A stretch of 46,733 nucleotides of DNA from IMG/VR virus record IMGVR_UViG_3300006139_000008; one strand, given 5' to 3'. The notes under the pieces were generated by a model that was not told the DNA's origin, ran no database searches, and saw only the letters and a list, made by a program, of their open reading frames with translations. Below are positions 1 to 46,733 of the stretch, piece by piece (position 1 is the first letter of the stretch; the number at the start of each line of letters is the position of its first letter). This DNA comes from a virus. Lineage: Duplodnaviria > Heunggongvirae > Uroviricota > Caudoviricetes. The translations under genes and the position numbers were made by a program.

Positions 1-456
1 AAGATTTTGAATTTCAAAGAAGAACTAAAAGATATCAAAGTAAATGGAGAAATAATTGATGTAACCAGAATGTCATCAGCTTATATCCTATTACTCCTCT
101 CTTATCTTCGTGTAAATATGAATCGCAATCCAGATAAACCCTTGTGTTGCTACCGGCTGTATCAAAAAATTACAGAGGATATTGGATTATCAGAACGTTA
201 CATATCAAGAATTGTAGTAATATTGGACGTACTAAACATTGTGAAACACAAAGAAGGAAAGCGGATCAGATATAAAAAAGAAAAAAATAAATATGGCTTT
301 ATCACTATGCCAAAAGTATTTGCCGATTACAGACATTTTGCAAAAGATAAAAACGGAAACCAAAAAATTGATTCTGATTATGATTATTCAAATGAAATAT
401 TCAAACAATTAGAAATTTTAGAAAACAGTAAAACAAAATGTAGAAATATAAGTTAA
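1..456 (+). CDS. Hypothetical phage protein, probably 5'-truncated by the window edge
   Basis: Frame is open from base 1 (AAG ATT TTG...) to TAA at 454-456; basic protein with no motif I recognise. Confidence 0.6.
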   Translation, partial: KILNFKEELKDIKVNGEIIDVTRMSSAYILLLLSYLRVNMNRNPDKPLCCYRLYQKITEDIGLSERYISRIVVILDVLNIVKHKEGKRIRYKKEKNKYGFITMPKVFADYRHFAKDKNGNQKIDSDYDYSNEIFKQLEILENSKTKCRNIS

Positions 457-1071
457 GTGACCACAAACAAAAAATTTATGCCAAACCCTAACGGCAATTA
501 CTGCTTAAAAATGGAGACACCATATGCGGCATCTCCAAAGTGTGTACACAGCATTACGCTAAATGCTTAAATTTTGCAGTGAGGCTTACAATTCACTGGT
601 TGAAAATTAACAGTTACAACCAGATACCTTCTCATGAAGAAAAGACGTTCCATCATAAGAAGGCTATCTGTCAAAATAGATTTGGTCTTTCGTGACCATG
701 GCGTGTTCTACACCAGCATCATTTAACTTATTAATAATAGTCAATTCTCTATACACTGAAATGCAATAGCGAATCAGTCTATATGAAGCCCAGATGACTG
801 CCGGTGAGAGAACAATAATAAAATTACCATATGTTCTCCTTTCGTATGTAAGTTCTCATAGTACTTGGAGATATATGGCTTAGTATAAAAATACTAATAG
901 TGCAACACTCCTTTACCGTACCTGACAGTTTGTCAGTTGAGTTTTATCATCAAGTTACATTGTGGTGCACCAAGAATATTATAACAGTAATTGCCTTGTT
1001 TGTTAATAAAAAGAATAGAGCTGTAAACAACAATCAATAAATTATAGAAAAGGAGAAGATTTTATTAAAGA

Positions 1072-1269
1072 ATGACAATTAAAAACACAAGATATGATTA
1101 TGAAAGCCCAAACTCTCATTTTGGAGGAATCATTTGTTTATCCGATTTTGATACAACACATCCTAGCAAGCGCAATATTGCAGGACGAATTGAATCTGAT
1201 TTGAAATTTGATGAGCAATGCAGAAGAAATGAAGAGGCGCGAAATAAAAGAATGAAGGAGAAAAAATAA
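1072..1269 (+). CDS. Hypothetical protein (65 aa)
   Basis: ORF with upstream AAGGAG; first gene of a tightly packed run. Confidence 0.7.
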   Translation: MTIKNTRYDYESPNSHFGGIICLSDFDTTHPSKRNIAGRIESDLKFDEQCRRNEEARNKRMKEKK

Positions 1270-1271
1270 AC

Positions 1272-1625
1272 ATGAAAAGGTTGCATTACATAAAAACAAG
1301 TGATTTTACTTTAGACATTGATTTAGAAAACGGGTACTGGATCCGTACAGATGCATTATATAATTATGATTTAAAAAGATATACAATAACTTTCTACATA
1401 AAAGAGAACACTATTGATACATACCATGCAATTGAAACACTAAACAATGAAAAGATAAGTTTTGATGGGAACAGAAAAACTATTAAGGCAGATATCCTCC
1501 AATATGTTTCATGTTTATTGTCACAAAACTATTTTGATGATTGTATCAGGCACTGTGAATATGAAATCAAATGCTTTGATAAAGGGCATAATTTATTTGA
1601 AGATGAAAGAGCTAAACAGAACTAA
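1272..1625 (+). CDS. Hypothetical protein (117 aa)
   Basis: AAGGAG SD inside the previous gene; stop overlaps the next ATG. Confidence 0.75.
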   Translation: MKRLHYIKTSDFTLDIDLENGYWIRTDALYNYDLKRYTITFYIKENTIDTYHAIETLNNEKISFDGNRKTIKADILQYVSCLLSQNYFDDCIRHCEYEIKCFDKGHNLFEDERAKQN

Positions 1626-2068
1626 TGTTAACAAAGAATGATTATAAATATTTCAACAAAGCAAAACAAACTGCTGATATATCAGATTATACTAAAACAC
1701 ATGTAGGGTGTATTGCTGTATATCAGGGCAATATTATTGGAATCGGTTGTAACTGTAATAAAACCCATCCAATGCAAAAACAATACAACCAATATCGGGA
1801 TATACATACTGTTGGTAAAACTGATGCATTGCCAAAACTACATGCTGAGATTAGCTGCTTAAATTCAATCAGGCAGATGCATGTTAATTTTACAAAAGTA
1901 AAGCTATATATCTACCGGATCCGTAAAGACCAGCCTTTTGGACTGGCCCGACCATGCCCATCCTGTATGGCTGCTATTAAGGATTTAAGAATCAGGGATA
2001 TATATTATACAACAAATGACGGCTATGCTCATGAGAAAATAGAATATATCAGGGGAGGTGCTGCTTAA
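1625..2068 (+). CDS. Zn-dependent cytidine/deoxycytidylate deaminase-family protein
   Basis: HAE (LHAEI) and PCxxC (RPCPSC) motifs; N-terminal H-x-G-C/A-x-x-V segment. Confidence 0.85.
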   Translation: MLTKNDYKYFNKAKQTADISDYTKTHVGCIAVYQGNIIGIGCNCNKTHPMQKQYNQYRDIHTVGKTDALPKLHAEISCLNSIRQMHVNFTKVKLYIYRIRKDQPFGLARPCPSCMAAIKDLRIRDIYYTTNDGYAHEKIEYIRGGAA

Positions 2069-2304
2069 TAGCCTGTGAGTATTGTAAAAGGACAGTAAAA
2101 CATGATTTTAGATGCCCAAATTATATTCCACCTAAGGCAAATTATTATTGTTCATCCTGTGGCAACGGAATATACGAAGGGGAAGAATATATAGAAAATG
2201 ACAATGGGGAATTTTGTCATTATGATTGTTTTTATAACATGAGAGATTTATTAGGATGGCTTGGATATGAAATTAAGACAATGGAGGGAAATTACTATGA
2301 CTAA
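2068..2304 (+). CDS. Cys-rich putative Zn-binding protein (78 aa), apparent ATA start
   Basis: Not in ORF track. GGAGGTG at 2054-2060; ATA overlaps the previous TAA; open frame IACEYCKR...CSSCG...CHYDC to TAA 2302-2304. Confidence 0.7.
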   Translation: MACEYCKRTVKHDFRCPNYIPPKANYYCSSCGNGIYEGEEYIENDNGEFCHYDCFYNMRDLLGWLGYEIKTMEGNYYD

Positions 2305-2416
2305 ACCAAAGTGGATTATTCCAATAATACATAATCTTCCACAATGCATTTATATATGTTGGTGGAATAGTGAATGGTTCATTGATAAGAATAATTGGAA
2401 TTGGTGGATTAAATAG
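2297..2416 (+). CDS. Small Trp-rich peptide (39 aa)
   Basis: GGAGGG SD at 2283-2288, ATG 2297; MTKPKWIIPIIHNLPQCIYICWWNSEWFIDKNNWNWWIK. Confidence 0.5.
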   Translation: MTKPKWIIPIIHNLPQCIYICWWNSEWFIDKNNWNWWIK

Positions 2417-2505
2417 AAATTTTATTTACAGCTTTGAAAATAACTTCAACATTCTAATAGTAATAAAAATTAAGAACCAATGAATATATTAACCAAAGAA
2501 AGGGT

Positions 2506-5283
2506 GTGTGTTTCATTAGTGAATTTGGTATTAAAATAAAAAATATTAGTGCCGGAATGCTATATGATGTAAATTTAGGAATTAGAGATTATTTTACATA
2601 TACAGATGCTATGTTGAATAATAGTCTTTTTAGCTACTTTTTACAAAAAAATGGATTGAATGTTTACAGAGGTAAAAAAAATAAGGAAAATTCAAAAAAG
2701 GAAAGTACACGAGATATTATATGTCTTGATTTCGATTTCGGAAGTCGTTCATATGAAAATGAATTAAATCGCCTTGAAAAATTATTAAATGTTGATTTAC
2801 CTGATAATTCTAAAGAAAGAATTAAAAATGCAATTAAAGAAGTACAATCAAAAAAAGATTTGTATTCTGAAAAAAAACGTGGAGAAATAAGAAAACTTTT
2901 TTATAATGATGGTGTTAATATTACATACAAAACCAAAAATAAAGATGGCTCAGTTAAAAATGAACACACAATTCATTATAAAATGCTATTTAGAACTAGT
3001 GCAAAAGCAAAGCTAGGACAAGTTATATTTATTAATGATAAGTTGTATGACTTGGCATATGATTGGCTTACTATTGGACTTGGGGAGAAAATGCTCCATG
3101 ACAATGCAAAGATCGTTGAAATGTCTGCATATGCTCCACTTACTACAAGCACAATTATCGGAAGTTTACATATTCCAGTGGAAGATATATTGATTTTAAA
3201 TGATCAAAATTCACATTTTAAAACTCTTGCTAATATCGTAAAAGCAGAAATATACAAAGATAGAAACGGAAATGAAAAGAAAAAGTGTATTGTAAACCAA
3301 GAAACAATAGAAGTTAAAAATACAATCTGGGATGGAATGGGAATTATTGAATCAGATATTCTTCCTGAATGGATAAACGGAATGGCTCTTATGCGAAATC
3401 ATTTATTTAAAATGTGTGGGCTTAGAGGGCATATTCAAATGTTCTTTAAAGATTGGTGTAAAAAAAAGGGATACAATTACCAAACACACCAGATACAAGA
3501 TATGTTTGGTAATTGGCACTATATAAAAGATATTAAAATGATTACCACCGATAATTCAATTAAATGGAAAAAATTTATAGAACTTATGGGGGGAACTTTA
3601 GAATCCGCTTATTCATATTGGTGTAATCGTATTCATGCAGATGGAGATATTTGGGGAATAGTAAAAACAGACCATCCAAGCAAATTGGGCAAATACCAGC
3701 AATTAAGCTATCAAATGATTAATACTCTTCCTTGTTCAAAAGCAGATGTTAAGAAAATCGCACAGACTAGTATCGACTTTGTTGAACTGTTAAAGAAAGA
3801 CAATAATGAATTTGAAAAATTCTTACGAAAAAATGCAAATGAAATTAATCATTATGAAATGCTTGCAGATTTATATAATCAAAATCATGAATTCGGGAAT
3901 TCCAAATGGTTTCGAGAAGAAAAGAAAAAAATTATATCAAGTTATGTATCCCGTTTAAGAAAAGGAAAAATACTTGTAAATGGTGACAACCTTACTGTAT
4001 TCGGGAATCCATATGCGTTACTATTATACTCTGTTGGAGAAGACTGGACAAAAGATCCTACCCTCATTAAAGAAAATGATACTATCCAATGTTATACAAA
4101 TAGATTTTCGGATGGTGAATATCTTGCTGCGTTCAGAAATCCTCATAACTCACCTAATAATATTTGCTATATGCATAATGTTTATAGTGATGAATTACAA
4201 AAATATTTTGAATTCAGCTCAAATATTGTAGCTATCAATTGCATTGAAACTGATATTCAAGATAGAGCAAATGGCATGGATGAAGATTCAGATTTTATGC
4301 TTTTTACTAATCATACAACCATCGTTGAGTGTGCAAAAAAATGTTATAAAAAATACCCTACTATTGTTAATGCATTAAAAGAAAGTGGAATTACTTATAA
4401 CAATACTATGACTGATTATTCAAATATGGATAATAAATTTGCTGGCTCTAAAATGGGAATTGGATGGTCTAGTAATTTAGCACAATTGGCAATGACATAT
4501 TATTGGACGGAAAAATCAAAAAATTACCCTAACGAAAAGAAATTAAAGGAATTATATGATAATTTCATTATTTTATCTGTATTAGCACAGGTTATTATTG
4601 ATGGATGTAAACGTGAGTACGAAATTGCTGGGGAAGACGAAATAAAAAGAATTAGCAAACTGCCTTGCATGACATTGAAAAAAACTATTACGGATAATAA
4701 TGGTAAAATTAGAGATATAAAATGTGATTTTCCTATATTTATGAAATATACTAAGGAAATAAAATATGCGAAAGATGGCAAGGAGTTACAATTTGAAGAA
4801 ATTAGCGAAAAGAAAGCAAAATTAAAAAATAGGATCAATTATGATTTGCAGTGCCCTATGAATTGGTTGGAAGAGTGGTTAGATAAAATACAGGGTTCTT
4901 CTACTTCAGATACTATTCCAACTGAAAATTTTTTTGTTAAGATGAATGGTAAGCCTAATAACAGGCAAATGTCAAAAATCCGTTCATTAATAGAAAAATA
5001 TGATTTATTTGTAAAATCTATTAATATATCTGAATCAGAGGAAGAAATACTTACAAATAAATTAATTGCAGAATCAGACTTATTGTTAGAAGAATTAAAA
5101 AAAATCAAGATAGGGAACATAATCACCATAAACCGTTTAATCGAAACATCTCTTGGATTAGAAACTGGTGTTGGTGTAAGCAAAAAACTTATAGGAATAA
5201 ATACACGGTATACCAGAAAAATGTTAAATTACTTATACAAAATGAATCGTGACAAATTTCTGATTAATTTTAAATCTGTATAA
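2506..5283 (+). CDS. yonO: YonO-like single-subunit (RdRP-fold, double-psi barrel) DNA-dependent RNA polymerase; real start probably ATT 2515
   Basis: 925 aa; catalytic DxDxD-type motif GMDEDSD (4279-4293) preceded by AFRNPHN; SPbeta-like synteny with YonK-like, phosphoesterase and HU genes. Confidence 0.85.
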   Translation: MCFISEFGIKIKNISAGMLYDVNLGIRDYFTYTDAMLNNSLFSYFLQKNGLNVYRGKKNKENSKKESTRDIICLDFDFGSRSYENELNRLEKLLNVDLPDNSKERIKNAIKEVQSKKDLYSEKKRGEIRKLFYNDGVNITYKTKNKDGSVKNEHTIHYKMLFRTSAKAKLGQVIFINDKLYDLAYDWLTIGLGEKMLHDNAKIVEMSAYAPLTTSTIIGSLHIPVEDILILNDQNSHFKTLANIVKAEIYKDRNGNEKKKCIVNQETIEVKNTIWDGMGIIESDILPEWINGMALMRNHLFKMCGLRGHIQMFFKDWCKKKGYNYQTHQIQDMFGNWHYIKDIKMITTDNSIKWKKFIELMGGTLESAYSYWCNRIHADGDIWGIVKTDHPSKLGKYQQLSYQMINTLPCSKADVKKIAQTSIDFVELLKKDNNEFEKFLRKNANEINHYEMLADLYNQNHEFGNSKWFREEKKKIISSYVSRLRKGKILVNGDNLTVFGNPYALLLYSVGEDWTKDPTLIKENDTIQCYTNRFSDGEYLAAFRNPHNSPNNICYMHNVYSDELQKYFEFSSNIVAINCIETDIQDRANGMDEDSDFMLFTNHTTIVECAKKCYKKYPTIVNALKESGITYNNTMTDYSNMDNKFAGSKMGIGWSSNLAQLAMTYYWTEKSKNYPNEKKLKELYDNFIILSVLAQVIIDGCKREYEIAGEDEIKRISKLPCMTLKKTITDNNGKIRDIKCDFPIFMKYTKEIKYAKDGKELQFEEISEKKAKLKNRINYDLQCPMNWLEEWLDKIQGSSTSDTIPTENFFVKMNGKPNNRQMSKIRSLIEKYDLFVKSINISESEEEILTNKLIAESDLLLEELKKIKIGNIITINRLIETSLGLETGVGVSKKLIGINTRYTRKMLNYLYKMNRDKFLINFKSV

Positions 5284-5510
5284 ATAGCAAAATTTTACCG
5301 AATTAATTTAATTAATAGGCACAAAAACCATTGTAAAATAAGGGTTTTTTACATGTACTTAACGTCCGTAATATGGAAGAAGAACAAAGAGAGTTCTTTA
5401 AGTAGTCTTCCACCGCCTTTGCCAATGCGGTATATAAATACGGATTCATGAATTAAAATATATAAATCCCACTCTGTATGGGTGGGTGGGATTCCCCACA
5501 AAAATAAAAA

Positions 5511-6129
5511 GAATATTTTATTGTAATTACAAAGAACTCAGTGAAGATTGGTTTAGTCACCATGCTGAGAATATGTGGATGCTGCCAAATTAAACCTTGG
5601 GATACTTAGGGCGGATTTGGACTGAAATACCGTGAGATATATTAGGATAAAGGCAAAGTCTTAAAAGCAAGCATATGTACTGAGAATAAACGTAGTAAAA
5701 GGCTGTGTCTGGTTGTCATCGTAATAGACGCTTTCTGTGAAAGAATAACCGTGATGCCTATAAACTGGTAATTTGTAGGATTAAGTAGCGGAATACCAAA
5801 TAAGATGATTTGTCGTGAGTGCTGAGAAATTGGCACAATAAAACCAGTTCAACGATTGAGTAGGCCAAGACAATGAAACTGATTCTGAAATCACTCATAC
5901 ATATATTGTAGAAAAAACAAAATATTAATATGTATTTGATTATATTATCTGAATGATGGCTGAAAGTTGGGAGTAACCACCCTTCCCTGTACATAGATAG
6001 GTGCACCCTATTGGATGAAAAGTTTATGGCTGACGGGTTGTAGGCTCAGATTCATCTATACAGTGGCTGAATATTACTGCGTTTATGGAGGCAGCCCGAA
6101 GGGGCATTTGTAATTACAATAAAGTATTC
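5511..6129 (+). ncRNA. Large structured ncRNA, ROOL-like candidate
   Basis: 5511-5533 GAATATTTTATTGTAATTACAAA pairs with 6107-6129 TTTGTAATTACAATAAAGTATTC (23 bp, one G-U); further long-range pair GCTGCC 5581-5586 / GGCAGC 6090-6095; many local hairpins; no credible ORF; tRNAs just downstream. Confidence 0.7.
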
Positions 6130-6212
6130 ATTCTCCATAGAATACTAATCTGTTATAATTCTAACACAGGTGGCAATGCTGCTATTCTTGCGGTTTGCCA
6201 CTTGTTTTCTTT

Positions 6213-6287
6213 TGGGGATTAGCTCAGTTGGTAGAGCGGTGTTCTTATAAAGCATGTTTGCCCAGGGTTCGAGTCCCTGATCCCCAA
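6213..6287 (+). tRNA. tRNA-Ile (anticodon TAT)
   Basis: Cloverleaf: TGGGGAT/ATCCCCA acceptor, GCTC/GAGC D-stem, GTGTT-CTTATAA-AGCAT anticodon arm, CAGGG-TTCGAGT-CCCTG T-arm; no encoded CCA. Confidence 0.88.
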
Positions 6288-6288
6288 C

Positions 6289-6364
6289 TGCTGGCGAGTG
6301 AAACGGATTATCACGGATGGCTCATACCCATCAAATAGCAGGTTCGACTCCTGTGCTTCAGCAA
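6289..6364 (+). tRNA. Atypical tRNA with CAT anticodon (Met or Ile2), irregular acceptor stem
   Basis: GTGA/TCAC D-stem, GATGG-CTCATAC-CCATC anticodon arm, GCAGG-TTCGACT-CCTGT T-arm; acceptor pairs only with a bulge or mismatch; G instead of U at position 8. Confidence 0.65.
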
Positions 6365-6495
6365 TTCTTTTGTCAGTTTTAGTAAAACAGACCTCCGTAG
6401 CAAGGCTCTCCGTCAACAGCCCAACAATAATGTTTATAATAATTTATCTGATAAAAAACTATAAAATAAATGTATCCAAGAAAGGAATTTTAAAA

Positions 6496-6705
6496 ATGGC
6501 AAATCAATTAAAGAAAACCAGAACAATTACAGATAAAGTTTCAGTCAAAGGCGTTTTATCCGAAGATGGCGCTACTATTTCATATATGAATGATAAAGTT
6601 GAAGAAGAAATCACTATTGCTGAGTGTTTAAAAGCATTTTTAGGGAAACCTGTAGATTTTTCCATTTCTGTAAAATCAGAAGATGAACTTCCAGAGGAAG
6701 AATAG
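6496..6705 (+). CDS. YonK-like small acidic protein (69 aa from ATG 6496)
   Basis: AAAGGA SD before ATG 6496; the longer track ORF overlaps a tRNA; position matches SPbeta order. Confidence 0.65.
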   Translation: MANQLKKTRTITDKVSVKGVLSEDGATISYMNDKVEEEITIAECLKAFLGKPVDFSISVKSEDELPEEE

Positions 6706-6720
6706 AAAGTTGGTGTACAT

Positions 6721-8076
6721 TTGCAAAATTTTATAGAAGAGCTGGCAAAATATGGGTTAACTCAAGAAACATATGAAGCAGCATGTAATGATATTGATAT
6801 GAAACAGGACGGTTCAGTTGATCTTGATTGGTCTGAAATAACTCAAAAGCATGGTATCAAACTGAATCCAGATAGTGTACGTAAGGCTAACGGCACTCCT
6901 TTTGGAGGAACATTTAGAACTGCATATTTCAAAAATAAATCCATATCATCTTCTATCACAGATACCGAAAAAGCAAAATCTGCTTATAAATCAGAACAAT
7001 CCATTAATAAAGACGGAACATATACGAGCAATAAATTAATTTCCATAACACAGGATGAATTGAAAAATCCTGTCAGTTTATTAGAGGCACATGGATTTGA
7101 TATAAAAGACTGGGAACTTGTTTCTGCAAGAAACAATATCTGGAATGTTTACAGCAAACAAGATGGTATTCAGGAATTATACTCCAGCAAGATTGTTGTA
7201 AAACCAAAAGAACAAACTATAGATTATGATAGGATTAATGAATGGTTTAATAAACTTGATAGAACGTATTCACTCCCAGCTTTAAAAACATCTGATGGGT
7301 ATCTAAACGGAAATAAATGTTTGTTGATTGATATCGCAGATTTGCATTTAAATTTACAAGCAACTATGTTTTCTACAGGTAATGAATATAACTGTGAAAT
7401 TGCAGAAAAATTATTCTTTTATGTTATAGAAGATATTCTTTCAAGAGTGGAAAAGTATAATTTTAACAAAATTATTTTCTGTATCGGAGGAGATATGTTA
7501 AATGGTGACAGCATTTCAGGTTCTACCACCAAAGGAACTCCCCAAGACAGTGATTTGTTATACTTTGACGCAACTGAAAAATTGTATGCAATGACTATTA
7601 AAGCTATTGATATTTTAAAACAAAAAGCACCAGTTGATGTTATATATATCAGTGGAAACCACGATCAATTATCAAGTTACAAGCTCGCTAAATTTATAGA
7701 AGCTTGGTACAGGAATGATAAAAATGTAATTGTAGATTACTCCCCTCTTCCAAGGAAATATATTAAATTTGGAAGAACATTATTTGCATTTGCCCATGAT
7801 GGAAATATTAAAACGCTTCCAAGATTAATTGCGGATGAAGCAAGAGAATATTGGAGTGATATTGACACTACTGAAGTATTTTTACAGCATTTACATACAG
7901 AACAGGTGTTGACAGAAGAATACAATATGAGAATACAAAGATTACCTACTATTTCTGCAAAAAGCGATTGGACTGTAAATAAGGGATTTGGAAGTAAGAG
8001 ACAGTGTAAAACTTTCATTTTTGATATTGAAGATGGACTGACTGATGTTTTGTATACACCTATTAAAAATATATAA
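6721..8076 (+). CDS. Calcineurin-like metallophosphoesterase (YonJ-like)
   Basis: DLH (IADLHL), GGD, GNHD, HDG and HLH metal-binding motifs in canonical order. Confidence 0.85.
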   Translation: MQNFIEELAKYGLTQETYEAACNDIDMKQDGSVDLDWSEITQKHGIKLNPDSVRKANGTPFGGTFRTAYFKNKSISSSITDTEKAKSAYKSEQSINKDGTYTSNKLISITQDELKNPVSLLEAHGFDIKDWELVSARNNIWNVYSKQDGIQELYSSKIVVKPKEQTIDYDRINEWFNKLDRTYSLPALKTSDGYLNGNKCLLIDIADLHLNLQATMFSTGNEYNCEIAEKLFFYVIEDILSRVEKYNFNKIIFCIGGDMLNGDSISGSTTKGTPQDSDLLYFDATEKLYAMTIKAIDILKQKAPVDVIYISGNHDQLSSYKLAKFIEAWYRNDKNVIVDYSPLPRKYIKFGRTLFAFAHDGNIKTLPRLIADEAREYWSDIDTTEVFLQHLHTEQVLTEEYNMRIQRLPTISAKSDWTVNKGFGSKRQCKTFIFDIEDGLTDVLYTPIKNI

Positions 8077-8102
8077 TTTGAAAAGAAAGGAATTTCGAAA
8101 AA

Positions 8103-8378
8103 ATGAAGAAAATTGATATTGTAAATAAACTTATGGAATTACGTGACACCAATAAGAAAGATTGTACTGAAATTGTTGACCAGGTAATTGACATTATGAA
8201 AAATGGTGTTAAGGAAGATGGCGAGCTGGATATTTTCGGATTTTTAAAAATCACAAAAGCCCACAAAGATGCTGGCACGGCCAGGAACCCACGGACTGGG
8301 GAAACAGTTGATGTTCCAGAGAAGAATGTTCCAAAGGTAAAATTCTCAAAGACTTTTAAAGATTTTTTGAATGAGTAA
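8103..8378 (+). CDS. hup: HU/IHF-family DNA-binding protein
   Basis: GFLKI...ARNPRTGETVDVP...PKVKFSK signature; 91 aa. Confidence 0.93.
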   Translation: MKKIDIVNKLMELRDTNKKDCTEIVDQVIDIMKNGVKEDGELDIFGFLKITKAHKDAGTARNPRTGETVDVPEKNVPKVKFSKTFKDFLNE

Positions 8379-8389
8379 TTTTACAAACG

Positions 8390-8423
8390 GCTTACGTTCA
8401 AAAATTGAGCGTAAGTCTTTTTT
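8390..8423 (+). terminator. Rho-independent terminator after HU
   Basis: GCTTACGTTCA-AAAAT-TGAGCGTAAGT followed by a T-run. Confidence 0.75.
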
Positions 8424-8638
8424 GTTTGTAGAAATATAAATTAGAGATTTACAGTGAGTGAAAGTAACTGCCAATCAGTGAAGTGACTGATTACCTTTAG
8501 ACGGATAAACCATTGGTGGTACGCATGTGTAGGGTATGCTCCTACCAAACCAACAATGGGGAGACTTGGAGGATAATTACCTCCCACTCTCCTTTTACTG
8601 AAAATATTATTTTTGAATAAAAGGAGAAAACAAATTAT

Positions 8639-9391
8639 ATGAACGAAATTTTGAATCAACACAAGAATACTATTACAACTCTTGAAATTGCTGAAATGAT
8701 GGAAATATCACATAAGACAATTTTAAGAAAAATTGAAGGGTCAAAGGATCGCCGTGGTTACATACAAATTTTAACTGAGCACCAAATGGTGCCGAGTGAT
8801 TATTTTATTGCTTCTATATATAAAGACTCATCTGGAAAAGAAAACAAATGCTATCTCGTTACAAAACTTGGATGTGATTTTCTCGCTAATAAGTTTACTG
8901 GAGAGAAGGGTGTTTTATTTACTGCAAAATATGTAAAACGATTTGATGAAATGGAACAGGAACTTAAAAATCCATATAAACTTCCCACTACATATAAAGA
9001 AGCATTGGTTCAATTACTCGAAAAAGTTGAAGAAAACGAAAAACTCATTGAAGAAAATAATCATAAACAGGAAGTTATAAATGGTTTTACAGATGATGTT
9101 GATATTTATAAAAAACGTGTAATTATAAATCGCATATGTAAACGAAGATCTGGAAATTACGCAAATAGATATAAGGAATTATACAAGTGTTTTAGAGAAA
9201 CTTTTCACATTGATTTAGAGGCAAGATGTGAAGGATACAATTTAAAGCAAATTAAAAAGAAAGACCAGCTTACTACTATTGCTTATGCAGAAAAATTTGG
9301 ACATATAGACGATTTATATTCTTGTTGTGTCAAATTATATGAAACAGAAGTTAATGAAATTATTGAAGAATTGAAAGCAATTCAAAATTGA
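8639..9391 (+). CDS. Rha-family phage regulatory/antirepressor protein
   Basis: ITTLEIAEMMEISHKTILRKI...CYLVTKLGCDFLANKFTGEKGVLFTAKYVKRFDEME, then LPTTYKEALVQL. Confidence 0.85.
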   Translation: MNEILNQHKNTITTLEIAEMMEISHKTILRKIEGSKDRRGYIQILTEHQMVPSDYFIASIYKDSSGKENKCYLVTKLGCDFLANKFTGEKGVLFTAKYVKRFDEMEQELKNPYKLPTTYKEALVQLLEKVEENEKLIEENNHKQEVINGFTDDVDIYKKRVIINRICKRRSGNYANRYKELYKCFRETFHIDLEARCEGYNLKQIKKKDQLTTIAYAEKFGHIDDLYSCCVKLYETEVNEIIEELKAIQN

Positions 9392-9500
9392 TAGATAAAG
9401 TATGTCACTTTTATCGGTGACGAGCCTTTTTAGAGATATGTAAGGAGTGAAATTACTTATCCATCAGTGAAGGGACTGGTTACTTATTGAACGGAAGGAA

Positions 9501-10535
9501 GTGATAAATGTGGACGGTAAAAATGCAAAACGCAGCGAAGATATAACGGATGAAATGTGGTCAGAAGTTTTGGAATTTAATAGAAATATGGTTCAAGAAT
9601 ATTTAGATAATCAGACTGAACTTGCTGCAAAATCAAAAATTGCTTACAAATCTGGATTACGAATATTTTTCTATTGGGTTAAACAAAATCTTAACAATAA
9701 AAGTTTTCTTGACATAAAAAAGAAAGAATATGTAAGATATCTGAATTGGATTACAAACAGAGGCTTATCTGATTCTGCTATCAAATTTAAAAAGTCAAGT
9801 GTTAGCTCATTTTGTAATTATGTAATGATGATGTATGAAGAGGAATATCCTACGTTCCGCAATTTCACAGTCGGATTAAAAGTAGTAAAAACGGGAAATG
9901 TATACCCAAAAGAACCGCTTACGCCAGATGAATATATTATGCTCTGTGAAGAATTAGAGAAACGTGAAGAATGGCAAAAATTAGCTTACTTGGTTTTTAC
10001 ATATTCAACTGGATGTAGACGTGCCGAATCAAGACAACTTTTAAAAGAAGTTATTGATTATCCAGCTAAAGAGAGAAAAATTAAAATTGTTGATGAAGAT
10101 GGAAATGAAAAAGAGGCAATTTCAAAATCTTATCAAACTCATATAATTCGTTGCAAAGGTGCATCCGTTGTTGGTAAGCCAAGAAAACTGAAATTTGGCG
10201 AAGATGCTATGTCATGGATGAAAAAATGGTTAGAAGTTCGTGGTGAAGATGATTGTCCCTATATGTTTGTCGTAAAATATAAAAATGGTAAAACTAGACA
10301 AGTAGGTGAAGGTACTTTTAATGGTTGGTGTGAAAAATTATTTGCAAAAATCATTGGGAGACGCTGCCATCCACATCAGTTCCGAGAATCGCGCGCAACT
10401 AACTTAGTAGTTTACGAACATAAATCTGCTGAGGTTGCACAAAAATTGTTAGGTCATAATGATGTAAGTACCACCAAGAATCATTATATTATTCGCAATG
10501 ATGAAATTGACGAATCTGATGAAGCATTTGTCTAA
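9501..10535 (+). CDS. Tyrosine recombinase/integrase-family protein
   Basis: TGCRRAE (Arg), HPHQFRES (H-x-x-R), LLGH...TTKNHY (His, catalytic Tyr); N-terminal core-binding domain. Confidence 0.92.
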   Translation: MINVDGKNAKRSEDITDEMWSEVLEFNRNMVQEYLDNQTELAAKSKIAYKSGLRIFFYWVKQNLNNKSFLDIKKKEYVRYLNWITNRGLSDSAIKFKKSSVSSFCNYVMMMYEEEYPTFRNFTVGLKVVKTGNVYPKEPLTPDEYIMLCEELEKREEWQKLAYLVFTYSTGCRRAESRQLLKEVIDYPAKERKIKIVDEDGNEKEAISKSYQTHIIRCKGASVVGKPRKLKFGEDAMSWMKKWLEVRGEDDCPYMFVVKYKNGKTRQVGEGTFNGWCEKLFAKIIGRRCHPHQFRESRATNLVVYEHKSAEVAQKLLGHNDVSTTKNHYIIRNDEIDESDEAFV

Positions 10536-10565
10536 TCAATAAATCTCCAATTTCATTGTAAATAA

Positions 10566-10600
10566 AAAGAGAGGGATCACACGGAATCCCTCTTTATAAA
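10566..10600. terminator. Probable bidirectional terminator between convergent genes
   Basis: AGAGGGAT-CACACGGA-ATCCCTCT with A/T-rich flanks. Confidence 0.6.
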
Positions 10601-10867
10601 TTTTGCTATACGTAAAATTTTATTTAATTTAGACTTTTTATTGGTTTTTACTCCTGATTTTTCTATATTGTTTTTATATTCTTTTAAGTTTTCATTATAA
10701 GTTTTAGCCTTGTCCAATGTCAATTCATTATACTTATCTATCGACTTGAATTTGCGTTTATCATGACACATGTACGCTATAAATATAAGCACAAATGCTG
10801 TCAGTACCACAAATGCTATTATAGCTATTGCAAGTAATGTATTTACATTAATATTTATTCCAAACAT
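10577..10867 (-). CDS. Single-TM membrane protein with basic C-terminal tail (moron-like)
   Basis: Hydrophobic stretch LLAIAIIAFVVLTAFVLIFIAY; GAGGTG SD upstream; antisense to the phage operon. Confidence 0.7.
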   Translation of the reverse strand: MFGININVNTLLAIAIIAFVVLTAFVLIFIAYMCHDKRKFKSIDKYNELTLDKAKTYNENLKEYKNNIEKSGVKTNKKSKLNKILRIAKFIKRDSV

Positions 10868-11392
10868 AAAAACACCTCACATTCAATTCTGTTAATTCAT
10901 TTGAAAGTGAGGATTTTAAATGAGTACATTTTCACTAACAAAAGAATTAACAAAAACAATTATATAAGTCAAAAAACATCCTTAAAATTTGAAGTAAAAA
11001 TAATAAGCTAAAATCAAATTAAAAAAATTGACAAATATAAGTTTTGAAAATTCTTGCTAGTGAAAATTCACCTCTTTAATTATAAAAGCAAGAAATAAAT
11101 ATTATTAAATATTATAACAAAACACTTATATGTATTAATTTTGAATTATTAAATATATCAATTGTATATTTAAAAACAAACATTATCTATATAAAACACA
11201 TTATAAACAAATATTACCAGCTTGTCAATATTATATTATATATTTTATACAATTTATCGACAGGTAGTAAATAGTAATGACCGAAACTATAAGAGGTTGA
11301 GAAGTCCGTGTCCATCTGCGTTAATGATGATATCTAGTAGAGTTTTTACTATTCTATATTTTTTTTATAAAGCAATTAAGGTGGTGAATATT

Positions 11393-11665
11393 ATGCAGCA
11401 GCTTAATTTAGATTATTTTCAGCTTCAGCTAGGAGAAGTACGTACCATATCTAAGGATTCTGGACAGACTGTTGAATCTGTAGAACTGCTTCTTGGTGAT
11501 CAAACAAAAGCAGAAATGAGAATAAATGAAGATTCAAATATAATGAATTTAGTAGTTCGTGATACAGTATTATCAGATATTCCGCAATTACAATGTGCCG
11601 TAAATAAGGAAACTTTACGGGATTTTATTGTAGGACTCACAAATTTATATAATATGTTAAGTTAG
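11393..11665 (+). CDS. Hypothetical protein (90 aa from ATG 11393)
   Basis: AAGGTGGTGA SD before ATG 11393; the track start at 11222 lies in AT-rich intergenic DNA. Confidence 0.65.
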   Translation: MQQLNLDYFQLQLGEVRTISKDSGQTVESVELLLGDQTKAEMRINEDSNIMNLVVRDTVLSDIPQLQCAVNKETLRDFIVGLTNLYNMLS

Positions 11666-11675
11666 GAGGAGAAGA

Positions 11676-12125
11676 ATGCAGCTAACAACAGATATTGACA
11701 TTGATGGTGGTGTTGTTATTGCAAGTGTAAAATGCACCGACATTAGTGATGAAACAAAAGAAGCACTACACGATTATACTAAGTTGCTAAGATATGGAGA
11801 TATTGATTTCTGTGCAAAAATTAAAGTAACTAATAGTATGCCAGAGATTGTAGACGATGATGATCCGGATGGTGAAGAAGTCAGAATCGGACTTATTGAC
11901 AAGTCTTTTGTCGTAGATGAAAATCTGAATCTTGAGTTGAAACTAGACAGCAATAAAATGTCTAGTAAGGAACTAACGTCTTCTATTGCTAATGTAGAAA
12001 TTCTGAGCAAGGCAAAAGCTATTATTTGGATTGATAAAGTTAAGGGCGAAATCCAGAAACTTGTAGATGCAGCCAGAGAACAGAACGCAGCTAATATTGA
12101 AGGTACTGTTGAAGAAATTATTTGA
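11676..12125 (+). CDS. Hypothetical acidic protein (149 aa)
   Basis: AGGAG SD; operonic spacing. Confidence 0.7.
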   Translation: MQLTTDIDIDGGVVIASVKCTDISDETKEALHDYTKLLRYGDIDFCAKIKVTNSMPEIVDDDDPDGEEVRIGLIDKSFVVDENLNLELKLDSNKMSSKELTSSIANVEILSKAKAIIWIDKVKGEIQKLVDAAREQNAANIEGTVEEII

Positions 12126-12142
12126 GAAAGGAAATATCAGTG

Positions 12143-12445
12143 ATGTTTAGAATCTTAATTCAAGACGAAAAAGACAAACAAAAGTGGAATTATTTAAAAA
12201 TCAAGAAAGAAGACACAAAAACTGAAACAGAAGAAGTTGAAGATCCTGATACACATGAAATGAAAACCATAACAACAGAGGTTGGGCTTGGTACATATTC
12301 AAGTGTAATTTATGAAGAATCTGATCCTGTTGAATATGAAAAGAAATGTGTAGAACTTTTAAAGACATACAATCTTTCACAGTTAAATTTTGTTGATGTG
12401 AAAGAATACGGCGTTGATTTCTTATGGGATTTAGACAATGAATAA
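12143..12445 (+). CDS. Hypothetical acidic protein
   Basis: AAAGGA SD before ATG 12143; followed by hairpin GGGAGAATAG...CTACTCTCCC. Confidence 0.7.
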   Translation: MFRILIQDEKDKQKWNYLKIKKEDTKTETEEVEDPDTHEMKTITTEVGLGTYSSVIYEESDPVEYEKKCVELLKTYNLSQLNFVDVKEYGVDFLWDLDNE

Positions 12446-12749
12446 TGCTAACTGGGAGAATAGTAACGTGCTACTCTCCCACTAATATCTTTGAAAAGTA
12501 AACCTACTCGGTATATGACTCCGCTATTAACGGATGTGTTCTGAAAGGAATGAAGTTCGATTGTTCTGCTTTGCATTTATGGAATGGACATAACAGAACG
12601 TATGCTGATGAAAAAGGGATGGTCAAATGTGTTTTGCAATATTTCTCATGGATATTAGTTGTTGTTAAAATATCAAAATAAAATATTGTATCATGATGTA
12701 TGGTCTTAAACAGATTTATGTAGCATGATAAATTAAACATTTCATTGGG

Positions 12750-13739
12750 TTAAATGTTGGTTATTATATTGTCCTGAAATTTCAATTCACCTATTTCAAT
12801 TTCTCCAATAAAGTTCTTTACAAAATTAGGTCTTATGACAAAGCATATTTCTGAGATATCCTTTAAATATTTCTGAGGCATACTATCATATGTTATTGGA
12901 ATAACAATTTCTTCATAATCCTTACCTATAGTGAATGTTTGTTCGTAAAATTTAAACAAATTATCACCACACTTAAATTCAATTGTTATCTTTTGAATAG
13001 ATTCGTTTTCACTTCTGCATTTGCAATAAAATATACTATTAGGGGTTATAGTACTCCAATCCTTATGTGGTACAAACTGATAAACACAACTAATAAAATT
13101 ACTTGGAATAGGGTAAAAATCATTTGCTTTAAAATTACAATACATTTTATGAAAACTGTTATCTGATTCTAGTCTTACCGCATCTGGATCACCATTTTGC
13201 GCCACACAAATAATATTTGCATCTCTAAAATTAAATCCATAATTTTCACTTACATATATTTTAACATTTTCTGTAAACTGTTTTATTTTATCAAACAATT
13301 CATGCTCTTGCATAAAATTTAATCTTGGAATTATTTGCTTTTCTACTAACTTATATTCATAGAGTTTTTTGAATAAATCTTCTGCATCAATTAATATGAT
13401 ACTTTGTATTATCTTTAATGGAGTATCATTTAAAACGCCATAATCTAACGGTGGTACAATAATTGGGAAAATATTATCTTTAAATGCCCAGGCAGCACCC
13501 ATTTCCATAATACAAAATTTACTGTTAATATAATTTTGTGTAATTAGAAAAATTACAATTTCTGAATCGTGAAGATTATCTTTGATACTCTTAATAAAAT
13601 CCTCACCAACTCTTAACGCATTATCCATAGATGTACAAAATATCTCATCATAATCAATATGAAATCCTTGTGTAAGCAAATCAACAAACATCAGCACTAA
13701 ATCTCTATCTTTTGAAGAATGACTTATAAAAATTTTCAT
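12750..13739 (-). CDS. TIR-domain protein with C-terminal beta-rich, carbohydrate-binding-like domain (start ATG 13739)
   Basis: MKIFISHSSKD...IVIFLITQNYINSKFCIMEMGAAW is a TIR fold with the conserved Glu; GAAAGGA SD; TG-TTATAAT promoter-like sequence upstream. Confidence 0.8.
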   Translation of the reverse strand: MKIFISHSSKDRDLVLMFVDLLTQGFHIDYDEIFCTSMDNALRVGEDFIKSIKDNLHDSEIVIFLITQNYINSKFCIMEMGAAWAFKDNIFPIIVPPLDYGVLNDTPLKIIQSIILIDAEDLFKKLYEYKLVEKQIIPRLNFMQEHELFDKIKQFTENVKIYVSENYGFNFRDANIICVAQNGDPDAVRLESDNSFHKMYCNFKANDFYPIPSNFISCVYQFVPHKDWSTITPNSIFYCKCRSENESIQKITIEFKCGDNLFKFYEQTFTIGKDYEEIVIPITYDSMPQKYLKDISEICFVIRPNFVKNFIGEIEIGELKFQDNIITNI

Positions 13740-13908
13740 CAGTTTATTCCTTTCATAATTAATATTTAAATTATAACACACAATGGATATATTTTCCATT
13801 ACAAAGTCGTCATTTATGTCGACTCTTTTTGTATTTTCGCCATTTCATACAGGGTAATTACTACCCTCTCCTGCCTTGAATGAATTGTTTCATTGGCAAA
13901 ATTATAAA

Positions 13909-14505
13909 CTAACTATGTCCATCGGAATTACGTTTACCATGAAGAAAGACTAAATATAATATTGTCAATATAAAACATGAAATAAATAGAATCGAATTCA
14001 ACAGTAAGAGGAAATTAAACTTTAATGTTATATACTCAATTACAATTTTGTAACATATAATCAAACAATAAATAATAGGAAATACCCATTTATATAATAT
14101 ATCGACAAAATCACTCATTTTAGGATAATTTGATAAATAATTTCCGCTTTCTCTATCAAATGTTATGTGTTCAATGTTTGATATATCTGATTCTATTGAA
14201 TGAATGCAATTATATTGTTTTTCTATATGTATAGTTGCTTGATAATATCTCATTGTCAAATACAATAGTATTAGCCATAAGAAACTTTGTATTATAGACA
14301 TTTGATTTGATATATCAATCTCATATTGTTTTTGAACAATACCTATAATTAAATATGAAATACTATCTGGTGATAATGCAAATAAAAATTGTAAAGTCAT
14401 CACAAGAAAAACCATTACAAAGAAACGATTTCTTTGAATAATGGTTTCTTTTATTATAGAAAATGTCTCTTTGTAATGGTCATATAGCAACTCTGTTTTA
14501 TCCAT
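13909..14505 (-). CDS. Multi-pass (~4 TM) membrane protein, putative defence effector
   Basis: Four hydrophobic segments; starts 5 nt after the stop of the upstream TIR gene. Confidence 0.7.
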   Translation of the reverse strand: MDKTELLYDHYKETFSIIKETIIQRNRFFVMVFLVMTLQFLFALSPDSISYLIIGIVQKQYEIDISNQMSIIQSFLWLILLYLTMRYYQATIHIEKQYNCIHSIESDISNIEHITFDRESGNYLSNYPKMSDFVDILYKWVFPIIYCLIICYKIVIEYITLKFNFLLLLNSILFISCFILTILYLVFLHGKRNSDGHS

Positions 14506-14510
14506 AATAT

Positions 14511-14936
14511 TTATGCTTCATTCAATGCCTTAATAATTGCATCCTGCGTAAAACTCATTGCCCATTTAGCTCCTGCCCCCATTAACTCATCTGGAGACTC
14601 ATATGACTTATCTATTTTTACAGCAACAAGTTTATTTTTGTGTTCTTTACTTTTTGCGATTTCAAAGTTAATCCAATTTTTATATCCTATAGCAACATGA
14701 TCTTTGTGCTGTGTATTCGCTTCTTTCCCAACGATCACAAGCGTATATGTAGTAGTATTGATGCGTCTTGTTAAACCAGCTTTAATGGTTGGAATATTAT
14801 TACTTTGAATTTCGTCCGAAGAACAATCATTAAAAACGAAATCCATATTCTTATTTGCGTCCCATGCATCTAAAAGAAATTTATAGTGCTTATCGTTAGT
14901 ATAATCGAATGATACAAATACTTTTTTCTTAGCCAT
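14511..14936 (-). CDS. thsB: ThsB-like TIR protein (DUF1863/MTH538-like)
   Basis: KKVFVSFDY...D...LVIVG...WINFEI...LVAV pattern typical of Thoeris ThsB TIR domains, with the conserved Glu. Confidence 0.75.
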   Translation of the reverse strand: MAKKKVFVSFDYTNDKHYKFLLDAWDANKNMDFVFNDCSSDEIQSNNIPTIKAGLTRRINTTTYTLVIVGKEANTQHKDHVAIGYKNWINFEIAKSKEHKNKLVAVKIDKSYESPDELMGAGAKWAMSFTQDAIIKALNEA

Positions 14937-15046
14937 GTATATATAGCCCCTTTCTTTTCAAATTATATTTTTAATCTTACTACCATATTTAGTATAAGTC
15001 AATAATAATTTGGCATAATATGGTATATATTTGGAGGTATTGTTAC

Positions 15047-15175
15047 ATGAAATGTAAACACGAATGGGCTGAATTAAATCGTTATTATTATTTAGATTAT
15101 AATGGTTATAGAGTTCTAAAAATAACATATCATTGCAAAAAATGTAACAAGAAAGAAATTAAAAAGTATTTTTAA
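15047..15175 (+). CDS. Small putative Zn-finger protein (42 aa)
   Basis: Not in track. GGAGGT SD; MKCKHEW...YHCKKCNKKEIKKYF (CxH...CxxC). Confidence 0.65.
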   Translation: MKCKHEWAELNRYYYLDYNGYRVLKITYHCKKCNKKEIKKYF

Positions 15176-15184
15176 AATATTTCA

Positions 15185-15257
15185 CTGGATATAGGACAAT
15201 TGGTAGTCTGCTGGTTTTGGGAACCAGAAGTTGTAGATTCGAGTCCTGCTATTCAGA
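15185..15257 (+). tRNA. tRNA-Pro (anticodon TGG)
   Basis: CTGGATA/TATTCAG acceptor, CTGGT-TTTGGGA-ACCAG anticodon arm, TTCGAGT T-loop. Confidence 0.85.
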
Positions 15258-15261
15258 TTTC

Positions 15262-15287
15262 AGACAGTCATCACGGCTGTCTTTTTT
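15262..15287 (+). terminator. Terminator-like hairpin after tRNA-Pro
   Basis: AGACAGTC-ATCACG-GCTGTCT followed by TTTTT. Confidence 0.6.
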
Positions 15288-15317
15288 AATTGAACAAATA
15301 ATTTTGAAAATGAAAGG

Positions 15318-16361
15318 ATGGTGCTTATGGCACAAGCAAAATCAAACAGGCGTGTGACTACTACTGCACCGTCTAAAAACACAGAGATTCAGAAAATAAA
15401 ATATTCCAAAGAGGATGAACCAACTTTTTATAAGTGTCCTACTTGCGGAACACCATATAAAAAATTAGATGATAACTTTCCTGCATCTCAAAGCGAGATG
15501 TATGCTGGATGGGATTATCACCTTCCTATATGTAAACGCTGCTTAGATGCAATGTTCTCCCATTATACAGAAGTGTACGGAAATGATGAGGACGCTGCTA
15601 TAAGAAGGATTTGCGAAAAGTTTGATATTTATTATAGTGTTAGTCTTTTGAACGCAAGTAGAAAGATTACAAAGAATCGCTCCAGAATACATACATATGT
15701 ATCTCGTGCAAATTTGAGTCAATATAAAGGCAAAACCTTTGATACAACTCTTGATGAAGAACGCAAGGAAGGTGTTATAGAAACACTTGATGATGTAAAA
15801 GAATCTAAAAAAGCGAAATTAAAGACAGTTAAGTTTTTTGGCACGGGATTTGAAGATGACGATTATGTATTTCTTGAGGATGAGTATTTAGATTGGACAA
15901 CTCGCCACGAATGTAATACAAAGGCACAAGAGGAAGTATTTAAGCAAATATGTTATGCCCAGTTAGATATTCTAAAGGCAAAACGTGCTAGACAGCCTAC
16001 GAAAGACTTGACCAAAACATTACAAGATTTATTGGCAACAGCTAATCTTCAGCCAAAGCAGACTAAGGATAATACTTTAGCAGAACAAAATACGTTTGGG
16101 ACTTTGATTAGAAAGTGGGAAAATGAGCGTCCTATCCCAGAACCAGATGAAGAATGGAAAGATGTAGATGGTATAGCAAAGTATATAACCATATACTTCT
16201 TAGGACATTTGTGTAAAATGATGGGAATCAAAAATTCATATTCTCGTATGTATGAAGCTGAAATGGCAAAATATAAAGTTGAAAAGCCAGAATATGAAGA
16301 TGATGACGAGGCACTTTTTGATGCTGTGTTTGGTGGTGAATTAGATGAACCAGACCAGTAA
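15318..16361 (+). CDS. YonG-like protein upstream of large terminase (possible small subunit)
   Basis: CxxC...CxxC Zn motif (CPTC, CKRC); overlaps the terminase start; SPbeta-like synteny. Confidence 0.6.
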   Translation: MVLMAQAKSNRRVTTTAPSKNTEIQKIKYSKEDEPTFYKCPTCGTPYKKLDDNFPASQSEMYAGWDYHLPICKRCLDAMFSHYTEVYGNDEDAAIRRICEKFDIYYSVSLLNASRKITKNRSRIHTYVSRANLSQYKGKTFDTTLDEERKEGVIETLDDVKESKKAKLKTVKFFGTGFEDDDYVFLEDEYLDWTTRHECNTKAQEEVFKQICYAQLDILKAKRARQPTKDLTKTLQDLLATANLQPKQTKDNTLAEQNTFGTLIRKWENERPIPEPDEEWKDVDGIAKYITIYFLGHLCKMMGIKNSYSRMYEAEMAKYKVEKPEYEDDDEALFDAVFGGELDEPDQ

Positions 16362-18108
16362 AAAGACAGATAAAGAAGTTGCAAATGATAAGTCTGCTAA
16401 AATTATGAATGGTGTTGCTACATGGTGTAGCTTTTATAGAGCCAATCCACATAGATTTGCAAGAGATTATCTTGGGATTACATTAAAATTATTTCAAATA
16501 ATTCTCTTATATATGATGAATGTCAGTAACTACTTCATGTATCTTGCCGCTCGTGGTCAAGGTAAAACGTGGTTGACCGCTCTATTCTGTACTATTCGTT
16601 GCATTTTATACCCTGGGACTAAAATATGTGTAGCATCAAAAAATAGAAATCAGGCAAACGAAGTCCTAGAGAAGATAACTACTGACTTTATGGATAAATC
16701 TGATAATTTGAAATTAGAAATTGAAGATTATTCTGTTGGTCAAAATAAAGCATATATACTTTTTAAGAATGGTTCTTGGATAAAAGTTGTAACTGCATCG
16801 GATTCAGGAAGATCGGCTCGTGCAAATATCTTGATTACTGATGAGTTTAGAATGGTAGACTTAAACGTAATCAATACTGTTCTTAGAAAATTCTTAACAG
16901 CTCCCAGAACTCCAAAATATTTAAGTAAAAAAGAGTATAAGCACTTAGTAGAAAGAAATAAAGAGATATATATGTCGAGTTGCTGGTTCAAGAGCCACTG
17001 GTCTTTTGAAAAGGCAAAAGCTTATTGTGCAAATCTTGTTAATGATACTAAGAAATATTTTATATGTGGACTCCCATATCAAATTTCAATCAAAGAAAGT
17101 TTGTTATCAAGAGAACAAGTTGAAGATGAAATGTCAGAAGCAGATTTTTCCGAAATGGCTTGGGATATGGAAATGGGCTGCCTCTGGTATGGTGATAAAG
17201 ATGGAAGTTTGTTTTCATATGAAGACACTTCTAAAAATCGTGTTTTGAAGAAATGCGTATATCCTGAACATATATCAAGGTTAATTCCAGCAAAAGACAT
17301 AAAAATACCAGAACTCAAATCAAATGAACAAAGAATCATATCTACGGACGTTGCCTTACTTGCTTCTAAAAAGCAAAATAACGATGCCGCTTCTATTTTT
17401 ATCAATAGTGCAATTCCAACAAACAATCAAAAGTATATTGGGAATATGATTTATACAGAAAACCATGAAGGATTAAATACCGATGAATTGGCTCTAATTA
17501 TTCGTAGATATTTTGATATGTATAAATGTACTTATATCGCTCTTGATGTTAAGGGTATTGGTCTTGGTGTTTATGATTGTTTAATCAAAGATATGTATGA
17601 CCCGATTATGGGTAAAACATATGGGGCTTTAAGTTGCTGTAATGACAAAGTATATGCAGATAGATGTAAGGTTCAAAATGCTCCAAAAGTAATCTGGGCA
17701 ATACAAGCTACTGCTCAATTTAACAATGATATGTATCTGAGTTTAAGAGAAGGTTTTCGCCAGCATAAAATTAATTTGCTCATAAATGAATTTGAAGCAG
17801 AGGAAATTTTAAAAGATACTCGTGGATATAATTCTTTACAAGCAAGTGATAAAACATTATTGCAGTTACCATATATTCACACTACCCTACTTATCAACGA
17901 ATTAATCAATCTTGAATACGAGGCAAAGGGGGTAAATATTAAAGTCTATGAAAAATCTGGTATGAGAAAAGACCGTGTATCAAGTGTTGGTTACAATTAT
18001 TGGGTTCAGTGTCAATTAGAAACACGTTTGAAAAAACCTAATAACTCTCCAACCAACGTCTCCTCCCTCACTGCTCTCGCACGAAAACCAAAATTATATT
18101 CACATTAG
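16345..18108 (+). CDS. terL: Terminase large subunit (YonF-like)
   Basis: Walker A AARGQGKT, Walker B ILITDE; C-terminal RNase H-like nuclease (STDVA...KDRVSS). Confidence 0.92.
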   Translation: MNQTSKKTDKEVANDKSAKIMNGVATWCSFYRANPHRFARDYLGITLKLFQIILLYMMNVSNYFMYLAARGQGKTWLTALFCTIRCILYPGTKICVASKNRNQANEVLEKITTDFMDKSDNLKLEIEDYSVGQNKAYILFKNGSWIKVVTASDSGRSARANILITDEFRMVDLNVINTVLRKFLTAPRTPKYLSKKEYKHLVERNKEIYMSSCWFKSHWSFEKAKAYCANLVNDTKKYFICGLPYQISIKESLLSREQVEDEMSEADFSEMAWDMEMGCLWYGDKDGSLFSYEDTSKNRVLKKCVYPEHISRLIPAKDIKIPELKSNEQRIISTDVALLASKKQNNDAASIFINSAIPTNNQKYIGNMIYTENHEGLNTDELALIIRRYFDMYKCTYIALDVKGIGLGVYDCLIKDMYDPIMGKTYGALSCCNDKVYADRCKVQNAPKVIWAIQATAQFNNDMYLSLREGFRQHKINLLINEFEAEEILKDTRGYNSLQASDKTLLQLPYIHTTLLINELINLEYEAKGVNIKVYEKSGMRKDRVSSVGYNYWVQCQLETRLKKPNNSPTNVSSLTALARKPKLYSH

Positions 18109-18125
18109 AAAGGCGGTGATCAAAC

Positions 18126-19673
18126 ATCGAAGAAAATACAAATAGCAACAGAGCAATAAAAGAACAGTTTCAAGAAGATAAAAATAATGTAAGCGATTTC
18201 TTAGATAAAAAGTCACCGTCTTTTTCTTTTGCCGCTCTAAAACGTTTATGTCTCAGTGAACTTAGTTATAGAGGTGCTTTTGATAGATATGGTAGGTTAT
18301 GTGGTTTTACCAGAGATCAAATCCTAAGAATGGCTCAGTATCCAGAACAATATGGTAAAGGTGTGATACGGCTTTCACAATATATGTATCTTAAAAGTGG
18401 ATATTATAAAAGGCTTATAGATTATTTCACCGATATGGCAGTTATAAACTGGACTGTTGACTTAACACTGAAGAATACAAAAAACAATGAGAAAACCATT
18501 CAATCAAATTATTATAAGTATGTGGATCAAGTTAACAAATTCAAACTTGAGAATCGTATATCTGACATAATGAAAAAACTTTTTATCGAAGATATATGCT
18601 TTGGATTTGTTACAGAGACAGAAACAGATATTTCTATTTATTGGATTGATTCTAAATATTGTGAAATAAAAAGTATTGTAAATGGAAATGTGTATCAATA
18701 TGCAATTAATCGAAGTCTTTTGACTGATTCGTATTTTAATACTCTCCCGTTAGAATTACAAGAATTATTAGAAGAGTCGAAGAAAATATCTCCAAATAAT
18801 ATGGTTATGATTCCATATGAAAATTCACTGTGTTTAAAATACAACAATGACTTTATTTATCCATATCCAGCTCTGTTTCAAATCATAATTTCTATACTTG
18901 ACATTGATGACTATAAAGATTTGGCAAAAGCAAAAACTGAAGCTGACGCTTATAAATTAGTATGTCTCGAAATACCAACTAACGAAGATGGTCAGATGTC
19001 TATGGGTGATGAAATCATTACGCCATTCACTGAAATGACTAAGAATGTTGTACCTACATCTTGGGGCGTTGTTCCAACGCCAATGAAAATGCAGTTATTA
19101 GAGTCAAAATCTACAGCATCAGATGATTCTAATAAAGTTGCTGACGCCGTTGAGAATTTTTATACAGAGTGTGGCATTTCTAAAGCCCTTATATCTTCTG
19201 CTTCTTCTGGATCAGAGTTAAAATACTCTATTAAAGTTGATTCATCTGACATTTATAGAATTTATCGAATGTTAGAATCTTGGGTTGATTTACAGATGAA
19301 ATTGCGTGGCCATGTTTATAAAACATATCAGTTTGAATACAGTATTCTTCCTACTACAGTTTTTGATATAAGTGATTACATAGATACACAGTTAAAGTTA
19401 GCACAAGTATCAGCACCCGTGAAAGGGCGTATGCTTGCTGCTAATGGTATAAATACCGCCAAACTTTTAGGTAATTCTGTTTTGGAAAATTCTATTCTAG
19501 GTGACGTTTTTGATAAATGGAAACCGCTGAATACCTCATATACGCAAAGCAGTAATAATTCTGATGTTACTAATAAAGGCGGAAGACCACAAAAGAGTGA
19601 GGACGATTTATCTGATAGCGGAACACAAACCAGAGAAGACGATGAAAACAATAAGGCAAATAGAGATGTTTAG
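18126..19673 (+). CDS. Portal protein (YonE-like); frame open from ATC 18126, 68 codons before the first ATG
   Basis: Directly follows terL; size fits a portal; C-terminal GGRP motif; AAGGCGGTGA SD 6 nt before ATC 18126. Confidence 0.8.
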   Translation: MEENTNSNRAIKEQFQEDKNNVSDFLDKKSPSFSFAALKRLCLSELSYRGAFDRYGRLCGFTRDQILRMAQYPEQYGKGVIRLSQYMYLKSGYYKRLIDYFTDMAVINWTVDLTLKNTKNNEKTIQSNYYKYVDQVNKFKLENRISDIMKKLFIEDICFGFVTETETDISIYWIDSKYCEIKSIVNGNVYQYAINRSLLTDSYFNTLPLELQELLEESKKISPNNMVMIPYENSLCLKYNNDFIYPYPALFQIIISILDIDDYKDLAKAKTEADAYKLVCLEIPTNEDGQMSMGDEIITPFTEMTKNVVPTSWGVVPTPMKMQLLESKSTASDDSNKVADAVENFYTECGISKALISSASSGSELKYSIKVDSSDIYRIYRMLESWVDLQMKLRGHVYKTYQFEYSILPTTVFDISDYIDTQLKLAQVSAPVKGRMLAANGINTAKLLGNSVLENSILGDVFDKWKPLNTSYTQSSNNSDVTNKGGRPQKSEDDLSDSGTQTREDDENNKANRDV

Positions 19674-19689
19674 GTAGGTGATTGAATAT

Positions 19690-19878
19690 ATGGGTGAAGT
19701 ATTGATTTTAGATCCGCAGAAAGCTGAACAATTACATCAATGCGGTTTCAAATACACAAAAAGAAATATTGACAATAAAGAAGTGTTCGTTTTTATACAA
19801 ACGAATGAATTGATGAAAGAACTTAACTCAAAATTTGAGCAAGGTTCTTTTATTTTGCAAAAAAATATTTGCTTTTGA
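19690..19878 (+). CDS. Small hypothetical protein (DUF5659-like)
   Basis: AGGTGA SD; resembles the small ORFs at 23083 and 24122. Confidence 0.6.
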   Translation: MGEVLILDPQKAEQLHQCGFKYTKRNIDNKEVFVFIQTNELMKELNSKFEQGSFILQKNICF

Positions 19879-19906
19879 TTTTTACAGGAAGGAGGAACCT
19901 AATAAA

Positions 19907-21409
19907 TTGAAATTTAATAAAAATCAGACACTAGGATTCACTTCAAAGTTATCTGAGTTTGAAATTGTCAATCAAGAATTTATCAGATGTAAATGTTATA
20001 TGCTTGCCACTGATGATAATGTAAATGGTTCTGATATTACGTTAGAAGCAGTTCAGAAAGCTATGGCAAGAGGTGAATTTTATAATAAACCTGTTGTTGC
20101 ACATTTGTATCGTGATCCAGAAGACAATAATAAATGGAGAGTTGGCGGACATGATTCTAAATGGATTATTACAAATACCTCATTTGACATTGTAAATGAA
20201 TGCATTCCCTTCGGGGTAATCCCAGAGTCATCTAACTTACAATTAGAGGAAGTACTCGAAGCTGATGGAGAAACCGTGAATACATATCTAACGTGTCAGA
20301 TTATCTTGTGGGTCGGCAGGTATAATATCATGGACGCAGCTTATAGTGATGATATTTACTTTAACCAGAGCTGTGAATTATCAGTTAACGAATATCATTG
20401 GAAAAACAATGATGTACTTGCCATAGATGATTTTACATTTAGTGCATTATGTTTACTTAATAAATCAGATGACAAATCAAAGAATATCCGTCCTTGTTTT
20501 CCATCTTGTAGAGTCGAAAAAATGAAGGTATTTTCTATTGATACAGATAAATTCAAACAGAACTTTGAACTAATGTTAGAAAAATTAAAACAGTATGAAT
20601 CAGATGGTACTACTACCACTGTTCAAAATAATGCAACAAATAATAATCCACATATGGAAGGAGAAAACAAAATGGATTTGACTAAGTTTACAACTCTTCT
20701 TTCAGACATTAAATGTGAAGGTAATGATTATATCAGGTATGAACTTTTATCAGCAGATGAAAATAAAATTTATGTGTTTGATAAAGAAGACGGGTACAAA
20801 CTCTACTCTGTGGAATATGTGATGTCTAATGATGATCCTGTCATCAATTGGAATACAAAGACCGAGGGTGATATTACTTTTGCGGAAAAATCTGAGGAAG
20901 TTTCACATCTAACTGCAATTTATAATGAAATCAATGATACTTTGAGTAAAGAGTATGCAGATGCTTATCAGGTAAAGTTAGATGAAAAAATTAAAGAAGT
21001 TTCAACCGAAATGGAATCTAAGTATACCGAATTACAAGAAAACTATAAAACCTTGCAAAATTCTTATTCAGTAGTAAAAGAAAAACTTGATAAGTTTGAA
21101 GCTATTGAAGCGGAAAAGGCAAAACAATCTCATATCGAAGCTGTTAAAGAAACTCTGGAACGATTTGAAAAGAAAATCGGTAAATCTCCAGAGTTTATTT
21201 ATTTTAAAGCAAAACTTGAAAATTATGAAGATGTCGATTTAGAAAAGCTCGACAGTGATCTCACAATGCTATGTGGTGATGTACTCATGAATTCTAATAC
21301 CAAAAAGACATTTTCATATAACCCAACTTCAACCAATGTAAATAAATATAGTACAGAAAATGAACTCACAAACAGATACGGACATTTGTTTGATGGTTTT
21401 GTAGATTAA
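19907..21409 (+). CDS. Prohead protease/scaffold protein (YonD-like), probable TTG start
   Basis: AAGGAGG SD before TTG 19907; protease-like N-terminal half (QSCEL...FSALCLL...PCF) plus coiled-coil C-terminal half. Confidence 0.75.
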   Translation: MKFNKNQTLGFTSKLSEFEIVNQEFIRCKCYMLATDDNVNGSDITLEAVQKAMARGEFYNKPVVAHLYRDPEDNNKWRVGGHDSKWIITNTSFDIVNECIPFGVIPESSNLQLEEVLEADGETVNTYLTCQIILWVGRYNIMDAAYSDDIYFNQSCELSVNEYHWKNNDVLAIDDFTFSALCLLNKSDDKSKNIRPCFPSCRVEKMKVFSIDTDKFKQNFELMLEKLKQYESDGTTTTVQNNATNNNPHMEGENKMDLTKFTTLLSDIKCEGNDYIRYELLSADENKIYVFDKEDGYKLYSVEYVMSNDDPVINWNTKTEGDITFAEKSEEVSHLTAIYNEINDTLSKEYADAYQVKLDEKIKEVSTEMESKYTELQENYKTLQNSYSVVKEKLDKFEAIEAEKAKQSHIEAVKETLERFEKKIGKSPEFIYFKAKLENYEDVDLEKLDSDLTMLCGDVLMNSNTKKTFSYNPTSTNVNKYSTENELTNRYGHLFDGFVD

Positions 21410-21423
21410 GGAGGATTTTAAAT

Positions 21424-21981
21424 ATGGCAAAACATGGTATTGCTGAATCAACAAAGTTACAGGGTTGCATGAATGTTAGTTTCGTAGCAACTGAAGATGT
21501 AGATAATGGTTCCATTGTTGCAAATGGTGGACTGGCTACTGGTTATACAGATGTGTATACCGCTTCTAAGCCAACAAAGACTGATAAAGTTTATATCGTT
21601 ATTCATCCTGTATATGGATATGATGAAAGACTTGCTGAAGAAAAGAATGAAGACAATTACACAAATGAAGCAGGTAGAATCTTTAGGACTTATGAACTGA
21701 AAACTGATAGAAAGTTTAAGGTTTCCAGTGACATGATTACACCTATTGATGAGTCTACCCCAGTGGCAGTCGGTCAGTATGTGGTTGCTGATGGTACATA
21801 TAAGATGTCTGCTGTTGCTACTGCCCCAACTGACGCAAAGTTCGTAGGTATTGTTGAAACTATTGAGGAAACTGGCTTCCCTTATTTTGGAAGTTCCAAA
21901 GGAGTACAGACTTCTGATATGGGTTATGTACTTGATACCAGAATCGTAAAAGTAAAGATTCGTGTAATCCAGAATGACTAA
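21424..21981 (+). CDS. Head decoration/cement protein (YonC-like)
   Basis: AAGGAGG SD; between scaffold and capsid genes; beta-rich, 185 aa. Confidence 0.6.
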   Translation: MAKHGIAESTKLQGCMNVSFVATEDVDNGSIVANGGLATGYTDVYTASKPTKTDKVYIVIHPVYGYDERLAEEKNEDNYTNEAGRIFRTYELKTDRKFKVSSDMITPIDESTPVAVGQYVVADGTYKMSAVATAPTDAKFVGIVETIEETGFPYFGSSKGVQTSDMGYVLDTRIVKVKIRVIQND

Positions 21982-22002
21982 TGAAAGGTAGGAAAATGTA
22001 AT

Positions 22003-23022
22003 ATGTATAGTAAAGAAGAGTTATTGCAGATGAGCACTCTTATTAGAGATGCTGCTACAAATAGAGTTGCTATGTTTTCAAATGAAAAAGCTGCTAAAAA
22101 CGCAGATGAAGCAATTAGAAAATTTCATAACGAAATTTTAGGTGGTGAATTAGATTGGCAGTCTTGGAGAAATAACAAGAATGCCATTTTTACTATCTGG
22201 GAAAATGTTCTAAAACCAGAACTTCCTGAAGCATGGAAGACATCACCTTTCTACAAGAAAATGTGTGAAGCGAAAAATGGTGCCATTGGTGATAAAAACG
22301 CATTTGCTGTTAGAGATAAATCATATCTTGCTGCTTCAAAATTTTCTGGTGGTACATGGGATGTTGAGTATCAGAAAGTTGGTCGTGCTAAAGATATTGC
22401 AATTGATACAGAATGGTCTTATGTAGCATGTTATGAGGAATTAGATAGATTTCTTAAAGGATATACTACAATTGTTGAAATGTTAAATGAAGTACGTGAA
22501 GGGTTTGCAGTTGATATGGATAACCGTATTGCTACAGTATTCAATGGTTTGGGTGCTTATCTCCCTTCTAAATTTGTACAGCAGGGAACTTATGATAAGG
22601 ATACTCTAATTGATATGATTAGACGAGTTCGTACTGCTAACAGAAAGAATACTATCGTTGCTGGTTCTCAGAGAGCAGTTAATAAAATTGCCGAAGGCAC
22701 TAATGCAAACTGGATTTCTAATGCCGCAAAAGATGAATTGGCTACTAGCGGAGTAGTTGTAAAGAACACCGGAATTGGATGTGATGCAATTATTATTCCA
22801 GATTCTTTTGTTCCTTTTACGTATGAATTTGCTGGTGCCGATGATACACTTTATGTATTGCCTGATGAACAGATTATTAAAATCTTTTACGAAGGTGATG
22901 TACGTTCTAAAGAAGCTCATGAGGATGAAGAGCATGATCAGACAATTAGAATTCAATTCCAGCACAAAGTTGGCGTTGAGCTTATAACTTCTGATTTGTT
23001 CGGAAAATATACAATTGCCTAA
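22003..23022 (+). CDS. Major capsid protein (YonB-like)
   Basis: 339 aa, head-module position, followed by a terminator hairpin. Confidence 0.8.
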   Translation: MYSKEELLQMSTLIRDAATNRVAMFSNEKAAKNADEAIRKFHNEILGGELDWQSWRNNKNAIFTIWENVLKPELPEAWKTSPFYKKMCEAKNGAIGDKNAFAVRDKSYLAASKFSGGTWDVEYQKVGRAKDIAIDTEWSYVACYEELDRFLKGYTTIVEMLNEVREGFAVDMDNRIATVFNGLGAYLPSKFVQQGTYDKDTLIDMIRRVRTANRKNTIVAGSQRAVNKIAEGTNANWISNAAKDELATSGVVVKNTGIGCDAIIIPDSFVPFTYEFAGADDTLYVLPDEQIIKIFYEGDVRSKEAHEDEEHDQTIRIQFQHKVGVELITSDLFGKYTIA

Positions 23023-23035
23023 ATATATATTTTTT

Positions 23036-23066
23036 GAAGTGGTGGTTCAATGCTACCACTTCTTTT
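23036..23066 (+). terminator. Terminator after major capsid gene
   Basis: GAAGTGGTGG-TTCAATG-CTACCACTTC-TTTT. Confidence 0.75.
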
Positions 23067-23082
23067 ATTAAGGAAATCAAAT

Positions 23083-23283
23083 ATGGGAAATGGTAAATAT
23101 TTTTATTGTTATTCTTATAAATTAATGCATTTCTTGAAATCTTATGGATTCTGGTATTTGTCAAAAGGAATAAATAGAAAAAGTAAGTCTACTTACTACC
23201 TATTTGAGAAGTCTAATGACTTAGATAATGCAATTGTTATATGGAATACAATAAAATTCAAGTTAAAGGAGAACCAAAAATGA
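23083..23283 (+). CDS. Small hypothetical protein (DUF5659-like)
   Basis: AAGGA SD before ATG 23083; YCYSYKLMHFLKSYGF...YYLFEKS pattern. Confidence 0.65.
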   Translation: MGNGKYFYCYSYKLMHFLKSYGFWYLSKGINRKSKSTYYLFEKSNDLDNAIVIWNTIKFKLKENQK

Positions 23284-24047
23284 ATTATAAAGAACTTTCT
23301 TTAGATGAGTTAAAGAAAATTGCAAAAGAACGAGGAATTTCCATCGGGAATAGTGGTCAGGAAAAGATTATAGAAAAACTTGAAAAATATGATTCCGAAA
23401 ACACTACTGCATCATTAATTGACGGATCAGATATTAAAGAGGATATTTCTGAGGATACAGTTATTACAGATAAAGCAGAGGATGTTGAAAATCCAAAAAC
23501 AGATGACGACAAAAAAGAAAATGTAATTGGAGCAATCAATGACATTGTTACTGATTTAGAAGACTTTGAAGAGTCGGATGAAAAAGACGATACGATTGAT
23601 GACATTGGTATGGATGAAGAAGTACCATGTATGAGTATTACCTTTGGTGGATTAGTTTATACCTCTCCTATTACTGGCGCAACATATAAGTGGCATAAGA
23701 TTGGTGACGTAGAGTACCTTACTGTAAAAGAATTAATCTCTATGAATAACTCTAAGCCAGTATTCTTAAATAGACCTTGGATTATTTTACAGGATATTCG
23801 TGCAGTCAATAAATTCAGGCTTATGTCTAAGTATGAAGAAGTTGCAAAAGTTAATCAATTAAAAAAGTTATTTGCAACAGGTGACACAAAACTTATCGAA
23901 GCTACTATTGAAAGCGCACTGAAATCAGGAATGCGTGAAGTAGTAATCTCCAAAGTACGAACTATGTATAATAATGGTGTTTTGAATAATACACATATCA
24001 TCCGATTACTTGAAGATAAATTACGATTTGAAATTGTATCCGAATAA
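23280..24047 (+). CDS. YonA-like protein with N-terminal Rho-N/HeH-like motif
   Basis: YKELSLDELKKIAKERGI...EKIIEKL; AAGGAG SD before ATG 23280. Confidence 0.6.
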   Translation: MNYKELSLDELKKIAKERGISIGNSGQEKIIEKLEKYDSENTTASLIDGSDIKEDISEDTVITDKAEDVENPKTDDDKKENVIGAINDIVTDLEDFEESDEKDDTIDDIGMDEEVPCMSITFGGLVYTSPITGATYKWHKIGDVEYLTVKELISMNNSKPVFLNRPWIILQDIRAVNKFRLMSKYEEVAKVNQLKKLFATGDTKLIEATIESALKSGMREVVISKVRTMYNNGVLNNTHIIRLLEDKLRFEIVSE

Positions 24048-24067
24048 TATAAAGGCAGGTGATGGAT

Positions 24068-24118
24068 ATGGCTAATACTACGTATAGGGAACTTGCTGAT
24101 TATATAGGGAGTGATTAA
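24068..24118 (+). pseudogene. Orphaned 5' end (16 codons) of the head-tail gene that resumes at 25761
   Basis: AGGTGA SD then MANTTYRELADYIGSD*, aligning to (L)KNTQYSDLADA at 25761. Confidence 0.55.
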
Positions 24119-24121
24119 AAT

Positions 24122-24310
24122 TTGATAGATAAAAAACTATTTGATTCTGAGTATTCAACTCAGTGGCGTGATGAAGTTGATTTTTTGAAAAGTAAAGGTA
24201 TTAACTATACTTTTGTAAAACGAAATAACAACATTTCTACATATAAGTATGAAAAGACAAGTGAGTTGTTTTTACAGCTCGCTTATTTTTATGCACAAAA
24301 GAAGAAATAG
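24122..24310 (+). CDS. Small hypothetical protein (DUF5659-like)
   Basis: TTG start with GGAGTGA SD; FLKSKGINYTF...YKYEKTSEL resembles the 23083 ORF. Confidence 0.6.
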   Translation: MIDKKLFDSEYSTQWRDEVDFLKSKGINYTFVKRNNNISTYKYEKTSELFLQLAYFYAQKKK

Positions 24311-24338
24311 AGTATAGAGATTAAAAGGAGTGATTATT

Positions 24339-25760
24339 ATGCCAAAAAGAAAAACACACGAAGAATATATTAATAATCTTATTCAAAATAATATTTCTTT
24401 ACGTCCAATTGAGCCTTATATAAACTCAGGAACGCCTATATTACATAAATGTTTAGATTGCGGGACAATTCGTAAGTACATTCCAAATGATATACTTAGA
24501 CGAAAACACTGTATTATATGTCAAGGTAGTGATGTAGTTGTAGAATATGGAATAAATTCTCTTTGGGATACAAACCCAGAAATTGCTGAAATGTTAGAAT
24601 ACAAGGAAACTGGAAAAATTTATTCGTATAAATCAACAAAAAAATTAAATTTTATTTGTCCTAATTGTAATTCATTAGTAAAAAATAAGCAAATTCAATA
24701 CGTTGTAAAGCATGGACTTCCTTGTCAAAAATGTTCAGATGGAATTAGTTACCCTATGAAATTTGTAACATGTATGTTTAATCAATTAAATGTAAATTAC
24801 GACACTGAAGTTGTATTTAATAATTGGACATTTGACTTTCATGGACGAGATTATAAACCTAGATATGATATAGTTTTCAACAAGTATATTGTGGAAGTTG
24901 ATGGTGCTATACATATAAAGAAACACTCAAAAAGTGCAATTCCGATTGAAGATATTAAATATATAGATTTCAATAAAGATCAACTGGCAAGCAAAAATGG
25001 GTACGAGATGATACGTATTGACTGTTATAACAGTAATCAGGACTATATATGTAATAACATACTAAATTCCAAATTAAATGATATTTTTGATTTATCAAAA
25101 ATTGATTGGTCAGAATGTCATAAATATGCAATATCATCTAAAGTAAAAGAAGTATGTGATTATTGGAATAAACTAGAAACTCCATCTGTAACACAAGTTT
25201 TTACTGATTTAAAAATGCCTAGGATTACTGTTCAAAGATGGTTAAAGCAAGGTTCTTTAATTGGGATGTGCGATTATAATGCCTATGAAGAAAGTGTTAA
25301 AAATAGTAGAAAATCAGAAACAAAAAGCAGACGAAAAGTAATATGTATGAATACAAATATAGTATACGACTCAATCAAAGATGCAAGTAAAAGTAACAAT
25401 ATTTCGGACAGTTGCATTATTGGTGCATGTTCTAAAAAAATCAAATATGCTGGCAAAAATAAAATAACTGGCGAAAAATTATCTTGGATGTATTATGATG
25501 AGTATTTAAAAGCATCAAAAGAAGAAATACAATCTAAACTTGATAATATTTATCATAGTTCGTGTAAAAAAGTTATTTGTTTAAATACCAAAGAAGTTTT
25601 CAATTCTCTAATTGATGCTATGAGAAAATATAATGTTAAAAGTGGTATGAGTAGAGCCTGTAGAAATCAAAAGCGGTTTTGCGGCAGACATCCAATTACA
25701 AGTGAGCCTTTACGCTGGATGTATTACGAAGATTACATTAGAGAAAAGAAGGTGGTATAA
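24339..25760 (+). CDS. Free-standing homing-endonuclease-like protein (Zn ribbons, Vsr/DUF559-like nuclease, two NUMOD1-like repeats)
   Basis: CxxC pairs; YDIV...IVEVDGAIH nuclease motif; two KVICxNT...F/YxS..xA...AC repeats. Confidence 0.75.
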   Translation: MPKRKTHEEYINNLIQNNISLRPIEPYINSGTPILHKCLDCGTIRKYIPNDILRRKHCIICQGSDVVVEYGINSLWDTNPEIAEMLEYKETGKIYSYKSTKKLNFICPNCNSLVKNKQIQYVVKHGLPCQKCSDGISYPMKFVTCMFNQLNVNYDTEVVFNNWTFDFHGRDYKPRYDIVFNKYIVEVDGAIHIKKHSKSAIPIEDIKYIDFNKDQLASKNGYEMIRIDCYNSNQDYICNNILNSKLNDIFDLSKIDWSECHKYAISSKVKEVCDYWNKLETPSVTQVFTDLKMPRITVQRWLKQGSLIGMCDYNAYEESVKNSRKSETKSRRKVICMNTNIVYDSIKDASKSNNISDSCIIGACSKKIKYAGKNKITGEKLSWMYYDEYLKASKEEIQSKLDNIYHSSCKKVICLNTKEVFNSLIDAMRKYNVKSGMSRACRNQKRFCGRHPITSEPLRWMYYEDYIREKKVV

Positions 25761-26213
25761 CTGAAAAATACACAATACTCAGATTTAGCGGATGCTTTTT
25801 TTAATAAAATTAGGGATTATAACTTTGCTTCAATGGATGAAAATATAGCTACTTCTATTGTACTCAGTTATATCCCCAAAGCATGTTTAATGTTTGAATC
25901 ATGCAATCAAAATCTCGAAGATCGGGATGATGAATTGCAGCAGTTTAATTTCGAGCTATCAAAAACAAACTTTGAAATTTTATGTAACTTTATGTTGATT
26001 TCATACCTAGATGCAGAGTATTTATGTACGACTCAGATGTTAAAATCACGTCTCTCGTCAGCCGATTTCAAAAGTCTCAATCTTCACTCACAACTTGCTA
26101 AAGTAATGGAACTCCGTACCATGCTTAAATCCGAAAATGACCAACTTGCAATCAATAAATCATACAAAAATTCCAAGTTGTTTGATTTAGTTACGAATAG
26201 GAAGAAGGTGTGA
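25761..26213 (+). CDS. Putative head-tail adaptor/connector; frame open from CTG 25761
   Basis: AAGGTGGT SD then CTG immediately after the endonuclease stop, 24 codons before ATG 25833; first gene of the neck module. Confidence 0.6.
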   Translation: MKNTQYSDLADAFFNKIRDYNFASMDENIATSIVLSYIPKACLMFESCNQNLEDRDDELQQFNFELSKTNFEILCNFMLISYLDAEYLCTTQMLKSRLSSADFKSLNLHSQLAKVMELRTMLKSENDQLAINKSYKNSKLFDLVTNRKKV

Positions 26214-26214
26214 T

Positions 26215-27249
26215 ATGAGCCTTCAACTTATGAAAGAACGTGTTAGGCACAGTGGTTCTACAGCACGAGAGGAAATGATAATTGACGGACAGAATCTTCT
26301 AAAAGAAGAATTGGAACATGATTCGTCCTACTCCCCCACTATGTATTTTTGGAATCCGGTTTTGGGATGTGATGATAGACCTGCTAAAGTTCGCATTTAT
26401 AAACGGAAATACAGTTCTTTGAATGGTAATTATCAGAATTTCCTAACCACATATGATAACCCAATAAAAATTGGAGAATATTTACATGATACAAAGGATG
26501 ATACATACTGGCTTATTTATAATTCTTTCAATGTCAATGATGTACATTATGAAGGAAAAATGATTCAGTGTAATTATCTTCTGCGTTGGCAGCTTGCAAA
26601 TGGGGAGATTATTGAGCGTTATTCAAATATAGTTTCTGCATCCAAGTACGATGTCGGAGAGACAGGTAATAGTACGCTTGTGCTGAGTTCTAATAACTAT
26701 ACTATTCTTATTGGGTATTGTGAGGAAGGTTTTGAACTGGAAGGCAAACGAGTATTTATTGATATGAAGCCAACAAAGCCTACTAAAGTTTTTAAAATTA
26801 CTCGTAGTGATGATGTTTTATACAACTCTGGCAATATGGGTTCCTTACTAAGTTTCATAGCAGATAAGGTTGAATTTAATCCAAATGCAGATAATCAGGA
26901 ATTGAGGATATGTGATTATAACAGTATCTCTCCTCTTCCACCCACTCCGCAGCCGCCCAATGAAACGACAGATTTAAGTTGTGTAATTTCTGGAAATACA
27001 AATTTAAAGAATGGATATAGACGTTCATACACAGTGGCATTTACTGATAAGGATGGTAATGCTGTTGATTGGAAAAATATAAAATATCAGTGGAATGTTA
27101 AATCAGATTTTGAAATAAAACAGACTATTACAGATAATAAAATAACTGTTTATGTCAATGACGAGAACCTTATTGGAGGTTCTTTTTTTGTTCAGATTAT
27201 TGTCGGTGAAACTGTTCTGTCAGAAATAAAAGTAAATATTGTTGAGTAA
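26215..27249 (+). CDS. Putative head-closure/neck protein with C-terminal Ig-like domain
   Basis: Neck-module position; Pro-rich linker (PLPPTPQPP) then a beta-sandwich-like tail. Confidence 0.55.
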   Translation: MSLQLMKERVRHSGSTAREEMIIDGQNLLKEELEHDSSYSPTMYFWNPVLGCDDRPAKVRIYKRKYSSLNGNYQNFLTTYDNPIKIGEYLHDTKDDTYWLIYNSFNVNDVHYEGKMIQCNYLLRWQLANGEIIERYSNIVSASKYDVGETGNSTLVLSSNNYTILIGYCEEGFELEGKRVFIDMKPTKPTKVFKITRSDDVLYNSGNMGSLLSFIADKVEFNPNADNQELRICDYNSISPLPPTPQPPNETTDLSCVISGNTNLKNGYRRSYTVAFTDKDGNAVDWKNIKYQWNVKSDFEIKQTITDNKITVYVNDENLIGGSFFVQIIVGETVLSEIKVNIVE

Positions 27250-27264
27250 TGGAGGTGAACATTT

Positions 27265-27756
27265 ATAGGTAAATCAAGAAGTTATGAAATTATTGAGTAT
27301 AGAAAACTCATAGAGAGACAAATATGTATGTCTCCAGAAATCATTAAATTGCTTGGTTGTGAAAACGAAGAATATCCAGAAGATATCATTCCATATAAAT
27401 ATTCATTCCCACATGAATACATACCTGGCACTCAGGACAAAACAAACAGATTTATTAACTATGAGATTAGCGCAAATATTGATCCAAGAAATAATACATT
27501 TAAGGATTTAACCATTTATTTTTTCGTTGTTTGTCATGAAGATATTATGCTATATGAAGAAAAGGCTAGAACTTATCTTTGGTATGATTTAGCGGCTTGT
27601 GAGTTAGATAATATTTTTTGTGAAAAAAATGTATTAGGTATAGGTAAAACAACTCTTGTAAGTAATGCTCCATATTGTCCACAGCAGAAATATAAAGGAA
27701 GGTTATTAAAGTTCGTAGTAAAAGATTTTAATAATGGATTGAAATATGGAAAATAG
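27265..27756 (+). CDS. Putative tail terminator/neck protein; apparent ATA start
   Basis: GGAGGTGA SD at 27251-27258; in-frame ATA 27265 is 21 codons before ATG 27328. Confidence 0.55.
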   Translation: MGKSRSYEIIEYRKLIERQICMSPEIIKLLGCENEEYPEDIIPYKYSFPHEYIPGTQDKTNRFINYEISANIDPRNNTFKDLTIYFFVVCHEDIMLYEEKARTYLWYDLAACELDNIFCEKNVLGIGKTTLVSNAPYCPQQKYKGRLLKFVVKDFNNGLKYGK

Positions 27757-28459
27757 AAAAAGTTTCTTAAATTTGTCTTCTGTTAATATTCCAGACACTA
27801 ATCTTTCTATACGTATTCCTACTGTTGGAGAAATCTTAGAAGACGAATTTACTTATTATAATATTGTGTCGTCTCTCACTGCCAGCCCTTTTCAATATAT
27901 GGTGCAATTAGATGATATGGGGATTGATTTTACAACAATAACAGACTACGATCTATTCAAAATGCTGTTTCTTGTATATACAAAATCTGATTTATCTATA
28001 TTATTTGGGAATTTAGATGTATCTGATTTTGGTATATATGAAGAAAATAATAATTCATATATATATAGTCCAAACAACCATATAGAAATTAATGAAAAAG
28101 TATATAATGATTTGGTCGGGGTTATAAGAAAAATAAATTTATTTGAAAAGATTAAATATAAACCTGGTAATGAATCTGCAAAAAAATATCTTTTAGAAAA
28201 AGAACGAAAGAAACAAAAAATAAATGCAAGAAAGAAACATGAGTCACATTTAGAAAAACTTGTTATATCTTTAGTAAATACATGTGAATTCCCTTATGAT
28301 TATGATTCATGCATGAATTTATCTATCTATCGGTTCAATCAAAGCTTGAAACAGATTCAGCATAAAATTGCTTTTAACAACATGATGATTGGTGCATATG
28401 CAGGGACAGTTGATACAACAAAAATAAATAAAGATTGTCTCACATGGATTAAACAATAA
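27746..28459 (+). CDS. Hypothetical tail-module protein
   Basis: Overlaps previous stop; immediately upstream of the tail tube gene. Confidence 0.55.
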   Translation: MENRKSFLNLSSVNIPDTNLSIRIPTVGEILEDEFTYYNIVSSLTASPFQYMVQLDDMGIDFTTITDYDLFKMLFLVYTKSDLSILFGNLDVSDFGIYEENNNSYIYSPNNHIEINEKVYNDLVGVIRKINLFEKIKYKPGNESAKKYLLEKERKKQKINARKKHESHLEKLVISLVNTCEFPYDYDSCMNLSIYRFNQSLKQIQHKIAFNNMMIGAYAGTVDTTKINKDCLTWIKQ

Positions 28460-28524
28460 CAAAAAATGAAAAAGACTATGTTGGTCTTTTTATTAAAAAA
28501 TATAAAATTTCAGGAGGATACGTA

Positions 28525-29310
28525 ATGAATATTGATAAGTTTACAATCACATCTTATGACCAGATTATTGGTTTTGACAGGACAAATGGAAGTCTGGAAT
28601 TAATTCTTGACGAATTAAGTGATTTTACATTAGGGCATGAAGAGGAAAAAGCGGATATTGCTGGTAAAGGCGGCAGGACAATCGGTTCGCTGAAGAAGAA
28701 CAAGAAAGTTACCGGAAGTGGTACAAATGGTATGCTGTCAGGCGGTGCTATTGCAACTATGGTTGGTTCTGAAGCAGAAGATGGTAAATATACAATCCGC
28801 TATACAGATACTATTACTGTTTCTGCAAATAAAGGCGTTACAAAAGAAACTGCTGTTGGTACTATTGGTAATGAAATCGGAACTATTTATGTCAGGGATG
28901 CAAATAATGCTTACATTTCTGGTGGGAAAAAATTAACACAGGTTGCCGCAACACCTGCAACAGGAGAATTTTCTTACGACCCAACAACTAAGGAAATTAC
29001 ATTTTTTGCTGGTGATATAACTGACGGGACAGAAGTTATTGCATTCTATGATACCGAAGTTACAGGAAAAAGAATTACAAATGATGCTGATAATTATAGT
29101 AAGACTTTACAGGTATTTATTGATGTAACTTGTGAAGACGGATGTGATAATCTTTTTCATGGGCAGTTTATTATTGACAGGGCAGATTTCAGCGGTACGT
29201 TTGATATCCAAGGTGCTTCTGACCCAGCTACACAGGGATTCGAATTTACGTCCCTCCCAGACCTTTGTACAGGGAAAAGCCTGTTGTGGGATTTTATTAT
29301 TTTTGAATAA
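28525..29310 (+). CDS. Major tail tube protein
   Basis: AGGAGG SD; 261 aa, Thr/Gly-rich and beta-rich; position typical of SPbeta-like tail tube genes. Confidence 0.7.
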   Translation: MNIDKFTITSYDQIIGFDRTNGSLELILDELSDFTLGHEEEKADIAGKGGRTIGSLKKNKKVTGSGTNGMLSGGAIATMVGSEAEDGKYTIRYTDTITVSANKGVTKETAVGTIGNEIGTIYVRDANNAYISGGKKLTQVAATPATGEFSYDPTTKEITFFAGDITDGTEVIAFYDTEVTGKRITNDADNYSKTLQVFIDVTCEDGCDNLFHGQFIIDRADFSGTFDIQGASDPATQGFEFTSLPDLCTGKSLLWDFIIFE

Positions 29311-29363
29311 TTATTTACATAATAGGATGCCAGAAATGGCACCTATATGTTAGAGGAGGTAAT

Positions 29364-29666
29364 ATGGCAAAAAAGCAAAAAATCCCATGCCGTGTGTGTG
29401 GAAAACTTTTTGAACCGTGTGCTTATTGCAAGTCACATAGTGATGTTTTCAGATGGCGTAATTTTGCATGTTCAAGGGAATGTGCAGCAAAATATATTAA
29501 GGAAACTACAGAATACCGTGAATCTTTACGGAATACTAAGAAAAATACAGAACAGAATAAAGATTCTGTTGATAATACATCAAAAGATAAAGCTTTAACA
29601 GAAAAGAAAAAAGCAACAAAGAAACTAGACAATCATGTAACAGAAAGTAACAAGAAAACCGATTAA
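29364..29666 (+). CDS. Hypothetical basic protein with Cys cluster
   Basis: GGAGGT SD; CRVCG...CAYC...CSREC. Confidence 0.65.
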   Translation: MAKKQKIPCRVCGKLFEPCAYCKSHSDVFRWRNFACSRECAAKYIKETTEYRESLRNTKKNTEQNKDSVDNTSKDKALTEKKKATKKLDNHVTESNKKTD

Positions 29667-29758
29667 CGGATATTGTGTATTGTGATTATTGCAGGGTTAT
29701 GATTTACACAATACAACGGTAAACCATAACCCTATTTTTTACGATATGAGGTGATTAT

Positions 29759-29989
29759 ATAAGACATGGAGTAATTTTTGATAATTTAGATGAAGTTTAC
29801 CAGAATTATAATAATGAAGTTTTAAAAATTGTAAATATAAAACAACTTTTGTTCTACTCTGATATTTGCAATGTTCAACCAGACTGGATTGGGAAATCAG
29901 CTTATGACGAAAAATTGATTGCATATTATGGGAAAGATAGGACTAAGGAATGTTGGGAACGTTGGAAAAGACATGATACTAAAAAATAG
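29759..29989 (+). CDS. Hypothetical protein (76 aa), apparent ATA start
   Basis: Not in track. GAGGTGA at 29748-29754; open frame IRHGVIFDNLDEV...ERWKRHDTKK to TAG 29987-29989; fills the gap in the operon. Confidence 0.7.
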   Translation: MRHGVIFDNLDEVYQNYNNEVLKIVNIKQLLFYSDICNVQPDWIGKSAYDEKLIAYYGKDRTKECWERWKRHDTKK

Positions 29990-30007
29990 AAAGAAAGGAT
30001 TTTTATT

Positions 30008-30316
30008 ATGGAAGAAATTATAGGATTATTGCCAGTACTTTTAGTGGCAGTTGTTATGAATATTGCTGCTGGTACATATTTCAATGTTGAAAAAGAAAAT
30101 TTCAAATTCAGTTTCAAAAAGTTAATATCAGGAATAATCAAAGCAGGTATCGTAGGTGGAATGTTTATTGGCACTGCATATTGCTTTGAAGCAACTGACT
30201 TATCTTCTGTTGGGATAACACCTATTTTTGTGATGCTGTCAGCGATTTCCCTGTATGTGGGGAAGGCAATTGTGTCACTTGGGAAAATTTTAGGCGTTGA
30301 GATTAAAAGTAAATAA
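30008..30316 (+). CDS. Holin-like membrane protein (~3 TM)
   Basis: Three hydrophobic segments, basic C-terminus, directly before the amidase. Confidence 0.65.
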   Translation: MEEIIGLLPVLLVAVVMNIAAGTYFNVEKENFKFSFKKLISGIIKAGIVGGMFIGTAYCFEATDLSSVGITPIFVMLSAISLYVGKAIVSLGKILGVEIKSK

Positions 30317-30334
30317 GTAAGGAACGGTGAAAAC

Positions 30335-30883
30335 ATGAAAATTGCATTAACAGTTGGCCACTCTTTATTAAAGAATGGATGCTATACCAGTGCTGACGGG
30401 AAAACATACGGTGGCTGCAATGAATATAAATGGTGCAAGGCATTTTCGAAACAGCTGGCATCCGCCCTAAAAAAGAACGGACATAAGGTGGAGAGAATCG
30501 TATGCCCTGAAAAAAAGTTTTCCTGCAGTACACAGGAAAAAAGTTATAAGTTGAATTTAATTAATCGCAACAATTATGATCTTGTAATAGAACTGCATCT
30601 AAATGCAGCTTCCCCATCTGCAAAAGGAACTGAAGTTTTATATAAATCTCCTACAGGCAAAAAGTTTGCAAAAAATATACAAAATCAGTTATCTTCTGTA
30701 TTTTATAATAGGGGTATTAAGAAACGTATAGATTTATATATCCTTAATGGGACAAAACCACCAGCAATTTTAATTGAAACATTTTTCTGTACTAATAAAA
30801 ACGACTATGCAAAAGCGAAAGGTCTTGTAAAGAGAAAGAAAATTGCAAAACTAATTGCGGATGGAATCGAAAATACAATCTAA
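30335..30883 (+). CDS. N-acetylmuramoyl-L-alanine amidase (Amidase_3) endolysin, catalytic domain only
   Basis: LTVGH, E (NEY), IELHLNA, GTEV, ILIETFF motifs. Confidence 0.88.
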   Translation: MKIALTVGHSLLKNGCYTSADGKTYGGCNEYKWCKAFSKQLASALKKNGHKVERIVCPEKKFSCSTQEKSYKLNLINRNNYDLVIELHLNAASPSAKGTEVLYKSPTGKKFAKNIQNQLSSVFYNRGIKKRIDLYILNGTKPPAILIETFFCTNKNDYAKAKGLVKRKKIAKLIADGIENTI

Positions 30884-30907
30884 GAAAGGAAATGGCACTT
30901 ACATCCA

Positions 30908-31417
30908 ATGGATAGTATCACAGCATTAACCAGAATTGATTACACTTCTGTTTTTATTTCCGTCTTTATAATACTAATTGGTATTAAAGCGATTGTTTCA
31001 CTTTTTGAATGGGTAATTGATAAGCTTGGGGTTGAGACAAAATGGATGAGAAAACAACGTGAAGAACATGAATTGTTGATACAAACTTCTCAAAACTTAA
31101 CCGCCTTACAAGAAAGACATGTACATGATATGCATATATCTGATAAACGCGACGAAGAAATTTCTTCTGATATCAAAAAACTTACCAGAATGTTTGTAGA
31201 TAAAGAAATCGACGATATGCGCTGGGAAATCAATAATTTTGCAACCAAGGTATCAGAAGGGAGACCATGCAATAAAGACAGTTTTAAACATTGTATCCAT
31301 ACATATGAAAAATATGAAAAAATATTGGAGGAAAACGGTCTTGAAAATGGTGAAGTCGAAATATCAATGGAATTAATCAATGATGTGTACAAACAAAAAT
31401 TAAAAGAAGGATTTTAG
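30908..31417 (+). CDS. Membrane-anchored coiled-coil protein (lysis-associated?)
   Basis: N-terminal TM (VFISVFIILIGIKAIVSLF) followed by a charged helical domain. Confidence 0.55.
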   Translation: MDSITALTRIDYTSVFISVFIILIGIKAIVSLFEWVIDKLGVETKWMRKQREEHELLIQTSQNLTALQERHVHDMHISDKRDEEISSDIKKLTRMFVDKEIDDMRWEINNFATKVSEGRPCNKDSFKHCIHTYEKYEKILEENGLENGEVEISMELINDVYKQKLKEGF

Positions 31418-31515
31418 AAGTAATTAGCAAAAAAATACTAATATTTTGCAATAAAAGACCACTATCATAACGAAATGCTCTTTTATTTATTTTTCATAAA
31501 AAGGCGGTGATTAAT

Positions 31516-31848
31516 ATAGCATACTGGATTCAGGAAACAGGAACATATCATAATTATACCAATTATAGAAAATTTATGTGTGATTATCTATCTGATATTA
31601 GAAAACTTCCGAGAGTAGGTATTGAAGGAGAAAAACAGAAAAACGATACTGTGTCATCATCTCCGTGCGCTCATGGAAGTGAATGTATCTGTTTAGAAAA
31701 TTCAACTACATGGATTTTAAGCAAAGACACAAATACATGGACACAATACTCAGCAAGTACTGGTAATAGCGGTAGCGGAGGAGGAACTGTCATAGAAAAA
31801 CCACAAAGAATTACCAAAGATGATATTGATTCACTTTTTAACAGTTAG
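31516..31848 (+). CDS. Hypothetical protein; start probably ATA 31516 (track GTG lies inside the SD)
   Basis: AAGGCGGTGA at 31501-31510. Confidence 0.55.
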   Translation: MAYWIQETGTYHNYTNYRKFMCDYLSDIRKLPRVGIEGEKQKNDTVSSSPCAHGSECICLENSTTWILSKDTNTWTQYSASTGNSGSGGGTVIEKPQRITKDDIDSLFNS

Positions 31849-31862
31849 GTGGTGATGTTTTT

Positions 31863-32120
31863 ATGGAAGATAAAGTATTATATATGGAGGAATTTACTTA
31901 TTATGATAAAAAAATAAAAGAATTAATTTCTTCTAAAAGCAAAAATGTAGTACAAAAACAAAATTATCTACTATTCCCTTCCGTTGGTAATTCAAATTTA
32001 TTTTATATTGATATAGAAAACAATTCCATTTACAGGTGGGACGACACTGGAATGAAATATTTTTGCATTGGTAAAAATTACGAAAATATAGATATTATAT
32101 CTGGTGGATCGAGTAAATAA
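31863..32120 (+). CDS. Hypothetical tail-associated protein (85 aa)
   Basis: AGGTGGTGA SD; FPSVGNSNLFYID motif reminiscent of fibre-associated proteins. Confidence 0.6.
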   Translation: MEDKVLYMEEFTYYDKKIKELISSKSKNVVQKQNYLLFPSVGNSNLFYIDIENNSIYRWDDTGMKYFCIGKNYENIDIISGGSSK

Positions 32121-32189
32121 AAAATAACCTAACTAATCTTCCACTATTTCCTATAGTGGAGTTATTATTTATAAAGGAGAATTCTTTAA

Positions 32190-33125
32190 ATGGGAAATAC
32201 CAATACTAACACATTAAGTACAAGAATTTTAATCTGCAACGACACAGAGGTAAATTGGGGTGCATCTACAAAAGTCTTACTTAAAGGAGAGATGGGAATT
32301 CTTTTCCCAACAGATGCAACAAAAGAGCCAATATTTAAAGTAGGTGACGGAGTCAATACTTTTAATAATCTTAAGCAGGCGAATGTACGACTATCAGAAT
32401 TAAAAGAATTATCTGATAGAATTGGCGATTTGACTACTTTAAAGACAACTGATAAGACAAATATTGTCGCTTCCATTAATGAATTAGTAGACTCAATTAA
32501 ATCTGCCGGAAAAGTAACAATTGATACCAGTAAAACCACAGATGGATATGCAAAGTCGTATACCGTAAAGCAGGGCGTTGACAGCGACGGAAAAGATATC
32601 GTAATCGGTGTAATTGATATACCAAAGGATATGTTTGTAAGTGCAGCAGAAGTTATTGAGTTAAATGATACATCTGTCCTCCCGTCCGGAGTAACTGAAA
32701 CAGGGACTTACATTGAGTTAACTATTGCAAATTCAGCCAATGATAAAGTATATATTAATGTAAATAAACTTGCGAACATTTATAAAGCGAAGGCAAATGC
32801 AGCACAGATCCAGCTTGCTATTGACCCGTCTACAATGGAAATATCTGCATCAATCGTAAATGGTTCTGTTAGTTCTGACGCATTAGCCGATGATGCTGTT
32901 ATTACAAGTAAGATTAAAGATGGTAATGTAACAAAGGCAAAACTTGAGCAGGGTGTACAGGACTCTTTGGATAAAGCGGATGCTGCTGTTACTGATGTAA
33001 AAGTAAATGGAACTGTACTGGCAAAAGATGCTTCAAATGCCGTAAATATTGAGGAAATCCCTACAGATATTTTGAAAAATGGAGAAAATACCCTTATTTT
33101 AGATGGCGGCACAAGTTCAATATAA
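32190..33125 (+). CDS. Tail fibre/baseplate-associated protein with Mtd-N-like N-terminus
   Basis: WGASTKVLLKGEMGI...FKVGDGVNTFNNL; LTTLKTTDKTNIVASINEL fibre repeat. Confidence 0.65.
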   Translation: MGNTNTNTLSTRILICNDTEVNWGASTKVLLKGEMGILFPTDATKEPIFKVGDGVNTFNNLKQANVRLSELKELSDRIGDLTTLKTTDKTNIVASINELVDSIKSAGKVTIDTSKTTDGYAKSYTVKQGVDSDGKDIVIGVIDIPKDMFVSAAEVIELNDTSVLPSGVTETGTYIELTIANSANDKVYINVNKLANIYKAKANAAQIQLAIDPSTMEISASIVNGSVSSDALADDAVITSKIKDGNVTKAKLEQGVQDSLDKADAAVTDVKVNGTVLAKDASNAVNIEEIPTDILKNGENTLILDGGTSSI

Positions 33126-33138
33126 TAGGTGTGATAAA

Positions 33139-34845
33139 ATGGAACAAACAATTTTAGTAAAGCATAAACAGGCATATGATACAGAAGAAAACTGGAAAGC
33201 CAATAATCCTATATTATTAGCTGGACAGCTTGCATATTCCTCTGATAAATATGGTAAATATAAAGTTGGCGATGGTGTAACAAATTGGAATGATTTGGAA
33301 TACTGTAACGAAAAAGTATTTACTGGTACAAGAGAAGAATATGAAACTGCTAATAAAAATGGAGAAATTAAACCAGGCACAATCGTAAATATTACAGATG
33401 ACAATGATTATCAGGATATAAATATTGATACAGAATTATCGGAGGAAAGTGAAAATCTCGTAACTAATAAGACGGTTACAAAAGGTATTAAATACAACGA
33501 TACCAAAGACAATACAGTTACTTTTACTTCTAACGATACTTTAGAACCTCCAGCATACTCAGATGTGTCATTATTAGAAAGTAATGAAAAACACTCTTCT
33601 ATATTCAATAAAATATCTACCATGTTTAAAAATATACGCTATCTGTCTGGATTGCTTGGGACACAAGATATCTCTTCTATCGGTGAAGGAACAGTAACCA
33701 GTGCAATTAACACAATAAATACTAATTTACTAAAAAAGGAAACACTGCTCGCAAAGGGGCATGCAAACAGCGTATCTAATGATTTAAATTTAATAAAAGA
33801 GAGCGGAATATATGTAATTGGAAGCACTAGCGAATATACTAACCTCCCTCCAGAGCTTTCTAGCGAAGCATATTGTGCGCTGGTTGTGTTTAACAGCGGC
33901 ATTTATATCGTGCAGGAAATTTTCATTCCGTTTGATACAAAAGGAACTATTTATTACAGGTTTAGAACGGAACGAGAGGACGGGTGGAAGAGCTGGAAGA
34001 CATTTGGCGAAATATACGACGGCTACGACGAAACGAGAAAGGGGTTTGCAGCGGATGCAACACAGTTGAACAAAGAGGTGGAAGGGAGTTATGCAGCAGG
34101 GGTGGCGGAGGAAATCTCTGGGATAAACGCCAATTTAAACCAGAGATTGAAAGTTCCTAGAAATGCACAAAATTTAGATGATGGCCCCGGTATTAATACT
34201 TTGACAATAAAAGAGCAAGGCCCATATTCCGAAAATATTCCCGAAGAAAACTGGTTCCATGCGATTAGGTCGCAGGGAGATGACGCTAATTATCAAGTAC
34301 AGCTATTACTTGGAATGACAAGTAATAATATGTATTTTAGGAATATGCAGAATGGGGGCTGGAAACCTTGGGATAGAATACTAAAAAATAGTGATTTGTC
34401 AACCATCATCCCACAAGTTTTTAAGTATGCCACCGCCAGACAGCCTATATTTGTCATAAGTACAAGTAGTGAAGACAAGATGTACATTACTAATACCAAT
34501 GACAGGGGGTGCAAAAGGAACAGTTCCGAAAAAGCATTAATATTCAAATGCACGTATGATTCAGGCGGTTATGTCGGATATGGATTGATTTCAAAGACCA
34601 GAGAAGGTGCTTTGTGCACATCACTTCACCAATACGGTGAAATGCATGAACCAATCAAACTTACCACGCCAAAAGGGCACAATGCATACTTTTCTGGTAT
34701 GAAGTATCAAGTTTCATACAGTGCAACAGTTATTGCAGTTGTCGGAGGCACCACAAGTAACATTACGGAACTTTCTTTTGATTACTATGATAAAATGAAT
34801 GGGATGTTTTTCATATTATCAATGGTGGATTACTACATACTTTAA
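33139..34845 (+). CDS. Tail fibre / receptor-binding protein with switchable C-terminus (orientation A, 568 aa)
   Basis: WKANNPILLAGQL...YKVGDGVTNWNDL N-terminus; knob-like repeats (DLNLIKESGIY...W..W); contains the left 36-bp inverted repeat in frame. Confidence 0.75.
   Translation: MEQTILVKHKQAYDTEENWKANNPILLAGQLAYSSDKYGKYKVGDGVTNWNDLEYCNEKVFTGTREEYETANKNGEIKPGTIVNITDDNDYQDINIDTELSEESENLVTNKTVTKGIKYNDTKDNTVTFTSNDTLEPPAYSDVSLLESNEKHSSIFNKISTMFKNIRYLSGLLGTQDISSIGEGTVTSAINTINTNLLKKETLLAKGHANSVSNDLNLIKESGIYVIGSTSEYTNLPPELSSEAYCALVVFNSGIYIVQEIFIPFDTKGTIYYRFRTEREDGWKSWKTFGEIYDGYDETRKGFAADATQLNKEVEGSYAAGVAEEISGINANLNQRLKVPRNAQNLDDGPGINTLTIKEQGPYSENIPEENWFHAIRSQGDDANYQVQLLLGMTSNNMYFRNMQNGGWKPWDRILKNSDLSTIIPQVFKYATARQPIFVISTSSEDKMYITNTNDRGCKRNSSEKALIFKCTYDSGGYVGYGLISKTREGALCTSLHQYGEMHEPIKLTTPKGHNAYFSGMKYQVSYSATVIAVVGGTTSNITELSFDYYDKMNGMFFILSMVDYYIL
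34114..34149 (+). repeat. Left 36-bp inverted repeat (putative recombination site)
   Basis: ATCTCTGGGATAAACGCCAATTTAAACCAGAGATTG is the exact reverse complement of 35351-35386. Confidence 0.95.
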
Positions 34846-35350
34846 ATTAATTTATCGGAATAAGCGTTATTTCAGAAATAGAAAGATAAACCGTATTGTA
34901 ATCAAGTTCATCGCCATGGTATAGGCCGAAGCTTATCCTCTCCTCTCCTTTATCTGAAATATTGACGCATGTTTCAAAATATGTTTCTGTGTCCGTCTCA
35001 GCAAGCAGTTCCCATGACGAATAGTCATACGGGACACTTTCCTCTGGAACAGGAGCATCTCCTGCCAGAAAATAACAGCGTACAGTAAGATTGGAAGAGC
35101 TGTCGCTGCTAATATAACCTTTTATTAAAATTCCTGTATAAGCTCTAAAGTCAGTAATGCCTTTAGTTACTATAATCCCAGAATCAACATGCCCCTCGCC
35201 ATTTATGCTATATGATTTTCCGATACCGAAGTGTTGCATTCCATTAATTTCAATAGAGCGATAAAAGCAATTATAGTAATTGAATGAATACATTTCCTTA
35301 GACGCACCAAGGTACCACCCTTTACATGCAATTAACAACACTTTTTGTGG
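34150..35350. mobile_element. Putative invertible tail-fibre cassette (~1.2 kb)
   Basis: Bounded by perfect inverted repeats; holds two convergent alternative 3' gene ends, both in frame with the repeat. Confidence 0.85.
34847..35350 (-). CDS. Silent alternative tail-fibre C-terminus (167 aa, orientation B)
   Basis: Minus-strand frame reads ISGINANLNQRL (the repeat) then PQKVLL...LIPIN*; the same peptide is at the junction in the 33139 ORF. Confidence 0.8.
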   Translation of the reverse strand, partial: PQKVLLIACKGWYLGASKEMYSFNYYNCFYRSIEINGMQHFGIGKSYSINGEGHVDSGIIVTKGITDFRAYTGILIKGYISSDSSSNLTVRCYFLAGDAPVPEESVPYDYSSWELLAETDTETYFETCVNISDKGEERISFGLYHGDELDYNTVYLSISEITLIPIN

Positions 35351-35386
35351 CAATCTCTGGTTTAAATTGGCGTTTATCCCAGAGAT
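35351..35386 (-). repeat. Right 36-bp inverted repeat
   Basis: CAATCTCTGGTTTAAATTGGCGTTTATCCCAGAGAT. Confidence 0.95.
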
Positions 35387-35414
35387 ACATTTAACTAAAA
35401 AAGAGGTATAATAC

Positions 35415-37256
35415 ATGTCAATAAATATACAAACAGAAAATAATGAATTAAAAAAGATTGCAGGGACATACGGAACAAATATTGAAAGTAATATTACTAC
35501 TGATTCTGAATTGTCGCTTGAAAGCAGTAATCCGATACAGAATCAAGCCGTTGCCCAAGGATTAAATACTATTGAAGATACAGTAGGTGCAATAAGGTTA
35601 ACTAAAAAATACATCGGTGAACATAATACCCTATCTTCTTTTATTAATGGGCTGAAGGAAAATACTTGCTATGTTTTTGTCTTAACACATTCAACTTTAT
35701 CAGAAGCACTCACTCTTGCAAACATTGGATTTTTACATCAACAAAGAGAAAACGGTATTCTTAAAATCTCATGTGGTTTTAATAAATATGGTATATTTGT
35801 AGAATTTAGTGATGGTATTAATGATATACAGCAGAGGTCTATCATATATAATCCTAATTATACGGATAATTATGAATTAAATGATTGGCATAGATTTATT
35901 ACTGAAGATGGTTCTGTAAAACATGCGGATACGGCTGAGAATGCAGATACGGTAGATGGATATCATGTAAATGATTCTCCTAGTGCAGATCCACGTGGTA
36001 AAATTCCGATAGTAAAAAGTGATGGCGTAATGGAAGTTGGTAAATATATAGATTTCCATGTATCGACCGCAGATTGGGACAATGATGCCAGGATTACAGC
36101 CGGTTACGATAAAATGGAAATTGATAAACCGATTGAATCTCCGGGCATCAAAACATCTTCCCTTACTGTTAGCAGAAGTTTTTCTGGATACGGCGATCCA
36201 CAATTTGTTGTAGAAAATCCAACTTACCCAAACGCTAAAGTGATTGGATATGTTGACCAAGAAGGCGCAAATTTTAGGTTGCAGTGCAACGAGGGAAATA
36301 ACTACTTCGAATTCGATACTTTAGGAAATAATCTAAGGTTGTACCATTATTACAATGGGGCGACACCAACACTTATATCCTCTGTTGGTTCTGGGAATAA
36401 CTTAGAGCTGCAAATCGCAAGGGCTACTAAAGACAGTGATGGAAATGTGATTAAAAATACGTATTTGAAAAGTGGCAGTAATATTAGTGTTGGCTCAATT
36501 ATCTCTAGTGGGAATTTACAATTAGGTTCTTCAGCAGGCGGAGGACTGGTTTGTCCGAGTTATGGTTCATTATTTCTCACATCTTCATATGGAACTAGTT
36601 CTAGTAAAGGAATTCGAGTGGATTCCGTCACAGTTGACCCATATGATTATGTTTCGCCTACAGTAATTCCTAAAATTAGTTTTGGGCAGAGCGGTAGACC
36701 ATGGAACGGATTTTATTCTTATGTTTCAATGACAACCGTATCCGATAGACGGCAAAAGAAAAATATATATGAAGTTGATTCAAACACAGCATCACAATTA
36801 ATTTCGAAGATTATTCCAGTAACATATCAATTAAAAGACGGCGAATCTGGAAGAACACATTATGGGATGATTTCTCAACAAGTAGAAGAAGTTCTCAATG
36901 AATTAGAGATTGATTCAAAGGATTTTGCAGCTTTTATCAAATCTCCCATTACGGAAGATGTTATGGAGCAAGCTACAAGTGACGAAGGGGAATTGCTATT
37001 TGACGAAGAAAATAACCCAGTCATGATAAAAGTTGGAGAAAATGAGACTGAAGACTTTACTTACATGCTTCGGTATGAAGAATTTATTCCAATTCTATGG
37101 AAAGATGCCCAAGATAAAAATAGAAAAATTGAGCAATTACAAAATTCAAATGAAGAACTTAGCAATAAAGTTGTTAGCTTAGAGGAAAGAATAGAAAAAC
37201 TTGAATCATACATCAATATTAAAGATACAATAGATGCAGAAGGACGGTTTCAATAA
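35415..37256 (+). CDS. Tail fibre/spike with C-terminal intramolecular chaperone (peptidase S74-like) domain
   Basis: SDRRQKKNI...PVTYQLK...HYGMISQQVEEV...LRYEEFIPILWK then a coiled coil. Confidence 0.85.
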   Translation: MSINIQTENNELKKIAGTYGTNIESNITTDSELSLESSNPIQNQAVAQGLNTIEDTVGAIRLTKKYIGEHNTLSSFINGLKENTCYVFVLTHSTLSEALTLANIGFLHQQRENGILKISCGFNKYGIFVEFSDGINDIQQRSIIYNPNYTDNYELNDWHRFITEDGSVKHADTAENADTVDGYHVNDSPSADPRGKIPIVKSDGVMEVGKYIDFHVSTADWDNDARITAGYDKMEIDKPIESPGIKTSSLTVSRSFSGYGDPQFVVENPTYPNAKVIGYVDQEGANFRLQCNEGNNYFEFDTLGNNLRLYHYYNGATPTLISSVGSGNNLELQIARATKDSDGNVIKNTYLKSGSNISVGSIISSGNLQLGSSAGGGLVCPSYGSLFLTSSYGTSSSKGIRVDSVTVDPYDYVSPTVIPKISFGQSGRPWNGFYSYVSMTTVSDRRQKKNIYEVDSNTASQLISKIIPVTYQLKDGESGRTHYGMISQQVEEVLNELEIDSKDFAAFIKSPITEDVMEQATSDEGELLFDEENNPVMIKVGENETEDFTYMLRYEEFIPILWKDAQDKNRKIEQLQNSNEELSNKVVSLEERIEKLESYINIKDTIDAEGRFQ

Positions 37257-37386
37257 TTTGAAGCCGTTCTTTTATTATTAAATACTATTACTTATTAAGG
37301 TTCAGTCAATAAGTAATGGTATTTATGTGGGAGGTGTAAAAGACTGAACTGCTCCTCTCCTACCATTGATGAAATGAGGTGAAAAT

Positions 37387-37911
37387 ATTACAAAAAATAT
37401 AGGAAAAATTTTTGAACAAAACTGGAAAAAATCTATACCTAATAACGTATTTTATTATAGACCACCAGACTCTGCACAAAGTTTTGGAACAAATGAAACT
37501 TTAAGGTTTAGTGCAAAGTCCCCATGTGACTGTTTTATGTTTGATGGGGATTTTCTATATACAATTGAATTAAAATCTGTGGGTACAAAATCTATATCAT
37601 TTGAAAGGGAAAAGACTGATAAAGGTATTATACATAAGCATCAGATAGATAATTTACAGAAATTTTCTACGTATAAAAATATTATCAGTGGATTCATTTT
37701 TGACTTTAGGTTATCTGATAAAACATACTTTTGCGCAATTGATAACCTTTTAAATATGATAGCAATGCTAGATAAAAAATCATTTAATGAAACTGATTTA
37801 ATAAAATGGTGCGATATTATAATGATTAATAAAAGAAAACTCAGAGTAAATTATAGATATGATGTAAATACATTTTTACAGGAAGTGAAGAAAATTAATG
37901 TTTTCCCATGA
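37387..37911 (+). CDS. recU: RecU-like Holliday junction resolvase; apparent ATT start
   Basis: GAGGTGA SD; frame open 50 codons before ATG 37537, supplying GKIFEQ...; SPCDCFMFDG...IELKS nuclease motif; HKHQIDNL. Confidence 0.75.
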   Translation: MTKNIGKIFEQNWKKSIPNNVFYYRPPDSAQSFGTNETLRFSAKSPCDCFMFDGDFLYTIELKSVGTKSISFEREKTDKGIIHKHQIDNLQKFSTYKNIISGFIFDFRLSDKTYFCAIDNLLNMIAMLDKKSFNETDLIKWCDIIMINKRKLRVNYRYDVNTFLQEVKKINVFP

Positions 37912-38095
37912 AATAGATCAAATATTAAAGTTACAGAATTACAATATTGATTCAGAAACATATTCTAATATCTGCTCCTCTTCTCCTCAAATCAACCATG
38001 TAAAATTTAGTCCATATTCAAATGAATTTGAAATGTGGAGCAGTGATAATTATTATTGGAAATTTACAATGTACAGAAAGGAAAATGAAATATGA
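37898..38095 (+). CDS. Hypothetical protein (65 aa)
   Basis: Overlapping operonic ORF with AGGAAGTGA SD. Confidence 0.65.
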   Translation: MFSHEIDQILKLQNYNIDSETYSNICSSSPQINHVKFSPYSNEFEMWSSDNYYWKFTMYRKENEI

Positions 38096-38334
38096 TTAAA
38101 CTAATTAAAAACTGGTATACAACAAAGAAAATCAAAGCACAGTTAAAAGCAGAGTTTTATGGCATCATTGGAACGCTTATTCACGAAAAAGAAAATATTA
38201 AAGAACTAATTGAAAATACATATGATGTACTGAAAGATACACCTAAAGAGGAATTGCAGCAGAAATTGATTGAACAGATTGCGTTACTGGTACATGAGAC
38301 GAATCAGAAAGACAGAGACACAATTGATGATTAA
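38092..38334 (+). CDS. Hypothetical protein (80 aa)
   Basis: AAAGGA SD; overlaps previous stop. Confidence 0.65.
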   Translation: MIKLIKNWYTTKKIKAQLKAEFYGIIGTLIHEKENIKELIENTYDVLKDTPKEELQQKLIEQIALLVHETNQKDRDTIDD

Positions 38335-38367
38335 ATATATCTTTTATTAAAGTTGGAGGAAAATAGT

Positions 38368-38571
38368 ATGTATGAAAATTCAGTAATAAAAGAAATACCA
38401 GCAGAAGATACTATAACTCAAAACAATGGTTACAACATCAAGAAAGAATTCATAAACATCTTATCTGAAAATAAATTTTCAATTTCTCAGACAAGATGTT
38501 TATTTAATAGCATTTTGGAACAATTTGAAAGATACATGCCAGTAACAAATCATAAAAACAGACAAAACTAG
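38368..38571 (+). CDS. Hypothetical protein
   Basis: GGAGG SD before ATG 38368. Confidence 0.6.
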   Translation: MYENSVIKEIPAEDTITQNNGYNIKKEFINILSENKFSISQTRCLFNSILEQFERYMPVTNHKNRQN

Positions 38572-38579
38572 TAAAGATT

Positions 38580-38753
38580 TTATAATGTTTCATTTTGTAT
38601 AATTGCGTCATAAAATTGTTTGTTTATATTGGCAAATTCATCTACCATTTTAGGAATATTAGACAGTGACGGATCATTTAAAACATTCCTATTAATTTCA
38701 ATGTACTTAATTGTCAATTCATGTGCTAAATTTTTTGCTTGCGATGTACTCAT
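38580..38753 (-). CDS. Small antisense hypothetical protein (57 aa)
   Basis: Not in track. GGAGG SD; MSTSQAKNLAHELTIKYIEINR...QNETL*. Confidence 0.65.
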   Translation of the reverse strand: MSTSQAKNLAHELTIKYIEINRNVLNDPSLSNIPKMVDEFANINKQFYDAIIQNETL

Positions 38754-38898
38754 AATAATAATCCTCCATAAAAATATTTAACATTATGATAACATTATAA
38801 CAGTAAAAAGTAAACAATAATTGGGCTGACTATGATGAACGGTGAATGCAAGCTTTTTCTATTTTACTCTGTAAAAATTTTTGGAAAAGGAGAAATAT

Positions 38899-39318
38899 AT
38901 GGCAATTAAAACATATAAGGGATTATTTAAAGCCCTAAATAAGAATATAGATATTGCAGTTGAAAATACTTGTAACAGACTACTTGGTTCATTGCAGGAA
39001 ATTATAGAGACAGAGTTCTATGATACGTTTGAACCAGACTATTATCCCAGAACGTTTAGTTTTTGGAGGTCGGCTATTTCAAGAATGGTAGGGAAAACTC
39101 GTGGACAAATTTTTATGGATGAAAGCAAGATGGACTATAACGAGTTCTGGACAGGGGAACGACAAATATTAGCTGCATCAATCGGTAGCCATGGAGGAAT
39201 CATTACGAATGAAACAAGAGAACACAGATTTTGGGAAGTATTTGAAGAGTTTTGTGAAGAAAACTTAATAGGCATTTTTAAAGAAGAGTTAGGGAAACAA
39301 GGAATTAAAGTAAAATAA
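38899..39318 (+). CDS. Hypothetical tail-module protein
   Basis: AAGGAG SD before ATG 38899; precedes tape measure; YYPRTF motif. Confidence 0.55.
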   Translation: MAIKTYKGLFKALNKNIDIAVENTCNRLLGSLQEIIETEFYDTFEPDYYPRTFSFWRSAISRMVGKTRGQIFMDESKMDYNEFWTGERQILAASIGSHGGIITNETREHRFWEVFEEFCEENLIGIFKEELGKQGIKVK

Positions 39319-39377
39319 CAAAGGATTAATATTCTTATAACAAAAATATATTTTTTTAAAGAAAGTGGAATTCAGAA

Positions 39378-39569
39378 ATGATAATAAAAAATAGGAACAA
39401 ATTTTTAAAAAAGAATTATACTGACTCCAAAGTAGATAATATATCTATTGATATAGAAACTAATTTAGGATTGGTCATGAAAGATGATTGCATAAAAAAA
39501 GTTCTTAATAAAATAGAGACTGAAACAGAAGGTATCCCTCATGTAAATATTACTTTTCATATCTCATGA
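39378..39569 (+). CDS. Hypothetical protein (63 aa)
   Basis: ORF with weak SD; convergent with the next ORF. Confidence 0.45.
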   Translation: MIIKNRNKFLKKNYTDSKVDNISIDIETNLGLVMKDDCIKKVLNKIETETEGIPHVNITFHIS

Positions 39570-39581
39570 GGGATTTTGTAA

Positions 39582-39812
39582 TCAATAACAGACTTTTGAT
39601 ACCTCAAATGTACCTATAACAGATGAATCTATAGAATAATTTCCACTATCCGAAAGAAGTTGGTAATTATAATTAGTTGGGAAGTGATGGGATAATATTT
39701 CTTCACCAGTAACTATTGTCTCTGACATCTCGTTTGAGTATTTGATGGTATGGATACGTTCGTAAACAGAAATAAGTTTTTTAGATTTGTTATAAATAGA
39801 AACTTTATACAT
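39582..39812 (-). CDS. Antisense hypothetical protein (76 aa)
   Basis: AGGAG SD on the minus strand. Confidence 0.6.
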   Translation of the reverse strand: MYKVSIYNKSKKLISVYERIHTIKYSNEMSETIVTGEEILSHHFPTNYNYQLLSDSGNYSIDSSVIGTFEVSKVCY

Positions 39813-39998
39813 ATTGGTATCTCCTATCTTTTATTTTTTTTGTTTTAAATTTAGTATAGAAGAAAATATATAGATAGTCAATATGGATTTTATAATGTAT
39901 ATCATCTTAAAATAGAAAAATTATATTCACAAAATCTACTACCGCCCTTTTGTTGGCGGTTATTTTATGCTCAAAATAAAAGGAGGTAATTAAGATAT

Positions 39999-42900
39999 AT
40001 GGATGAGTTTTTAATAGAGCTTCAAGCGAAACTGGATGAAGCAAAATCAAAAGGCAATATCAATTCTGATATGGGAACACTCCAGGGACAAATTGATAAA
40101 TTAAAAATACAGGCAGAAATTGATCCAAAAACTGCACAAAAATTAGCCAGTGACATTGAGAAATTAGTCAATCAGAAAATTATTATTTCCAATATTGAAG
40201 TTGATACGACACAAACTGTCAAATCTGCGCAAAAGACTGGCCAGCAAATTGGGGAAGCCATATCTGATGCTGCTAGTAAAGCCATTAATAATGTCAGTTC
40301 AAAAAATATTGGGAAATATTTCAAAGTCAGTCCATCAGATTCAAAGCAATTCCAAAATGAGATGGAAAAACTTGTCAATGGATGGACAAATGGGAAAGGC
40401 AAAGTAAAAGATATAAACATCCAGACCCGTACATCTTATGACGAAAAATCTGGTCAAAATGTTGAAAGGATACATCAGGCACTTGTAACTTATGAAAACG
40501 AGTTAAATGAAGTGGTTAAAAAAACTATTGCTTGGAGACAAATTGGGACTAAAACTAATAACAATGGTGAAGAAGAAGCCCTTCATGGTTTTGTAGAAGT
40601 TGCTGGGCAATATTCTAAATCACTTGATACTGTTACTGCAAAAACAGATAATTTTGCAAAGAAGCAAAAAGAAACAATTGCTAACATGCAAAACACTATT
40701 AAGCAAATTGAATCAGGTGCTTATGATAAAAATTCTTCAAGGCCAATCACATCAGATGATTCGTTAAATAGGCTCGATACACAGGTGGCTTATGTAGAAA
40801 ATGCAATGTATGACCTCAAACATGCAACTGCTGAAACTTTTGATGATGCAAGGATTAGAGTACAGAATGAAATATCTGACCTTAAAATTTTAACAAAGGA
40901 ATTGAGAAATTCTGACAATGTATCAACAAAAATGAAAGGAACCGATTTATCGTCTGGACTATCAATTGCTAAAAATGATTTAGAAAAATTTAAGTCGGAT
41001 GCAAAAGATTTCCCTCAGATAACCCAGACTATAAAAGATTTAGATTCTGCTATTTCCAATGTAGGTGATACTGCATCTTTAAATACCTTCAATGACCAGC
41101 TCCGTGTTGCCAGATCTGAATTAGCAAAAATCAAATCTGAAACAACTGCGGCTAACCGAGAGGAAAAAGTTGGCATTAACATTTCTGGACTACAATCTAA
41201 AATAGCTGATTTGCAGAGAATCAGTCCAGAAATCGAAAAATTTAAGGCTGAAATAAATGGTGCTGAAGTAACCGTCCAAACTTTGTATTCTGATTTAGAA
41301 AAAGTAAATACACAAAGCGATTTCGGCGTTATAAATTCAAAATGGAAAGCATTTACTGATGCTGCAAAATCTGCTGGCATTGCTGTCACTGAGGTTGGTG
41401 ATAAGTATGATACATTTTCAAAGCAGTTAAAAAAAATACATACTGATATCGAAAATAAAACAATTGATAGAAATATATCAGATATAACTAAACAGTTCAA
41501 GCAGATTTCAAATGCTACAGATGAATTGAAGTCAGATTTTAATGAACTTATCAGGCTTCATGATGAGCTAAGTAAACCACAAACAAATGAAAAATTAATA
41601 CAAAATTATAATAAATTAAATGAAACTCTTTTGAGAGTAAAAAATACAATGGGTATTCTGAAAAATGAAAGTAAAGATATTTCAGAGCCAATTGATACCT
41701 TTGCAAGTCAAAAGAAAATAAACGGATTAGCTAATCGTGTATTGTCCTTTAAAGATAATAACTCAGCAATGTCACATTCTTTAAGTAATTCTCTGGATGA
41801 GATGTATAAACATCTAATAAGCGGAGTAAAAATTACCCAAAAAGAATTTGATAATTTAGAATCAAAATTTTCTAATATCAAATTGGAAACAAGGGAATCT
41901 GGTAAAATGGGCAAATCCTTTATTGGAAGACTCAAGGACGATATTAGCAATTTTATGTCATGGGGATTTGCAACTGGATTAGCTGGACAAGGCATACAAA
42001 CTGCAAGAAAAATGGTAAGCGAAGTATATAATGTAGATACTGCTATGACCAACCTATATAAGGTAACTGATGAAACAAAGAATAAATATAATGAATTCCT
42101 GACTTCTTCCAGTTCAAATGCGCAAGAATTGGGACGTACCGTGTCAAGCCTCGTCGAGCAATCTGCAAATTGGGCAAAGCTTGGATATACAATTGACGAA
42201 AGTAAAACTCTATCAAAAACATCAAGTATATATGCAAATGTAGGAGAAATTGATGATAATACAGCCGTAGCAGATATTGTCACTGCTATGAAAGCATATA
42301 ATATAAAAGCTGAAGAAGCAATTAAGATAGTTGACTCATATAACAAGCTAGGTAATGAATTTGCAACCGATGCAAAATCTTTGGGAGATGGGATTTCTAA
42401 CGCTGCCTCTTCCCTTGCAACTGCTGGTAATGACATGAATCAATCCCTTGGTATGCTGACTGGTATGACCGAAATTATGCAGAATGCATCAGAAGCTGGA
42501 AATGCCCTTAAAATTCTTAGCATGCGTTTGAGGGGTTATGATGAAGAGACAGAAAGTTATACTAATGACATAGAAATATTAACAGGTAATATTGCAGACC
42601 TAACTAAAACAGCAAAAACACCAGGCGGAATTAGTATCTTTTCTGATAAAGATAAACAAACTTATAAATCAACCTATCAGATTATGAAAGAAGTCTCAGA
42701 AATATGGGATGACCTTACTGATAAAAACCGTGCCCAACTGACAGAAGTCCTAGCAGGAAAACAAAGAGGTAATGCAATTTCAGCTTTAATACAGGCATTC
42801 CAATCAGGACAAGTTGAAAAAGCATTCAATGCATCTAAAAATGCAGCAGGTTCAGCAATGCAGGAGCAGGAACGGTGGATGGAATCATTGGAAGCAAAAA

Positions 42901-43142
42901 CACAACAGTTCCAAGCGGCATTCCAGACATTATCAAACACCGTTATTAATTCTGATTTACTGAAATTCTTTGTTGATTTAGGAACTGGTGCAGTTAATGC
43001 ATTAGATGGAATTATTGGAAAATTTAATAGCATAAGTGCACTTGCTACAGGCGGCAATAGTATATTTGGAACTATTGGAGCTTTAAGTGGACTTTTAATG
43101 AATGTAAAAGGTATTGGTGAACGTTTCGCGTTTCAGTGGTAA
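39999..43142 (+). CDS. Tape measure protein, TP901-type core; probably only exon 1 (to ~43118)
   Basis: Long helical protein with core (VDTAMTNLYKVT...WAKLGY...YNKLGNEFA...GNALKILSMRLRG...LAGKQRGN); ends in a hydrophobic stretch that runs into the intron-like sequence. Confidence 0.85.
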   Translation: MDEFLIELQAKLDEAKSKGNINSDMGTLQGQIDKLKIQAEIDPKTAQKLASDIEKLVNQKIIISNIEVDTTQTVKSAQKTGQQIGEAISDAASKAINNVSSKNIGKYFKVSPSDSKQFQNEMEKLVNGWTNGKGKVKDINIQTRTSYDEKSGQNVERIHQALVTYENELNEVVKKTIAWRQIGTKTNNNGEEEALHGFVEVAGQYSKSLDTVTAKTDNFAKKQKETIANMQNTIKQIESGAYDKNSSRPITSDDSLNRLDTQVAYVENAMYDLKHATAETFDDARIRVQNEISDLKILTKELRNSDNVSTKMKGTDLSSGLSIAKNDLEKFKSDAKDFPQITQTIKDLDSAISNVGDTASLNTFNDQLRVARSELAKIKSETTAANREEKVGINISGLQSKIADLQRISPEIEKFKAEINGAEVTVQTLYSDLEKVNTQSDFGVINSKWKAFTDAAKSAGIAVTEVGDKYDTFSKQLKKIHTDIENKTIDRNISDITKQFKQISNATDELKSDFNELIRLHDELSKPQTNEKLIQNYNKLNETLLRVKNTMGILKNESKDISEPIDTFASQKKINGLANRVLSFKDNNSAMSHSLSNSLDEMYKHLISGVKITQKEFDNLESKFSNIKLETRESGKMGKSFIGRLKDDISNFMSWGFATGLAGQGIQTARKMVSEVYNVDTAMTNLYKVTDETKNKYNEFLTSSSSNAQELGRTVSSLVEQSANWAKLGYTIDESKTLSKTSSIYANVGEIDDNTAVADIVTAMKAYNIKAEEAIKIVDSYNKLGNEFATDAKSLGDGISNAASSLATAGNDMNQSLGMLTGMTEIMQNASEAGNALKILSMRLRGYDEETESYTNDIEILTGNIADLTKTAKTPGGISIFSDKDKQTYKSTYQIMKEVSEIWDDLTDKNRAQLTEVLAGKQRGNAISALIQAFQSGQVEKAFNASKNAAGSAMQEQERWMESLEAKTQQFQAAFQTLSNTVINSDLLKFFVDLGTGAVNALDGIIGKFNSISALATGGNSIFGTIGALSGLLMNVKGIGERFAFQW

Positions 43143-43627
43143 ACGTATTGCGCCCACCCCTCTAAGATTACATAATAATGCCATGTAATTAACAGACGGG
43201 AGCATCAACCACTATAAATAAGATGGATACCTATAATTGAAATAAATTATAAAAACCGAATATGCTGGGAACCCTAAAGACTATATGAAACCCAAAACGG
43301 AACTGGAAACGGTAAACGGAAATGGTGTCGAAAGACGGAAAAGAACTCATATAGTATTCATATGGTGAGAACCTAAGTGTGTTTTATGCTTTTATACTTA
43401 CATGGACTTCTGATTTTATCTTTAATGATAACTTCCATGAAGTATTAAAAGGAATGGGTGATCTATAGGTAAACATGAAATAGTCATTTTATGTTGAAAG
43501 CAGGGAGATAGCTAAGTTGATTCTATACATCAATATGTTATTACCCCCAGAGACTGACAAGGTTTGGCTACATACAGGCGTAATTGTATGTGGCTGTGAT
43601 ATACAGTCCGCCCCTCGCGAAAGTGAG
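43119..43627 (+). ncRNA. Group I intron catalytic core (3' boundary not identified)
   Basis: P3 AAACC 43253-57 / GGTTT 43561-65; P TATGCTGGGA 43261-70; Q AAGCAGGG 43498-505; R CAGAGACTGAC 43548-58; S GTGATATACAGTCC 43596-609 (P7 GACTG/CAGTC); P8 43566-95; P9 CTCGC-GAAA-GTGAG. Confidence 0.85.
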
Positions 43628-43753
43628 AAGATTAAAATATGTTTCTATAAATAAAACAAATTTATTATGCTTTCAAAAAGTATTGAAATATTTTTATCCA
43701 TACTATATACTATATATCAATAAATACCAATTATATTATGGGAGGATAAAAAT

Positions 43754-43945
43754 ATGTCCGATAAACGAAATAATACGTTATTTAACATTGAAAATCCATC
43801 TATCGAAATTAATAATAACGGTACAATATATGAATCGTATCAAGAACGTCCACATGTAAATGCTTCAATAGAATCCAGTGGAACAACCCCTATTGATATA
43901 ACATTAATGACAGGGAACGGTAGCAATAACGAGGAAGGTGAATAA
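43754..43945 (+). CDS. Hypothetical protein (63 aa), cargo
   Basis: GGGAGG SD; overlaps the next ORF. Confidence 0.6.
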   Translation: MSDKRNNTLFNIENPSIEINNNGTIYESYQERPHVNASIESSGTTPIDITLMTGNGSNNEEGE

Positions 43946-44540
43946 TATAAAAGAATTTACGAATGTATTAGATAATTTACCACTAATACTGCAATACATA
44001 ATACCTGGTTATCTAACAATCAAATGCTTTGAATTTACATTATCAAAAAAAATTGACACAAAAAATCTGCTAATTTTTAGCTGTGCAATCAGTTACTGTT
44101 TTCTTTCCCTAATATCATTACTAAGAATAAAATGGCTAAAAACTATTCCAAATACTCCATTTATTAATTCAGCATTATCTATTATACTTGGTATAGTTGT
44201 TGTAAGTATTATCGCTATGTTGTCACAGAGGAAATGGTTTAAAAAATTAACTGTAAAACTATTTCACAAAACTTTAAATGACGATATCTGGCGTGATGTT
44301 CTTGATTTAGAAAATGGTTCTAATTTAAAAGTATATTTAAAGGACAAGGATTATTATTTGATCGGACATCATAAAAACCATGAGGAGAAAGGAAATGATT
44401 CTTGGCTTGCATTAAGTGGGTTTGCTAAATTTGATAAAGAAACAAATAAAAACTATAAAAGTGAGCCAAGCTACATAAACAATGAGAAAATTGTTATTAC
44501 TGTAAGATTTTCTGATATTGAACATATTGAAATATTTTAA
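43938..44540 (+). CDS. Membrane protein (~3 TM plus soluble C-terminal domain, DUF6338-like), cargo
   Basis: Hydrophobic N-half (IIPGY...); soluble beta-rich C-half; GGAAGGTGA SD. Confidence 0.65.
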   Translation: MNNIKEFTNVLDNLPLILQYIIPGYLTIKCFEFTLSKKIDTKNLLIFSCAISYCFLSLISLLRIKWLKTIPNTPFINSALSIILGIVVVSIIAMLSQRKWFKKLTVKLFHKTLNDDIWRDVLDLENGSNLKVYLKDKDYYLIGHHKNHEEKGNDSWLALSGFAKFDKETNKNYKSEPSYINNEKIVITVRFSDIEHIEIF

Positions 44541-44736
44541 CTGAATTATTTGGAGGAAATATAGATCAGAGACATAATAACAATGAAAAGATACAAAAAT
44601 AAACCAAAAAGTCCAATATTGGTTTAAAGAGGAAGTTATAAAGAATAGATGGGATAACGTAAGGTTTTCTGGAGGTCAATATATTTTAGAAAACGAGTTA
44701 AAAAAATAATTACATAAAAATAACCCTAAAGTAATT

Positions 44737-44877
44737 GACACAATCATATCTTTATGTAATAATGACTATAGACAGCAAGTAAGGGATGCTATCCGTAAAG
44801 CAAGCGGTTAGTCCCAAATTAATTTGATAATCAAAGATTATAACCGCTTAGTTTGGTAGACTGGGGCGGTTATTTTC
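44737..44877 (+). ncRNA. Putative type I antitoxin RNA with its promoter and terminator
   Basis: TTGACA 44737-42 then TAATAAT; ends in hairpin ATAACCGC...GCGGTTAT plus TTT, overlapping the toxin 3' end in antisense. Confidence 0.6.
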
Positions 44878-44953
44878 GTTTGCCAATCTGAAAGAACAAA
44901 TTAGCGATTGCACATATCACAAGTATTAACTGAAAAGTTTCACTAATAGACAT
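44870..44953 (-). CDS. Type I toxin-like hydrophobic peptide (27 aa)
   Basis: Not in track. AAAGGAGGGG SD; MSISETFQLILVICAIANLFFQIGKRK (one TM plus basic tail); minus-strand TTGACA/TACAAT promoter at about 45102-45080. Confidence 0.8.
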   Translation of the reverse strand: MSISETFQLILVICAIANLFFQIGKRK

Positions 44954-45255
44954 AACTGCAATCCCCTCCTTTACTACAATATTTCTTCCAGAGAAGATTA
45001 TTTATGTAAACAGAGGGTACCAGTCCCTCTGAGAGAAGGACTAACCGCCTACCGCTTTGGATAGCACCTCAATCATTGTAACATACTGTAGAATTATGTC
45101 AATCTTTATTAAATATTGGCGTAATAAATGTTCAAAGTTATTCTCCTACCCTTTTTATACTATTTTTCAATAATTTTCCTATAAATCATTGACATTTTCC
45201 ATATCTTGTACTACCATCAAATTAACTAAAATTTACCAAAATGGAGGTACAGAAT

Positions 45256-46227
45256 ATGGAATTTACCTGCCGCACAAGGACACTTCAGGCACTATACAAA
45301 GGCATCACTAAATCTTCAAAGATACTACTCTCCCATGAACTGCAAAGAAAAGAAGGGGCGTGGAATGCAAAACAGAAGTCAGACTTAATTGACAGTTTGC
45401 TACGGAACTACCCTATCAATCCTACCTATGGGGTAAAAGAGAATGGGATTCTTGCTATTATTGATGGCGTGCAGAGGCTTTCTACAATTAGGGATTTCCT
45501 TGATTCTAAATTTGCCTTATCCAAAACCTTAAAGCCGGTAGTAATTAACGGTGAAGAAAAGAACATAGCTGGGTTACGTTTTAAAAAGATGGATGACGAT
45601 ACGCAAGAGGCACTCCGCAATTCTGAATTGCAGATATATGAAATCACAGAATATACCGATGAAGATGTCCGCGAAATGTTCAGACGGCAAAATGCAGGGA
45701 CTGCATTAAAACCGTCACAGAAATTGACAAGTTCACAGAGCAAAGAACTGACCCACCTTCTATTTGAATTGTCATCATACCCATTCATCCAAAAAGTGCT
45801 GACACCTATACAGATCAAAAAAGATGTAGACCGTGACATATGCCGTGAAGTATTGATGTTATCAGAAGCATCAAAGGATAACCCTATTACTTCTTTTAGG
45901 GCAAAAGACATGGATGAATTCGTTTCAAACTATGAAATTGACGAAGGGAAAGTCGAAAACATTAAAGCTGCATTAGATAAACTTGATGAATCATTTGACG
46001 AAAATACTAAAATCCCTAAAACATCCATCAGCTTTATAATTTATGCAATGATGAGGGCAATTAAAGATAAAAAATCCACCCAGAAACTGGTGGACATAAT
46101 CCATAATTTCCTTGCCAATTATGATTCAAATGATGAATATAAACAATTCTGTGTACAGGGGACAAGCAATAATGTGAATGTAGTTGGACGACTAGATTAC
46201 TGGAGGGAAGTTGTAAAGACTTTATAA
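45256..46227 (+). CDS. DUF262 (ParB-like/GmrS N-terminal) domain protein
   Basis: LQRKEGAW...LIDSLLRNYPI...IIDGVQRLSTI motifs; GGAGGT SD before ATG 45256. Confidence 0.8.
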   Translation: MEFTCRTRTLQALYKGITKSSKILLSHELQRKEGAWNAKQKSDLIDSLLRNYPINPTYGVKENGILAIIDGVQRLSTIRDFLDSKFALSKTLKPVVINGEEKNIAGLRFKKMDDDTQEALRNSELQIYEITEYTDEDVREMFRRQNAGTALKPSQKLTSSQSKELTHLLFELSSYPFIQKVLTPIQIKKDVDRDICREVLMLSEASKDNPITSFRAKDMDEFVSNYEIDEGKVENIKAALDKLDESFDENTKIPKTSISFIIYAMMRAIKDKKSTQKLVDIIHNFLANYDSNDEYKQFCVQGTSNNVNVVGRLDYWREVVKTL

Positions 46228-46248
46228 TTTTTTAAATAATCATAATCC

Positions 46249-46289
46249 AAGGGGTACATGCGATATATTTATATTACATGTACCCCTTT
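46249..46289 (+). terminator. Terminator after DUF262 gene
   Basis: AAGGGGTACATG...CATGTACCCCTTTT. Confidence 0.75.
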
Positions 46290-46537
46290 TAGATTAAATG
46301 TGAACTATCTTCTGTATCCCAATACATCATCTTTTGTTCTTTTCACATATCATTTGTACCTCATTAATATACCACAGTTTCACAAATAAATCAACTATAA
46401 TTTATATTTAATTTCATTTATCTTATATATTTTAGTATATAATACTATAGCAAGTATTAATAATTACCAAAATTTACTTGTAGAAATATATCACTTAAAT
46501 TACTTATAATGAAAGAAAGTGGCTAAGGGTGATTTAA

Positions 46538-46733
46538 ATGGTTATAAATATTGCTGTATGTGATGATGAAGAATTTTACGCAAAGGAATTATGCAGTACA
46601 ATCAAAAAATACACAAAATGGGATGGACATTCGTATACACTACATATTTTTTCATCCGGCGAACAAACATCGGATGCAATAAGAAATGGACTTAAAGTGG
46701 ATATTCTTTTTATAGATATAAAACTGGATGACA
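46538..46733 (+). CDS. Response-regulator receiver domain (LytTR/AgrA-like), 3'-truncated by window
   Basis: MVINIAVCDDEEFY...VDILFIDIKLDD: acidic pocket and phosphoacceptor Asp; AAGGGTGA SD. Confidence 0.75.
   Translation, partial: MVINIAVCDDEEFYAKELCSTIKKYTKWDGHSYTLHIFSSGEQTSDAIRNGLKVDILFIDIKLDD

Follow-up and report, generated by a model that had tools for sequence, protein, structure and literature searches.

A full-length match to the ROOL RNA in a mouse gut phage, at a site where related phages carry GOLLD-like RNA, a pair of ORFs or neither

ROOL (Rfam RF03087) is a large non-coding RNA found in phages, for which, to our knowledge, there is no known function. Structural studies have shown that the monomer folds flat and that it assembles, free of protein, into a hollow dihedral cage, which is an octamer of ~28 nm or, where the apical stem is very short, a hexamer (PMC12286853, PMC12990946, PMC12515178); the hexamer is known in one species (PMC12286853, PMC12990946). 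The solved examples are the env-120 octamer (PDB 9MDS), the E. faecalis octamer (9J3T) and the L. salivarius hexamer (9J6Y). The variable linker is located inside the cage, and RNA cargo (for instance a tRNA precursor) that is fused to the 3' end is carried in a radial arrangement and leaves assembly undisturbed (PMC12286853, PMC12990946, PMC12515178). As far as the contacts between subunits are described in two of these reports, they are kissing loops, A-minor contacts and adenosine stacking, away from the closing stem P1 (PMC12286853, PMC12990946). ROOL is non-essential in L. salivarius (PMC12286853). A similar system is GOLLD (RF02032), another large and ornate phage RNA with tRNAs as neighbours, which builds a 14-subunit cage from RNA alone (PDB 9MEE). 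It is unrelated to ROOL in sequence and fold; the similar contexts of the two RNAs were already pointed out by Weinberg et al. (PMC5737381). OLE RNA is likewise a large, ornate, homo-oligomeric bacterial RNA, but it is a protein-binding dimer encoded in the chromosomes of extremophile Firmicutes.

Our analysis concerned one stretch of viral DNA of 46,733 nucleotides (hereafter the window) and, within it, the element at 5511-6129, which a sequence-only reading had described as either a ROOL member or a new class of large RNA. The whole window was scanned against all 4227 Rfam families, and the sole non-tRNA match was to ROOL, on the plus strand at 5513-6124 (291.2 bits, E 5.9e-66); it runs through the model from position 1 to 574, its full length, without truncation, and the gathering score of the family is 99.1 bits. 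The same scan returned no covariance-model match to OLE or to GOLLD in the window, the GOLLD model serving as its own positive control by finding its targets in related phages. Because the match is full-length and reaches about three times the gathering score, the element was assigned to ROOL rather than to a new class, and we conclude that 5511-6129 is very probably the gene for a full-length but divergent copy of this ~600-nt non-coding RNA. All the features of ROOL that are open to a sequence test were found, namely score, architecture, P1, pseudoknot, conserved blocks, length (612-619 nt) and a phage and tRNA context. The conserved blocks recognized in the Rfam alignment and at invariant columns among the close sequences are the GGGAUAC loop, AAUAGACGC, CUGAAUG...UGAAAGUUGG, GCUCAGA, GUGGCUGAAUA and the CGAAGG hairpin. 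In agreement with the earlier statement that there is no real ORF, the only frames inside the element are two on the minus strand that start with GTG and are 64 and 82 aa long.

Two sets of homologues were used for comparison. Six close relatives were found 3' of homologues of the 925-aa gene that lies upstream of the element, and their ROOLs score 277-299 bits with the Rfam model. A distant set of 35 full-length and 2 truncated ROOLs was collected from viral contigs by a pattern of conserved motifs and then confirmed with Rfam. The window copy is 44-49 % identical to the 35 distant full-length sequences, and blastn of the element found no match among 50,697 phage records; both results would suit a new class of large non-coding RNA that resembles ROOL merely in size and context. 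Against this stand the full-length model match with each conserved block in place and the scores of the close relatives, which make such a class extremely unlikely. Compared with the family, the window copy retains the full consensus architecture (P1, multistem junctions, pseudoknot, conserved loops and variable linker; Table 1), belongs to the same size class (619 nt vs a family mean of 581) and shares the phage location beside tRNA genes (PMC5737381). It differs from the family, apart from its sequence divergence, in a linker that exceeds the consensus length, in a P1 that is a few pairs longer than the ends of the Rfam model and in its setting in a large mouse-gut phage, directly 3' of a QDE-1/RDR-like RNA polymerase gene.

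Table 1. Features of the ROOL locus and its flanks (window coordinates)
Feature	Position	Strand	Evidence
925-aa QDE-1/RDR-like (YonO-class) single-subunit RNA polymerase gene	2506..5283	+	PHROG, tblastn, DxDxD, fold search
Conserved block 5' of variable island	5320..5457	+	common to most relatives whatever the slot holds
ROOL RNA, RF03087 match, model 1-574	5513..6124	+	291.2 bits
P1 5' strand, contains TTGTAATTACAA at 5521-5532	5511..5533	+	23/23 pairs; compensatory changes
P2 hairpin, CTCAG...CTGAG with inner hairpin	5537..5569	+	invariant in 7 sequences
CCAAAT/ATTTGG hairpin, conserved GGGATAC loop	5585..5620	+	stem covaries
Pseudoknot 5' strand CTGGTT	5709..5714	+	pairs with 5842-5847
Long apical hairpin, conserved CTGGTAA loop 5765-5771	5749..5791	+	Rfam, RNAalifold; loop invariant
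Pseudoknot 3' strand AACCAG	5842..5847	+	pairs with 5709-5714
Variable A/U-rich linker, exceeds Rfam consensus length	5866..5950	+	insertion vs model; poorly conserved
GAAG-capped GCCC/GGGC hairpin just inside P1	6094..6105	+	covaries
P1 3' strand	6107..6129	+	23/23 pairs with 5511-5533
Strong hairpin + U-run, terminator-like, between ROOL and tRNA	6166..6212	+	z -4.8
tRNA-Ile, anticodon UAU	6213..6288	+	Rfam, ARAGORN
Irregular tRNA, anticodon CAU	6290..6363	+	Rfam 36.1 bits, tRNA gathering score 29

The minimum free energy of 5511-6129 is -164 kcal/mol, compared to -141 ± 7 kcal/mol for dinucleotide shuffles (z -3.3). The 23-bp closing helix that had been read from the sequence is real and is the ROOL stem P1, with 23 contiguous pairs including one G-U, and it has been kept through many compensatory changes in the 6 close and 35 distant full-length homologues. 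Across 15 lineages the sequences of the P1 arms differ strongly, yet cognate arms pair, with duplexes of 17-30 pairs and a mean of -27 kcal/mol vs -9 kcal/mol for non-cognate arms. A close alignment of seven sequences (the window copy and its six relatives; 78 % column identity) gave 171 consensus pairs by RNAalifold, 84 of which had changed on both sides; compensatory change extends to the closing helix itself, where both sides had changed in 12 of the 28 P1 pairs. The smaller hairpins CTCAG/CTGAG (5537-5541 with 5565-5569), CCAAAT/ATTTGG (5585-5590 with 5615-5620) and GCCC-GAAG-GGGC were also borne out, the first being invariant in the relatives and the other two covarying. In the solved ROOLs the counterpart of the linker at 5866-5950 is disordered and lies within the cage (PMC12286853).

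Other pairings proposed from the single sequence were revised. A long-range helix GCTGCC/GGCAGC (5581 with 6090) appears in neither the Rfam nor the RNAalifold structure and was discarded, as it is complementary in the window copy alone (6 of 6 pairs, against 3-4 of 6 in the six close relatives). The hairpin AACTGGT/ACCAGTT (5763 with 5843) had been given the wrong partner: the ACCAGTT strand pairs with CTGGTT at 5709-5714, and AACTGGT, rejected as a hairpin strand, lies at the tip of the apical hairpin, in its conserved CUGGUAA loop. The pairing of 5709-5714 with 5842-5847 is the ROOL long-range pseudoknot and is supported by covariation, as all seven sequences retain 6 of 6 pairs in three versions (CUGGUU/AACCAG, CUUGUC/GACAAG or GAUAAG, and CUCAUC/GAUGAG).

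Both arms of P1 contain TTGTAATTACAA, a perfectly self-complementary 12-mer (at 5521 and 6108), and the sequence-only reading had suggested that it could allow pairing between molecules. Were this so, TTGTAATTACAA would pair the ends of different molecules and generate functional domain-swapped dimers or linked cages, and strand exchange is known elsewhere in ROOL assembly (PMC12515178). We consider such a role very improbable, and the palindrome was rejected as a conserved feature. None of the close relatives has it, carrying CTATGGTTACAA, CTATGATTGCAA and TTATAGTTATTG instead, and just 2 of 14 further lineages have palindromes, which are shorter (10 and 8 nt). Shuffled A/T-rich 23-nt arms contained a 12-nt palindrome in 3.9 % of trials (p ~0.04 per arm), so that about one among roughly 17 lineages is the chance expectation. 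P1 is also not among the contacts between subunits, to the extent that these are described for ROOL in PMC12286853 and PMC12990946.

The DNA of the element is present in mouse gut metagenomes of eight studies, and RNA-library contigs from three studies lie wholly within it. The longest reported here spans 5537-6091 (555 nt) and differs from the window at one position, which bears on the ~600-nt transcript expected by the earlier reading, the ends of such contigs being uninformative; further contigs cover 5722-5973 and 5542-5749, and a 96 %-identical piece lies at 5670-5888. Contigs of two studies start no more than 5 nt apart (5537 and 5542), without a loose end. These data are assembled contigs that give no ends, strand or level, and carry-over of DNA into RNA libraries is possible; they are therefore taken as supportive, not decisive. 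The flanking genes and tRNAs yielded no contig in four RNA runs, which counts neither for nor against a discrete transcript. A sigma-70 promoter scan around the element returned fewer sites than shuffled sequences, with none convincing or well placed upstream. Downstream, 6125-6215 folds at -25.8 kcal/mol (z -4.8), and ROOL is probably transcribed as its own unit that ends at the hairpin and U-run of 6166-6212, with possible read-through into the tRNAs that follow. A perfect extended -10 element, TGtTATAAT, lies at 6151-6159 between ROOL and this hairpin; it may serve the tRNAs as a promoter, or the match may be due to chance in DNA so rich in A and T.

The proximity of the tRNAs raises another reading, in which the element would have no function beyond serving the tRNAs that follow, either as a long structured leader or as a scaffold for their processing, with RNase P and RNase Z freeing the co-transcribed tRNAs. 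The same-strand tRNAs begin 84 nt downstream, tRNAs adjoin ROOL at 0-20 nt in other contigs, and co-transcription was suggested as possible by Weinberg et al. (PMC5737381). However, a strong terminator-like hairpin separates ROOL from the tRNA in the window, the loci fetched for many ROOLs, among them the prophage type of ~570 nt, contain no tRNA, and relatives have the same tRNAs without a ROOL. An elaborate cage fold conserved across phyla also far exceeds the needs of a leader, and we regard this reading as very unlikely. Same-strand tRNAs are a recurrent neighbour, being found within 100 nt of ROOL in many other viral contigs.

The tRNAs themselves show some particular features. tRNA-Ile(UAU) is an uncommon bacterial way to read AUA and is consistent with a phage of 31 % G+C; in relatives the tRNAs at this position differ (Lys, Asn, Pro, Met and Thr). 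The tRNA with anticodon CAU begins one base after it and is irregular, with one acceptor mismatch and one base too few between the acceptor and D stems, and it was not called by ARAGORN. Sequence homologous to this tRNA (6290-6363) sits upstream of GOLLD in relatives.

Taken alone, the window element is one more ROOL gene that a scan with Rfam would annotate. Its position was compared across 78 viral contigs, each encoding a protein homologous (41-76 % identity) to the polymerase-like one of the window, by examining the slot downstream of the gene concerned. A ROOL like that of the window occupies the slot in 7 of the 78 relatives, and a GOLLD-like RNA lies at the same place, just before a tRNA, in 27. 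A pair of ORFs without either RNA was found in 5 relatives and together with GOLLD in 4 more, and neither RNA nor the ORF pair was detected in the slot of 40. No relative among the 78 had both ROOL and GOLLD. Searches of whole contigs gave the same picture: no GOLLD was found in five ROOL contigs and no ROOL in five GOLLD contigs, of which two are 99-100 % complete, with positive controls that worked both ways. GOLLD thus occupies the very slot of the window ROOL in sister phages, and neither the window nor its ROOL-bearing relatives have a GOLLD match.

The GOLLD-like elements are of more than one type. One type scores 161.7 bits, above the Rfam cut-off of 150, whereas the commoner, divergent type reaches just 86-96 bits along the whole model, so annotation at the gathering threshold misses this subgroup. 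Its members (L105:7854-8292, L161:7834-8263, L109:7639-8078 and ~20 more loci) each measure ~830-890 nt in all and fill the interval that separates a tRNA from another tRNA or from the polymerase-like gene. The GOLLD-like element of L088 was found by nhmmer, whereas the covariance model missed it at E 0.001. Where the slot holds the ORF pair, as at L099:7102-7999 (also L100, L138, L151 and L153), its two ORFs overlap and encode 203 and 105 aa, and neither had a Pfam match.

In a phylogeny of the neighbouring gene the presence of ROOL must have changed at least 5 times, and well-supported clades mix ROOL-bearing, GOLLD-bearing and empty phages at branch lengths <0.01. The contigs L106 (ROOL) and L105 (GOLLD) are 99.6 % identical over 3.3 kb, to ~33 nt before the start of ROOL, and have no homology beyond that point. 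These tree changes, the breakpoint between L106 and L105 and the conserved block at 5320-5457 place ROOL at the left border of a recombination hot spot, and what this hot spot contains can be exchanged or dispensed with. The block itself comprises ~140 nt of non-coding sequence 3' of the polymerase-like gene; it may serve as a promoter or other regulatory region, or mark the recombination boundary of the variable island. We suggest, with confidence that is evenly divided, that ROOL and GOLLD are mutually exclusive alternative cassettes of one hot spot just 3' of the RNA polymerase gene, swapped among phages with a nearly identical flanking gene and often absent. A full-text search of a limited literature collection for such a positional exchange found no paper that named either RNA. 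If it holds, two unrelated cage RNAs would be functional analogues and dispensable accessory elements, and the cassette swaps would provide natural isogenic sets from which the role of an RNA cage could be learned. Near-identical relatives with ROOL, GOLLD, protein genes or neither, together with a broken copy, form a natural comparison set that could reveal whether both cage RNAs share one job, and this bears on the question of what such cages do.

The broken copy, one of the seven ROOLs counted above, is that of L160 (7007-8776), in which ROOL is split by a gene at 7523-8404 for a 293-aa IS605 OrfB/TnpB protein (Cas12f-like TNB). This ROOL has also lost ~120 nt of its apical domain and escapes the Rfam model. 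L160 is a natural ROOL knock-out in a phage.

By comparison with the solved structures, the window copy would form a hollow cage. Its apical hairpin is long, from which we infer that the oligomer is probably an octamer, although this is a guess because the sequence is merely 44-49 % identical to distant full-length ROOLs. As to what the cage might do, the genomic context points to ROOL as a dispensable accessory RNA of the phage tRNA island that may share a pathway with the phage tRNAs. It could hold or sequester a component related to translation, be it a tRNA, a piece of the ribosome or a host factor directed against these, and GOLLD might do the same job in sister phages. This proposal of an accessory tRNA-island RNA with GOLLD as its equivalent draws on context only, and we offer it tentatively, as an idea that is more likely to be wrong than right.

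The window is phage DNA of ~31 % G+C with genes for a dCMP deaminase, an exonuclease, a Rha-type anti-repressor, an integrase and a TIR protein. The carrier is a phage of roughly the 150-kb class found in the mouse gut; two relatives rated 99-100 % complete by CheckV measure 150-156 kb. The 925-aa protein encoded upstream of ROOL had been called an RNA polymerase from its sequence. It belongs to PHROG 8308 (phrog_8308), a family of unknown function, and had no Pfam match and no sequence match in the PDB, but by tblastn it weakly resembles a gene of Enterocloster phage PMBT24 that carries the annotation 'RNA-dependent RNA polymerase'. D592, D594 and D596, which form an acidic DxDxD metal-binding motif, are invariant in 14 sequences of the protein. 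An AlphaFold model was obtained with pLDDT 66 and a poorly modelled motif region, and its top 12 fold matches in the PDB were all plant RDR2 or fungal QDE-1 (best E 4e-4, prob 1.0, TM only ~0.3). We take the RDR2/QDE-1 fold to be the two-barrel polymerase class that contains YonO and the polymerases of crAss-like phages. Given these fold matches, the weak homology and the invariant aspartates, the label of RNA polymerase is a reasonable one for this neighbour. In eight relatives (L141-L144, L146, L147, L155 and L156) the match to the polymerase-like gene is ~300 nt longer (~1.1 kb in L155 and L156) and its longest frame stops early, which suggests an insertion, perhaps an intron or intein.

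Follow-up and report, generated by a model that had tools for sequence, protein, structure and literature searches.

A ThsB-type TIR and a four-helix membrane protein form a conserved gene pair in an SPbeta-like gut phage: a predicted '4TM' Thoeris-type module

The stretch of DNA analysed here, called the window, comprises the 46,733 nucleotides of the viral record IMGVR_UViG_3300006139_000008 (Caudoviricetes). Three consecutive genes occupy its minus strand between 12750 and 14936, and every other large open reading frame lies on the plus strand. G+C content is lower in this minus-strand island (0.25-0.27) than elsewhere in the region, and its GC skew is inverted. The features of the island and its surroundings are as follows.

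8639-9391, plus strand: Rha-family regulator, next to the tyrosine recombinase
9501-10535, plus strand: tyrosine recombinase (Phage_integrase, 2.9e-18; SAM-like N-terminal domain)
12750..13799, minus strand: neighbouring SpbK-like TIR protein, 349 aa (Pfam TIR_2, PADLOC spbK, PDB 9phb)
13852..13866, minus strand: short hairpin GGGTA-GTAAT-TACCC, 43 nt past the effector stop codon
13909..14505, minus strand: 4TM protein, 198 aa, a four-helix membrane protein and predicted signal-gated effector (AF2, hydropathy, conservation)
14511..14936, minus strand: thsB, a minimal ThsB-type TIR of 141 aa and predicted signal-producing enzyme (Pfam PF08937, PADLOC ThsB1)
14974..15002, minus strand: promoter-like site upstream of thsB, TTGACT-17 nt-TAAGAT (sigma-70-like, 9 of 12 matches)
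15020-15175, plus strand: small open reading frame with two CxxC pairs (zinc-ribbon-like), between island and tRNA
15185-15257, plus strand: tRNA-Pro(UGG)
15262-15282, plus strand: terminator-like hairpin directly after tRNA-Pro
15318-16361, plus strand: YonG-like gene
16345-18108, plus strand: large terminase (Terminase_6N)

The pair formed by thsB and the 4TM gene had been described in an earlier note as a two-gene antisense operon with a 5-nt gap, inserted just before the terminase region. Its coordinates are exact: the TAA stop codon of thsB ends at 14511 and the effector ATG stands at 14505, leaving the 5 nt ATATT between them, and both genes are antisense to the large open reading frames except that at 12750-13799. 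The latter, a third antisense gene that did not figure in that account, lies 109 nt beyond the effector gene. The placement is also right, since the plus-strand YonG-like gene and then the large terminase follow downstream. As read from the sequence, thsB has a good ribosome-binding site, GAAAGGGG, about 8 nt before its ATG and past the promoter-like site. The promoter-like site is weak, because such sites are no more numerous in the region than in its shuffles. The hairpin at the other end has no T-run and is therefore not a canonical terminator; the terminator scan lists none there. It marks the downstream edge of a mobile two-gene module.

The large terminase is 48% identical to TerL of the Bacillus SPbeta-group phages, and sister contigs encode members of the YonB, YonD, YonG, YonJ and YomX families. 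The carrier is therefore an SPbeta-like phage, and the view that a phage carries the pair holds, with the temperate SPbeta group as its relatives. Public sequencing runs that contain the window sequence are mouse gut metagenomes. The tyrosine recombinase could be the phage integrase or an invertase. A 42-aa version of the small open reading frame next to the island is called at the same place in three sister phages (L013-L015). Genes for tRNA-Pro that are ~79% identical occur in the large Bacillus phages BCU4 and MarvelLand, and searches of phage databases with the island DNA and the membrane protein gave tRNA-Pro only, or nothing.

The third antisense gene encodes a 349-aa protein with an SpbK-like TIR at its N-terminus, as indicated by matches to Pfam TIR_2 (4.9e-13), PADLOC spbK (5.3e-21) and the SpbK structure PDB 9phb (3.8e-13), with its glutamate in the motif CIMEMGAAW; the C-terminal half matches nothing. 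SpbK is known as a host defence against SPbeta, which makes it curious to find an SpbK-like TIR in a phage of the SPbeta-like kind. The gene is present in one of the five contexts that hold the identical pair (L014 only). A conserved three-gene system was considered and rejected, as the 349-aa protein and a 382-aa TIR protein that accompanies the pair in another locus (L007) are unrelated beyond their fold. The SpbK-like gene is treated here as a separate neighbour, at most an optional second sensor, outside the conserved pair.

The 141-aa product of thsB matches Pfam PF08937 (E 3.8e-12; 46.9 bits against a cutoff of 21.2) and the PADLOC model ThsB1 (2.2e-13). The motif NWINFEI contains a glutamate, E92, that aligns with the one in the YEI motif of ThsB from B. 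cereus (PDB 9b7d, 6lhy), which we take to be the catalytic residue; 16 partner TIRs from a range of loci all have this glutamate. The Pfam and PADLOC matches and the alignment of E92 bear out the earlier description of the protein as a ThsB-like TIR. Its best sequence match in the PDB is 8v6t (E 1e-3), presumably a type II ThsB. The protein is a bare TIR domain with no obvious sensor part.

The partner is predicted by AF2 to be all-helical (36-sequence alignment; pLDDT 85.2, pTM 0.77), and its hydropathy profile contains three strong hydrophobic segments and one weaker. The four transmembrane helices are TM1 at ~28-45, TM2 at 67-86, TM3 at 138-159 and TM4 at 165-188. The N-terminal helix (residues 1-27), the stretch between TM2 and TM3 (residues 87-137) and a basic C-terminal tail are on the same side. 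The first two of these form a conserved cytoplasmic module. In a diverse 41-member alignment (A2), 17 columns reach 90% conservation or more, and 13 of them lie in this module. Fourteen residues are invariant in 36 members (Y8, D9, H10, K12, F29, Y87, Q89, Y98, E105, R118, E119, Y123, P128 and Y138), and the recurrent motifs are LYDHYK near the N-terminus and RYYQ...IERQY and FDRE..Y..YP between TM2 and TM3.

A search of 5.8 billion proteins gave 116 near relatives of the 4TM protein. A profile search extended the family to 879 clusters at 50% identity with E <= 0.001, among them 295 with E <= 1e-30, and nearly all of these are stand-alone proteins of ~200 aa. One matching protein of 2229 aa (P0126) aligns with the effector profile in 42 separate stretches, every one of them to the RYYQ...IERQY helix at profile positions 83-110, and is probably an artefact of repeats or coiled coil.

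The window protein has nothing above threshold in Pfam, PADLOC or NCBIfam. It is small and nearly all membrane, and matches no SIR2, SLOG, Macro, caspase or nuclease model in these collections, as the earlier note had said of it. Among the 77 family members scanned, there was no match to SLATT, DUF4231, DUF2270, DUF6650, Macro or SLOG. Used as a profile against PDB sequences, the 4TM alignment A1 had no match up to E 10, and Foldseek of the model against the PDB gave nothing at E up to 0.001. A wide VIA-align search with the model returned generic helical bundles only, with Z <= 10.6, below the level that is meaningful for helical proteins. In the atlas fold search, TM-scores normalised by query were all below 0.5. 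The top matches in AlphaFold-DB clusters, with TM-scores of 0.7-0.89, are uncharacterised proteins.

The nearest approach to a named family is Pfam PF24838, 8xMP, described as 'RipA family octameric membrane protein'. Seven of 36 close members match it with E 1e-5 to 4e-4 over almost the whole model (profile positions 3-135 of 136), all below the gathering cutoff of 30 bits (best close member, 26.8 bits). The window protein and the 41 diverse members do not match it. A feature search of the protein atlas gave a cosine of 0.78 to an 8xMP cluster, and no paper on the 8xMP/PF24838 family was found in the literature. Judged by sequence comparison, the 4TM family appears to match no named family detectably and to have no Pfam, NCBIfam or PADLOC model of its own, although it may be very remote kin of SLATT or 8xMP.

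Relatives of the 4TM protein are encoded in 54 retrieved loci, of which the first 51 were scanned by tblastn. A ThsB of ~141 aa is encoded directly beside the 4TM gene in 45 of the 51, usually upstream and within ~15 nt. These loci belong to phages, plasmids and chromosomes; the two genes, proposed in the earlier note as one system, do co-occur in other genomes. The association is not due to chance, and it also holds for effectors 26-41% identical to that of the window, in unrelated neighbourhoods. Two general marks of a Thoeris system are thus present: a ThsB-type TIR with the catalytic glutamate in the window, and a conserved, adjacent and co-oriented effector gene (5 nt away in the window). 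The TIR is consistently more conserved than the effector, for example 82% versus 43% in one locus (L037).

The settings of the pair are varied. On a 460-kb contig of JGI 3300011815 (L001), the TIR is 88% and the effector 57% identical to those of the window; the pair is near a YonG-like gene and a gene with a match to RdRP (PF05183), and the contig may be a jumbo SPbeta-like phage. Elsewhere, the pair is part of a polysaccharide locus that also encodes the 382-aa TIR protein (L007), is carried by a plasmid or ICE with TraG, ParDE and a restriction-modification system (L009), and stands beside a DpnII-type restriction enzyme (L010-12) or beside Fic (L018-21). Chromosomes and MAGs with the pair come from Blautia producta, Butyrivibrio, Lawsonibacter, Lachnospiraceae, Selenomonadales, Prevotella and Carnobacterium. 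Two loci have two TIRs around one 4TM gene (L040, L041), and one distant family member is without any TIR (L023).

The identical pair is found at the same site of related phages followed by different downstream genes (L013-L017), and the two genes are therefore a mobile unit. Contigs ~99% identical to the window occur in metatranscriptomes (four libraries from three studies) and cover 13866 to ~14970, just the pair. Contigs from other samples leave the window sequence at 13866-13882 and continue into unrelated sequence. The ends of the RNA-library contigs independently mark the downstream boundary of the module. As a sign of its transcription these contigs are a weak hint, since assembled contigs reveal neither strandedness nor carry-over of DNA. 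No RNA-library contig covers the 349-aa TIR gene or the terminase genes, but this is not a sign that they are silent, as flanking sequence varies from sample to sample and rare forms are lost from contigs.

The position of the module in phages, at a fixed site adjoining the packaging genes, is what would be expected if the pair served the phage itself, in lysis timing or membrane superinfection exclusion, or were an addiction cassette akin to a toxin-antitoxin pair. The effector is holin-like in size, and one member of the family has a very weak holin match (E 0.96). The pair is found equally outside phages, however, where a plasmid or ICE and chromosomes carry it next to genes for restriction, toxin-antitoxin systems and Fic. 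In the phage it is oriented against the phage transcription units, and ThsB-type TIRs are so far known from defence only. A role outside defence is accordingly given very little credence.

A subclade of 4TM proteins 72-73% identical to the window effector has no ThsB. Its genes are followed, at gaps of 3-19 nt, by a gene for a 403-409-aa DUF4062 protein, and such operons are present in two different neighbourhoods (L003-6 and L053-54; for example L003:6001-7812 and L053:4001-5810). A Lachnospiraceae MAG combines both kinds of partner in one tight operon, ThsB-4TM-ThsB-DUF4062 (L041:2574-5090). The DUF4062 protein of L003 has a weak CheC-like match at its C-terminus (E 5e-4). When compared as a profile, the ThsB alignment showed no similarity to the DUF4062 protein, so the link of DUF4062 to TIR rests on the name of PDB entry 10wc, 'KpSwz TIR/DUF4062', and on two preprints, which present DUF4062 (also NIR) as a TIR-like NADase, so far characterised as an NAD+-depleting effector (10.64898/2026.05.01.722283, 10.64898/2026.09.04.749371). 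One of the two speculates that some NIR copies might make signals.

The configuration has been catalogued before. Table S1 of Yirmiya et al. 2025 (bioRxiv 10.64898/2025.12.03.692087) contains a putative effector class '4TM' with 34 TIRs, all in TIR cluster 2727267812, none of which was among those chosen for experiments; the main text does not mention '4TM'. One entry of the table, ga0080702_100003420, has a TIR identical to residues 3-140 of the window ThsB (138 residues). The window pair has what defines the class, a TIR of cluster 2727267812 next to a protein with four transmembrane helices (AF2, hydropathy), and at the level of the pair there is no difference; some entries of Table S1 likewise have two TIRs for one effector gene. 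The earlier note had put the pair forward as a candidate new Thoeris-type system, and this claim to novelty does not hold, since Table S1 already has the exact pair among its predicted configurations, as '4TM'. Through this class, the pair largely matches a described system. The function of the class is a prediction, and a search of the literature later than December 2025 found none that puts a 4TM Thoeris to the test. The preprint lists the class without treating the effector family, its carriage by phages or the DUF4062 partners.

A TIR signal read by a small, nearly all-membrane effector had further been regarded as a different architecture. This does not stand either, as the general idea is experimentally established. 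The same preprint validates seven new Thoeris types, several with membrane-only effectors: DUF2270 in type V, SLATT in type VII and an ion channel in type X (10.64898/2025.12.03.692087). The type V effector, ThsF, has three transmembrane helices, is predicted to form a ring oligomer and responds to 3'cADPR. It resembles the window effector in being nearly all membrane, with a predicted ring-like homo-oligomer and a proposed ligand pocket between protomers. In contrast, the type V TIR is in a different cluster, and the window effector has no match to PF10028, the fold comparison with DUF2270 giving a weak TM-score of 0.35. In type II, the TIR signal His-ADPR activates a membrane-disrupting TM-Macro effector. 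The disruption of membranes is a likeness by proposal, whereas the window effector has no Macro domain (no match at E up to 1 in Pfam and PADLOC) and its putative sensing part is ~75 residues of helix plus loop. SIR2 and SLOG, the marks of type I, have no match in the partner or among the annotated or called neighbours of the pair in the window and the retrieved loci. Effectors of CBASS, including S-2TM and S-4TM, gave no PADLOC match with the window protein at E up to 1, and the PADLOC CBASS effector models gave none with two 4TM relatives at E up to 0.01.

Among the validated types, type VII is also close to the window pair. Its SLATT effector, ThsH, responds to canonical cADPR, and cluster 2727267812 includes the TIR of the B. 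licheniformis type VII system, which is triggered specifically by this molecule (10.64898/2025.12.03.692087). Like the window pair, type VII is a two-gene operon with a TIR of the same sequence cluster and a small membrane effector that is predicted to oligomerise. A related arrangement is found in the temperate Staphylococcus phage SN8 (L052, NC_055020.1 23619-24457), where a ThsB TIR 36% identical to that of the window is paired with a DUF4231/SLATT_1 protein. That pair is in the lysogeny module, between regulators and integrase, and is matched in 22 Staphylococcus phage records; it has the appearance of a Thoeris system akin to type VII that is spread among temperate phages of staphylococci.

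These relationships raise the question of whether the 4TM protein is itself a very divergent SLATT-type effector, in which case the pair would be a type VII Thoeris and not a separate class. The shared TIR cluster, the partner of the SN8 ThsB and weak fold matches to DUF4231 (TM-score 0.47), SLATT (0.35) and DUF2270 (0.35) point in this direction. The type VII SLATT effector, however, has two transmembrane helices and the window effector four, and neither the window protein (E up to 1) nor the 77 members match Pfam SLATT or DUF4231. Profile comparison with the SN8 SLATT protein (hhalign) gave a probability of 0.6%, and Yirmiya et al. list '4TM' and 'SLATT' separately. On balance, a disguised SLATT protein is improbable, although the weak fold matches would be consistent with very remote kinship.

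A model of four copies of the 4TM protein scored 0.53, against 0.00 for the best control, with a partner pLDDT of at least 76 and runs that agree in at least 80% of contacts. Among proteins of known structure, 20 of 30 solved as pairs of one chain attained this mark, as did 1 of 23 solved as single chains; the calibration is only rough here, because a custom alignment and four copies were used. One face of the modelled protomer consists of residues 1-19, 30-44 and 108-141, and the opposing face of residues 1-17, 68-107 and 165-187. The model supports a head-to-tail arrangement that might close into a ring or extend. The closest contacts between protomers include those of residue 8 with 10, 12 with 9, 118 with 10 and 26 with 86, and Y8, D9, H10, K12, R86 and R118 are among the residues involved. 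The model thus brings together invariant polar residues of two adjacent protomers at the cytoplasmic face. This interface mirrors the pockets proposed between protomers of ThsF, ThsG and ThsH by Yirmiya et al.; those pockets are described as positively charged, whereas the cytoplasmic part of the window copy is net acidic.

The reading preferred here, and held to be likely, is that the pair is a Thoeris-type abortive-infection module, in which a TIR-made, ADPR-derived signal switches a 4TM oligomer to a membrane-damaging state. As antisense cargo (a 'moron') of an SPbeta-like mouse-gut phage, the module would act once its ThsB TIR has detected an invading phage and turned NAD+ into a signal derived from ADP-ribose. 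The signal would bind the cytoplasmic module of the 4TM protein (N-terminal helix plus TM2-TM3 loop), probably where neighbouring protomers meet. The head-to-tail oligomer would then breach or depolarise the membrane, so that the infected cell and with it the competing phage are stopped; such an anti-phage activity would protect the lysogen. The Thoeris-type identity of the pair is well supported by its context. As for the signal, canonical cADPR is the best guess, a tentative one, because the clustering of Yirmiya et al. groups the window TIR with the Bacillus type VII TIRs. Points against the preferred reading are that the effector matches no known ligand-binding domain and no solved structure, that its cytoplasmic part is net acidic, that the promoter-like site is no better than chance, that one distant member occurs without a TIR (L023) and that a subclade is joined to DUF4062 proteins.

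The roles of the two proteins could also be reversed, with the membrane protein as sensor or anchor, for example of the membrane perturbation at phage entry, and the TIR as an effector that depletes NAD+ without any diffusible signal. A TIR that is a bare domain would fit this, as would the pairing of the same membrane family with DUF4062/NIR proteins, so far characterised only as NAD+-depleting. Single-domain ThsBs, on the other hand, are the sensors of type I Thoeris, and the conservation of the membrane protein is concentrated on its cytoplasmic and not its outer face. TIRs of the same cluster also belong to a validated signalling system, in which exogenous cADPR alone triggers the toxicity of the effector (10.64898/2025.12.03.692087). 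Reversed roles are considered unlikely, marginally less so than a hidden SLATT protein, and the signal-gated 4TM effector is retained as the preferred reading.

A TIR signal that acts on a membrane oligomer is an ordinary mechanism for the field, and the pair is a reasonable candidate for validation. Only one aspect has not yet been found in the literature, namely that DUF4062/NIR can take the place of ThsB as partner. The shared 4TM partner is a comparative-genomic hint that some DUF4062/NIR proteins may make signals. The wider proposal, that 4TM is a common signal-gated effector for ThsB TIRs and DUF4062/NIR proteins and that the window pair belongs to a further, unnamed Thoeris type, is speculative and rather doubtful.

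If the pair is validated, the Thoeris repertoire would gain one more effector family, and large temperate-type phages of gut Firmicutes would be seen to spread TIR signalling immunity. In the conserved motif of the small, 198-aa effector there would be a compact candidate sensor, new in kind, for ligands of the cADPR type and fused to a membrane pore. If the wider proposal is also true, some NIR domains would be producers of signals, beyond the mere depletion of NAD+, and SPbeta-like gut phages would be spreading a further type of Thoeris.

Follow-up and report, generated by a model that had tools for sequence, protein, structure and literature searches.

A probable site-specific inversion switch inside a phage tail-fibre gene

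Results

A Tail-Fibre Gene Ending in Two Convergent Tips. We find that the tail-fibre gene of this phage probably contains a site-specific DNA inversion switch, by which a constant N-terminal part would be joined to one or the other of two C-terminal tips. In the mechanism that we propose, the constant 337-aa part would end in ISGINANLNQRL, a peptide encoded by the crossover site itself, and a recombinase would pair two identical inverted 34-bp sites, binding the two 14-bp arms of each and exchanging strands within the 6-bp spacer CGCCAA. The exchange would flip a 1201-bp segment and join the constant part to tip A, as currently, or to tip B, with the unused tip lying silent and antisense and the downstream S74 fibre gene unmoved and readable through in either state. 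The enzyme would be encoded not beside the cassette but elsewhere, acting from a distance, and flipping would be expected to change the receptor or the host range. The relevant features of the window (the whole 46,733-nt stretch of viral DNA analysed here) are as follows, with the basis of each assignment in brackets.

9501-10535, plus strand: Xer-like tyrosine recombinase, 344 aa, candidate distant invertase (Pfam, NCBIfam, motif alignment)
32190-33125, plus strand: tail-fibre-like protein, 311 aa, upstream in the same module (PHROG tail matches)
33139-34845, plus strand: tail-fibre gene, form A, 568 aa (open reading frame list, PHROG tail-fibre N-terminal matches, ribosome-binding site, orthologue P0001)
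33139-34113, plus strand: constant N-terminal part, 337 aa (DNA comparison with L004 and L005, junction motif)
34114-34149, no strand: left crossover site, IRL (repeat search, script, dyad comparison)
34150-34845, plus strand: tip A cassette, expressed state, 231 aa and stop (translation, homologous tips in relatives)
34150-35350, no strand: invertible segment, 1201 bp, two convergent tips (script, equivalents inverted in relatives)
34847-35350, minus strand: tip B cassette, silent, 167 aa and stop (intact, in frame with the right site)
35351-35386, no strand: right crossover site, IRR (exact reverse complement of IRL)
35415-37256, plus strand: second fibre, 613 aa, with a Peptidase_S74 intramolecular-chaperone domain (domain and PHROG matches, synteny)

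The fibre gene starts at an ATG (33139) that is preceded by an AGGTG ribosome-binding site and is also called as the start in relatives, and its product has a 568-aa orthologue of 93% identity (P0001); an in-frame alternative ATG at 33103 would give proteins of 580 aa in form A and 516 aa after flipping. An initial annotation, made from the letters of the DNA, had reported perfect 36-bp inverted repeats around the tips, and a repeat search together with a separate script bore this out to the base: positions 35351-35386 are the reverse complement of 34114-34149 at all 36 nt, the match breaks off at the next base on either side, and both copies translate in frame as ISGINANLNQRL. The fibre lengths given there were likewise reproduced in silico, the 337-aa constant part and the 231-aa tip A adding up to the present 568 aa and inversion of 34150-35350 yielding an in-frame fibre of 337 + 167 = 504 aa, and the two stops said to meet at 34845/34847 do so, as codons 34843-34845 (plus) and 34847-34849 (minus) with one base between them.

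Across the whole window, a degenerate dyad pattern allowing up to 3 mismatches matches at the two repeat sites only, and none of 100 dinucleotide-preserving shuffles contained any match to it; inverted repeats of 36 bp, in frame on both sides, are far beyond chance. The segment that they enclose contains the two tip frames only, with no tail-fibre assembly chaperone gene paired with either, and a terminator search found no terminator-like site between the two stop codons. The minus-strand frame has its own ATG at 35416, ahead of which inspection revealed no Shine-Dalgarno motif.

Structure prediction, proposed in the initial annotation for each tip, was informative for tip B and of low confidence for tip A. 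The AF2 model of tip B (pLDDT 85, pTM 0.81) is a confidently predicted beta-sandwich of carbohydrate-binding-module type, which Foldseek aligned with the CBM4, CBM27, CBM28, Eph-LBD and MAM folds as well as with phage tail and host-specificity proteins, and relatives of tip B form the C termini of tail-type proteins of 259-836 aa, one of them with a Sipho_Gp37 tail domain. The silent minus-strand tip thus looks fibre-like, as an invertible fibre tip should. Tip A yielded a model of low confidence (pLDDT 60) whose Foldseek matches are meaningless, and an Atlas search gave weak tail-fibre leads only; in relatives, homologous tips of 35-44% identity occupy the expressed or the silent position.

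The source appears to be a large SPbeta-like phage of mouse-gut Lachnospiraceae, an assignment supported by gene content and by MAG and isolate records. Orthologues 98% identical to window proteins carry the Pfam families YomU_Tube, YomV_2nd and YonB, and YomW and RdRP (YonO-like) were found in the relatives L006 and L024; the window's own 925-aa ORF has no Pfam match. Lachnospiraceae MAG and isolate records agree with the Gram-positive host, as the yom and yon families do with the SPbeta-like affiliation, that had been suggested at the outset. Gene order around the inverton is conserved, the 311-aa protein keeping its synteny in L001, L003, L006 and L009 and the S74 fibre adjoining the inverton in SPbeta-like relatives.

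Near-Identical Relatives Differ by Inversion. We identified nine loci that share the order of constant part, site, tip, convergent silent tip and site, and the flipped frame is open in all nine (103-248 aa). Three pairs of near-identical phages from different samples have the inversion as their sole difference. L006 and L024, from sibling JGI samples, have flanks 100% identical over 1597 + 1178 nt with the 1247 nt between them inverted, and the near-identical phages L006 and L009 show the same pattern; L004 and L005 differ by inversion in a siphovirus-type prophage, and the IMG/VR phages L191 and L250 have flanks 100% and 99.6% identical around 606 inverted nt. In the inverted relatives the outer half-sites are fixed and the inner half-sites change places, precisely at the core TAAA-spacer-TTTA. 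The crossover is thereby narrowed to 13-15 nt, 13 nt being the finest breakpoint mapping possible.

Flipping L006 in silico produces the tip expressed in L009, and vice versa, and the same holds for L004 and L005. Two assembly ends suggest populations of mixed orientation: the last base of the Logan contig L025 coincides with the end of the shared core, whose 22 nt fall short of k=31, and L011 ends in an 88-nt fold-back in which the silent tip is joined to the reversed constant region. Judged from these genome comparisons, flipping occurs naturally in three lineages, and the switch is a real one of an already known kind. The invertible-tip reading of the initial annotation, which had named comparison with related genomes as one check, is therefore supported by nine recurrent loci and by relatives found in both orientations with breakpoints in the site core.

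Orientation in the Phage of the Window. The tip-A orientation is the only one found in the window and in its 93-98% identical relatives, namely L001-L003 and one contig of run X3. When contigs of four runs were placed on the region, that X3 contig alone bridged the left site, in the tip-A state; the contigs of X1, X2 and X6, runs of mouse-gut samples that contain this phage, break at the left repeat and leave the right repeat unbridged, because the 36-bp repeat is longer than k=31, and are uninformative on orientation, such short-read contigs being incapable of showing a minority orientation. The L003 contig ends 114 nt past the site and was not counted as evidence. Among 5.8 billion proteins, no full-length fibre with tip B at its C terminus was found. 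The region had no Megablast match in 50,697 GenBank phages, IMG/VR gave no hit for either the exact site or the fully palindromic pattern, and alignment of the junction motif found no relative among GTDB species genomes. The L004 tail protein was likewise without a match in the IMG/VR scan, and N-terminal alignment against IMG/VR returned matches to the N-terminal 63 aa only.

The inverton could be a frozen relic, once active but now without a cognate recombinase, with tip A fixed and tip B left over. The window and its closest relatives show only the tip-A orientation, no form-B protein is on record, no dedicated invertase lies nearby, and another lineage includes fixed single-tip relatives (L012 and L013), all of which such a relic would explain. 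We nevertheless consider a relic unlikely: decay should bring mismatches and stops, yet the 36-bp sites are base-identical, the 167-aa frame of tip B is still intact and its predicted domain is well folded, close kin of the same synteny flip actively (L006/L024), and a minority orientation would be invisible in short-read contigs that break at the repeats. We infer that the inversion switch seen at work in the relatives is active in this exact phage as well.

Site Architecture Points to a Tyrosine Recombinase. The 34-bp core of the left site reads ATCTCTGGGATAAA-CGCCAA-TTTAAACCAGAGAT, a 14-6-14 layout in which two 14-bp arms with dyad symmetry at 12 of 14 positions flank an asymmetric 6-bp spacer; the next fibre gene begins 28 nt beyond the right site, which stays clear of that gene's ribosome-binding site. 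The half-site consensus sequences ATCTCTnnGATAAA and AACTCTGTAATAAA are kept across three unrelated Lachnospiraceae phage backbones, the non-coding right arm included, and the junction motif QLNKEVEGSYAAGVAEEISGINANL is conserved among fibres that are otherwise different. In addition, the last ~400 nt of the constant part (33746-34148) show 94-97% DNA identity to L004 and L005, the siphovirus-type prophage, while the remainder of those phages is unrelated, and on this comparison the stretch is best described as a portable module common to an SPbeta-like phage and an unrelated siphovirus-type prophage.

Six spacers occur among the loci (CGCCAA, CGCTGA, CACGGG, TAATAG, TAACAG and TGACAG), and in every locus that holds both sites, which covers five of the six variants, the partner sites have an identical spacer, so that a spacer match between partners is probably required for recombination. 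Inverted arms flanking an asymmetric overlap of 6-8 bp that is equal in partner sites are the hallmark of lox-, FRT- and dif-style sites, and this is what we find. Three features, namely a spacer set between two arms, its free variation and its identity in partner sites, speak for a tyrosine recombinase and against a serine invertase of the Gin/Cin type; breakpoints are mapped no finer than 13 nt, and it is therefore the site architecture that carries this class assignment.

We give a lower probability still to a serine invertase of the Gin/Cin/Hin type, encoded by the host or elsewhere and acting at a 2-bp crossover core within the 6-bp spacer. Such enzymes drive every classical tail-fibre inversion system of phages (Mu, P1, e14 and p15B; PMC6109161), a crossover mapped to 13 nt only is compatible with a 2-bp core, and the inverton-bearing provirus L011 has a serine recombinase as the sole recombinase, with no tyrosine recombinase, in the available 82% of its genome. 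The L011 enzyme, however, is a large serine recombinase (533 aa) of the integrase type, located at the prophage end, and the 14-6-14 layout differs from the 12-2-12 of hix, gix and cix, with six central bases that vary freely among lineages between fixed arms in the manner of a tyrosine-recombinase overlap. Moreover, no serine-recombinase domain (Resolvase, PF00239) turned up when 50 window ORFs, the flanking genes among them, were searched with Pfam; this set took in every ORF of at least 90 aa, antisense frames within larger genes excepted, and several shorter ones. RecA-type homologous recombination between the repeats, with no dedicated site or enzyme, would fit the perfect 36-bp repeats of the window and the lack of an adjacent recombinase but is very improbable, as the demonstrably inverted relatives share only 13-22 nt, too short for efficiency, the arm dyad consensus persists even outside coding sequence and across unrelated phages, and every breakpoint lies within one and the same core.

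Candidate Recombinases. A Pfam scan of the window ORFs found no recombinase gene within 20 kb of the cassette, and the sole site-specific recombinase found in the window is the intact Xer-like gene 24 kb away (9501-10535). Its product combines Phage_integrase and Phage_int_SAM_1 (Pfam) in a XerD-like two-domain layout, matches the NCBIfam XerC and XerD models below cut-off, and has HxxR and GH..Y motifs that align to those of XerA (4A8E). We rejected it as a dedicated invertase: it is a core gene of the lineage, with more than 1000 homologues at 75-95% identity, and MAG G001, in which the related phage is without the fibre module, has a copy 95% identical to it. The enzyme that acts on the sites may therefore work in trans from elsewhere.

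Pattern searches of three genomes that carry the Xer-like recombinase returned a small number of matches and no paired sites, the 30-nt pattern matching there no more often than a reversed-pattern control. Other inverton phages in IMG/VR encode a FimB/E-sized tyrosine recombinase that is 22% identical to that of the window, and this enzyme is absent from the window. A metagenome scan for the left site returned 120 loci, almost all of them chance matches; the apparent host sites L036 and L037 were also chance matches, and the unrelated locus L123 has long repeats on both sides of a recombinase. We put the phage's own Xer-like recombinase at about one third, a host-encoded recombinase at about one third as well, and assign the rest to another recombinase outside the window.

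Discussion

Tail-fibre tip inversion is a textbook hedge on host range that has been well studied only in enterobacterial phages, with serine invertases. In the Mu G/Gin, P1 C/Cin, e14 P/Pin and p15B Min systems, as here, an invertible segment lies in a tail-fibre gene with a constant N terminus, and the alternative C termini of those systems set host range. They also have an adjacent serine invertase, 26-bp sites (12-bp half-sites around a 2-bp core), a Fis-bound enhancer and an assembly chaperone gene (U, U') with each variable part, whereas here we found no adjacent serine invertase, 26-bp sites, enhancer or paired chaperone genes. The parallel with Mu Gin and P1 Cin that the initial annotation drew consequently holds for the arrangement as a fibre-tip switch but not for the mechanism, the site resembling that of a tyrosine recombinase and the mechanistic parallel lying with Rin or Fim.

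FimB and FimE of Escherichia coli and RecV of Clostridioides difficile are tyrosine recombinases that invert short segments between inverted repeats, and RecV, in a Clostridia-class host, works on several switches in trans, with most of its targets unlinked to it. The fim and RecV switches flip promoters or regulatory regions, in contrast to the coding tips here, and we found no FimB/FimE or RecV homologue linked to the crossover site. The R64 shufflon, in which the tyrosine recombinase Rci swaps C-terminal segments of a surface protein (the PilV adhesin), resembles the present system in what is exchanged but belongs to a pilus gene on a plasmid, comprises multiple segments, uses 19-bp sfx repeats and has rci next to it.

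The Rin shufflon of Bifidobacterium breve and Bifidobacterium longum prophages (Mavrich et al. 2018, PMC6109161), a type also reported from Eggerthella lenta prophages (PMC8778435), likewise belongs to Gram-positive gut phages and joins a constant N-terminal part of the receptor-binding protein by inversion to alternative C-terminal cassettes. In both systems a crossover repeat heads each cassette, a tyrosine-type mechanism is predicted, and orientations differ among related genomes, here as inversion variants in the relatives. Rin, however, comprises several cassettes with an asymmetric repeat of 11 bp (TTCCCTAACCC) and has the rin gene directly beside them (PMC6109161). The cassettes of the system described here number two, its site is a 34-bp dyad around a 6-bp spacer, and neither a XerD-like nor any other recombinase is adjacent to the cassettes; the sites of the two systems show no similarity to each other in sequence. 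Among published cases, the closest in layout is the comparison of Bb423phi2 with 689b-1, a two-segment inversion without a flanking recombinase for which an invertase in trans was proposed (PMC6109161).

Among Gram-positive gut phages, tip inversion has been described once before (Rin), and the system described here adds large SPbeta-like phages to those that use it. Their hosts, the Lachnospiraceae, are a dominant group of the gut and have been little studied. The case also supplies a defined 34-bp site together with evidence of natural flipping in three lineages. Its stand-out features are a site common to unrelated backbones, a co-varying spacer and no linked invertase. A tentative extension, which we hold to be possible and no better than that, is that one portable site, in the motif ISxINxxL, serves tail-fibre genes of at least three unrelated Lachnospiraceae backbones through a single recombinase acting in trans, either host-encoded or common to the phages. 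If this were true, receptor-binding tips would be exchangeable from a pool shared across the gut community, the timing of a tip change would be set by the host cell or by a co-resident phage, and the 94-97% identical 400-nt module of the SPbeta-like phage and the siphovirus-type prophage would be a trace of exchange. The stand-out features make it testable whether phage or host is in control of host-range switching in gut phages, and the tips are candidate carbohydrate-binding receptor probes for uncultured Lachnospiraceae.

An invertible segment in the tail-fibre gene

The sequences at 34114-34149 and 35351-35386 are exact reverse complements of 36 nt, with identity ending at the next base on both sides, and reading either copy in frame gives ISGINANLNQRL. 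From the ATG at 33139, the present gene joins a constant part of 337 aa to a tip of 231 aa (tip A; 568 aa in all), and inverting 34150-35350 in silico joins it to the 167-aa tip B, now silent on the minus strand, giving 504 aa; the stop codons of the two tips lie one base apart, with no terminator-like site found between them. A degenerate form of the site, allowing up to 3 mismatches, matches the 46.7-kb window at those two places only, and none of 100 dinucleotide-preserving shuffles contains any match. The initial annotation had described these repeats, frames, lengths, and stops, and every number proved correct on recheck; its reading of the locus as an invertible fibre tip is supported, and we regard the feature as real.

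The window (G+C 32%) has the content of a phage late region:

Features of the window
9501-10535: Xer-like tyrosine recombinase, 344 aa, whose catalytic domain is intact and whose N terminus is a SAM-like core-binding domain
12750-14936, minus strand: three genes that run antisense to the late operon and lie immediately ahead of the terminase genes, encoding a TIR-domain protein (349 aa), a membrane protein (198 aa), and a ThsB-like TIR protein (141 aa)
16345-18108: terminase, followed by head and tail genes
Tail-tube gene: Pfam YomU_Tube and YomV_2nd in its 98%-identical orthologues
After the tail-tube gene: Amidase_3 lysin
Fibre module: 311-aa fibre-like protein, fibre with repeats, and 613-aa fibre with a Peptidase_S74 chaperone domain
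33139 (start): tail-fibre gene with repeats, constant part of 337 aa plus tip A of 231 aa; AGGTG ribosome-binding site, and the same start in P0001, a 568-aa orthologue
37537-37911: small RecU-like Holliday-junction resolvase (PHROG 843), located in the tail module with the S74 fibre gene immediately before it
After the fibre module, with the RecU-like resolvase: tape-measure protein

The relatives are named Lachnospiraceae MAGs or isolates, and the sequencing runs containing window DNA are mouse-gut metagenomes; together with the late-region genes, including the YomU_Tube/YomV_2nd orthologues, they therefore bear out the earlier assignment to an SPbeta-like phage of a Gram-positive host. GmrSD_N-domain proteins, from a family of restriction endonucleases targeting modified DNA, are encoded at 45241-46227 of the window and at 6725-8557 of the related locus L024.

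Both orientations occur among related phages

Loci from two sibling JGI samples, L006 and L024, have fully identical flanks (100% across 1597 and 1178 nt) around an inverted stretch of 1247 nt, and the same inversion separates L006 from L009, from an ENA sample. Two loci of a siphovirus-type prophage, L004 and L005, differ by a 1122-nt inversion, and two IMG/VR phages from different samples, L191 and L250, by 606 inverted nt between flanks of 100% and 99.6% identity. In every inverted pair the outer half-sites are fixed and the inner half-sites are exchanged exactly at TAAA-spacer-TTTA, so the crossover is confined to 13-15 nt. Flipping L006 in silico yields the tip expressed in L009, and vice versa, as do the flips of L004 and L005 for each other; each of the nine loci examined has an open alternative frame (103-248 aa).

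Two assemblies hint at mixed orientations within one sample. The related locus L025 stops precisely where the 22-nt shared core stops, and this core is shorter than the assembler k of 31. In L011:10019-10857 (IMGVR_UViG_3300029767_000337), the last 88 nt of the contig perfectly repeat the constant-region end in inverted sense, joining the silent tip to a reversed constant-region copy; this fold-back is best read as the assembly walking from one orientation into the other, and both orientations are probably present in that sample.

The window phage and its 93-98% identical relatives appear in the tip-A state only, and no recorded full-length fibre ends in tip B. Assembled Logan contigs of three runs (X1, X2, and X6) stop at the left repeat and none spans the right one, since the 36-bp repeat exceeds k; orientation is not readable from them.

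Two dissimilar tips and exchange between phages

No similarity was found between tips A and B. A model of tip B built with 16 relatives (pLDDT 85, pTM 0.81) predicts an all-beta sandwich from about residue 30, with Foldseek matches to carbohydrate-binding modules (CBM4, CBM27, CBM28), Eph ligand-binding domains, and MAM domains, and, among viral models, to tail proteins, neck appendages, and "tail-host specificity" proteins (TM-scores 0.45-0.55). An exhaustive profile-free search gave 18 relatives of tip B, some of which are free-standing frames of 140-180 aa, probably other silent cassettes; others are C termini of 259-836-aa proteins, one with a Sipho_Gp37 tail domain and another with BspA-type leucine-rich repeats. 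For tip A the model is of low quality (pLDDT 60) and yielded no fold match that could be used; its relatives, at 35-44% identity, include tips that are expressed and, in other phages, tips that are silent.

The stretch 33746-34148, made up of the final 400 nt of the constant part together with the site, is 94-97% identical in DNA to L004:10398-10797 and L005:8022-8424, and the remaining genes of that prophage are unrelated to the window. This identity of the junction module points to recent exchange between phages. The silent tip of L001, an SPbeta-like relative, also resembles the tip expressed in L045, a siphovirus-type prophage, so the junction is a point of exchange between phages as well as of inversion. 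Separately, at the position equivalent to the whole fibre module between the tail-tube and tape-measure genes (29900-37300; lysin, small genes, 311-aa protein, invertible fibre, S74 fibre), a related phage in the MAG G001 (C11; L043, L044) has unrelated genes, with a tube protein 82% identical to that of the window.

A shared crossover site in three phage backbones

Each repeat is a dyad, ATCTCTGGGATAAA-CGCCAA-TTTAAACCAGAGAT: two 14-bp arms, with dyad symmetry at 12 of 14 positions, enclose a 6-bp spacer that is asymmetric. Sites of this architecture stand at the head of the variable part in fibre genes of three phage backbones that are unrelated to one another:

Backbones carrying the site
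SPbeta-like relatives: L001-L003, L006-L010, L024, L025
Siphovirus-type prophage: L004, L005, L045
Siphovirus-type lineage of IMG/VR and human-gut contigs: L011-L013, L103, L191, L250, L267

The outer-left arm is ATCTCT(G/A)(G/C)GATAAA; the outer-right arm, which is non-coding or leader DNA, is AACTCTGTAATAAA in both L001 and L004/L005 and AACTCTTTGAAAAA or TTCTCTTTGTTAAA in the remaining lineages. Six spacer variants occur across lineages (CGCCAA, CGCTGA, CACGGG, TAATAG, TAACAG, and TGACAG), and the spacers of partner sites within a locus are always identical. Conserved arms, a free spacer, and matching partner spacers have, at the sequence level, the look of a tyrosine-recombinase core site. 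This pattern does not match the sites of Gin, Cin, and Hin, which are 12-2-12.

In the human-gut metagenome contig L084 (743-1506; also L132 and L136), a 700-nt intergenic segment, with a ribose-phosphate pyrophosphokinase gene on one side and a methyltransferase gene on the other, is enclosed by a perfect inverted repeat of 32 nt containing ATCTCTACGATAAA-TCTTTA-TTTA. The segment has no Rfam match and may be a chromosomal inverton using the same half-site.

Candidate recombinases

A Pfam scan of 50 window ORFs (those of at least 90 aa, minus antisense frames inside larger genes, plus several shorter ones) found one site-specific recombinase, the Xer-like enzyme, encoded 24 kb from the cassette. 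Its conservation is unusual for a phage gene, and no target site of its own turned up in the neighbourhood of 9501-10535. A role as dedicated invertase is ruled out by its more than 1000 homologues in databases at 75-95% identity, many on 100-190-kb contigs; by a 95%-identical copy in G001, whose related phage carries other genes in place of the fibre module; and by the lack of any excess of the crossover site in genomes carrying it.

Inverton phages of the IMG/VR lineage encode a FimB/E-sized tyrosine recombinase of about 190 aa, consisting of the catalytic domain only, just upstream of HNH and terminase genes (L049:1441-2016; homologues in L048, L050, L283, L284, and L285, of a siphovirus-type gut phage lineage). 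It is only 22% identical to the Xer-like enzyme of the window and is present in lineage members with an inverton and in fixed single-tip members alike. In one inverton-bearing provirus (82% of the genome covered), the sole recombinase is a large serine integrase.

Relation to known fibre switches

The switch in the window is a tail-fibre inversion, the principle of which is already known. Mu G, P1 C, e14 P, and p15B Min work on the same functional principle, but their hallmarks (a serine invertase, 26-bp sites, and paired chaperone genes) are absent here. In full-text literature searches, no such switch turned up for Lachnospiraceae or SPbeta-like phages. Among published systems, the Rin shufflon of Bifidobacterium prophages comes nearest, with a predicted tyrosine recombinase, a constant part of the receptor-binding protein, and variable tips (PMC6109161); unlike the window switch, Rin comprises several cassettes, with the recombinase encoded next to them and an asymmetric repeat of 11 bp. 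A two-segment inversion without a flanking recombinase, for which an invertase in trans was suggested, is described there too (PMC6109161), and this inversion is the closest analogue of the window layout. The occurrence of the same half-site in backbones with different recombinases suggests either a common enzyme acting in trans, possibly the host's, or several enzymes that have converged on a portable site.

Follow-up and report, generated by a model that had tools for sequence, protein, structure and literature searches.

A putative tail-fibre inversion switch with tyrosine-recombinase-type crossover sites and no adjacent invertase gene in a large gut phage

Fibre-tip inversion is a textbook host-range hedge of temperate phages. 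To our knowledge, all the well-studied fibre-tip inversions are driven by a serine invertase encoded beside the invertible segment. The phage DNA analysed here (46,733 nucleotides, called the window in the following) contains a tail-fibre gene that includes, in frame, one copy of an inverted repeat, and no recombinase gene flanks it. This locus raises the question of what kind of enzyme would flip the segment and where that enzyme would be encoded. The best composite explanation that we can offer, and that we favour slightly, is a tyrosine-type site-specific inversion of the fibre with the enzyme provided in trans. A large mouse-gut Firmicute phage would in that case combine a Cre/Xer-type site layout with an unlinked enzyme in its fibre switch. 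Two questions can now be put to the test, namely which class of recombinase drives the switch and how a recombination site co-evolves with the peptide that it encodes.

The fibre cassette and its crossover sites

The outstanding inverted repeat of the window (34114-34149 and 35351-35386) is 36 nt long and 100% complementary, and its two copies are separated by 1201 nt (Table 1). In silico inversion of the segment between them (34150-35350) produces an open fibre of 516 aa that ends in an unrelated tip of 167 aa. Both copies of the repeat encode, in frame, the same peptide, ISGINANLNQRL. Since tips A and B meet stop to stop, the segment has no room for another gene.

Table 1. Position of the fibre cassette, its sites and the phage tyrosine recombinases
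Feature	Position	Strand	Remarks
Xer-like simple tyrosine recombinase (344 aa)	9501..10535	+	SAM_1 core-binding and catalytic domains; candidate enzyme for the flip, distance to the site 23.6 kb
Tail-fibre gene in the assembled A form (580 aa)	33103..34845	+	Constant part 1-337, site-encoded peptide and 232-aa tip A; N-terminal PHROG fibre matches
IR-L (left crossover site)	34114..34149	+	Outer arm 34114-34127, spacer CGCCAA 34128-34133, inner arm 34134-34147; in frame within the fibre gene
Invertible segment (1201 bp)	34150..35350	.	Two convergent fibre tips: A on + (34150-34845), B on - (34847-35350)
Silent alternative tip B (189-aa ORF)	34847..35416	-	Inversion gives an in-frame 516-aa fibre; IR-R at the 5' end of the ORF
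IR-R (right crossover site)	35351..35386	-	Reverse complement of IR-L without mismatch; plus-strand reading: inner arm 35353-35366, spacer TTGGCG 35367-35372, outer arm 35373-35386
Second fibre gene (613 aa)	35415..37256	+	C-terminal Peptidase_S74 chaperone domain; constant, just outside IR-R
Lambda-type integrase (403 aa)	~26 kb beyond the window end		Phage_int_SAM_3 and PF00589; intact second tyrosine recombinase

The cassette is surrounded by fibre genes, small ORFs and the genes of an amidase and a RecU-like resolvase. None of them is a recombinase and none carries PF00239, which bears out the remark of the initial annotation that no invertase adjoins the cassette. The RecU-like gene was considered as a cassette-linked factor and discarded, since relatives have a RusA-like resolvase in the same slot. 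A lineage-specific ORF of 476 aa, considered as a hidden recombinase, proved to be an HNH homing endonuclease. Exact look-up of the 580-aa fibre, the 189-aa minus-strand ORF and the 344-aa recombinase found none of them on record, the search with tip B gave no longer homologue, and megablast of the region against GenBank phages gave no match.

The site itself is a 34-bp dyad contained in the 36-nt repeat. Two 14-bp arms, ATCTCTGGGATAAA and TTTAAACCAGAGAT, symmetric at 12 of their 14 positions, surround the hexamer CGCCAA; one further symmetric base on each side extends the arms to 13 symmetric positions out of 15. Read from the centre outwards, three asymmetric positions are followed by four symmetric, two asymmetric, nine symmetric and again three asymmetric ones, so that the symmetry starts 3 bp from the centre and extends to 17-18 bp. 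The spacer CGCCAA is non-palindromic and is the same in both copies, which are in inverted orientation. The fibre site presents in this way the two elements of a simple tyrosine-recombinase core site, i.e. two inverted arms of about 11-15 bp and an asymmetric overlap of 6-8 bp that is identical in the partner sites. The layout of 14-bp arms around an asymmetric 6-bp spacer, described earlier from the same sequence, was found again in both copies, and at the DNA level it is kept in three lineages. Beyond the perfect repeat the sequence is unrelated on both sides; the identity therefore ends where the dyad ends. The 34-bp site string occurs at two places in the window and at none further with up to 3 mismatches (a match was found in 0 of 100 shuffles), and the other dyads of comparable quality in the window are intergenic and resemble terminator hairpins.

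From this architecture a mechanism can be proposed. The two dyads of 34-36 bp would be the crossover sites of a conservative site-specific inversion, each of them composed of two recombinase-binding arms (CTCTG-N3-TAAA, in inverted orientation) that flank a 6-bp overlap. The asymmetric sequence of the overlap, CGCCAA, would set the polarity of the site and, because the two sites are mutually inverted, strand exchange within it would flip the 1201-bp segment. The flip would join the constant shaft of 337 aa in frame either to tip A (232 aa) or to tip B (167 aa), and a population of lysogens would then be expected to release virions with two receptor specificities. The enzyme would be a simple tyrosine recombinase (Cre/FLP/Xer type) encoded away from the cassette and acting in trans. 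We consider it very likely that the locus is a real site-specific inversion switch. That a tyrosine-type enzyme drives it is probable; this class is suggested by the layout of the sites, which alone proves no class. The repeat, the dyad, the in-frame swap, the two natural junction types and, in relatives, the conserved arms and decayed sites are observations, whereas the class of the enzyme, its identity and the position of the exchange are inferred.

Natural junctions, arm conservation and site decay in relatives

Both orientations of the cassette are found in public assemblies. The orientation of the window (A) is present in a JGI contig (L059) that is 100% identical to it. The flipped junction is present in the ENA contig ERZ14864795 NODE_22401 (L065), which is 99.5% identical to window positions 30370-34149 and then runs into tip B, its last 57 nt corresponding to positions 35386-35330 on the minus strand. 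Since this contig joins the constant part of the fibre to tip B, the flipped form is real in nature; it was seen directly in this one contig only.

The inner arm of L065 is TTTATTACAGAGAT, in which TTA replaces AAC at site positions 25-27. This polymorphic triplet places the exchange to the left of site position 25, and no finer. Two other contigs have the constant-region haplotype of L065, L061 with 0 differences in 3.3 kb and L067 with 2 differences. Both break off at site position 24, directly before the triplet that varies among arm variants (AAC vs TTA), as expected for an assembly-graph branch in which one left junction has two continuations. L065 terminates in tip B, 21 nt from its beginning. 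This is the place where a 55-mer node would stop if the shared sequence began at site position 3, as it does in strains with a right outer arm that starts with AACTCTG. An NCBI MAG contig begins exactly at 35351. These contig ends, obtained at low coverage, may reflect heterogeneity of orientation within the samples, a mixture of strains being the alternative. Logan contigs from four runs covering 33000-37400 all break at both repeats; these breaks are uninformative on orientation because the k used (31) is smaller than the 36-nt repeat.

Close relatives that carry the same locus in other states share identical neighbour proteins of 311 aa and 169 aa. The arms were compared in three lineages, represented by the window, L065 and L062/L063. 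Every arm in them fits CTCTG-N3-TAAA, the middle triplet being free, and the encoded peptides differ. In L062/L063 the minus-strand tip is intact. The left site reads ATCTCTGGGATAAA-CGCAGA-TTTATTACAGAG and the right one, on the other strand, AACTCTGTAATAAA-CGCCAA-TTTAACCCAGAG. The arm types have thus exchanged sides without loss of the dyad at either site, and 2 of the 6 spacer positions are unequal. A common type, represented by L005, has inner arms that are 2 nt shorter (CTCTG-C-TAAA) and unequal spacers. One member of this type, L006, has a 123-aa remnant ORF as its silent tip, and in L005 and others no minus-strand gene is called at that place. Decayed sites and a degraded silent tip go together in this type, which indicates that perfect sites accompany intact alternative tips. 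The relatives with unequal spacers or 2-nt-deleted arms appear to be frozen. Among close relatives the switch is found in three conditions, namely apparently active, variant in its arms, and decayed. A protein-bound recombination site would predict outer and inner boxes that are conserved, a middle triplet that is free, a spacer that gives polarity and decay after a spacer mismatch; the same pattern of arms and spacers is not predicted by a protein motif or by plain homology.

The strict site pattern had 0 matches in viral, genome and metagenome contig collections. A looser pattern had 0 matches in viral contigs and 43 single matches in metagenome contigs, all of them at least 8 of 34 bases off the fibre site; they are unrelated palindromes in contigs that are mostly GC-richer.

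Candidate recombinases of the phage

A Pfam scan of every non-overlapping window ORF of at least 150 aa detected a single recombinase, the product of ORF 9501-10535. This protein matches PF00589 with 66.7 bits (cut-off 27.1) and also PF02899. Its H-x-x-R, LLGH and Tyr motifs align to XerD H244/R247/H270/Y279, and for the first Arg (CRRAE) and the Lys the assignment comes from visual inspection of the sequence instead of the alignment. The residues of the tyrosine recombinase family (R-K-H-x-x-R-H/W-Y) are present in this way and the enzyme is intact. The true start is probably GTG 9510 or ATG 9555. The best family matches are the NCBIfam equivalogs XerC (85.9 bits, cut-off 335) and XerD (67.6 bits, cut-off 330), both scores falling far short of the threshold; the protein is Xer-like in build and is neither XerC nor XerD. 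The best relatives of solved structure are XerA and XerD. The protein does not possess an arm-binding domain, which makes it an enzyme of the kind that uses simple arm-spacer-arm sites.

This recombinase is widely conserved, with over 1000 homologues that are at least 75% identical to it. For instance, it is 87% identical in G001, an IMG/VR contig that lacks the cassette as well as any long inverted repeat and whose fibre diverges after residue 75; 75% identical in the complete 176-kb record MT835469.1; and 45-47% identical in Tsamsa-like Bacillus phages (47% in Bacillus phage Tsamsa). MT835469.1 and the Tsamsa-like phages contain neither a long inverted repeat nor a consensus-like site, with as many as 3 mismatches allowed. 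The number of close homologues and the existence of orthologues that live without such sites indicate a conserved role elsewhere and, because it is a conserved core gene of a group of giant siphoviruses, ORF 9501-10535 is to be regarded as a candidate and not as a dedicated invertase. The search for further copies of the site that the initial annotation had proposed ended without a find, since no third, housekeeping copy is present in about 100 kb of phage, including the vicinity of the recombinase gene. Half-sites near this gene are at chance level (11 vs about 7 expected), and dyads located near it in the window, G001 and MT835469.1 were discarded as sites because they are terminator-like and unlike the fibre site.

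ORF 9501-10535 is the best single named candidate for the fibre invertase, an assignment that is nevertheless tentative. It is possible, if rather doubtful, that the Xer-like recombinase conserved in this group of giant Firmicute siphoviruses (Tsamsa-like phages and their gut relatives) doubles as fibre invertase, acting in trans over 24 kb. The proposal made earlier, of inversion in trans by this very enzyme, thus keeps part of its ground: the enzyme is intact and Xer-like and no invertase is adjacent to the cassette, but the gene is highly conserved in relatives without cassette or site. If the Xer-like gene were the invertase, host-range switching would have recruited a housekeeping recombinase of the phage to sites that evolved inside the fibre gene, and this would be the first tail-fibre switch driven by a tyrosine recombinase.

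Extension along identical public contigs showed that the window represents one part of a phage genome that is much larger. To its right, about 31 kb contain the rest of the tail module, an attP-like region with TTTGGTA iterons and then the lambda-type integrase; to its left, about 10 kb taken from a near-identical relative contig (L043) carry ParB_N and RelA_SpoT genes. No Resolvase-domain gene was found in these roughly 88 kb, made up of the window and its flanks of about 41 kb, and the complete genomes of two relatives, MT835469.1 (176 kb) and Bacillus phage Tsamsa, gave none either. The inventory of recombinases suggested by the initial annotation has therefore yielded a second tyrosine recombinase, the 403-aa integrase, and no serine invertase in these sequences. 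The attP core could not be located by comparing L023 with L026, whose sequences are too diverged. The attP-like region, the integrase and an S24 repressor in relatives suggest that the phage is temperate.

Known switches and alternative explanations

In its general plan the fibre cassette is similar to Mu Gin/gix, P1 Cin/cix, e14 Pin and p15B Min, in which short inverted repeats allow a constant fibre N-terminus to be joined in frame to one of two head-to-head C-terminal tips. Gin-type inversion requires a Fis-bound enhancer. The Mu G segment, used as a control (NC_000929), has a perfect 34-bp repeat whose symmetry, from the centre outwards, consists of one asymmetric, five symmetric, five asymmetric and two symmetric positions and abuts the 2-bp core; the start of gin lies about 55 bp past the right repeat. 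Unlike the Mu site (12+2+12), the fibre site has a 6-bp asymmetric centre and arms of 14-15 bp, and no invertase is adjacent to it. In addition, the Mu G segment also holds assembly-chaperone genes, whereas the fibre segment holds only the two tips. The 26-bp organization of the Gin/Hin/Cin/Pin sites, with 12-bp half-sites abutting a 2-bp core, is not found in the fibre site, and neither is their Resolvase-domain invertase beside the segment, none being encoded by the window ORFs of at least 150 aa. The distinction from 2-bp-core sites of the Gin/Cin kind that had been drawn before stands, the same analysis having given a different symmetry for Mu gix.

The fibre sites share with Cre/loxP, FLP/FRT and XerCD/dif an arm-spacer-arm form and an asymmetric spacer of 6-8 bp that gives polarity, a property by which inverted sites invert the intervening DNA. 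The total length of loxP is 34 bp, as that of the fibre site, and the product of ORF 9501-10535 has the two-domain build of Xer and Cre. The differences are that the sequences are unrelated, that the fibre sites lie within coding sequence and must also encode a peptide, and that those systems serve dimer resolution or copy control whereas the fibre site would serve protein switching.

A tyrosine recombinase that exchanges protein tips is known from the R64/IncI shufflon, in which Rci swaps in frame the C-terminal tips of the PilV adhesin and changes recipient specificity (PMC9881135). However, the shufflon is built of several segments with numerous asymmetric sfx sites, in which a single arm is conserved, and it has rci as its neighbour; the fibre locus has one segment, two symmetric sites (the only two in the window and its flanks) and no adjacent recombinase. 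Enzymes encoded far from their inverted repeats are also known, such as the tyrosine recombinase RecV of Clostridioides difficile and the serine recombinase Mpi of B. fragilis (PMC5903667). They are like the fibre switch in that enzyme and repeats are unlinked, but they are bacterial enzymes that flip mostly promoter switches and not the coding sequence of a phage structural gene. By analogy, the fibre switch could be described as Mu-G-type in function and loxP/FRT/dif-type in its sites, with a logic closest to that of the Rci shufflon and a placement of the enzyme that resembles RecV/Mpi. A literature search found no description of a phage fibre switch with such a combination.

Several other enzymes could flip the segment. 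A host-encoded 'master' tyrosine invertase, RecV-like or Xer, might act on the prophage, the phage bringing the sites only. RecV sets a precedent, since it inverts several unlinked switches without an adjacent recombinase (PMC5903667); moreover, the Xer-like gene of the phage is not associated with the cassette, and the apparently temperate life style would expose the prophage to host enzymes. However, the strict pattern occurs in no other genome among 185,579 species representatives, so that no host switch with the same arms is known, and we regard this explanation as unlikely. A host tyrosine invertase and a phage enzyme encoded in the unseen part of the genome are, taken jointly, about as likely as ORF 9501-10535. 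A serine recombinase, from that unseen part or from the host, could also exchange the strands at the central 2 bp (CC). All the classical cases of fibre-tip inversion (Mu Gin, P1 Cin, e14 Pin) depend on serine invertases, the Mu repeat is also of 34 bp, the sites of serine recombinases are dyads too, and the inventory of recombinases covered part of the phage genome; Mpi, in turn, is a serine invertase that acts in trans (PMC5903667). The symmetry of the fibre site argues in the other direction, because it extends from 3 bp to 17-18 bp on either side of the centre, whereas the 12-bp half-site of Mu gix abuts its 2-bp core. Besides, an adjacent invertase gene is the rule for Gin-type systems and none exists here, nor was any Resolvase-domain gene found in the window, its ~41 kb of flanks, MT835469.1 or Tsamsa. 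Exchange by a serine enzyme is accordingly rather improbable.

The lambda-type integrase, as a second intact tyrosine recombinase of the same phage that lies beside the attP-like iteron region, might invert the segment as a side reaction. Lambda-type integrases normally depend on arm sites, and their core-type sites are short. The putative arm-type iterons of this one (TTTGGTAMAA) are absent from the whole window, and the attP region has no similarity to the fibre arms, which makes such a side reaction the least credible of the explanations considered. Slightly less remote, and still quite improbable, is an origin without any dedicated enzyme, either by rare homology-driven exchange (host RecA, phage annealing proteins) or by a single past event, the dyad being incidental or kept as an mRNA hairpin. 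The dyad is indeed predicted to form a hairpin as RNA (-14.7 kcal/mol, z = -4.8), the phage encodes recombination functions such as the RecU-like resolvase, and the flipped form was seen directly in a single contig. A hairpin, however, does not explain the inverted second copy before a silent in-frame tip. In the L065 strain the identical block to the left of the variable triplet has only 22-24 nt, which is short for homologous exchange; sequence identity stops exactly at the dyad; in three lineages the dyad form of the arms has persisted through changes of the encoded peptides; and the ends of several independent contigs coincide at one site position, all of which fits better with site-specific inversion. 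As assemblies of this phage break at the site, its fibre gene is usually truncated in databases.

Surroundings of the Xer-like recombinase

Immediately 3' of the gene encoding the Xer-like recombinase, the candidate invertase for the fibre cassette, lies a 4.7-kb block that shows no homology to G001, the IMG/VR relative devoid of the cassette. This block contains a zinc-finger ORF and three small ORFs, together with a TIR protein and a pair formed by a ThsB-like TIR protein and a membrane protein; it is a cargo hot spot adjoining a conserved recombinase. The real job of the recombinase might be linked to this cargo.

A perfect 20-nt inverted repeat (chance expectation 0.06) encloses the block holding the recombinase and the defence genes. 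Both copies are located shortly 5' of a start codon, one belonging to a 91-aa ORF, which is HU-like according to the Pfam entry of the matching gene in the related contig L043, and the other to the ThsB-like gene, which is read from the other strand. The repeat reads like a common -10 box plus a ribosome-binding leader.

The homologue of the recombinase in Bacillus phage Tsamsa is gp227, annotated as hypothetical. It is flanked by virion structural genes, with the 9.4-kb tape measure gene directly 3', a genomic context that differs from that of the window. In the part of L043, a near-identical relative, that lies to the left of the window, ParB_N, RelA_SpoT and DDE transposase genes are found 5' of the first genes of the window. 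ParB and a Xer-like recombinase, taken together, would be consistent with maintenance in the manner of a plasmid or with the resolution of multimers.

Coordinates of the features (positions in the window unless another sequence is named)
Feature	Sequence	Position
20-nt inverted repeat, two copies	window	8071-8090 / 14949-14968
Start codon of 91-aa ORF	window	8103
Cargo block	window	10558-15258
476-aa HNH ORF	window	24330-25760
RecU-like resolvase	window	37537-37911
RusA-like resolvase	L005	6715-7149
ParB_N, RelA_SpoT, DDE transposase region	L043	1-9000
Fibre locus	L060	1393-4156
gp227	NC_023007 (Tsamsa, L049)	130191-131168

Gene exchange in the structural region

In the related contig L060, the cassette-bearing fibre gene is wholly absent from the fibre locus, and a 604-aa S74 fibre comes straight after the 311-aa protein. 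Directly after the second fibre gene, the window lineage carries a RecU-like Holliday-junction resolvase, while the same slot is occupied in close relatives by an unrelated RusA-like resolvase. This exchange is a non-orthologous swap in which function and place have been kept. The slot sits within the tail module, an odd location for such a gene.

The HNH/homing-endonuclease ORF, placed amid structural genes, is probably an insertion of a free-standing homing endonuclease. The syntenic relative G001 lacks it and has 133 bp there instead.

Palindromes retrieved with the loose site pattern

About 20 of the 43 metagenome contigs matching the relaxed fibre-site consensus (L069-L111) have in common the near-perfect palindrome CTCTGCG-N-TAAA ... 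TTTA-N-CGCAGAG. It is a recurrent hairpin-like element with no relation to the phage of the window. The contigs carrying it are unrelated, and their GC content is mostly higher than that of the phage.

Follow-up and report, generated by a model that had tools for sequence, protein, structure and literature searches.

Our analysis suggests that the tape measure gene at the end of this phage sequence is one gene of 3,360 codons, split by a group I intron of 10,883 nt that carries a set of accessory genes and would be spliced in cis. From the sequence comparisons set out below we give this reading a probability of roughly 60%. The stretch of DNA analysed (the window, 46,733 nt) ends inside the proposed intron. 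A cargo-carrying intron of several kb, with its 3' splice site past the end of the window, was among the possibilities raised in the original prediction, and it is favoured here by a second exon 10,883 nt downstream, a terminal G and a covarying 7-nt guide.

The two exons of the tape measure gene

The tape measure ORF lies on the plus strand at 39999-43142 and encodes 1047 aa, with a match to PF10145 (PhageMin_Tail) and the C-terminal end ...KGIGERFAFQW. Homology to the unbroken tape measure proteins P0002 and P0018 breaks off precisely at 43118, a T, which leaves an exon 1 of 1040 codons (39999-43118) ending in ...MNVKGIG. The frame continues for seven codons past this point to a stop codon at 43140-43142, 22-24 nt into the insert, as expected from the initial reading of the single sequence, which placed the stop within intron-like DNA. 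The U-ending 5' splice site predicted at 43118 agrees with the end of the homology and with the base found there, although the exact site could be 43115 instead. Tape measure relatives are 2000-3900 aa long, with none below 2,000 aa. The source phage is a large one from mouse gut.

The window was extended through an overlap in which 41477-46733 corresponds to positions 1-5257 of contig L006rc at 100% identity. The homologue P0018 is unbroken at this point (...LGIG-AIQY...), and its alignment leaps from 43118 to position 12526 of the contig, about 7.3 kb beyond the window end. Joining the exons gives a protein of 3,360 aa with the junction ...KGIG-AIQY..., as in the unbroken homologue, and this length agrees with relatives of 3,353-3,390 aa. 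A downstream C-terminal exon preceded by an omega-G and matched by a P10 complement had been proposed as a check, and such an exon is found, with a G directly before it and a 7-nt complement in the intron. The terminal G is present in each of the six lineages whose 3' end is known (L006, which is the window's phage, L063, L066, L067, L068 and L069).

Exon 2 is open over 2,320 codons. In comparison with the 15.1-kb relative L063 its dN/dS is 0.155, with no stops in the 1,321 codons compared. Its start has neither an ATG nor a ribosome-binding site, and the first 100 residues contain no methionine. Searches of viral and metagenome contigs for exact 3'-junction patterns gave no true match and one false positive (L064), and a search for junction-spanning protein fragments with residues 790-900 of P0018 gave no matches.

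The ribozyme core

The 5' ribozyme module, P1 to P9, occupies about 510 nt of the plus strand (43119-43630), as defined by manual assignment, an alignment of relatives and RNAalifold. In the manual assignment the group I core helices P3-P4-P6 and P7-P3'-P8-P7'-P9 follow in canonical order and the P3/P7 pseudoknot is present. P3 (43253-57 with 43561-65, AAACC/GGUUU) is invariant, P4 (43263-66 with 43499-502) has only 4 standard bp, and P6 pairs 43503-05 with 43544-48. P7 (GACUG 43552-56 with CAGUC 43604-08), found by RNAalifold, encloses the P3' strand (43561-65) and P8, and departs from the usual GACUA/UAGUC on both strands of the helix. P8 (43566-75 with 43586-95) has compensated changes. P9 (43614-27, CUCGC-GAAA-GUGAG), with its GAAA loop, is the final conserved element of the module, and the similarity between relatives ends immediately 3' of it. 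The RNAalifold consensus of the window and four relatives contains 154 pairs, 32 of them with compensating changes on both sides; P5, P6, P7, P8 and P9 are recovered with such changes, and the compensated pairs include comparisons between cargo-laden members (the window, L058 and L061). The ordered core and GAAA-capped P9 that had been read from one sequence hold up in comparison. A further RNAalifold pairing, of 43265-68 with CCAG before P7, was dropped, being broken in two relatives.

The Rfam group I intron model RF00028, a check suggested with the original prediction, gave no match to the core, on a stretch of 581 nt, in gathering or E-value mode, even at E<=10, and detected no core in the loci of seven relatives. 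As controls, the same model detected a Vibrio phage intron (54.7 bits) and missed the annotated intron of Staphylococcus phage Romulus. Positions 43292-43383 of the window are 74% identical to this Vibrio phage intron.

Exon guides and a proposed long-range contact

On the plus strand at 43145-43151 the module carries GUAUUGC, a P10 guide complementary to the first seven nucleotides of exon 2 (+1 to +7, GCAAUAC). The pairing is 7/7 in the window's phage and in L063, and both sides change while the pairing is kept in L068 (GUACUGC with GCGGUAC) and in L067 (GUACUAGC with GCUGUAC). Immediately 3' of this guide, in the canonical arrangement, lies GCC (43152-43154), a candidate P1 guide that pairs over 3 bp only with GGU of exon 1 (43116-18). 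A second sequence, GGAUACCU (43225-43232), can form 7 bp with AGGUAUU of exon 1 (43109-43115) in the RNAalifold consensus. It could represent either an additional helix that binds exon 1 or the true P1. Both candidates are invariant, the latter in five sequences, and each would give a 5' splice site with a U.G wobble, at 43118 for GCC and at 43115 for GGAUACCU.

The intron side of P1 has a hairpin (43121-43146) of ACGUUU (43121-26) and AAACGU (43141-46), for which the alignment gives stems of GUACGAU/AUCGUAC in L068 and GUACAA/UUGUAC in L067. This hairpin overlaps the P10 guide, and P1 extensions overlap the P10 guide in classical group I introns. A peripheral hairpin at 43167-43189, AUUACAU-AAUAAUGCC-AUGUAAU, has three pairs changed on both sides in the RNAalifold alignment. 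Two readings of its loop were set aside: complementarity of 43174-82 to the intron's own 3' tail (UGGUAUUAUU), the register of which is not kept in relatives, and GCCA (43180-83) as an internal guide, in favour of the guide adjoining P10.

The 3' tail of the intron, about 90 nt, consists of a hairpin, whose UCAGAAG loop is invariant, followed by a linker and the terminal G. Four of the seven pairs of the hairpin show compensation, and a motif of 11 nt does not vary. The CAGAAG of the hairpin loop is complementary to CUUCUG in an internal loop of the 5' module (43407-43412, plus strand). Both motifs are invariant while their flanking bases vary, which leaves no covariation available for the contact; we infer from their complementarity that the two loops pair and dock the 3' tail. 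RNAduplex on long pieces returned meaningless bulged duplexes. Judged by these sequence comparisons, constraint acts on the core, the 3' tail and exon 2 alike.

Cargo and relatives

The cargo bay follows the ribozyme module and holds roughly 15 genes on both strands; the window contains the first 3.1 kb (43631-46733) of roughly 9.85 kb. These comprise ORFs of 63 aa (43754-43945) and 200 aa (43938-44540), a defence-like GmrSD_N/DUF262 (NsnA-like) gene (45241-46227), a terminator-like hairpin (46251-46291) and the first part of a gene for a LytTR response regulator (from 46538), all four genes on the plus strand. The DUF262 gene and the regulator are as first described, and no tape measure frame resumes in this stretch. 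What corresponds to the type I toxin-antitoxin pair reported earlier is a hydrophobic 27-aa peptide (44870-44953, minus strand), which has no Pfam match and may be a type I toxin. Contigs from four RNA runs compared with 40000-46733 showed no junction and left the exon 1/intron border without cover; they came from a DUF262 gene that is 97% similar but lies in a different context, with further tiny pieces at 44829-44891 and 45003-45032.

The cargo has terminator-like hairpins and antisense genes and, further along, sigma70-like promoters, some matching the consensus at 12/12 positions. Neither Pfam nor PHROGs gave a homing endonuclease (LAGLIDADG, GIY-YIG, HNH, His-Cys or PD-(D/E)XK) in the cargo proteins, in line with the original prediction, and no transposase domain was found in any of them, a 185-aa ORF having only a weak sub-threshold match to Zn_ribbon_IS1595. 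Between the cargo bay and the 3' tail lies a conserved, backward-facing gene for a double zinc-ribbon protein. This protein has no family match, and its predicted structure (pLDDT 68) was uninformative in Foldseek and Atlas.

Relatives have the intron in compact and in loaded form. The compact members L067 (1,128 nt) and L068 (1,259 nt) consist of the ribozyme, the backward zinc-ribbon gene and the short 3' tail. The window's phage is similar to L068 from the 5' splice site to P9 and again from the zinc-ribbon gene to exon 2, and in both the window's phage and L063 extra genes are inserted between P9 and the zinc-ribbon gene. These two phages have diverged cargo in common, which suggests that the loaded state is old. 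Among the IMG/VR relatives the frame is broken in 21 of 37, in 18 of these at the same site, by inserts of 0.86 to >13 kb that start with group I-like cores. The essential tape measure gene therefore appears, from the sequences compared, to serve also as a parking place for genes that can be swapped.

How the intron may be spliced

In the reading that we favour, transcription of the long late operon would take in the whole stretch. The 5' module would fold and keep hold of exon 1, and the 3' tail, once transcribed, would dock through the CAGAAG/CUUCUG contact. Exon 2 would then pair with the guide at 43145-51, and joining of the exons would yield ...KGIG-AIQY.... The late operon would be silent in the prophage, and the cargo would be expressed from its own promoters. 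Counting against this reading are the lack of a junction in RNA runs that did not cover the exon 1/intron border, the RF00028 result, the invariance of both motifs of the loop-loop contact, the 4-bp P4, the 3-bp P1 beside the P10 guide and the longer alternative exon helix with its U.G at 43115. The host polymerase might not cross the terminator-like hairpins and antisense genes of the cargo. A 925-aa protein encoded elsewhere in the window (2506-5283) may be a YonO-type polymerase, judged by a match in PHROG and its DxDxD motif; Pfam, PDB sequences and tblastn to SPbeta gave no confirmation of this identity.

Alternatively, exon 1 with the 5' module and the 3' tail with exon 2 could be separate transcripts, brought together by the P10 guide and the loop-loop contact. 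Organelles have natural trans-spliced group I introns (PMC10027690), the two modules bear complementary invariant motifs, and the promoters, hairpins and antisense genes of the cargo could interrupt a single transcript. However, the compact 1.1-1.3-kb members have the same modules and contacts and need no trans mechanism, and a 3' piece that is only a hairpin and a G, held by contacts of 6-7 bp, would be weak for bimolecular assembly. There is also no convincing plus-strand promoter just upstream of the tail, where only weak matches inside an antisense gene are found. We consider trans-splicing unlikely.

It is also rather improbable that cargo insertion has disabled splicing, leaving a defective prophage or a tape measure made of two separate polypeptides. 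Such a dead intron would fit the lack of an RNA junction in runs that left the exon 1/intron border without cover, the lack of an Rfam match and the weak P1 and P4, and in L062 an IS transposase is inserted directly after exon 1, indicating that disruptive insertions also strike this spot. Yet cargo-laden members show compensating changes and have kept the P10 guide, the long open frame of exon 2 is under purifying selection relative to another loaded lineage while having no start signal, and the arrangement recurs in sequencing runs of 13 studies, in some at high depth.

Excision at the DNA level, in which a recombinase would cut out the 10.9-kb island before late expression as in developmentally excised elements, would explain the precise boundaries, but these match the ribozyme modules, the terminal G and the P10 guide. 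The cargo has no recombinase or integrase domain, and no exon-joining contig was present in the runs compared with the window, in which the exon 1/intron border had no cover; we regard this as very improbable. Hardly credible is a ribozyme that serves only mRNA processing, as the original prediction also envisaged, cutting after exon 1 to give a tape measure of 1,040-1,047 aa followed by an unrelated ORF: the 5' module does contain P1 to P9 by itself, but the downstream ORF is intact and constrained, lacks its own start, resumes tape measure homology exactly where exon 1 ends and has first bases that pair with the guide, and all relatives have at least 2,000 aa.

Comparison with known introns and significance

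Group I introns are known in phage and prophage tape measure genes, those of the Bacillus cereus group (TMP-IVS1, 2 and 3; PMC2504315) and of Vibrio phage ICP1, where the intron is spliced (PMC10448857). They resemble the intron proposed here in host gene, in an in-frame insertion with a stop codon inside the first 27 nt, in an IA-type core and in that one site can be occupied by several intron lineages. They are of ordinary size and are empty or carry one homing endonuclease gene, whereas the window's intron spans 10.9 kb, has about 15 accessory genes distributed over both strands and lacks a recognisable endonuclease. The introns of T4 td, nrdB and sunY and of SPbeta bnrdE/F contain a single sense-strand endonuclease ORF, which measures about 0.5-1 kb. 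In these classical phage introns, too, foreign coding sequence is tolerated peripherally and loop-loop contacts at the periphery stabilise the core.

IStrons combine a group I intron with an element of the IS200/605 or IS607 type (PMC4227781; 10.1101/2023.11.20.567912). Found in Firmicutes, they likewise have a 5' ribozyme core and foreign genes before a distant 3' splice site. Their cargo is a tnpA/tnpB transposon, about 2 kb in total and mobile by transposition; in contrast, the window's intron has no transposase, and its cargo is 5-7 times larger, unrelated and variable between close relatives. The giant group I intron ND5-717 of corallimorpharian mitochondria, of 18-19 kb (PMC6545197), also exceeds 10 kb and encloses many functional genes. 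The window's intron differs from it in its phage host, in accessory cargo placed after P9 and in a normal exon order. The literature searched gave no account of phage introns that carry a multi-gene cargo.

Taken together, the data allow a broader reading, which we offer tentatively and hold to be rather less probable than not. This phage group I intron family may be a modular cargo bay, its ribozyme ends serving as fixed docking and homology arms while the island, which in relatives includes prophage repressor-like and defence genes, is freely exchanged between phages. With the extra RNA contacts (a bipartite grip on exon 1, the covarying exon 2 guide and the long-range loop-loop contact) the ribozyme would be able to remain poised for minutes until a 3' splice site at a distance of 10-15 kb arrives, and the tail gene would be completed in step with transcription through the entire island.

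Provided that it splices, the intron would rank with the largest group I introns known and would be the first kind described in phages whose cargo is an accessory island of several genes and not a homing endonuclease or a transposon. As a ribozyme joining exons over more than 10 kb it would provide a naturally occurring design, and it would explain the truncated look of hundreds of tape measure ORFs in gut metagenomes. It would also account for the way in which genes expressed in lysogeny, for defence, toxin-antitoxin systems and regulators, can be placed by temperate gut phages inside an essential late gene without cost.

Interruption of the tape-measure gene

The tape-measure ORF (39999-43142; 1047 aa) has a PhageMin_Tail domain and the C-terminus ...KGIGERFAFQW*, and public contigs that match the window exactly encode the same protein. 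Its relatives are 1,509 aa long in Enterocloster phage CB473P1, 2,528 aa in Brevibacillus phage Sundance and 2,000-3,900 aa in metagenomes. In BLASTP and tblastn comparisons the similarity to longer relatives ends at residue ~1040, that is, at window base 43118. The gene is therefore truncated exactly there, after a T, as the original prediction had claimed. One of the readings offered in that prediction was a 3' splice site outside the window. One MAG contig (L004) has the same downstream genes as the window, and walking from a cargo gene led to a 31-kb mouse-gut contig (L006), the reverse complement of which (L006rc) matches window 41477-46733 over bases 1-5257 with 100% identity. On L006 tape-measure homology resumes directly after a G, in a 2,375-codon frame. 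The unbroken homologue P0018 reads ...GLLMNKLGIG|AIQYNADD..., and its alignment jumps from window base 43118 directly to L006rc 12526, from which position the frame on L006 continues AIQYDTKTD.... This gives an insert of 10,883 nt, which starts with GAACG (after a U) and ends with ...UAUUCG, and it places the expected start of exon 2 about 7.3 kb past the end of the window. Joined, the two exons encode 3,360 residues, with GIGAIQYDTK as the predicted junction peptide, and relatives have 3,353-3,390 aa. At about 0.15 nm of tail per residue, the joined protein would correspond to a tail of roughly 500 nm, and exon 1 by itself to one of about 155 nm. At the start of exon 2 there is no ATG and no ribosome-binding site, and no Met occurs among the first 100 residues.

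A group I intron core follows exon 1

The original prediction listed the elements of a group I core in order, including a GAAA-capped P9, and both manual assignment and covariation bear this out for the 5' module (43119-43630). Manually, P3, P4, P5 with a long extension, P6, P7, P3', P8, P7' and the GAAA-capped P9 were assigned in this order. For a comparative analysis the window was aligned with four members of the same lineage (L058, L061, L067 and L068), the exon 1 of L058 and L061 being 90-94% identical to that of the window. From this alignment RNAalifold derived a consensus of 154 pairs, which includes the helices P5 (together with its extension) to P9 and a number of peripheral hairpins; in 32 of these pairs both bases have changed and the pairing is retained. 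P7 is GACUG/CAGUC where GACUA/UAGUC is usual, and this difference is already a compensated one. P4, which has four standard pairs, and P1 are the weak helices of the core. A check with group I intron models had been proposed, and the Rfam model RF00028 did not score the core of the insert: no match passed the gathering threshold, and relaxing the cut-off to E<=10 gave none either, whether the query was 3.8 kb or 581 nt long. This negative result is weak, because the model also missed the annotated intron of Staphylococcus phage Romulus and every insert in seven related tape-measure loci, while a Vibrio phage intron that it did score (54.7 bits) is 74% identical to window 43292-43383. A Logan contig of 7,907 nt (L005) breaks 121 nt past the exon 1 stop, where the conserved ribozyme core begins, as repeated related cores within one sample would cause.

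Predicted splice sites and the 3' tail

The start of exon 2 is known in six lineages (the window's phage, L063, L066, L067, L068/L065 and L069), and in all six the intron-terminal base is G. A hairpin lies 25-40 nt upstream of the intron end (6/6), with four of seven stem pairs compensated around an invariant UGUCAGAAGCA. The CAGAAG of its loop is complementary at every base to CUUCUG at 43407-12, a motif that is invariant in all five 5' modules between variable flanks. This suggests a long-range loop contact, both sides of which are invariant and so without covariation.

More informative than this contact is the P10 guide, GUAUUGC (intron nt 27-33; window 43145-51), which is the complement of the first seven bases of exon 2, GCAAUAC (nt +1 to +7). 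A downstream exon preceded by a terminal G and matched by a P10 complement had been proposed as a check, and both were found. In L068 the guide and exon 2 are GUACUGC and GCGGUAC, with changes on both sides and the pairing kept, and in L067 they are GUACUAGC and GCUGUAC, where all seven pairs require a 1-nt bulge. GCC, directly 3' of the guide, can pair with the final three bases of exon 1, which would put a U.G wobble at 43118 and bring the two exon ends side by side in the canonical geometry. Splicing at 43118 would join ...AAAGGTATTGGT to GCAATACAATACGAT.... RNAalifold also found a second, longer helix between exon 1 AGGUAUU and 43225-32, which may serve as a further hold on exon 1. If this helix is instead the real P1, the 5' site would move to 43115 with the loss of one Gly, and splicing there would join ...AAAGGTATT to GCAATAC.... 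The site at 43118 is favoured by the logic of a clean insertion, since P0018 reads GIGAIQY.

Compact and loaded introns

The introns of L067 (1,128 nt) and L068 (1,259 nt) are compact versions: between the 5' module and the tail each has a single gene, which faces backward and encodes a double zinc-ribbon protein. Similarity between the window's phage and L068 is confined to two blocks, from the 5' splice site to P9 (81%) and from the zinc-ribbon gene through the tail into exon 2 (81%), and the loaded intron therefore has ~9.85 kb of extra DNA between P9 and this gene. Among the window, L058 and L061 similarity stops directly 3' of P9, and L061 has a different gene set again. The L063 intron, with the same arrangement, has 15,136 nt. 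At greater distance, the tape-measure frame is broken in 21 of 37 IMG/VR relatives, at the window's site in 18 of the 21, by inserts of 0.86 to >13 kb; these start with group I-like cores, among which at least two types occur. Relatives also carry inserts at further tape-measure sites, at query residues ~765, ~844 and ~932 and at the end of a 2,161-aa frame (L017 8713-10001, L020 7871-9776, L035 10265-12159, L037 1127-2039, L039 from 8912 and L040-L042 from 14464), and some of their genes have two inserts each. In a close relative (L062 13067-14599, minus strand) a DDE transposase (IS) gene directly follows a 1,018-aa exon 1, and ordinary insertion sequences therefore also enter here.

The double zinc-ribbon protein is encoded by the only gene always present in these introns, always backward-facing and adjoining the 3' splice site. 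It lies at L006 8180-8737 (plus strand), antisense to the tape measure and just upstream of the tail, and on the minus strand at L068 1625-2167, L067 2813-3250, L066 588-995, L069 118-525 and L038 10945-11238. The protein has eight invariant Cys and a C-terminal CPxC.S...C..C, and no match was found by family or fold. It could be a factor for mobility or splicing.

Mechanism

Of the alternatives in the original prediction, the first, a multi-kb, cargo-carrying intron with its 3' splice site past the window, is favoured by exon 2 on L006, the terminal G and the P10 guide. Cis-splicing out of a long late transcript is the most likely mechanism (probability about 0.6), because compact members need nothing else and loaded members retain every module. 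RNA runs aligned to window 40000-46733, which did not reach across the border of exon 1 and intron, showed no junction, and a protein search across the junction with P0018 residues 790-900 gave no match. The late genes of SPbeta-type phages form one operon transcribed by YonO, a highly processive polymerase without the flap domain, which is involved in hairpin termination (PMC5467207). In the window a 925-aa protein (2506-5283, plus strand) matches phrog_8308 over its full length, has DEDSD at residues 592-596 and has a homologue annotated as an RNA polymerase in Enterocloster phage PMBT24; there was no match in Pfam, PDB sequences or SPbeta by tblastn. It may be a YonO-like late polymerase. 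Two tRNA genes (6213-6363) directly follow a ROOL RNA (5513-6124; RF03087, 291 bits), and a third tRNA gene lies further along (15185-15257). ROOL is a large non-coding RNA typical of Firmicute phages, its function not known in general.

No rival has more support than cis-splicing. Joining of the exons in trans is unlikely. A dead intron comes next and is doubtful; exon 2 of the window's phage and that of L063 align over 1,321 codons with 65.7% identity, no stops and a dN/dS of 0.155, and exon 2 has thus remained under purifying selection since their split. Loaded members differ from one another by compensating ribozyme changes, and the cargo blocks common to these two phages have diverged (72-82% nucleotide identity), so the loaded state is older than their split. 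Excision at the DNA level is improbable; no recombinase, transposase or homing endonuclease was found among the cargo domains, in line with the claim that the intron lacks a homing endonuclease. That the ribozyme serves for cleavage only is the least probable reading.

Tape-measure genes with group I introns are already known (PMC2504315), and that of ICP1 undergoes splicing (PMC10448857). In IStrons a transposon is placed after the 5' core (PMC4227781), and the group I introns of 18-19 kb in corallimorph mitochondria are removed by back-splicing (PMC6545197). In the literature searched, coverage of which is incomplete, we found no account of a phage group I intron that carries several accessory genes.

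Cargo genes

The cargo of the window's phage comprises ORFs of 63 aa and 200 aa, a 27-aa hydrophobic peptide (MSISETFQLILVICAIANLFFQIGKRK; 44870-44953, minus strand), a GmrSD_N/DUF262 protein that matches the PADLOC NsnA model, a LytTR response regulator, a retropepsin-like protease, a Bro-N/anti-repressor-like protein, a P63C protein and several zinc-ribbon proteins, and it carries consensus sigma70-type promoters. Of the cargo first proposed, the DUF262 gene and the response regulator were recovered, and the type I toxin stays at a likeness: the region of the 27-aa peptide looks like a type I toxin/antisense-RNA locus, with no match in Pfam or Rfam. Short RNA-library contigs occur around the peptide (44829-44891 and 45003-45032), contig depth being no proof of expression. 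Contigs of three RNA-type mouse-gut libraries that align to window 45171-46299 have a copy of the GmrSD_N/NsnA-like gene with ~97% similarity, and they stop near a hairpin (46251-46291). The upstream context differs, and the gene is therefore common to another element.

The bays of relatives hold S24/HTH repressor-like genes, more DUF262 genes, a ParA-like ATPase and an M78 peptidase. The repressor-like proteins, LexA- or CI-like, are encoded on the minus strand inside tape-measure inserts at L063 11562-12314 and L015 13353-13991 (S24 peptidase) and L018 16557-17288 (S24 peptidase and HTH). These bays may therefore house genes that control lysogeny.
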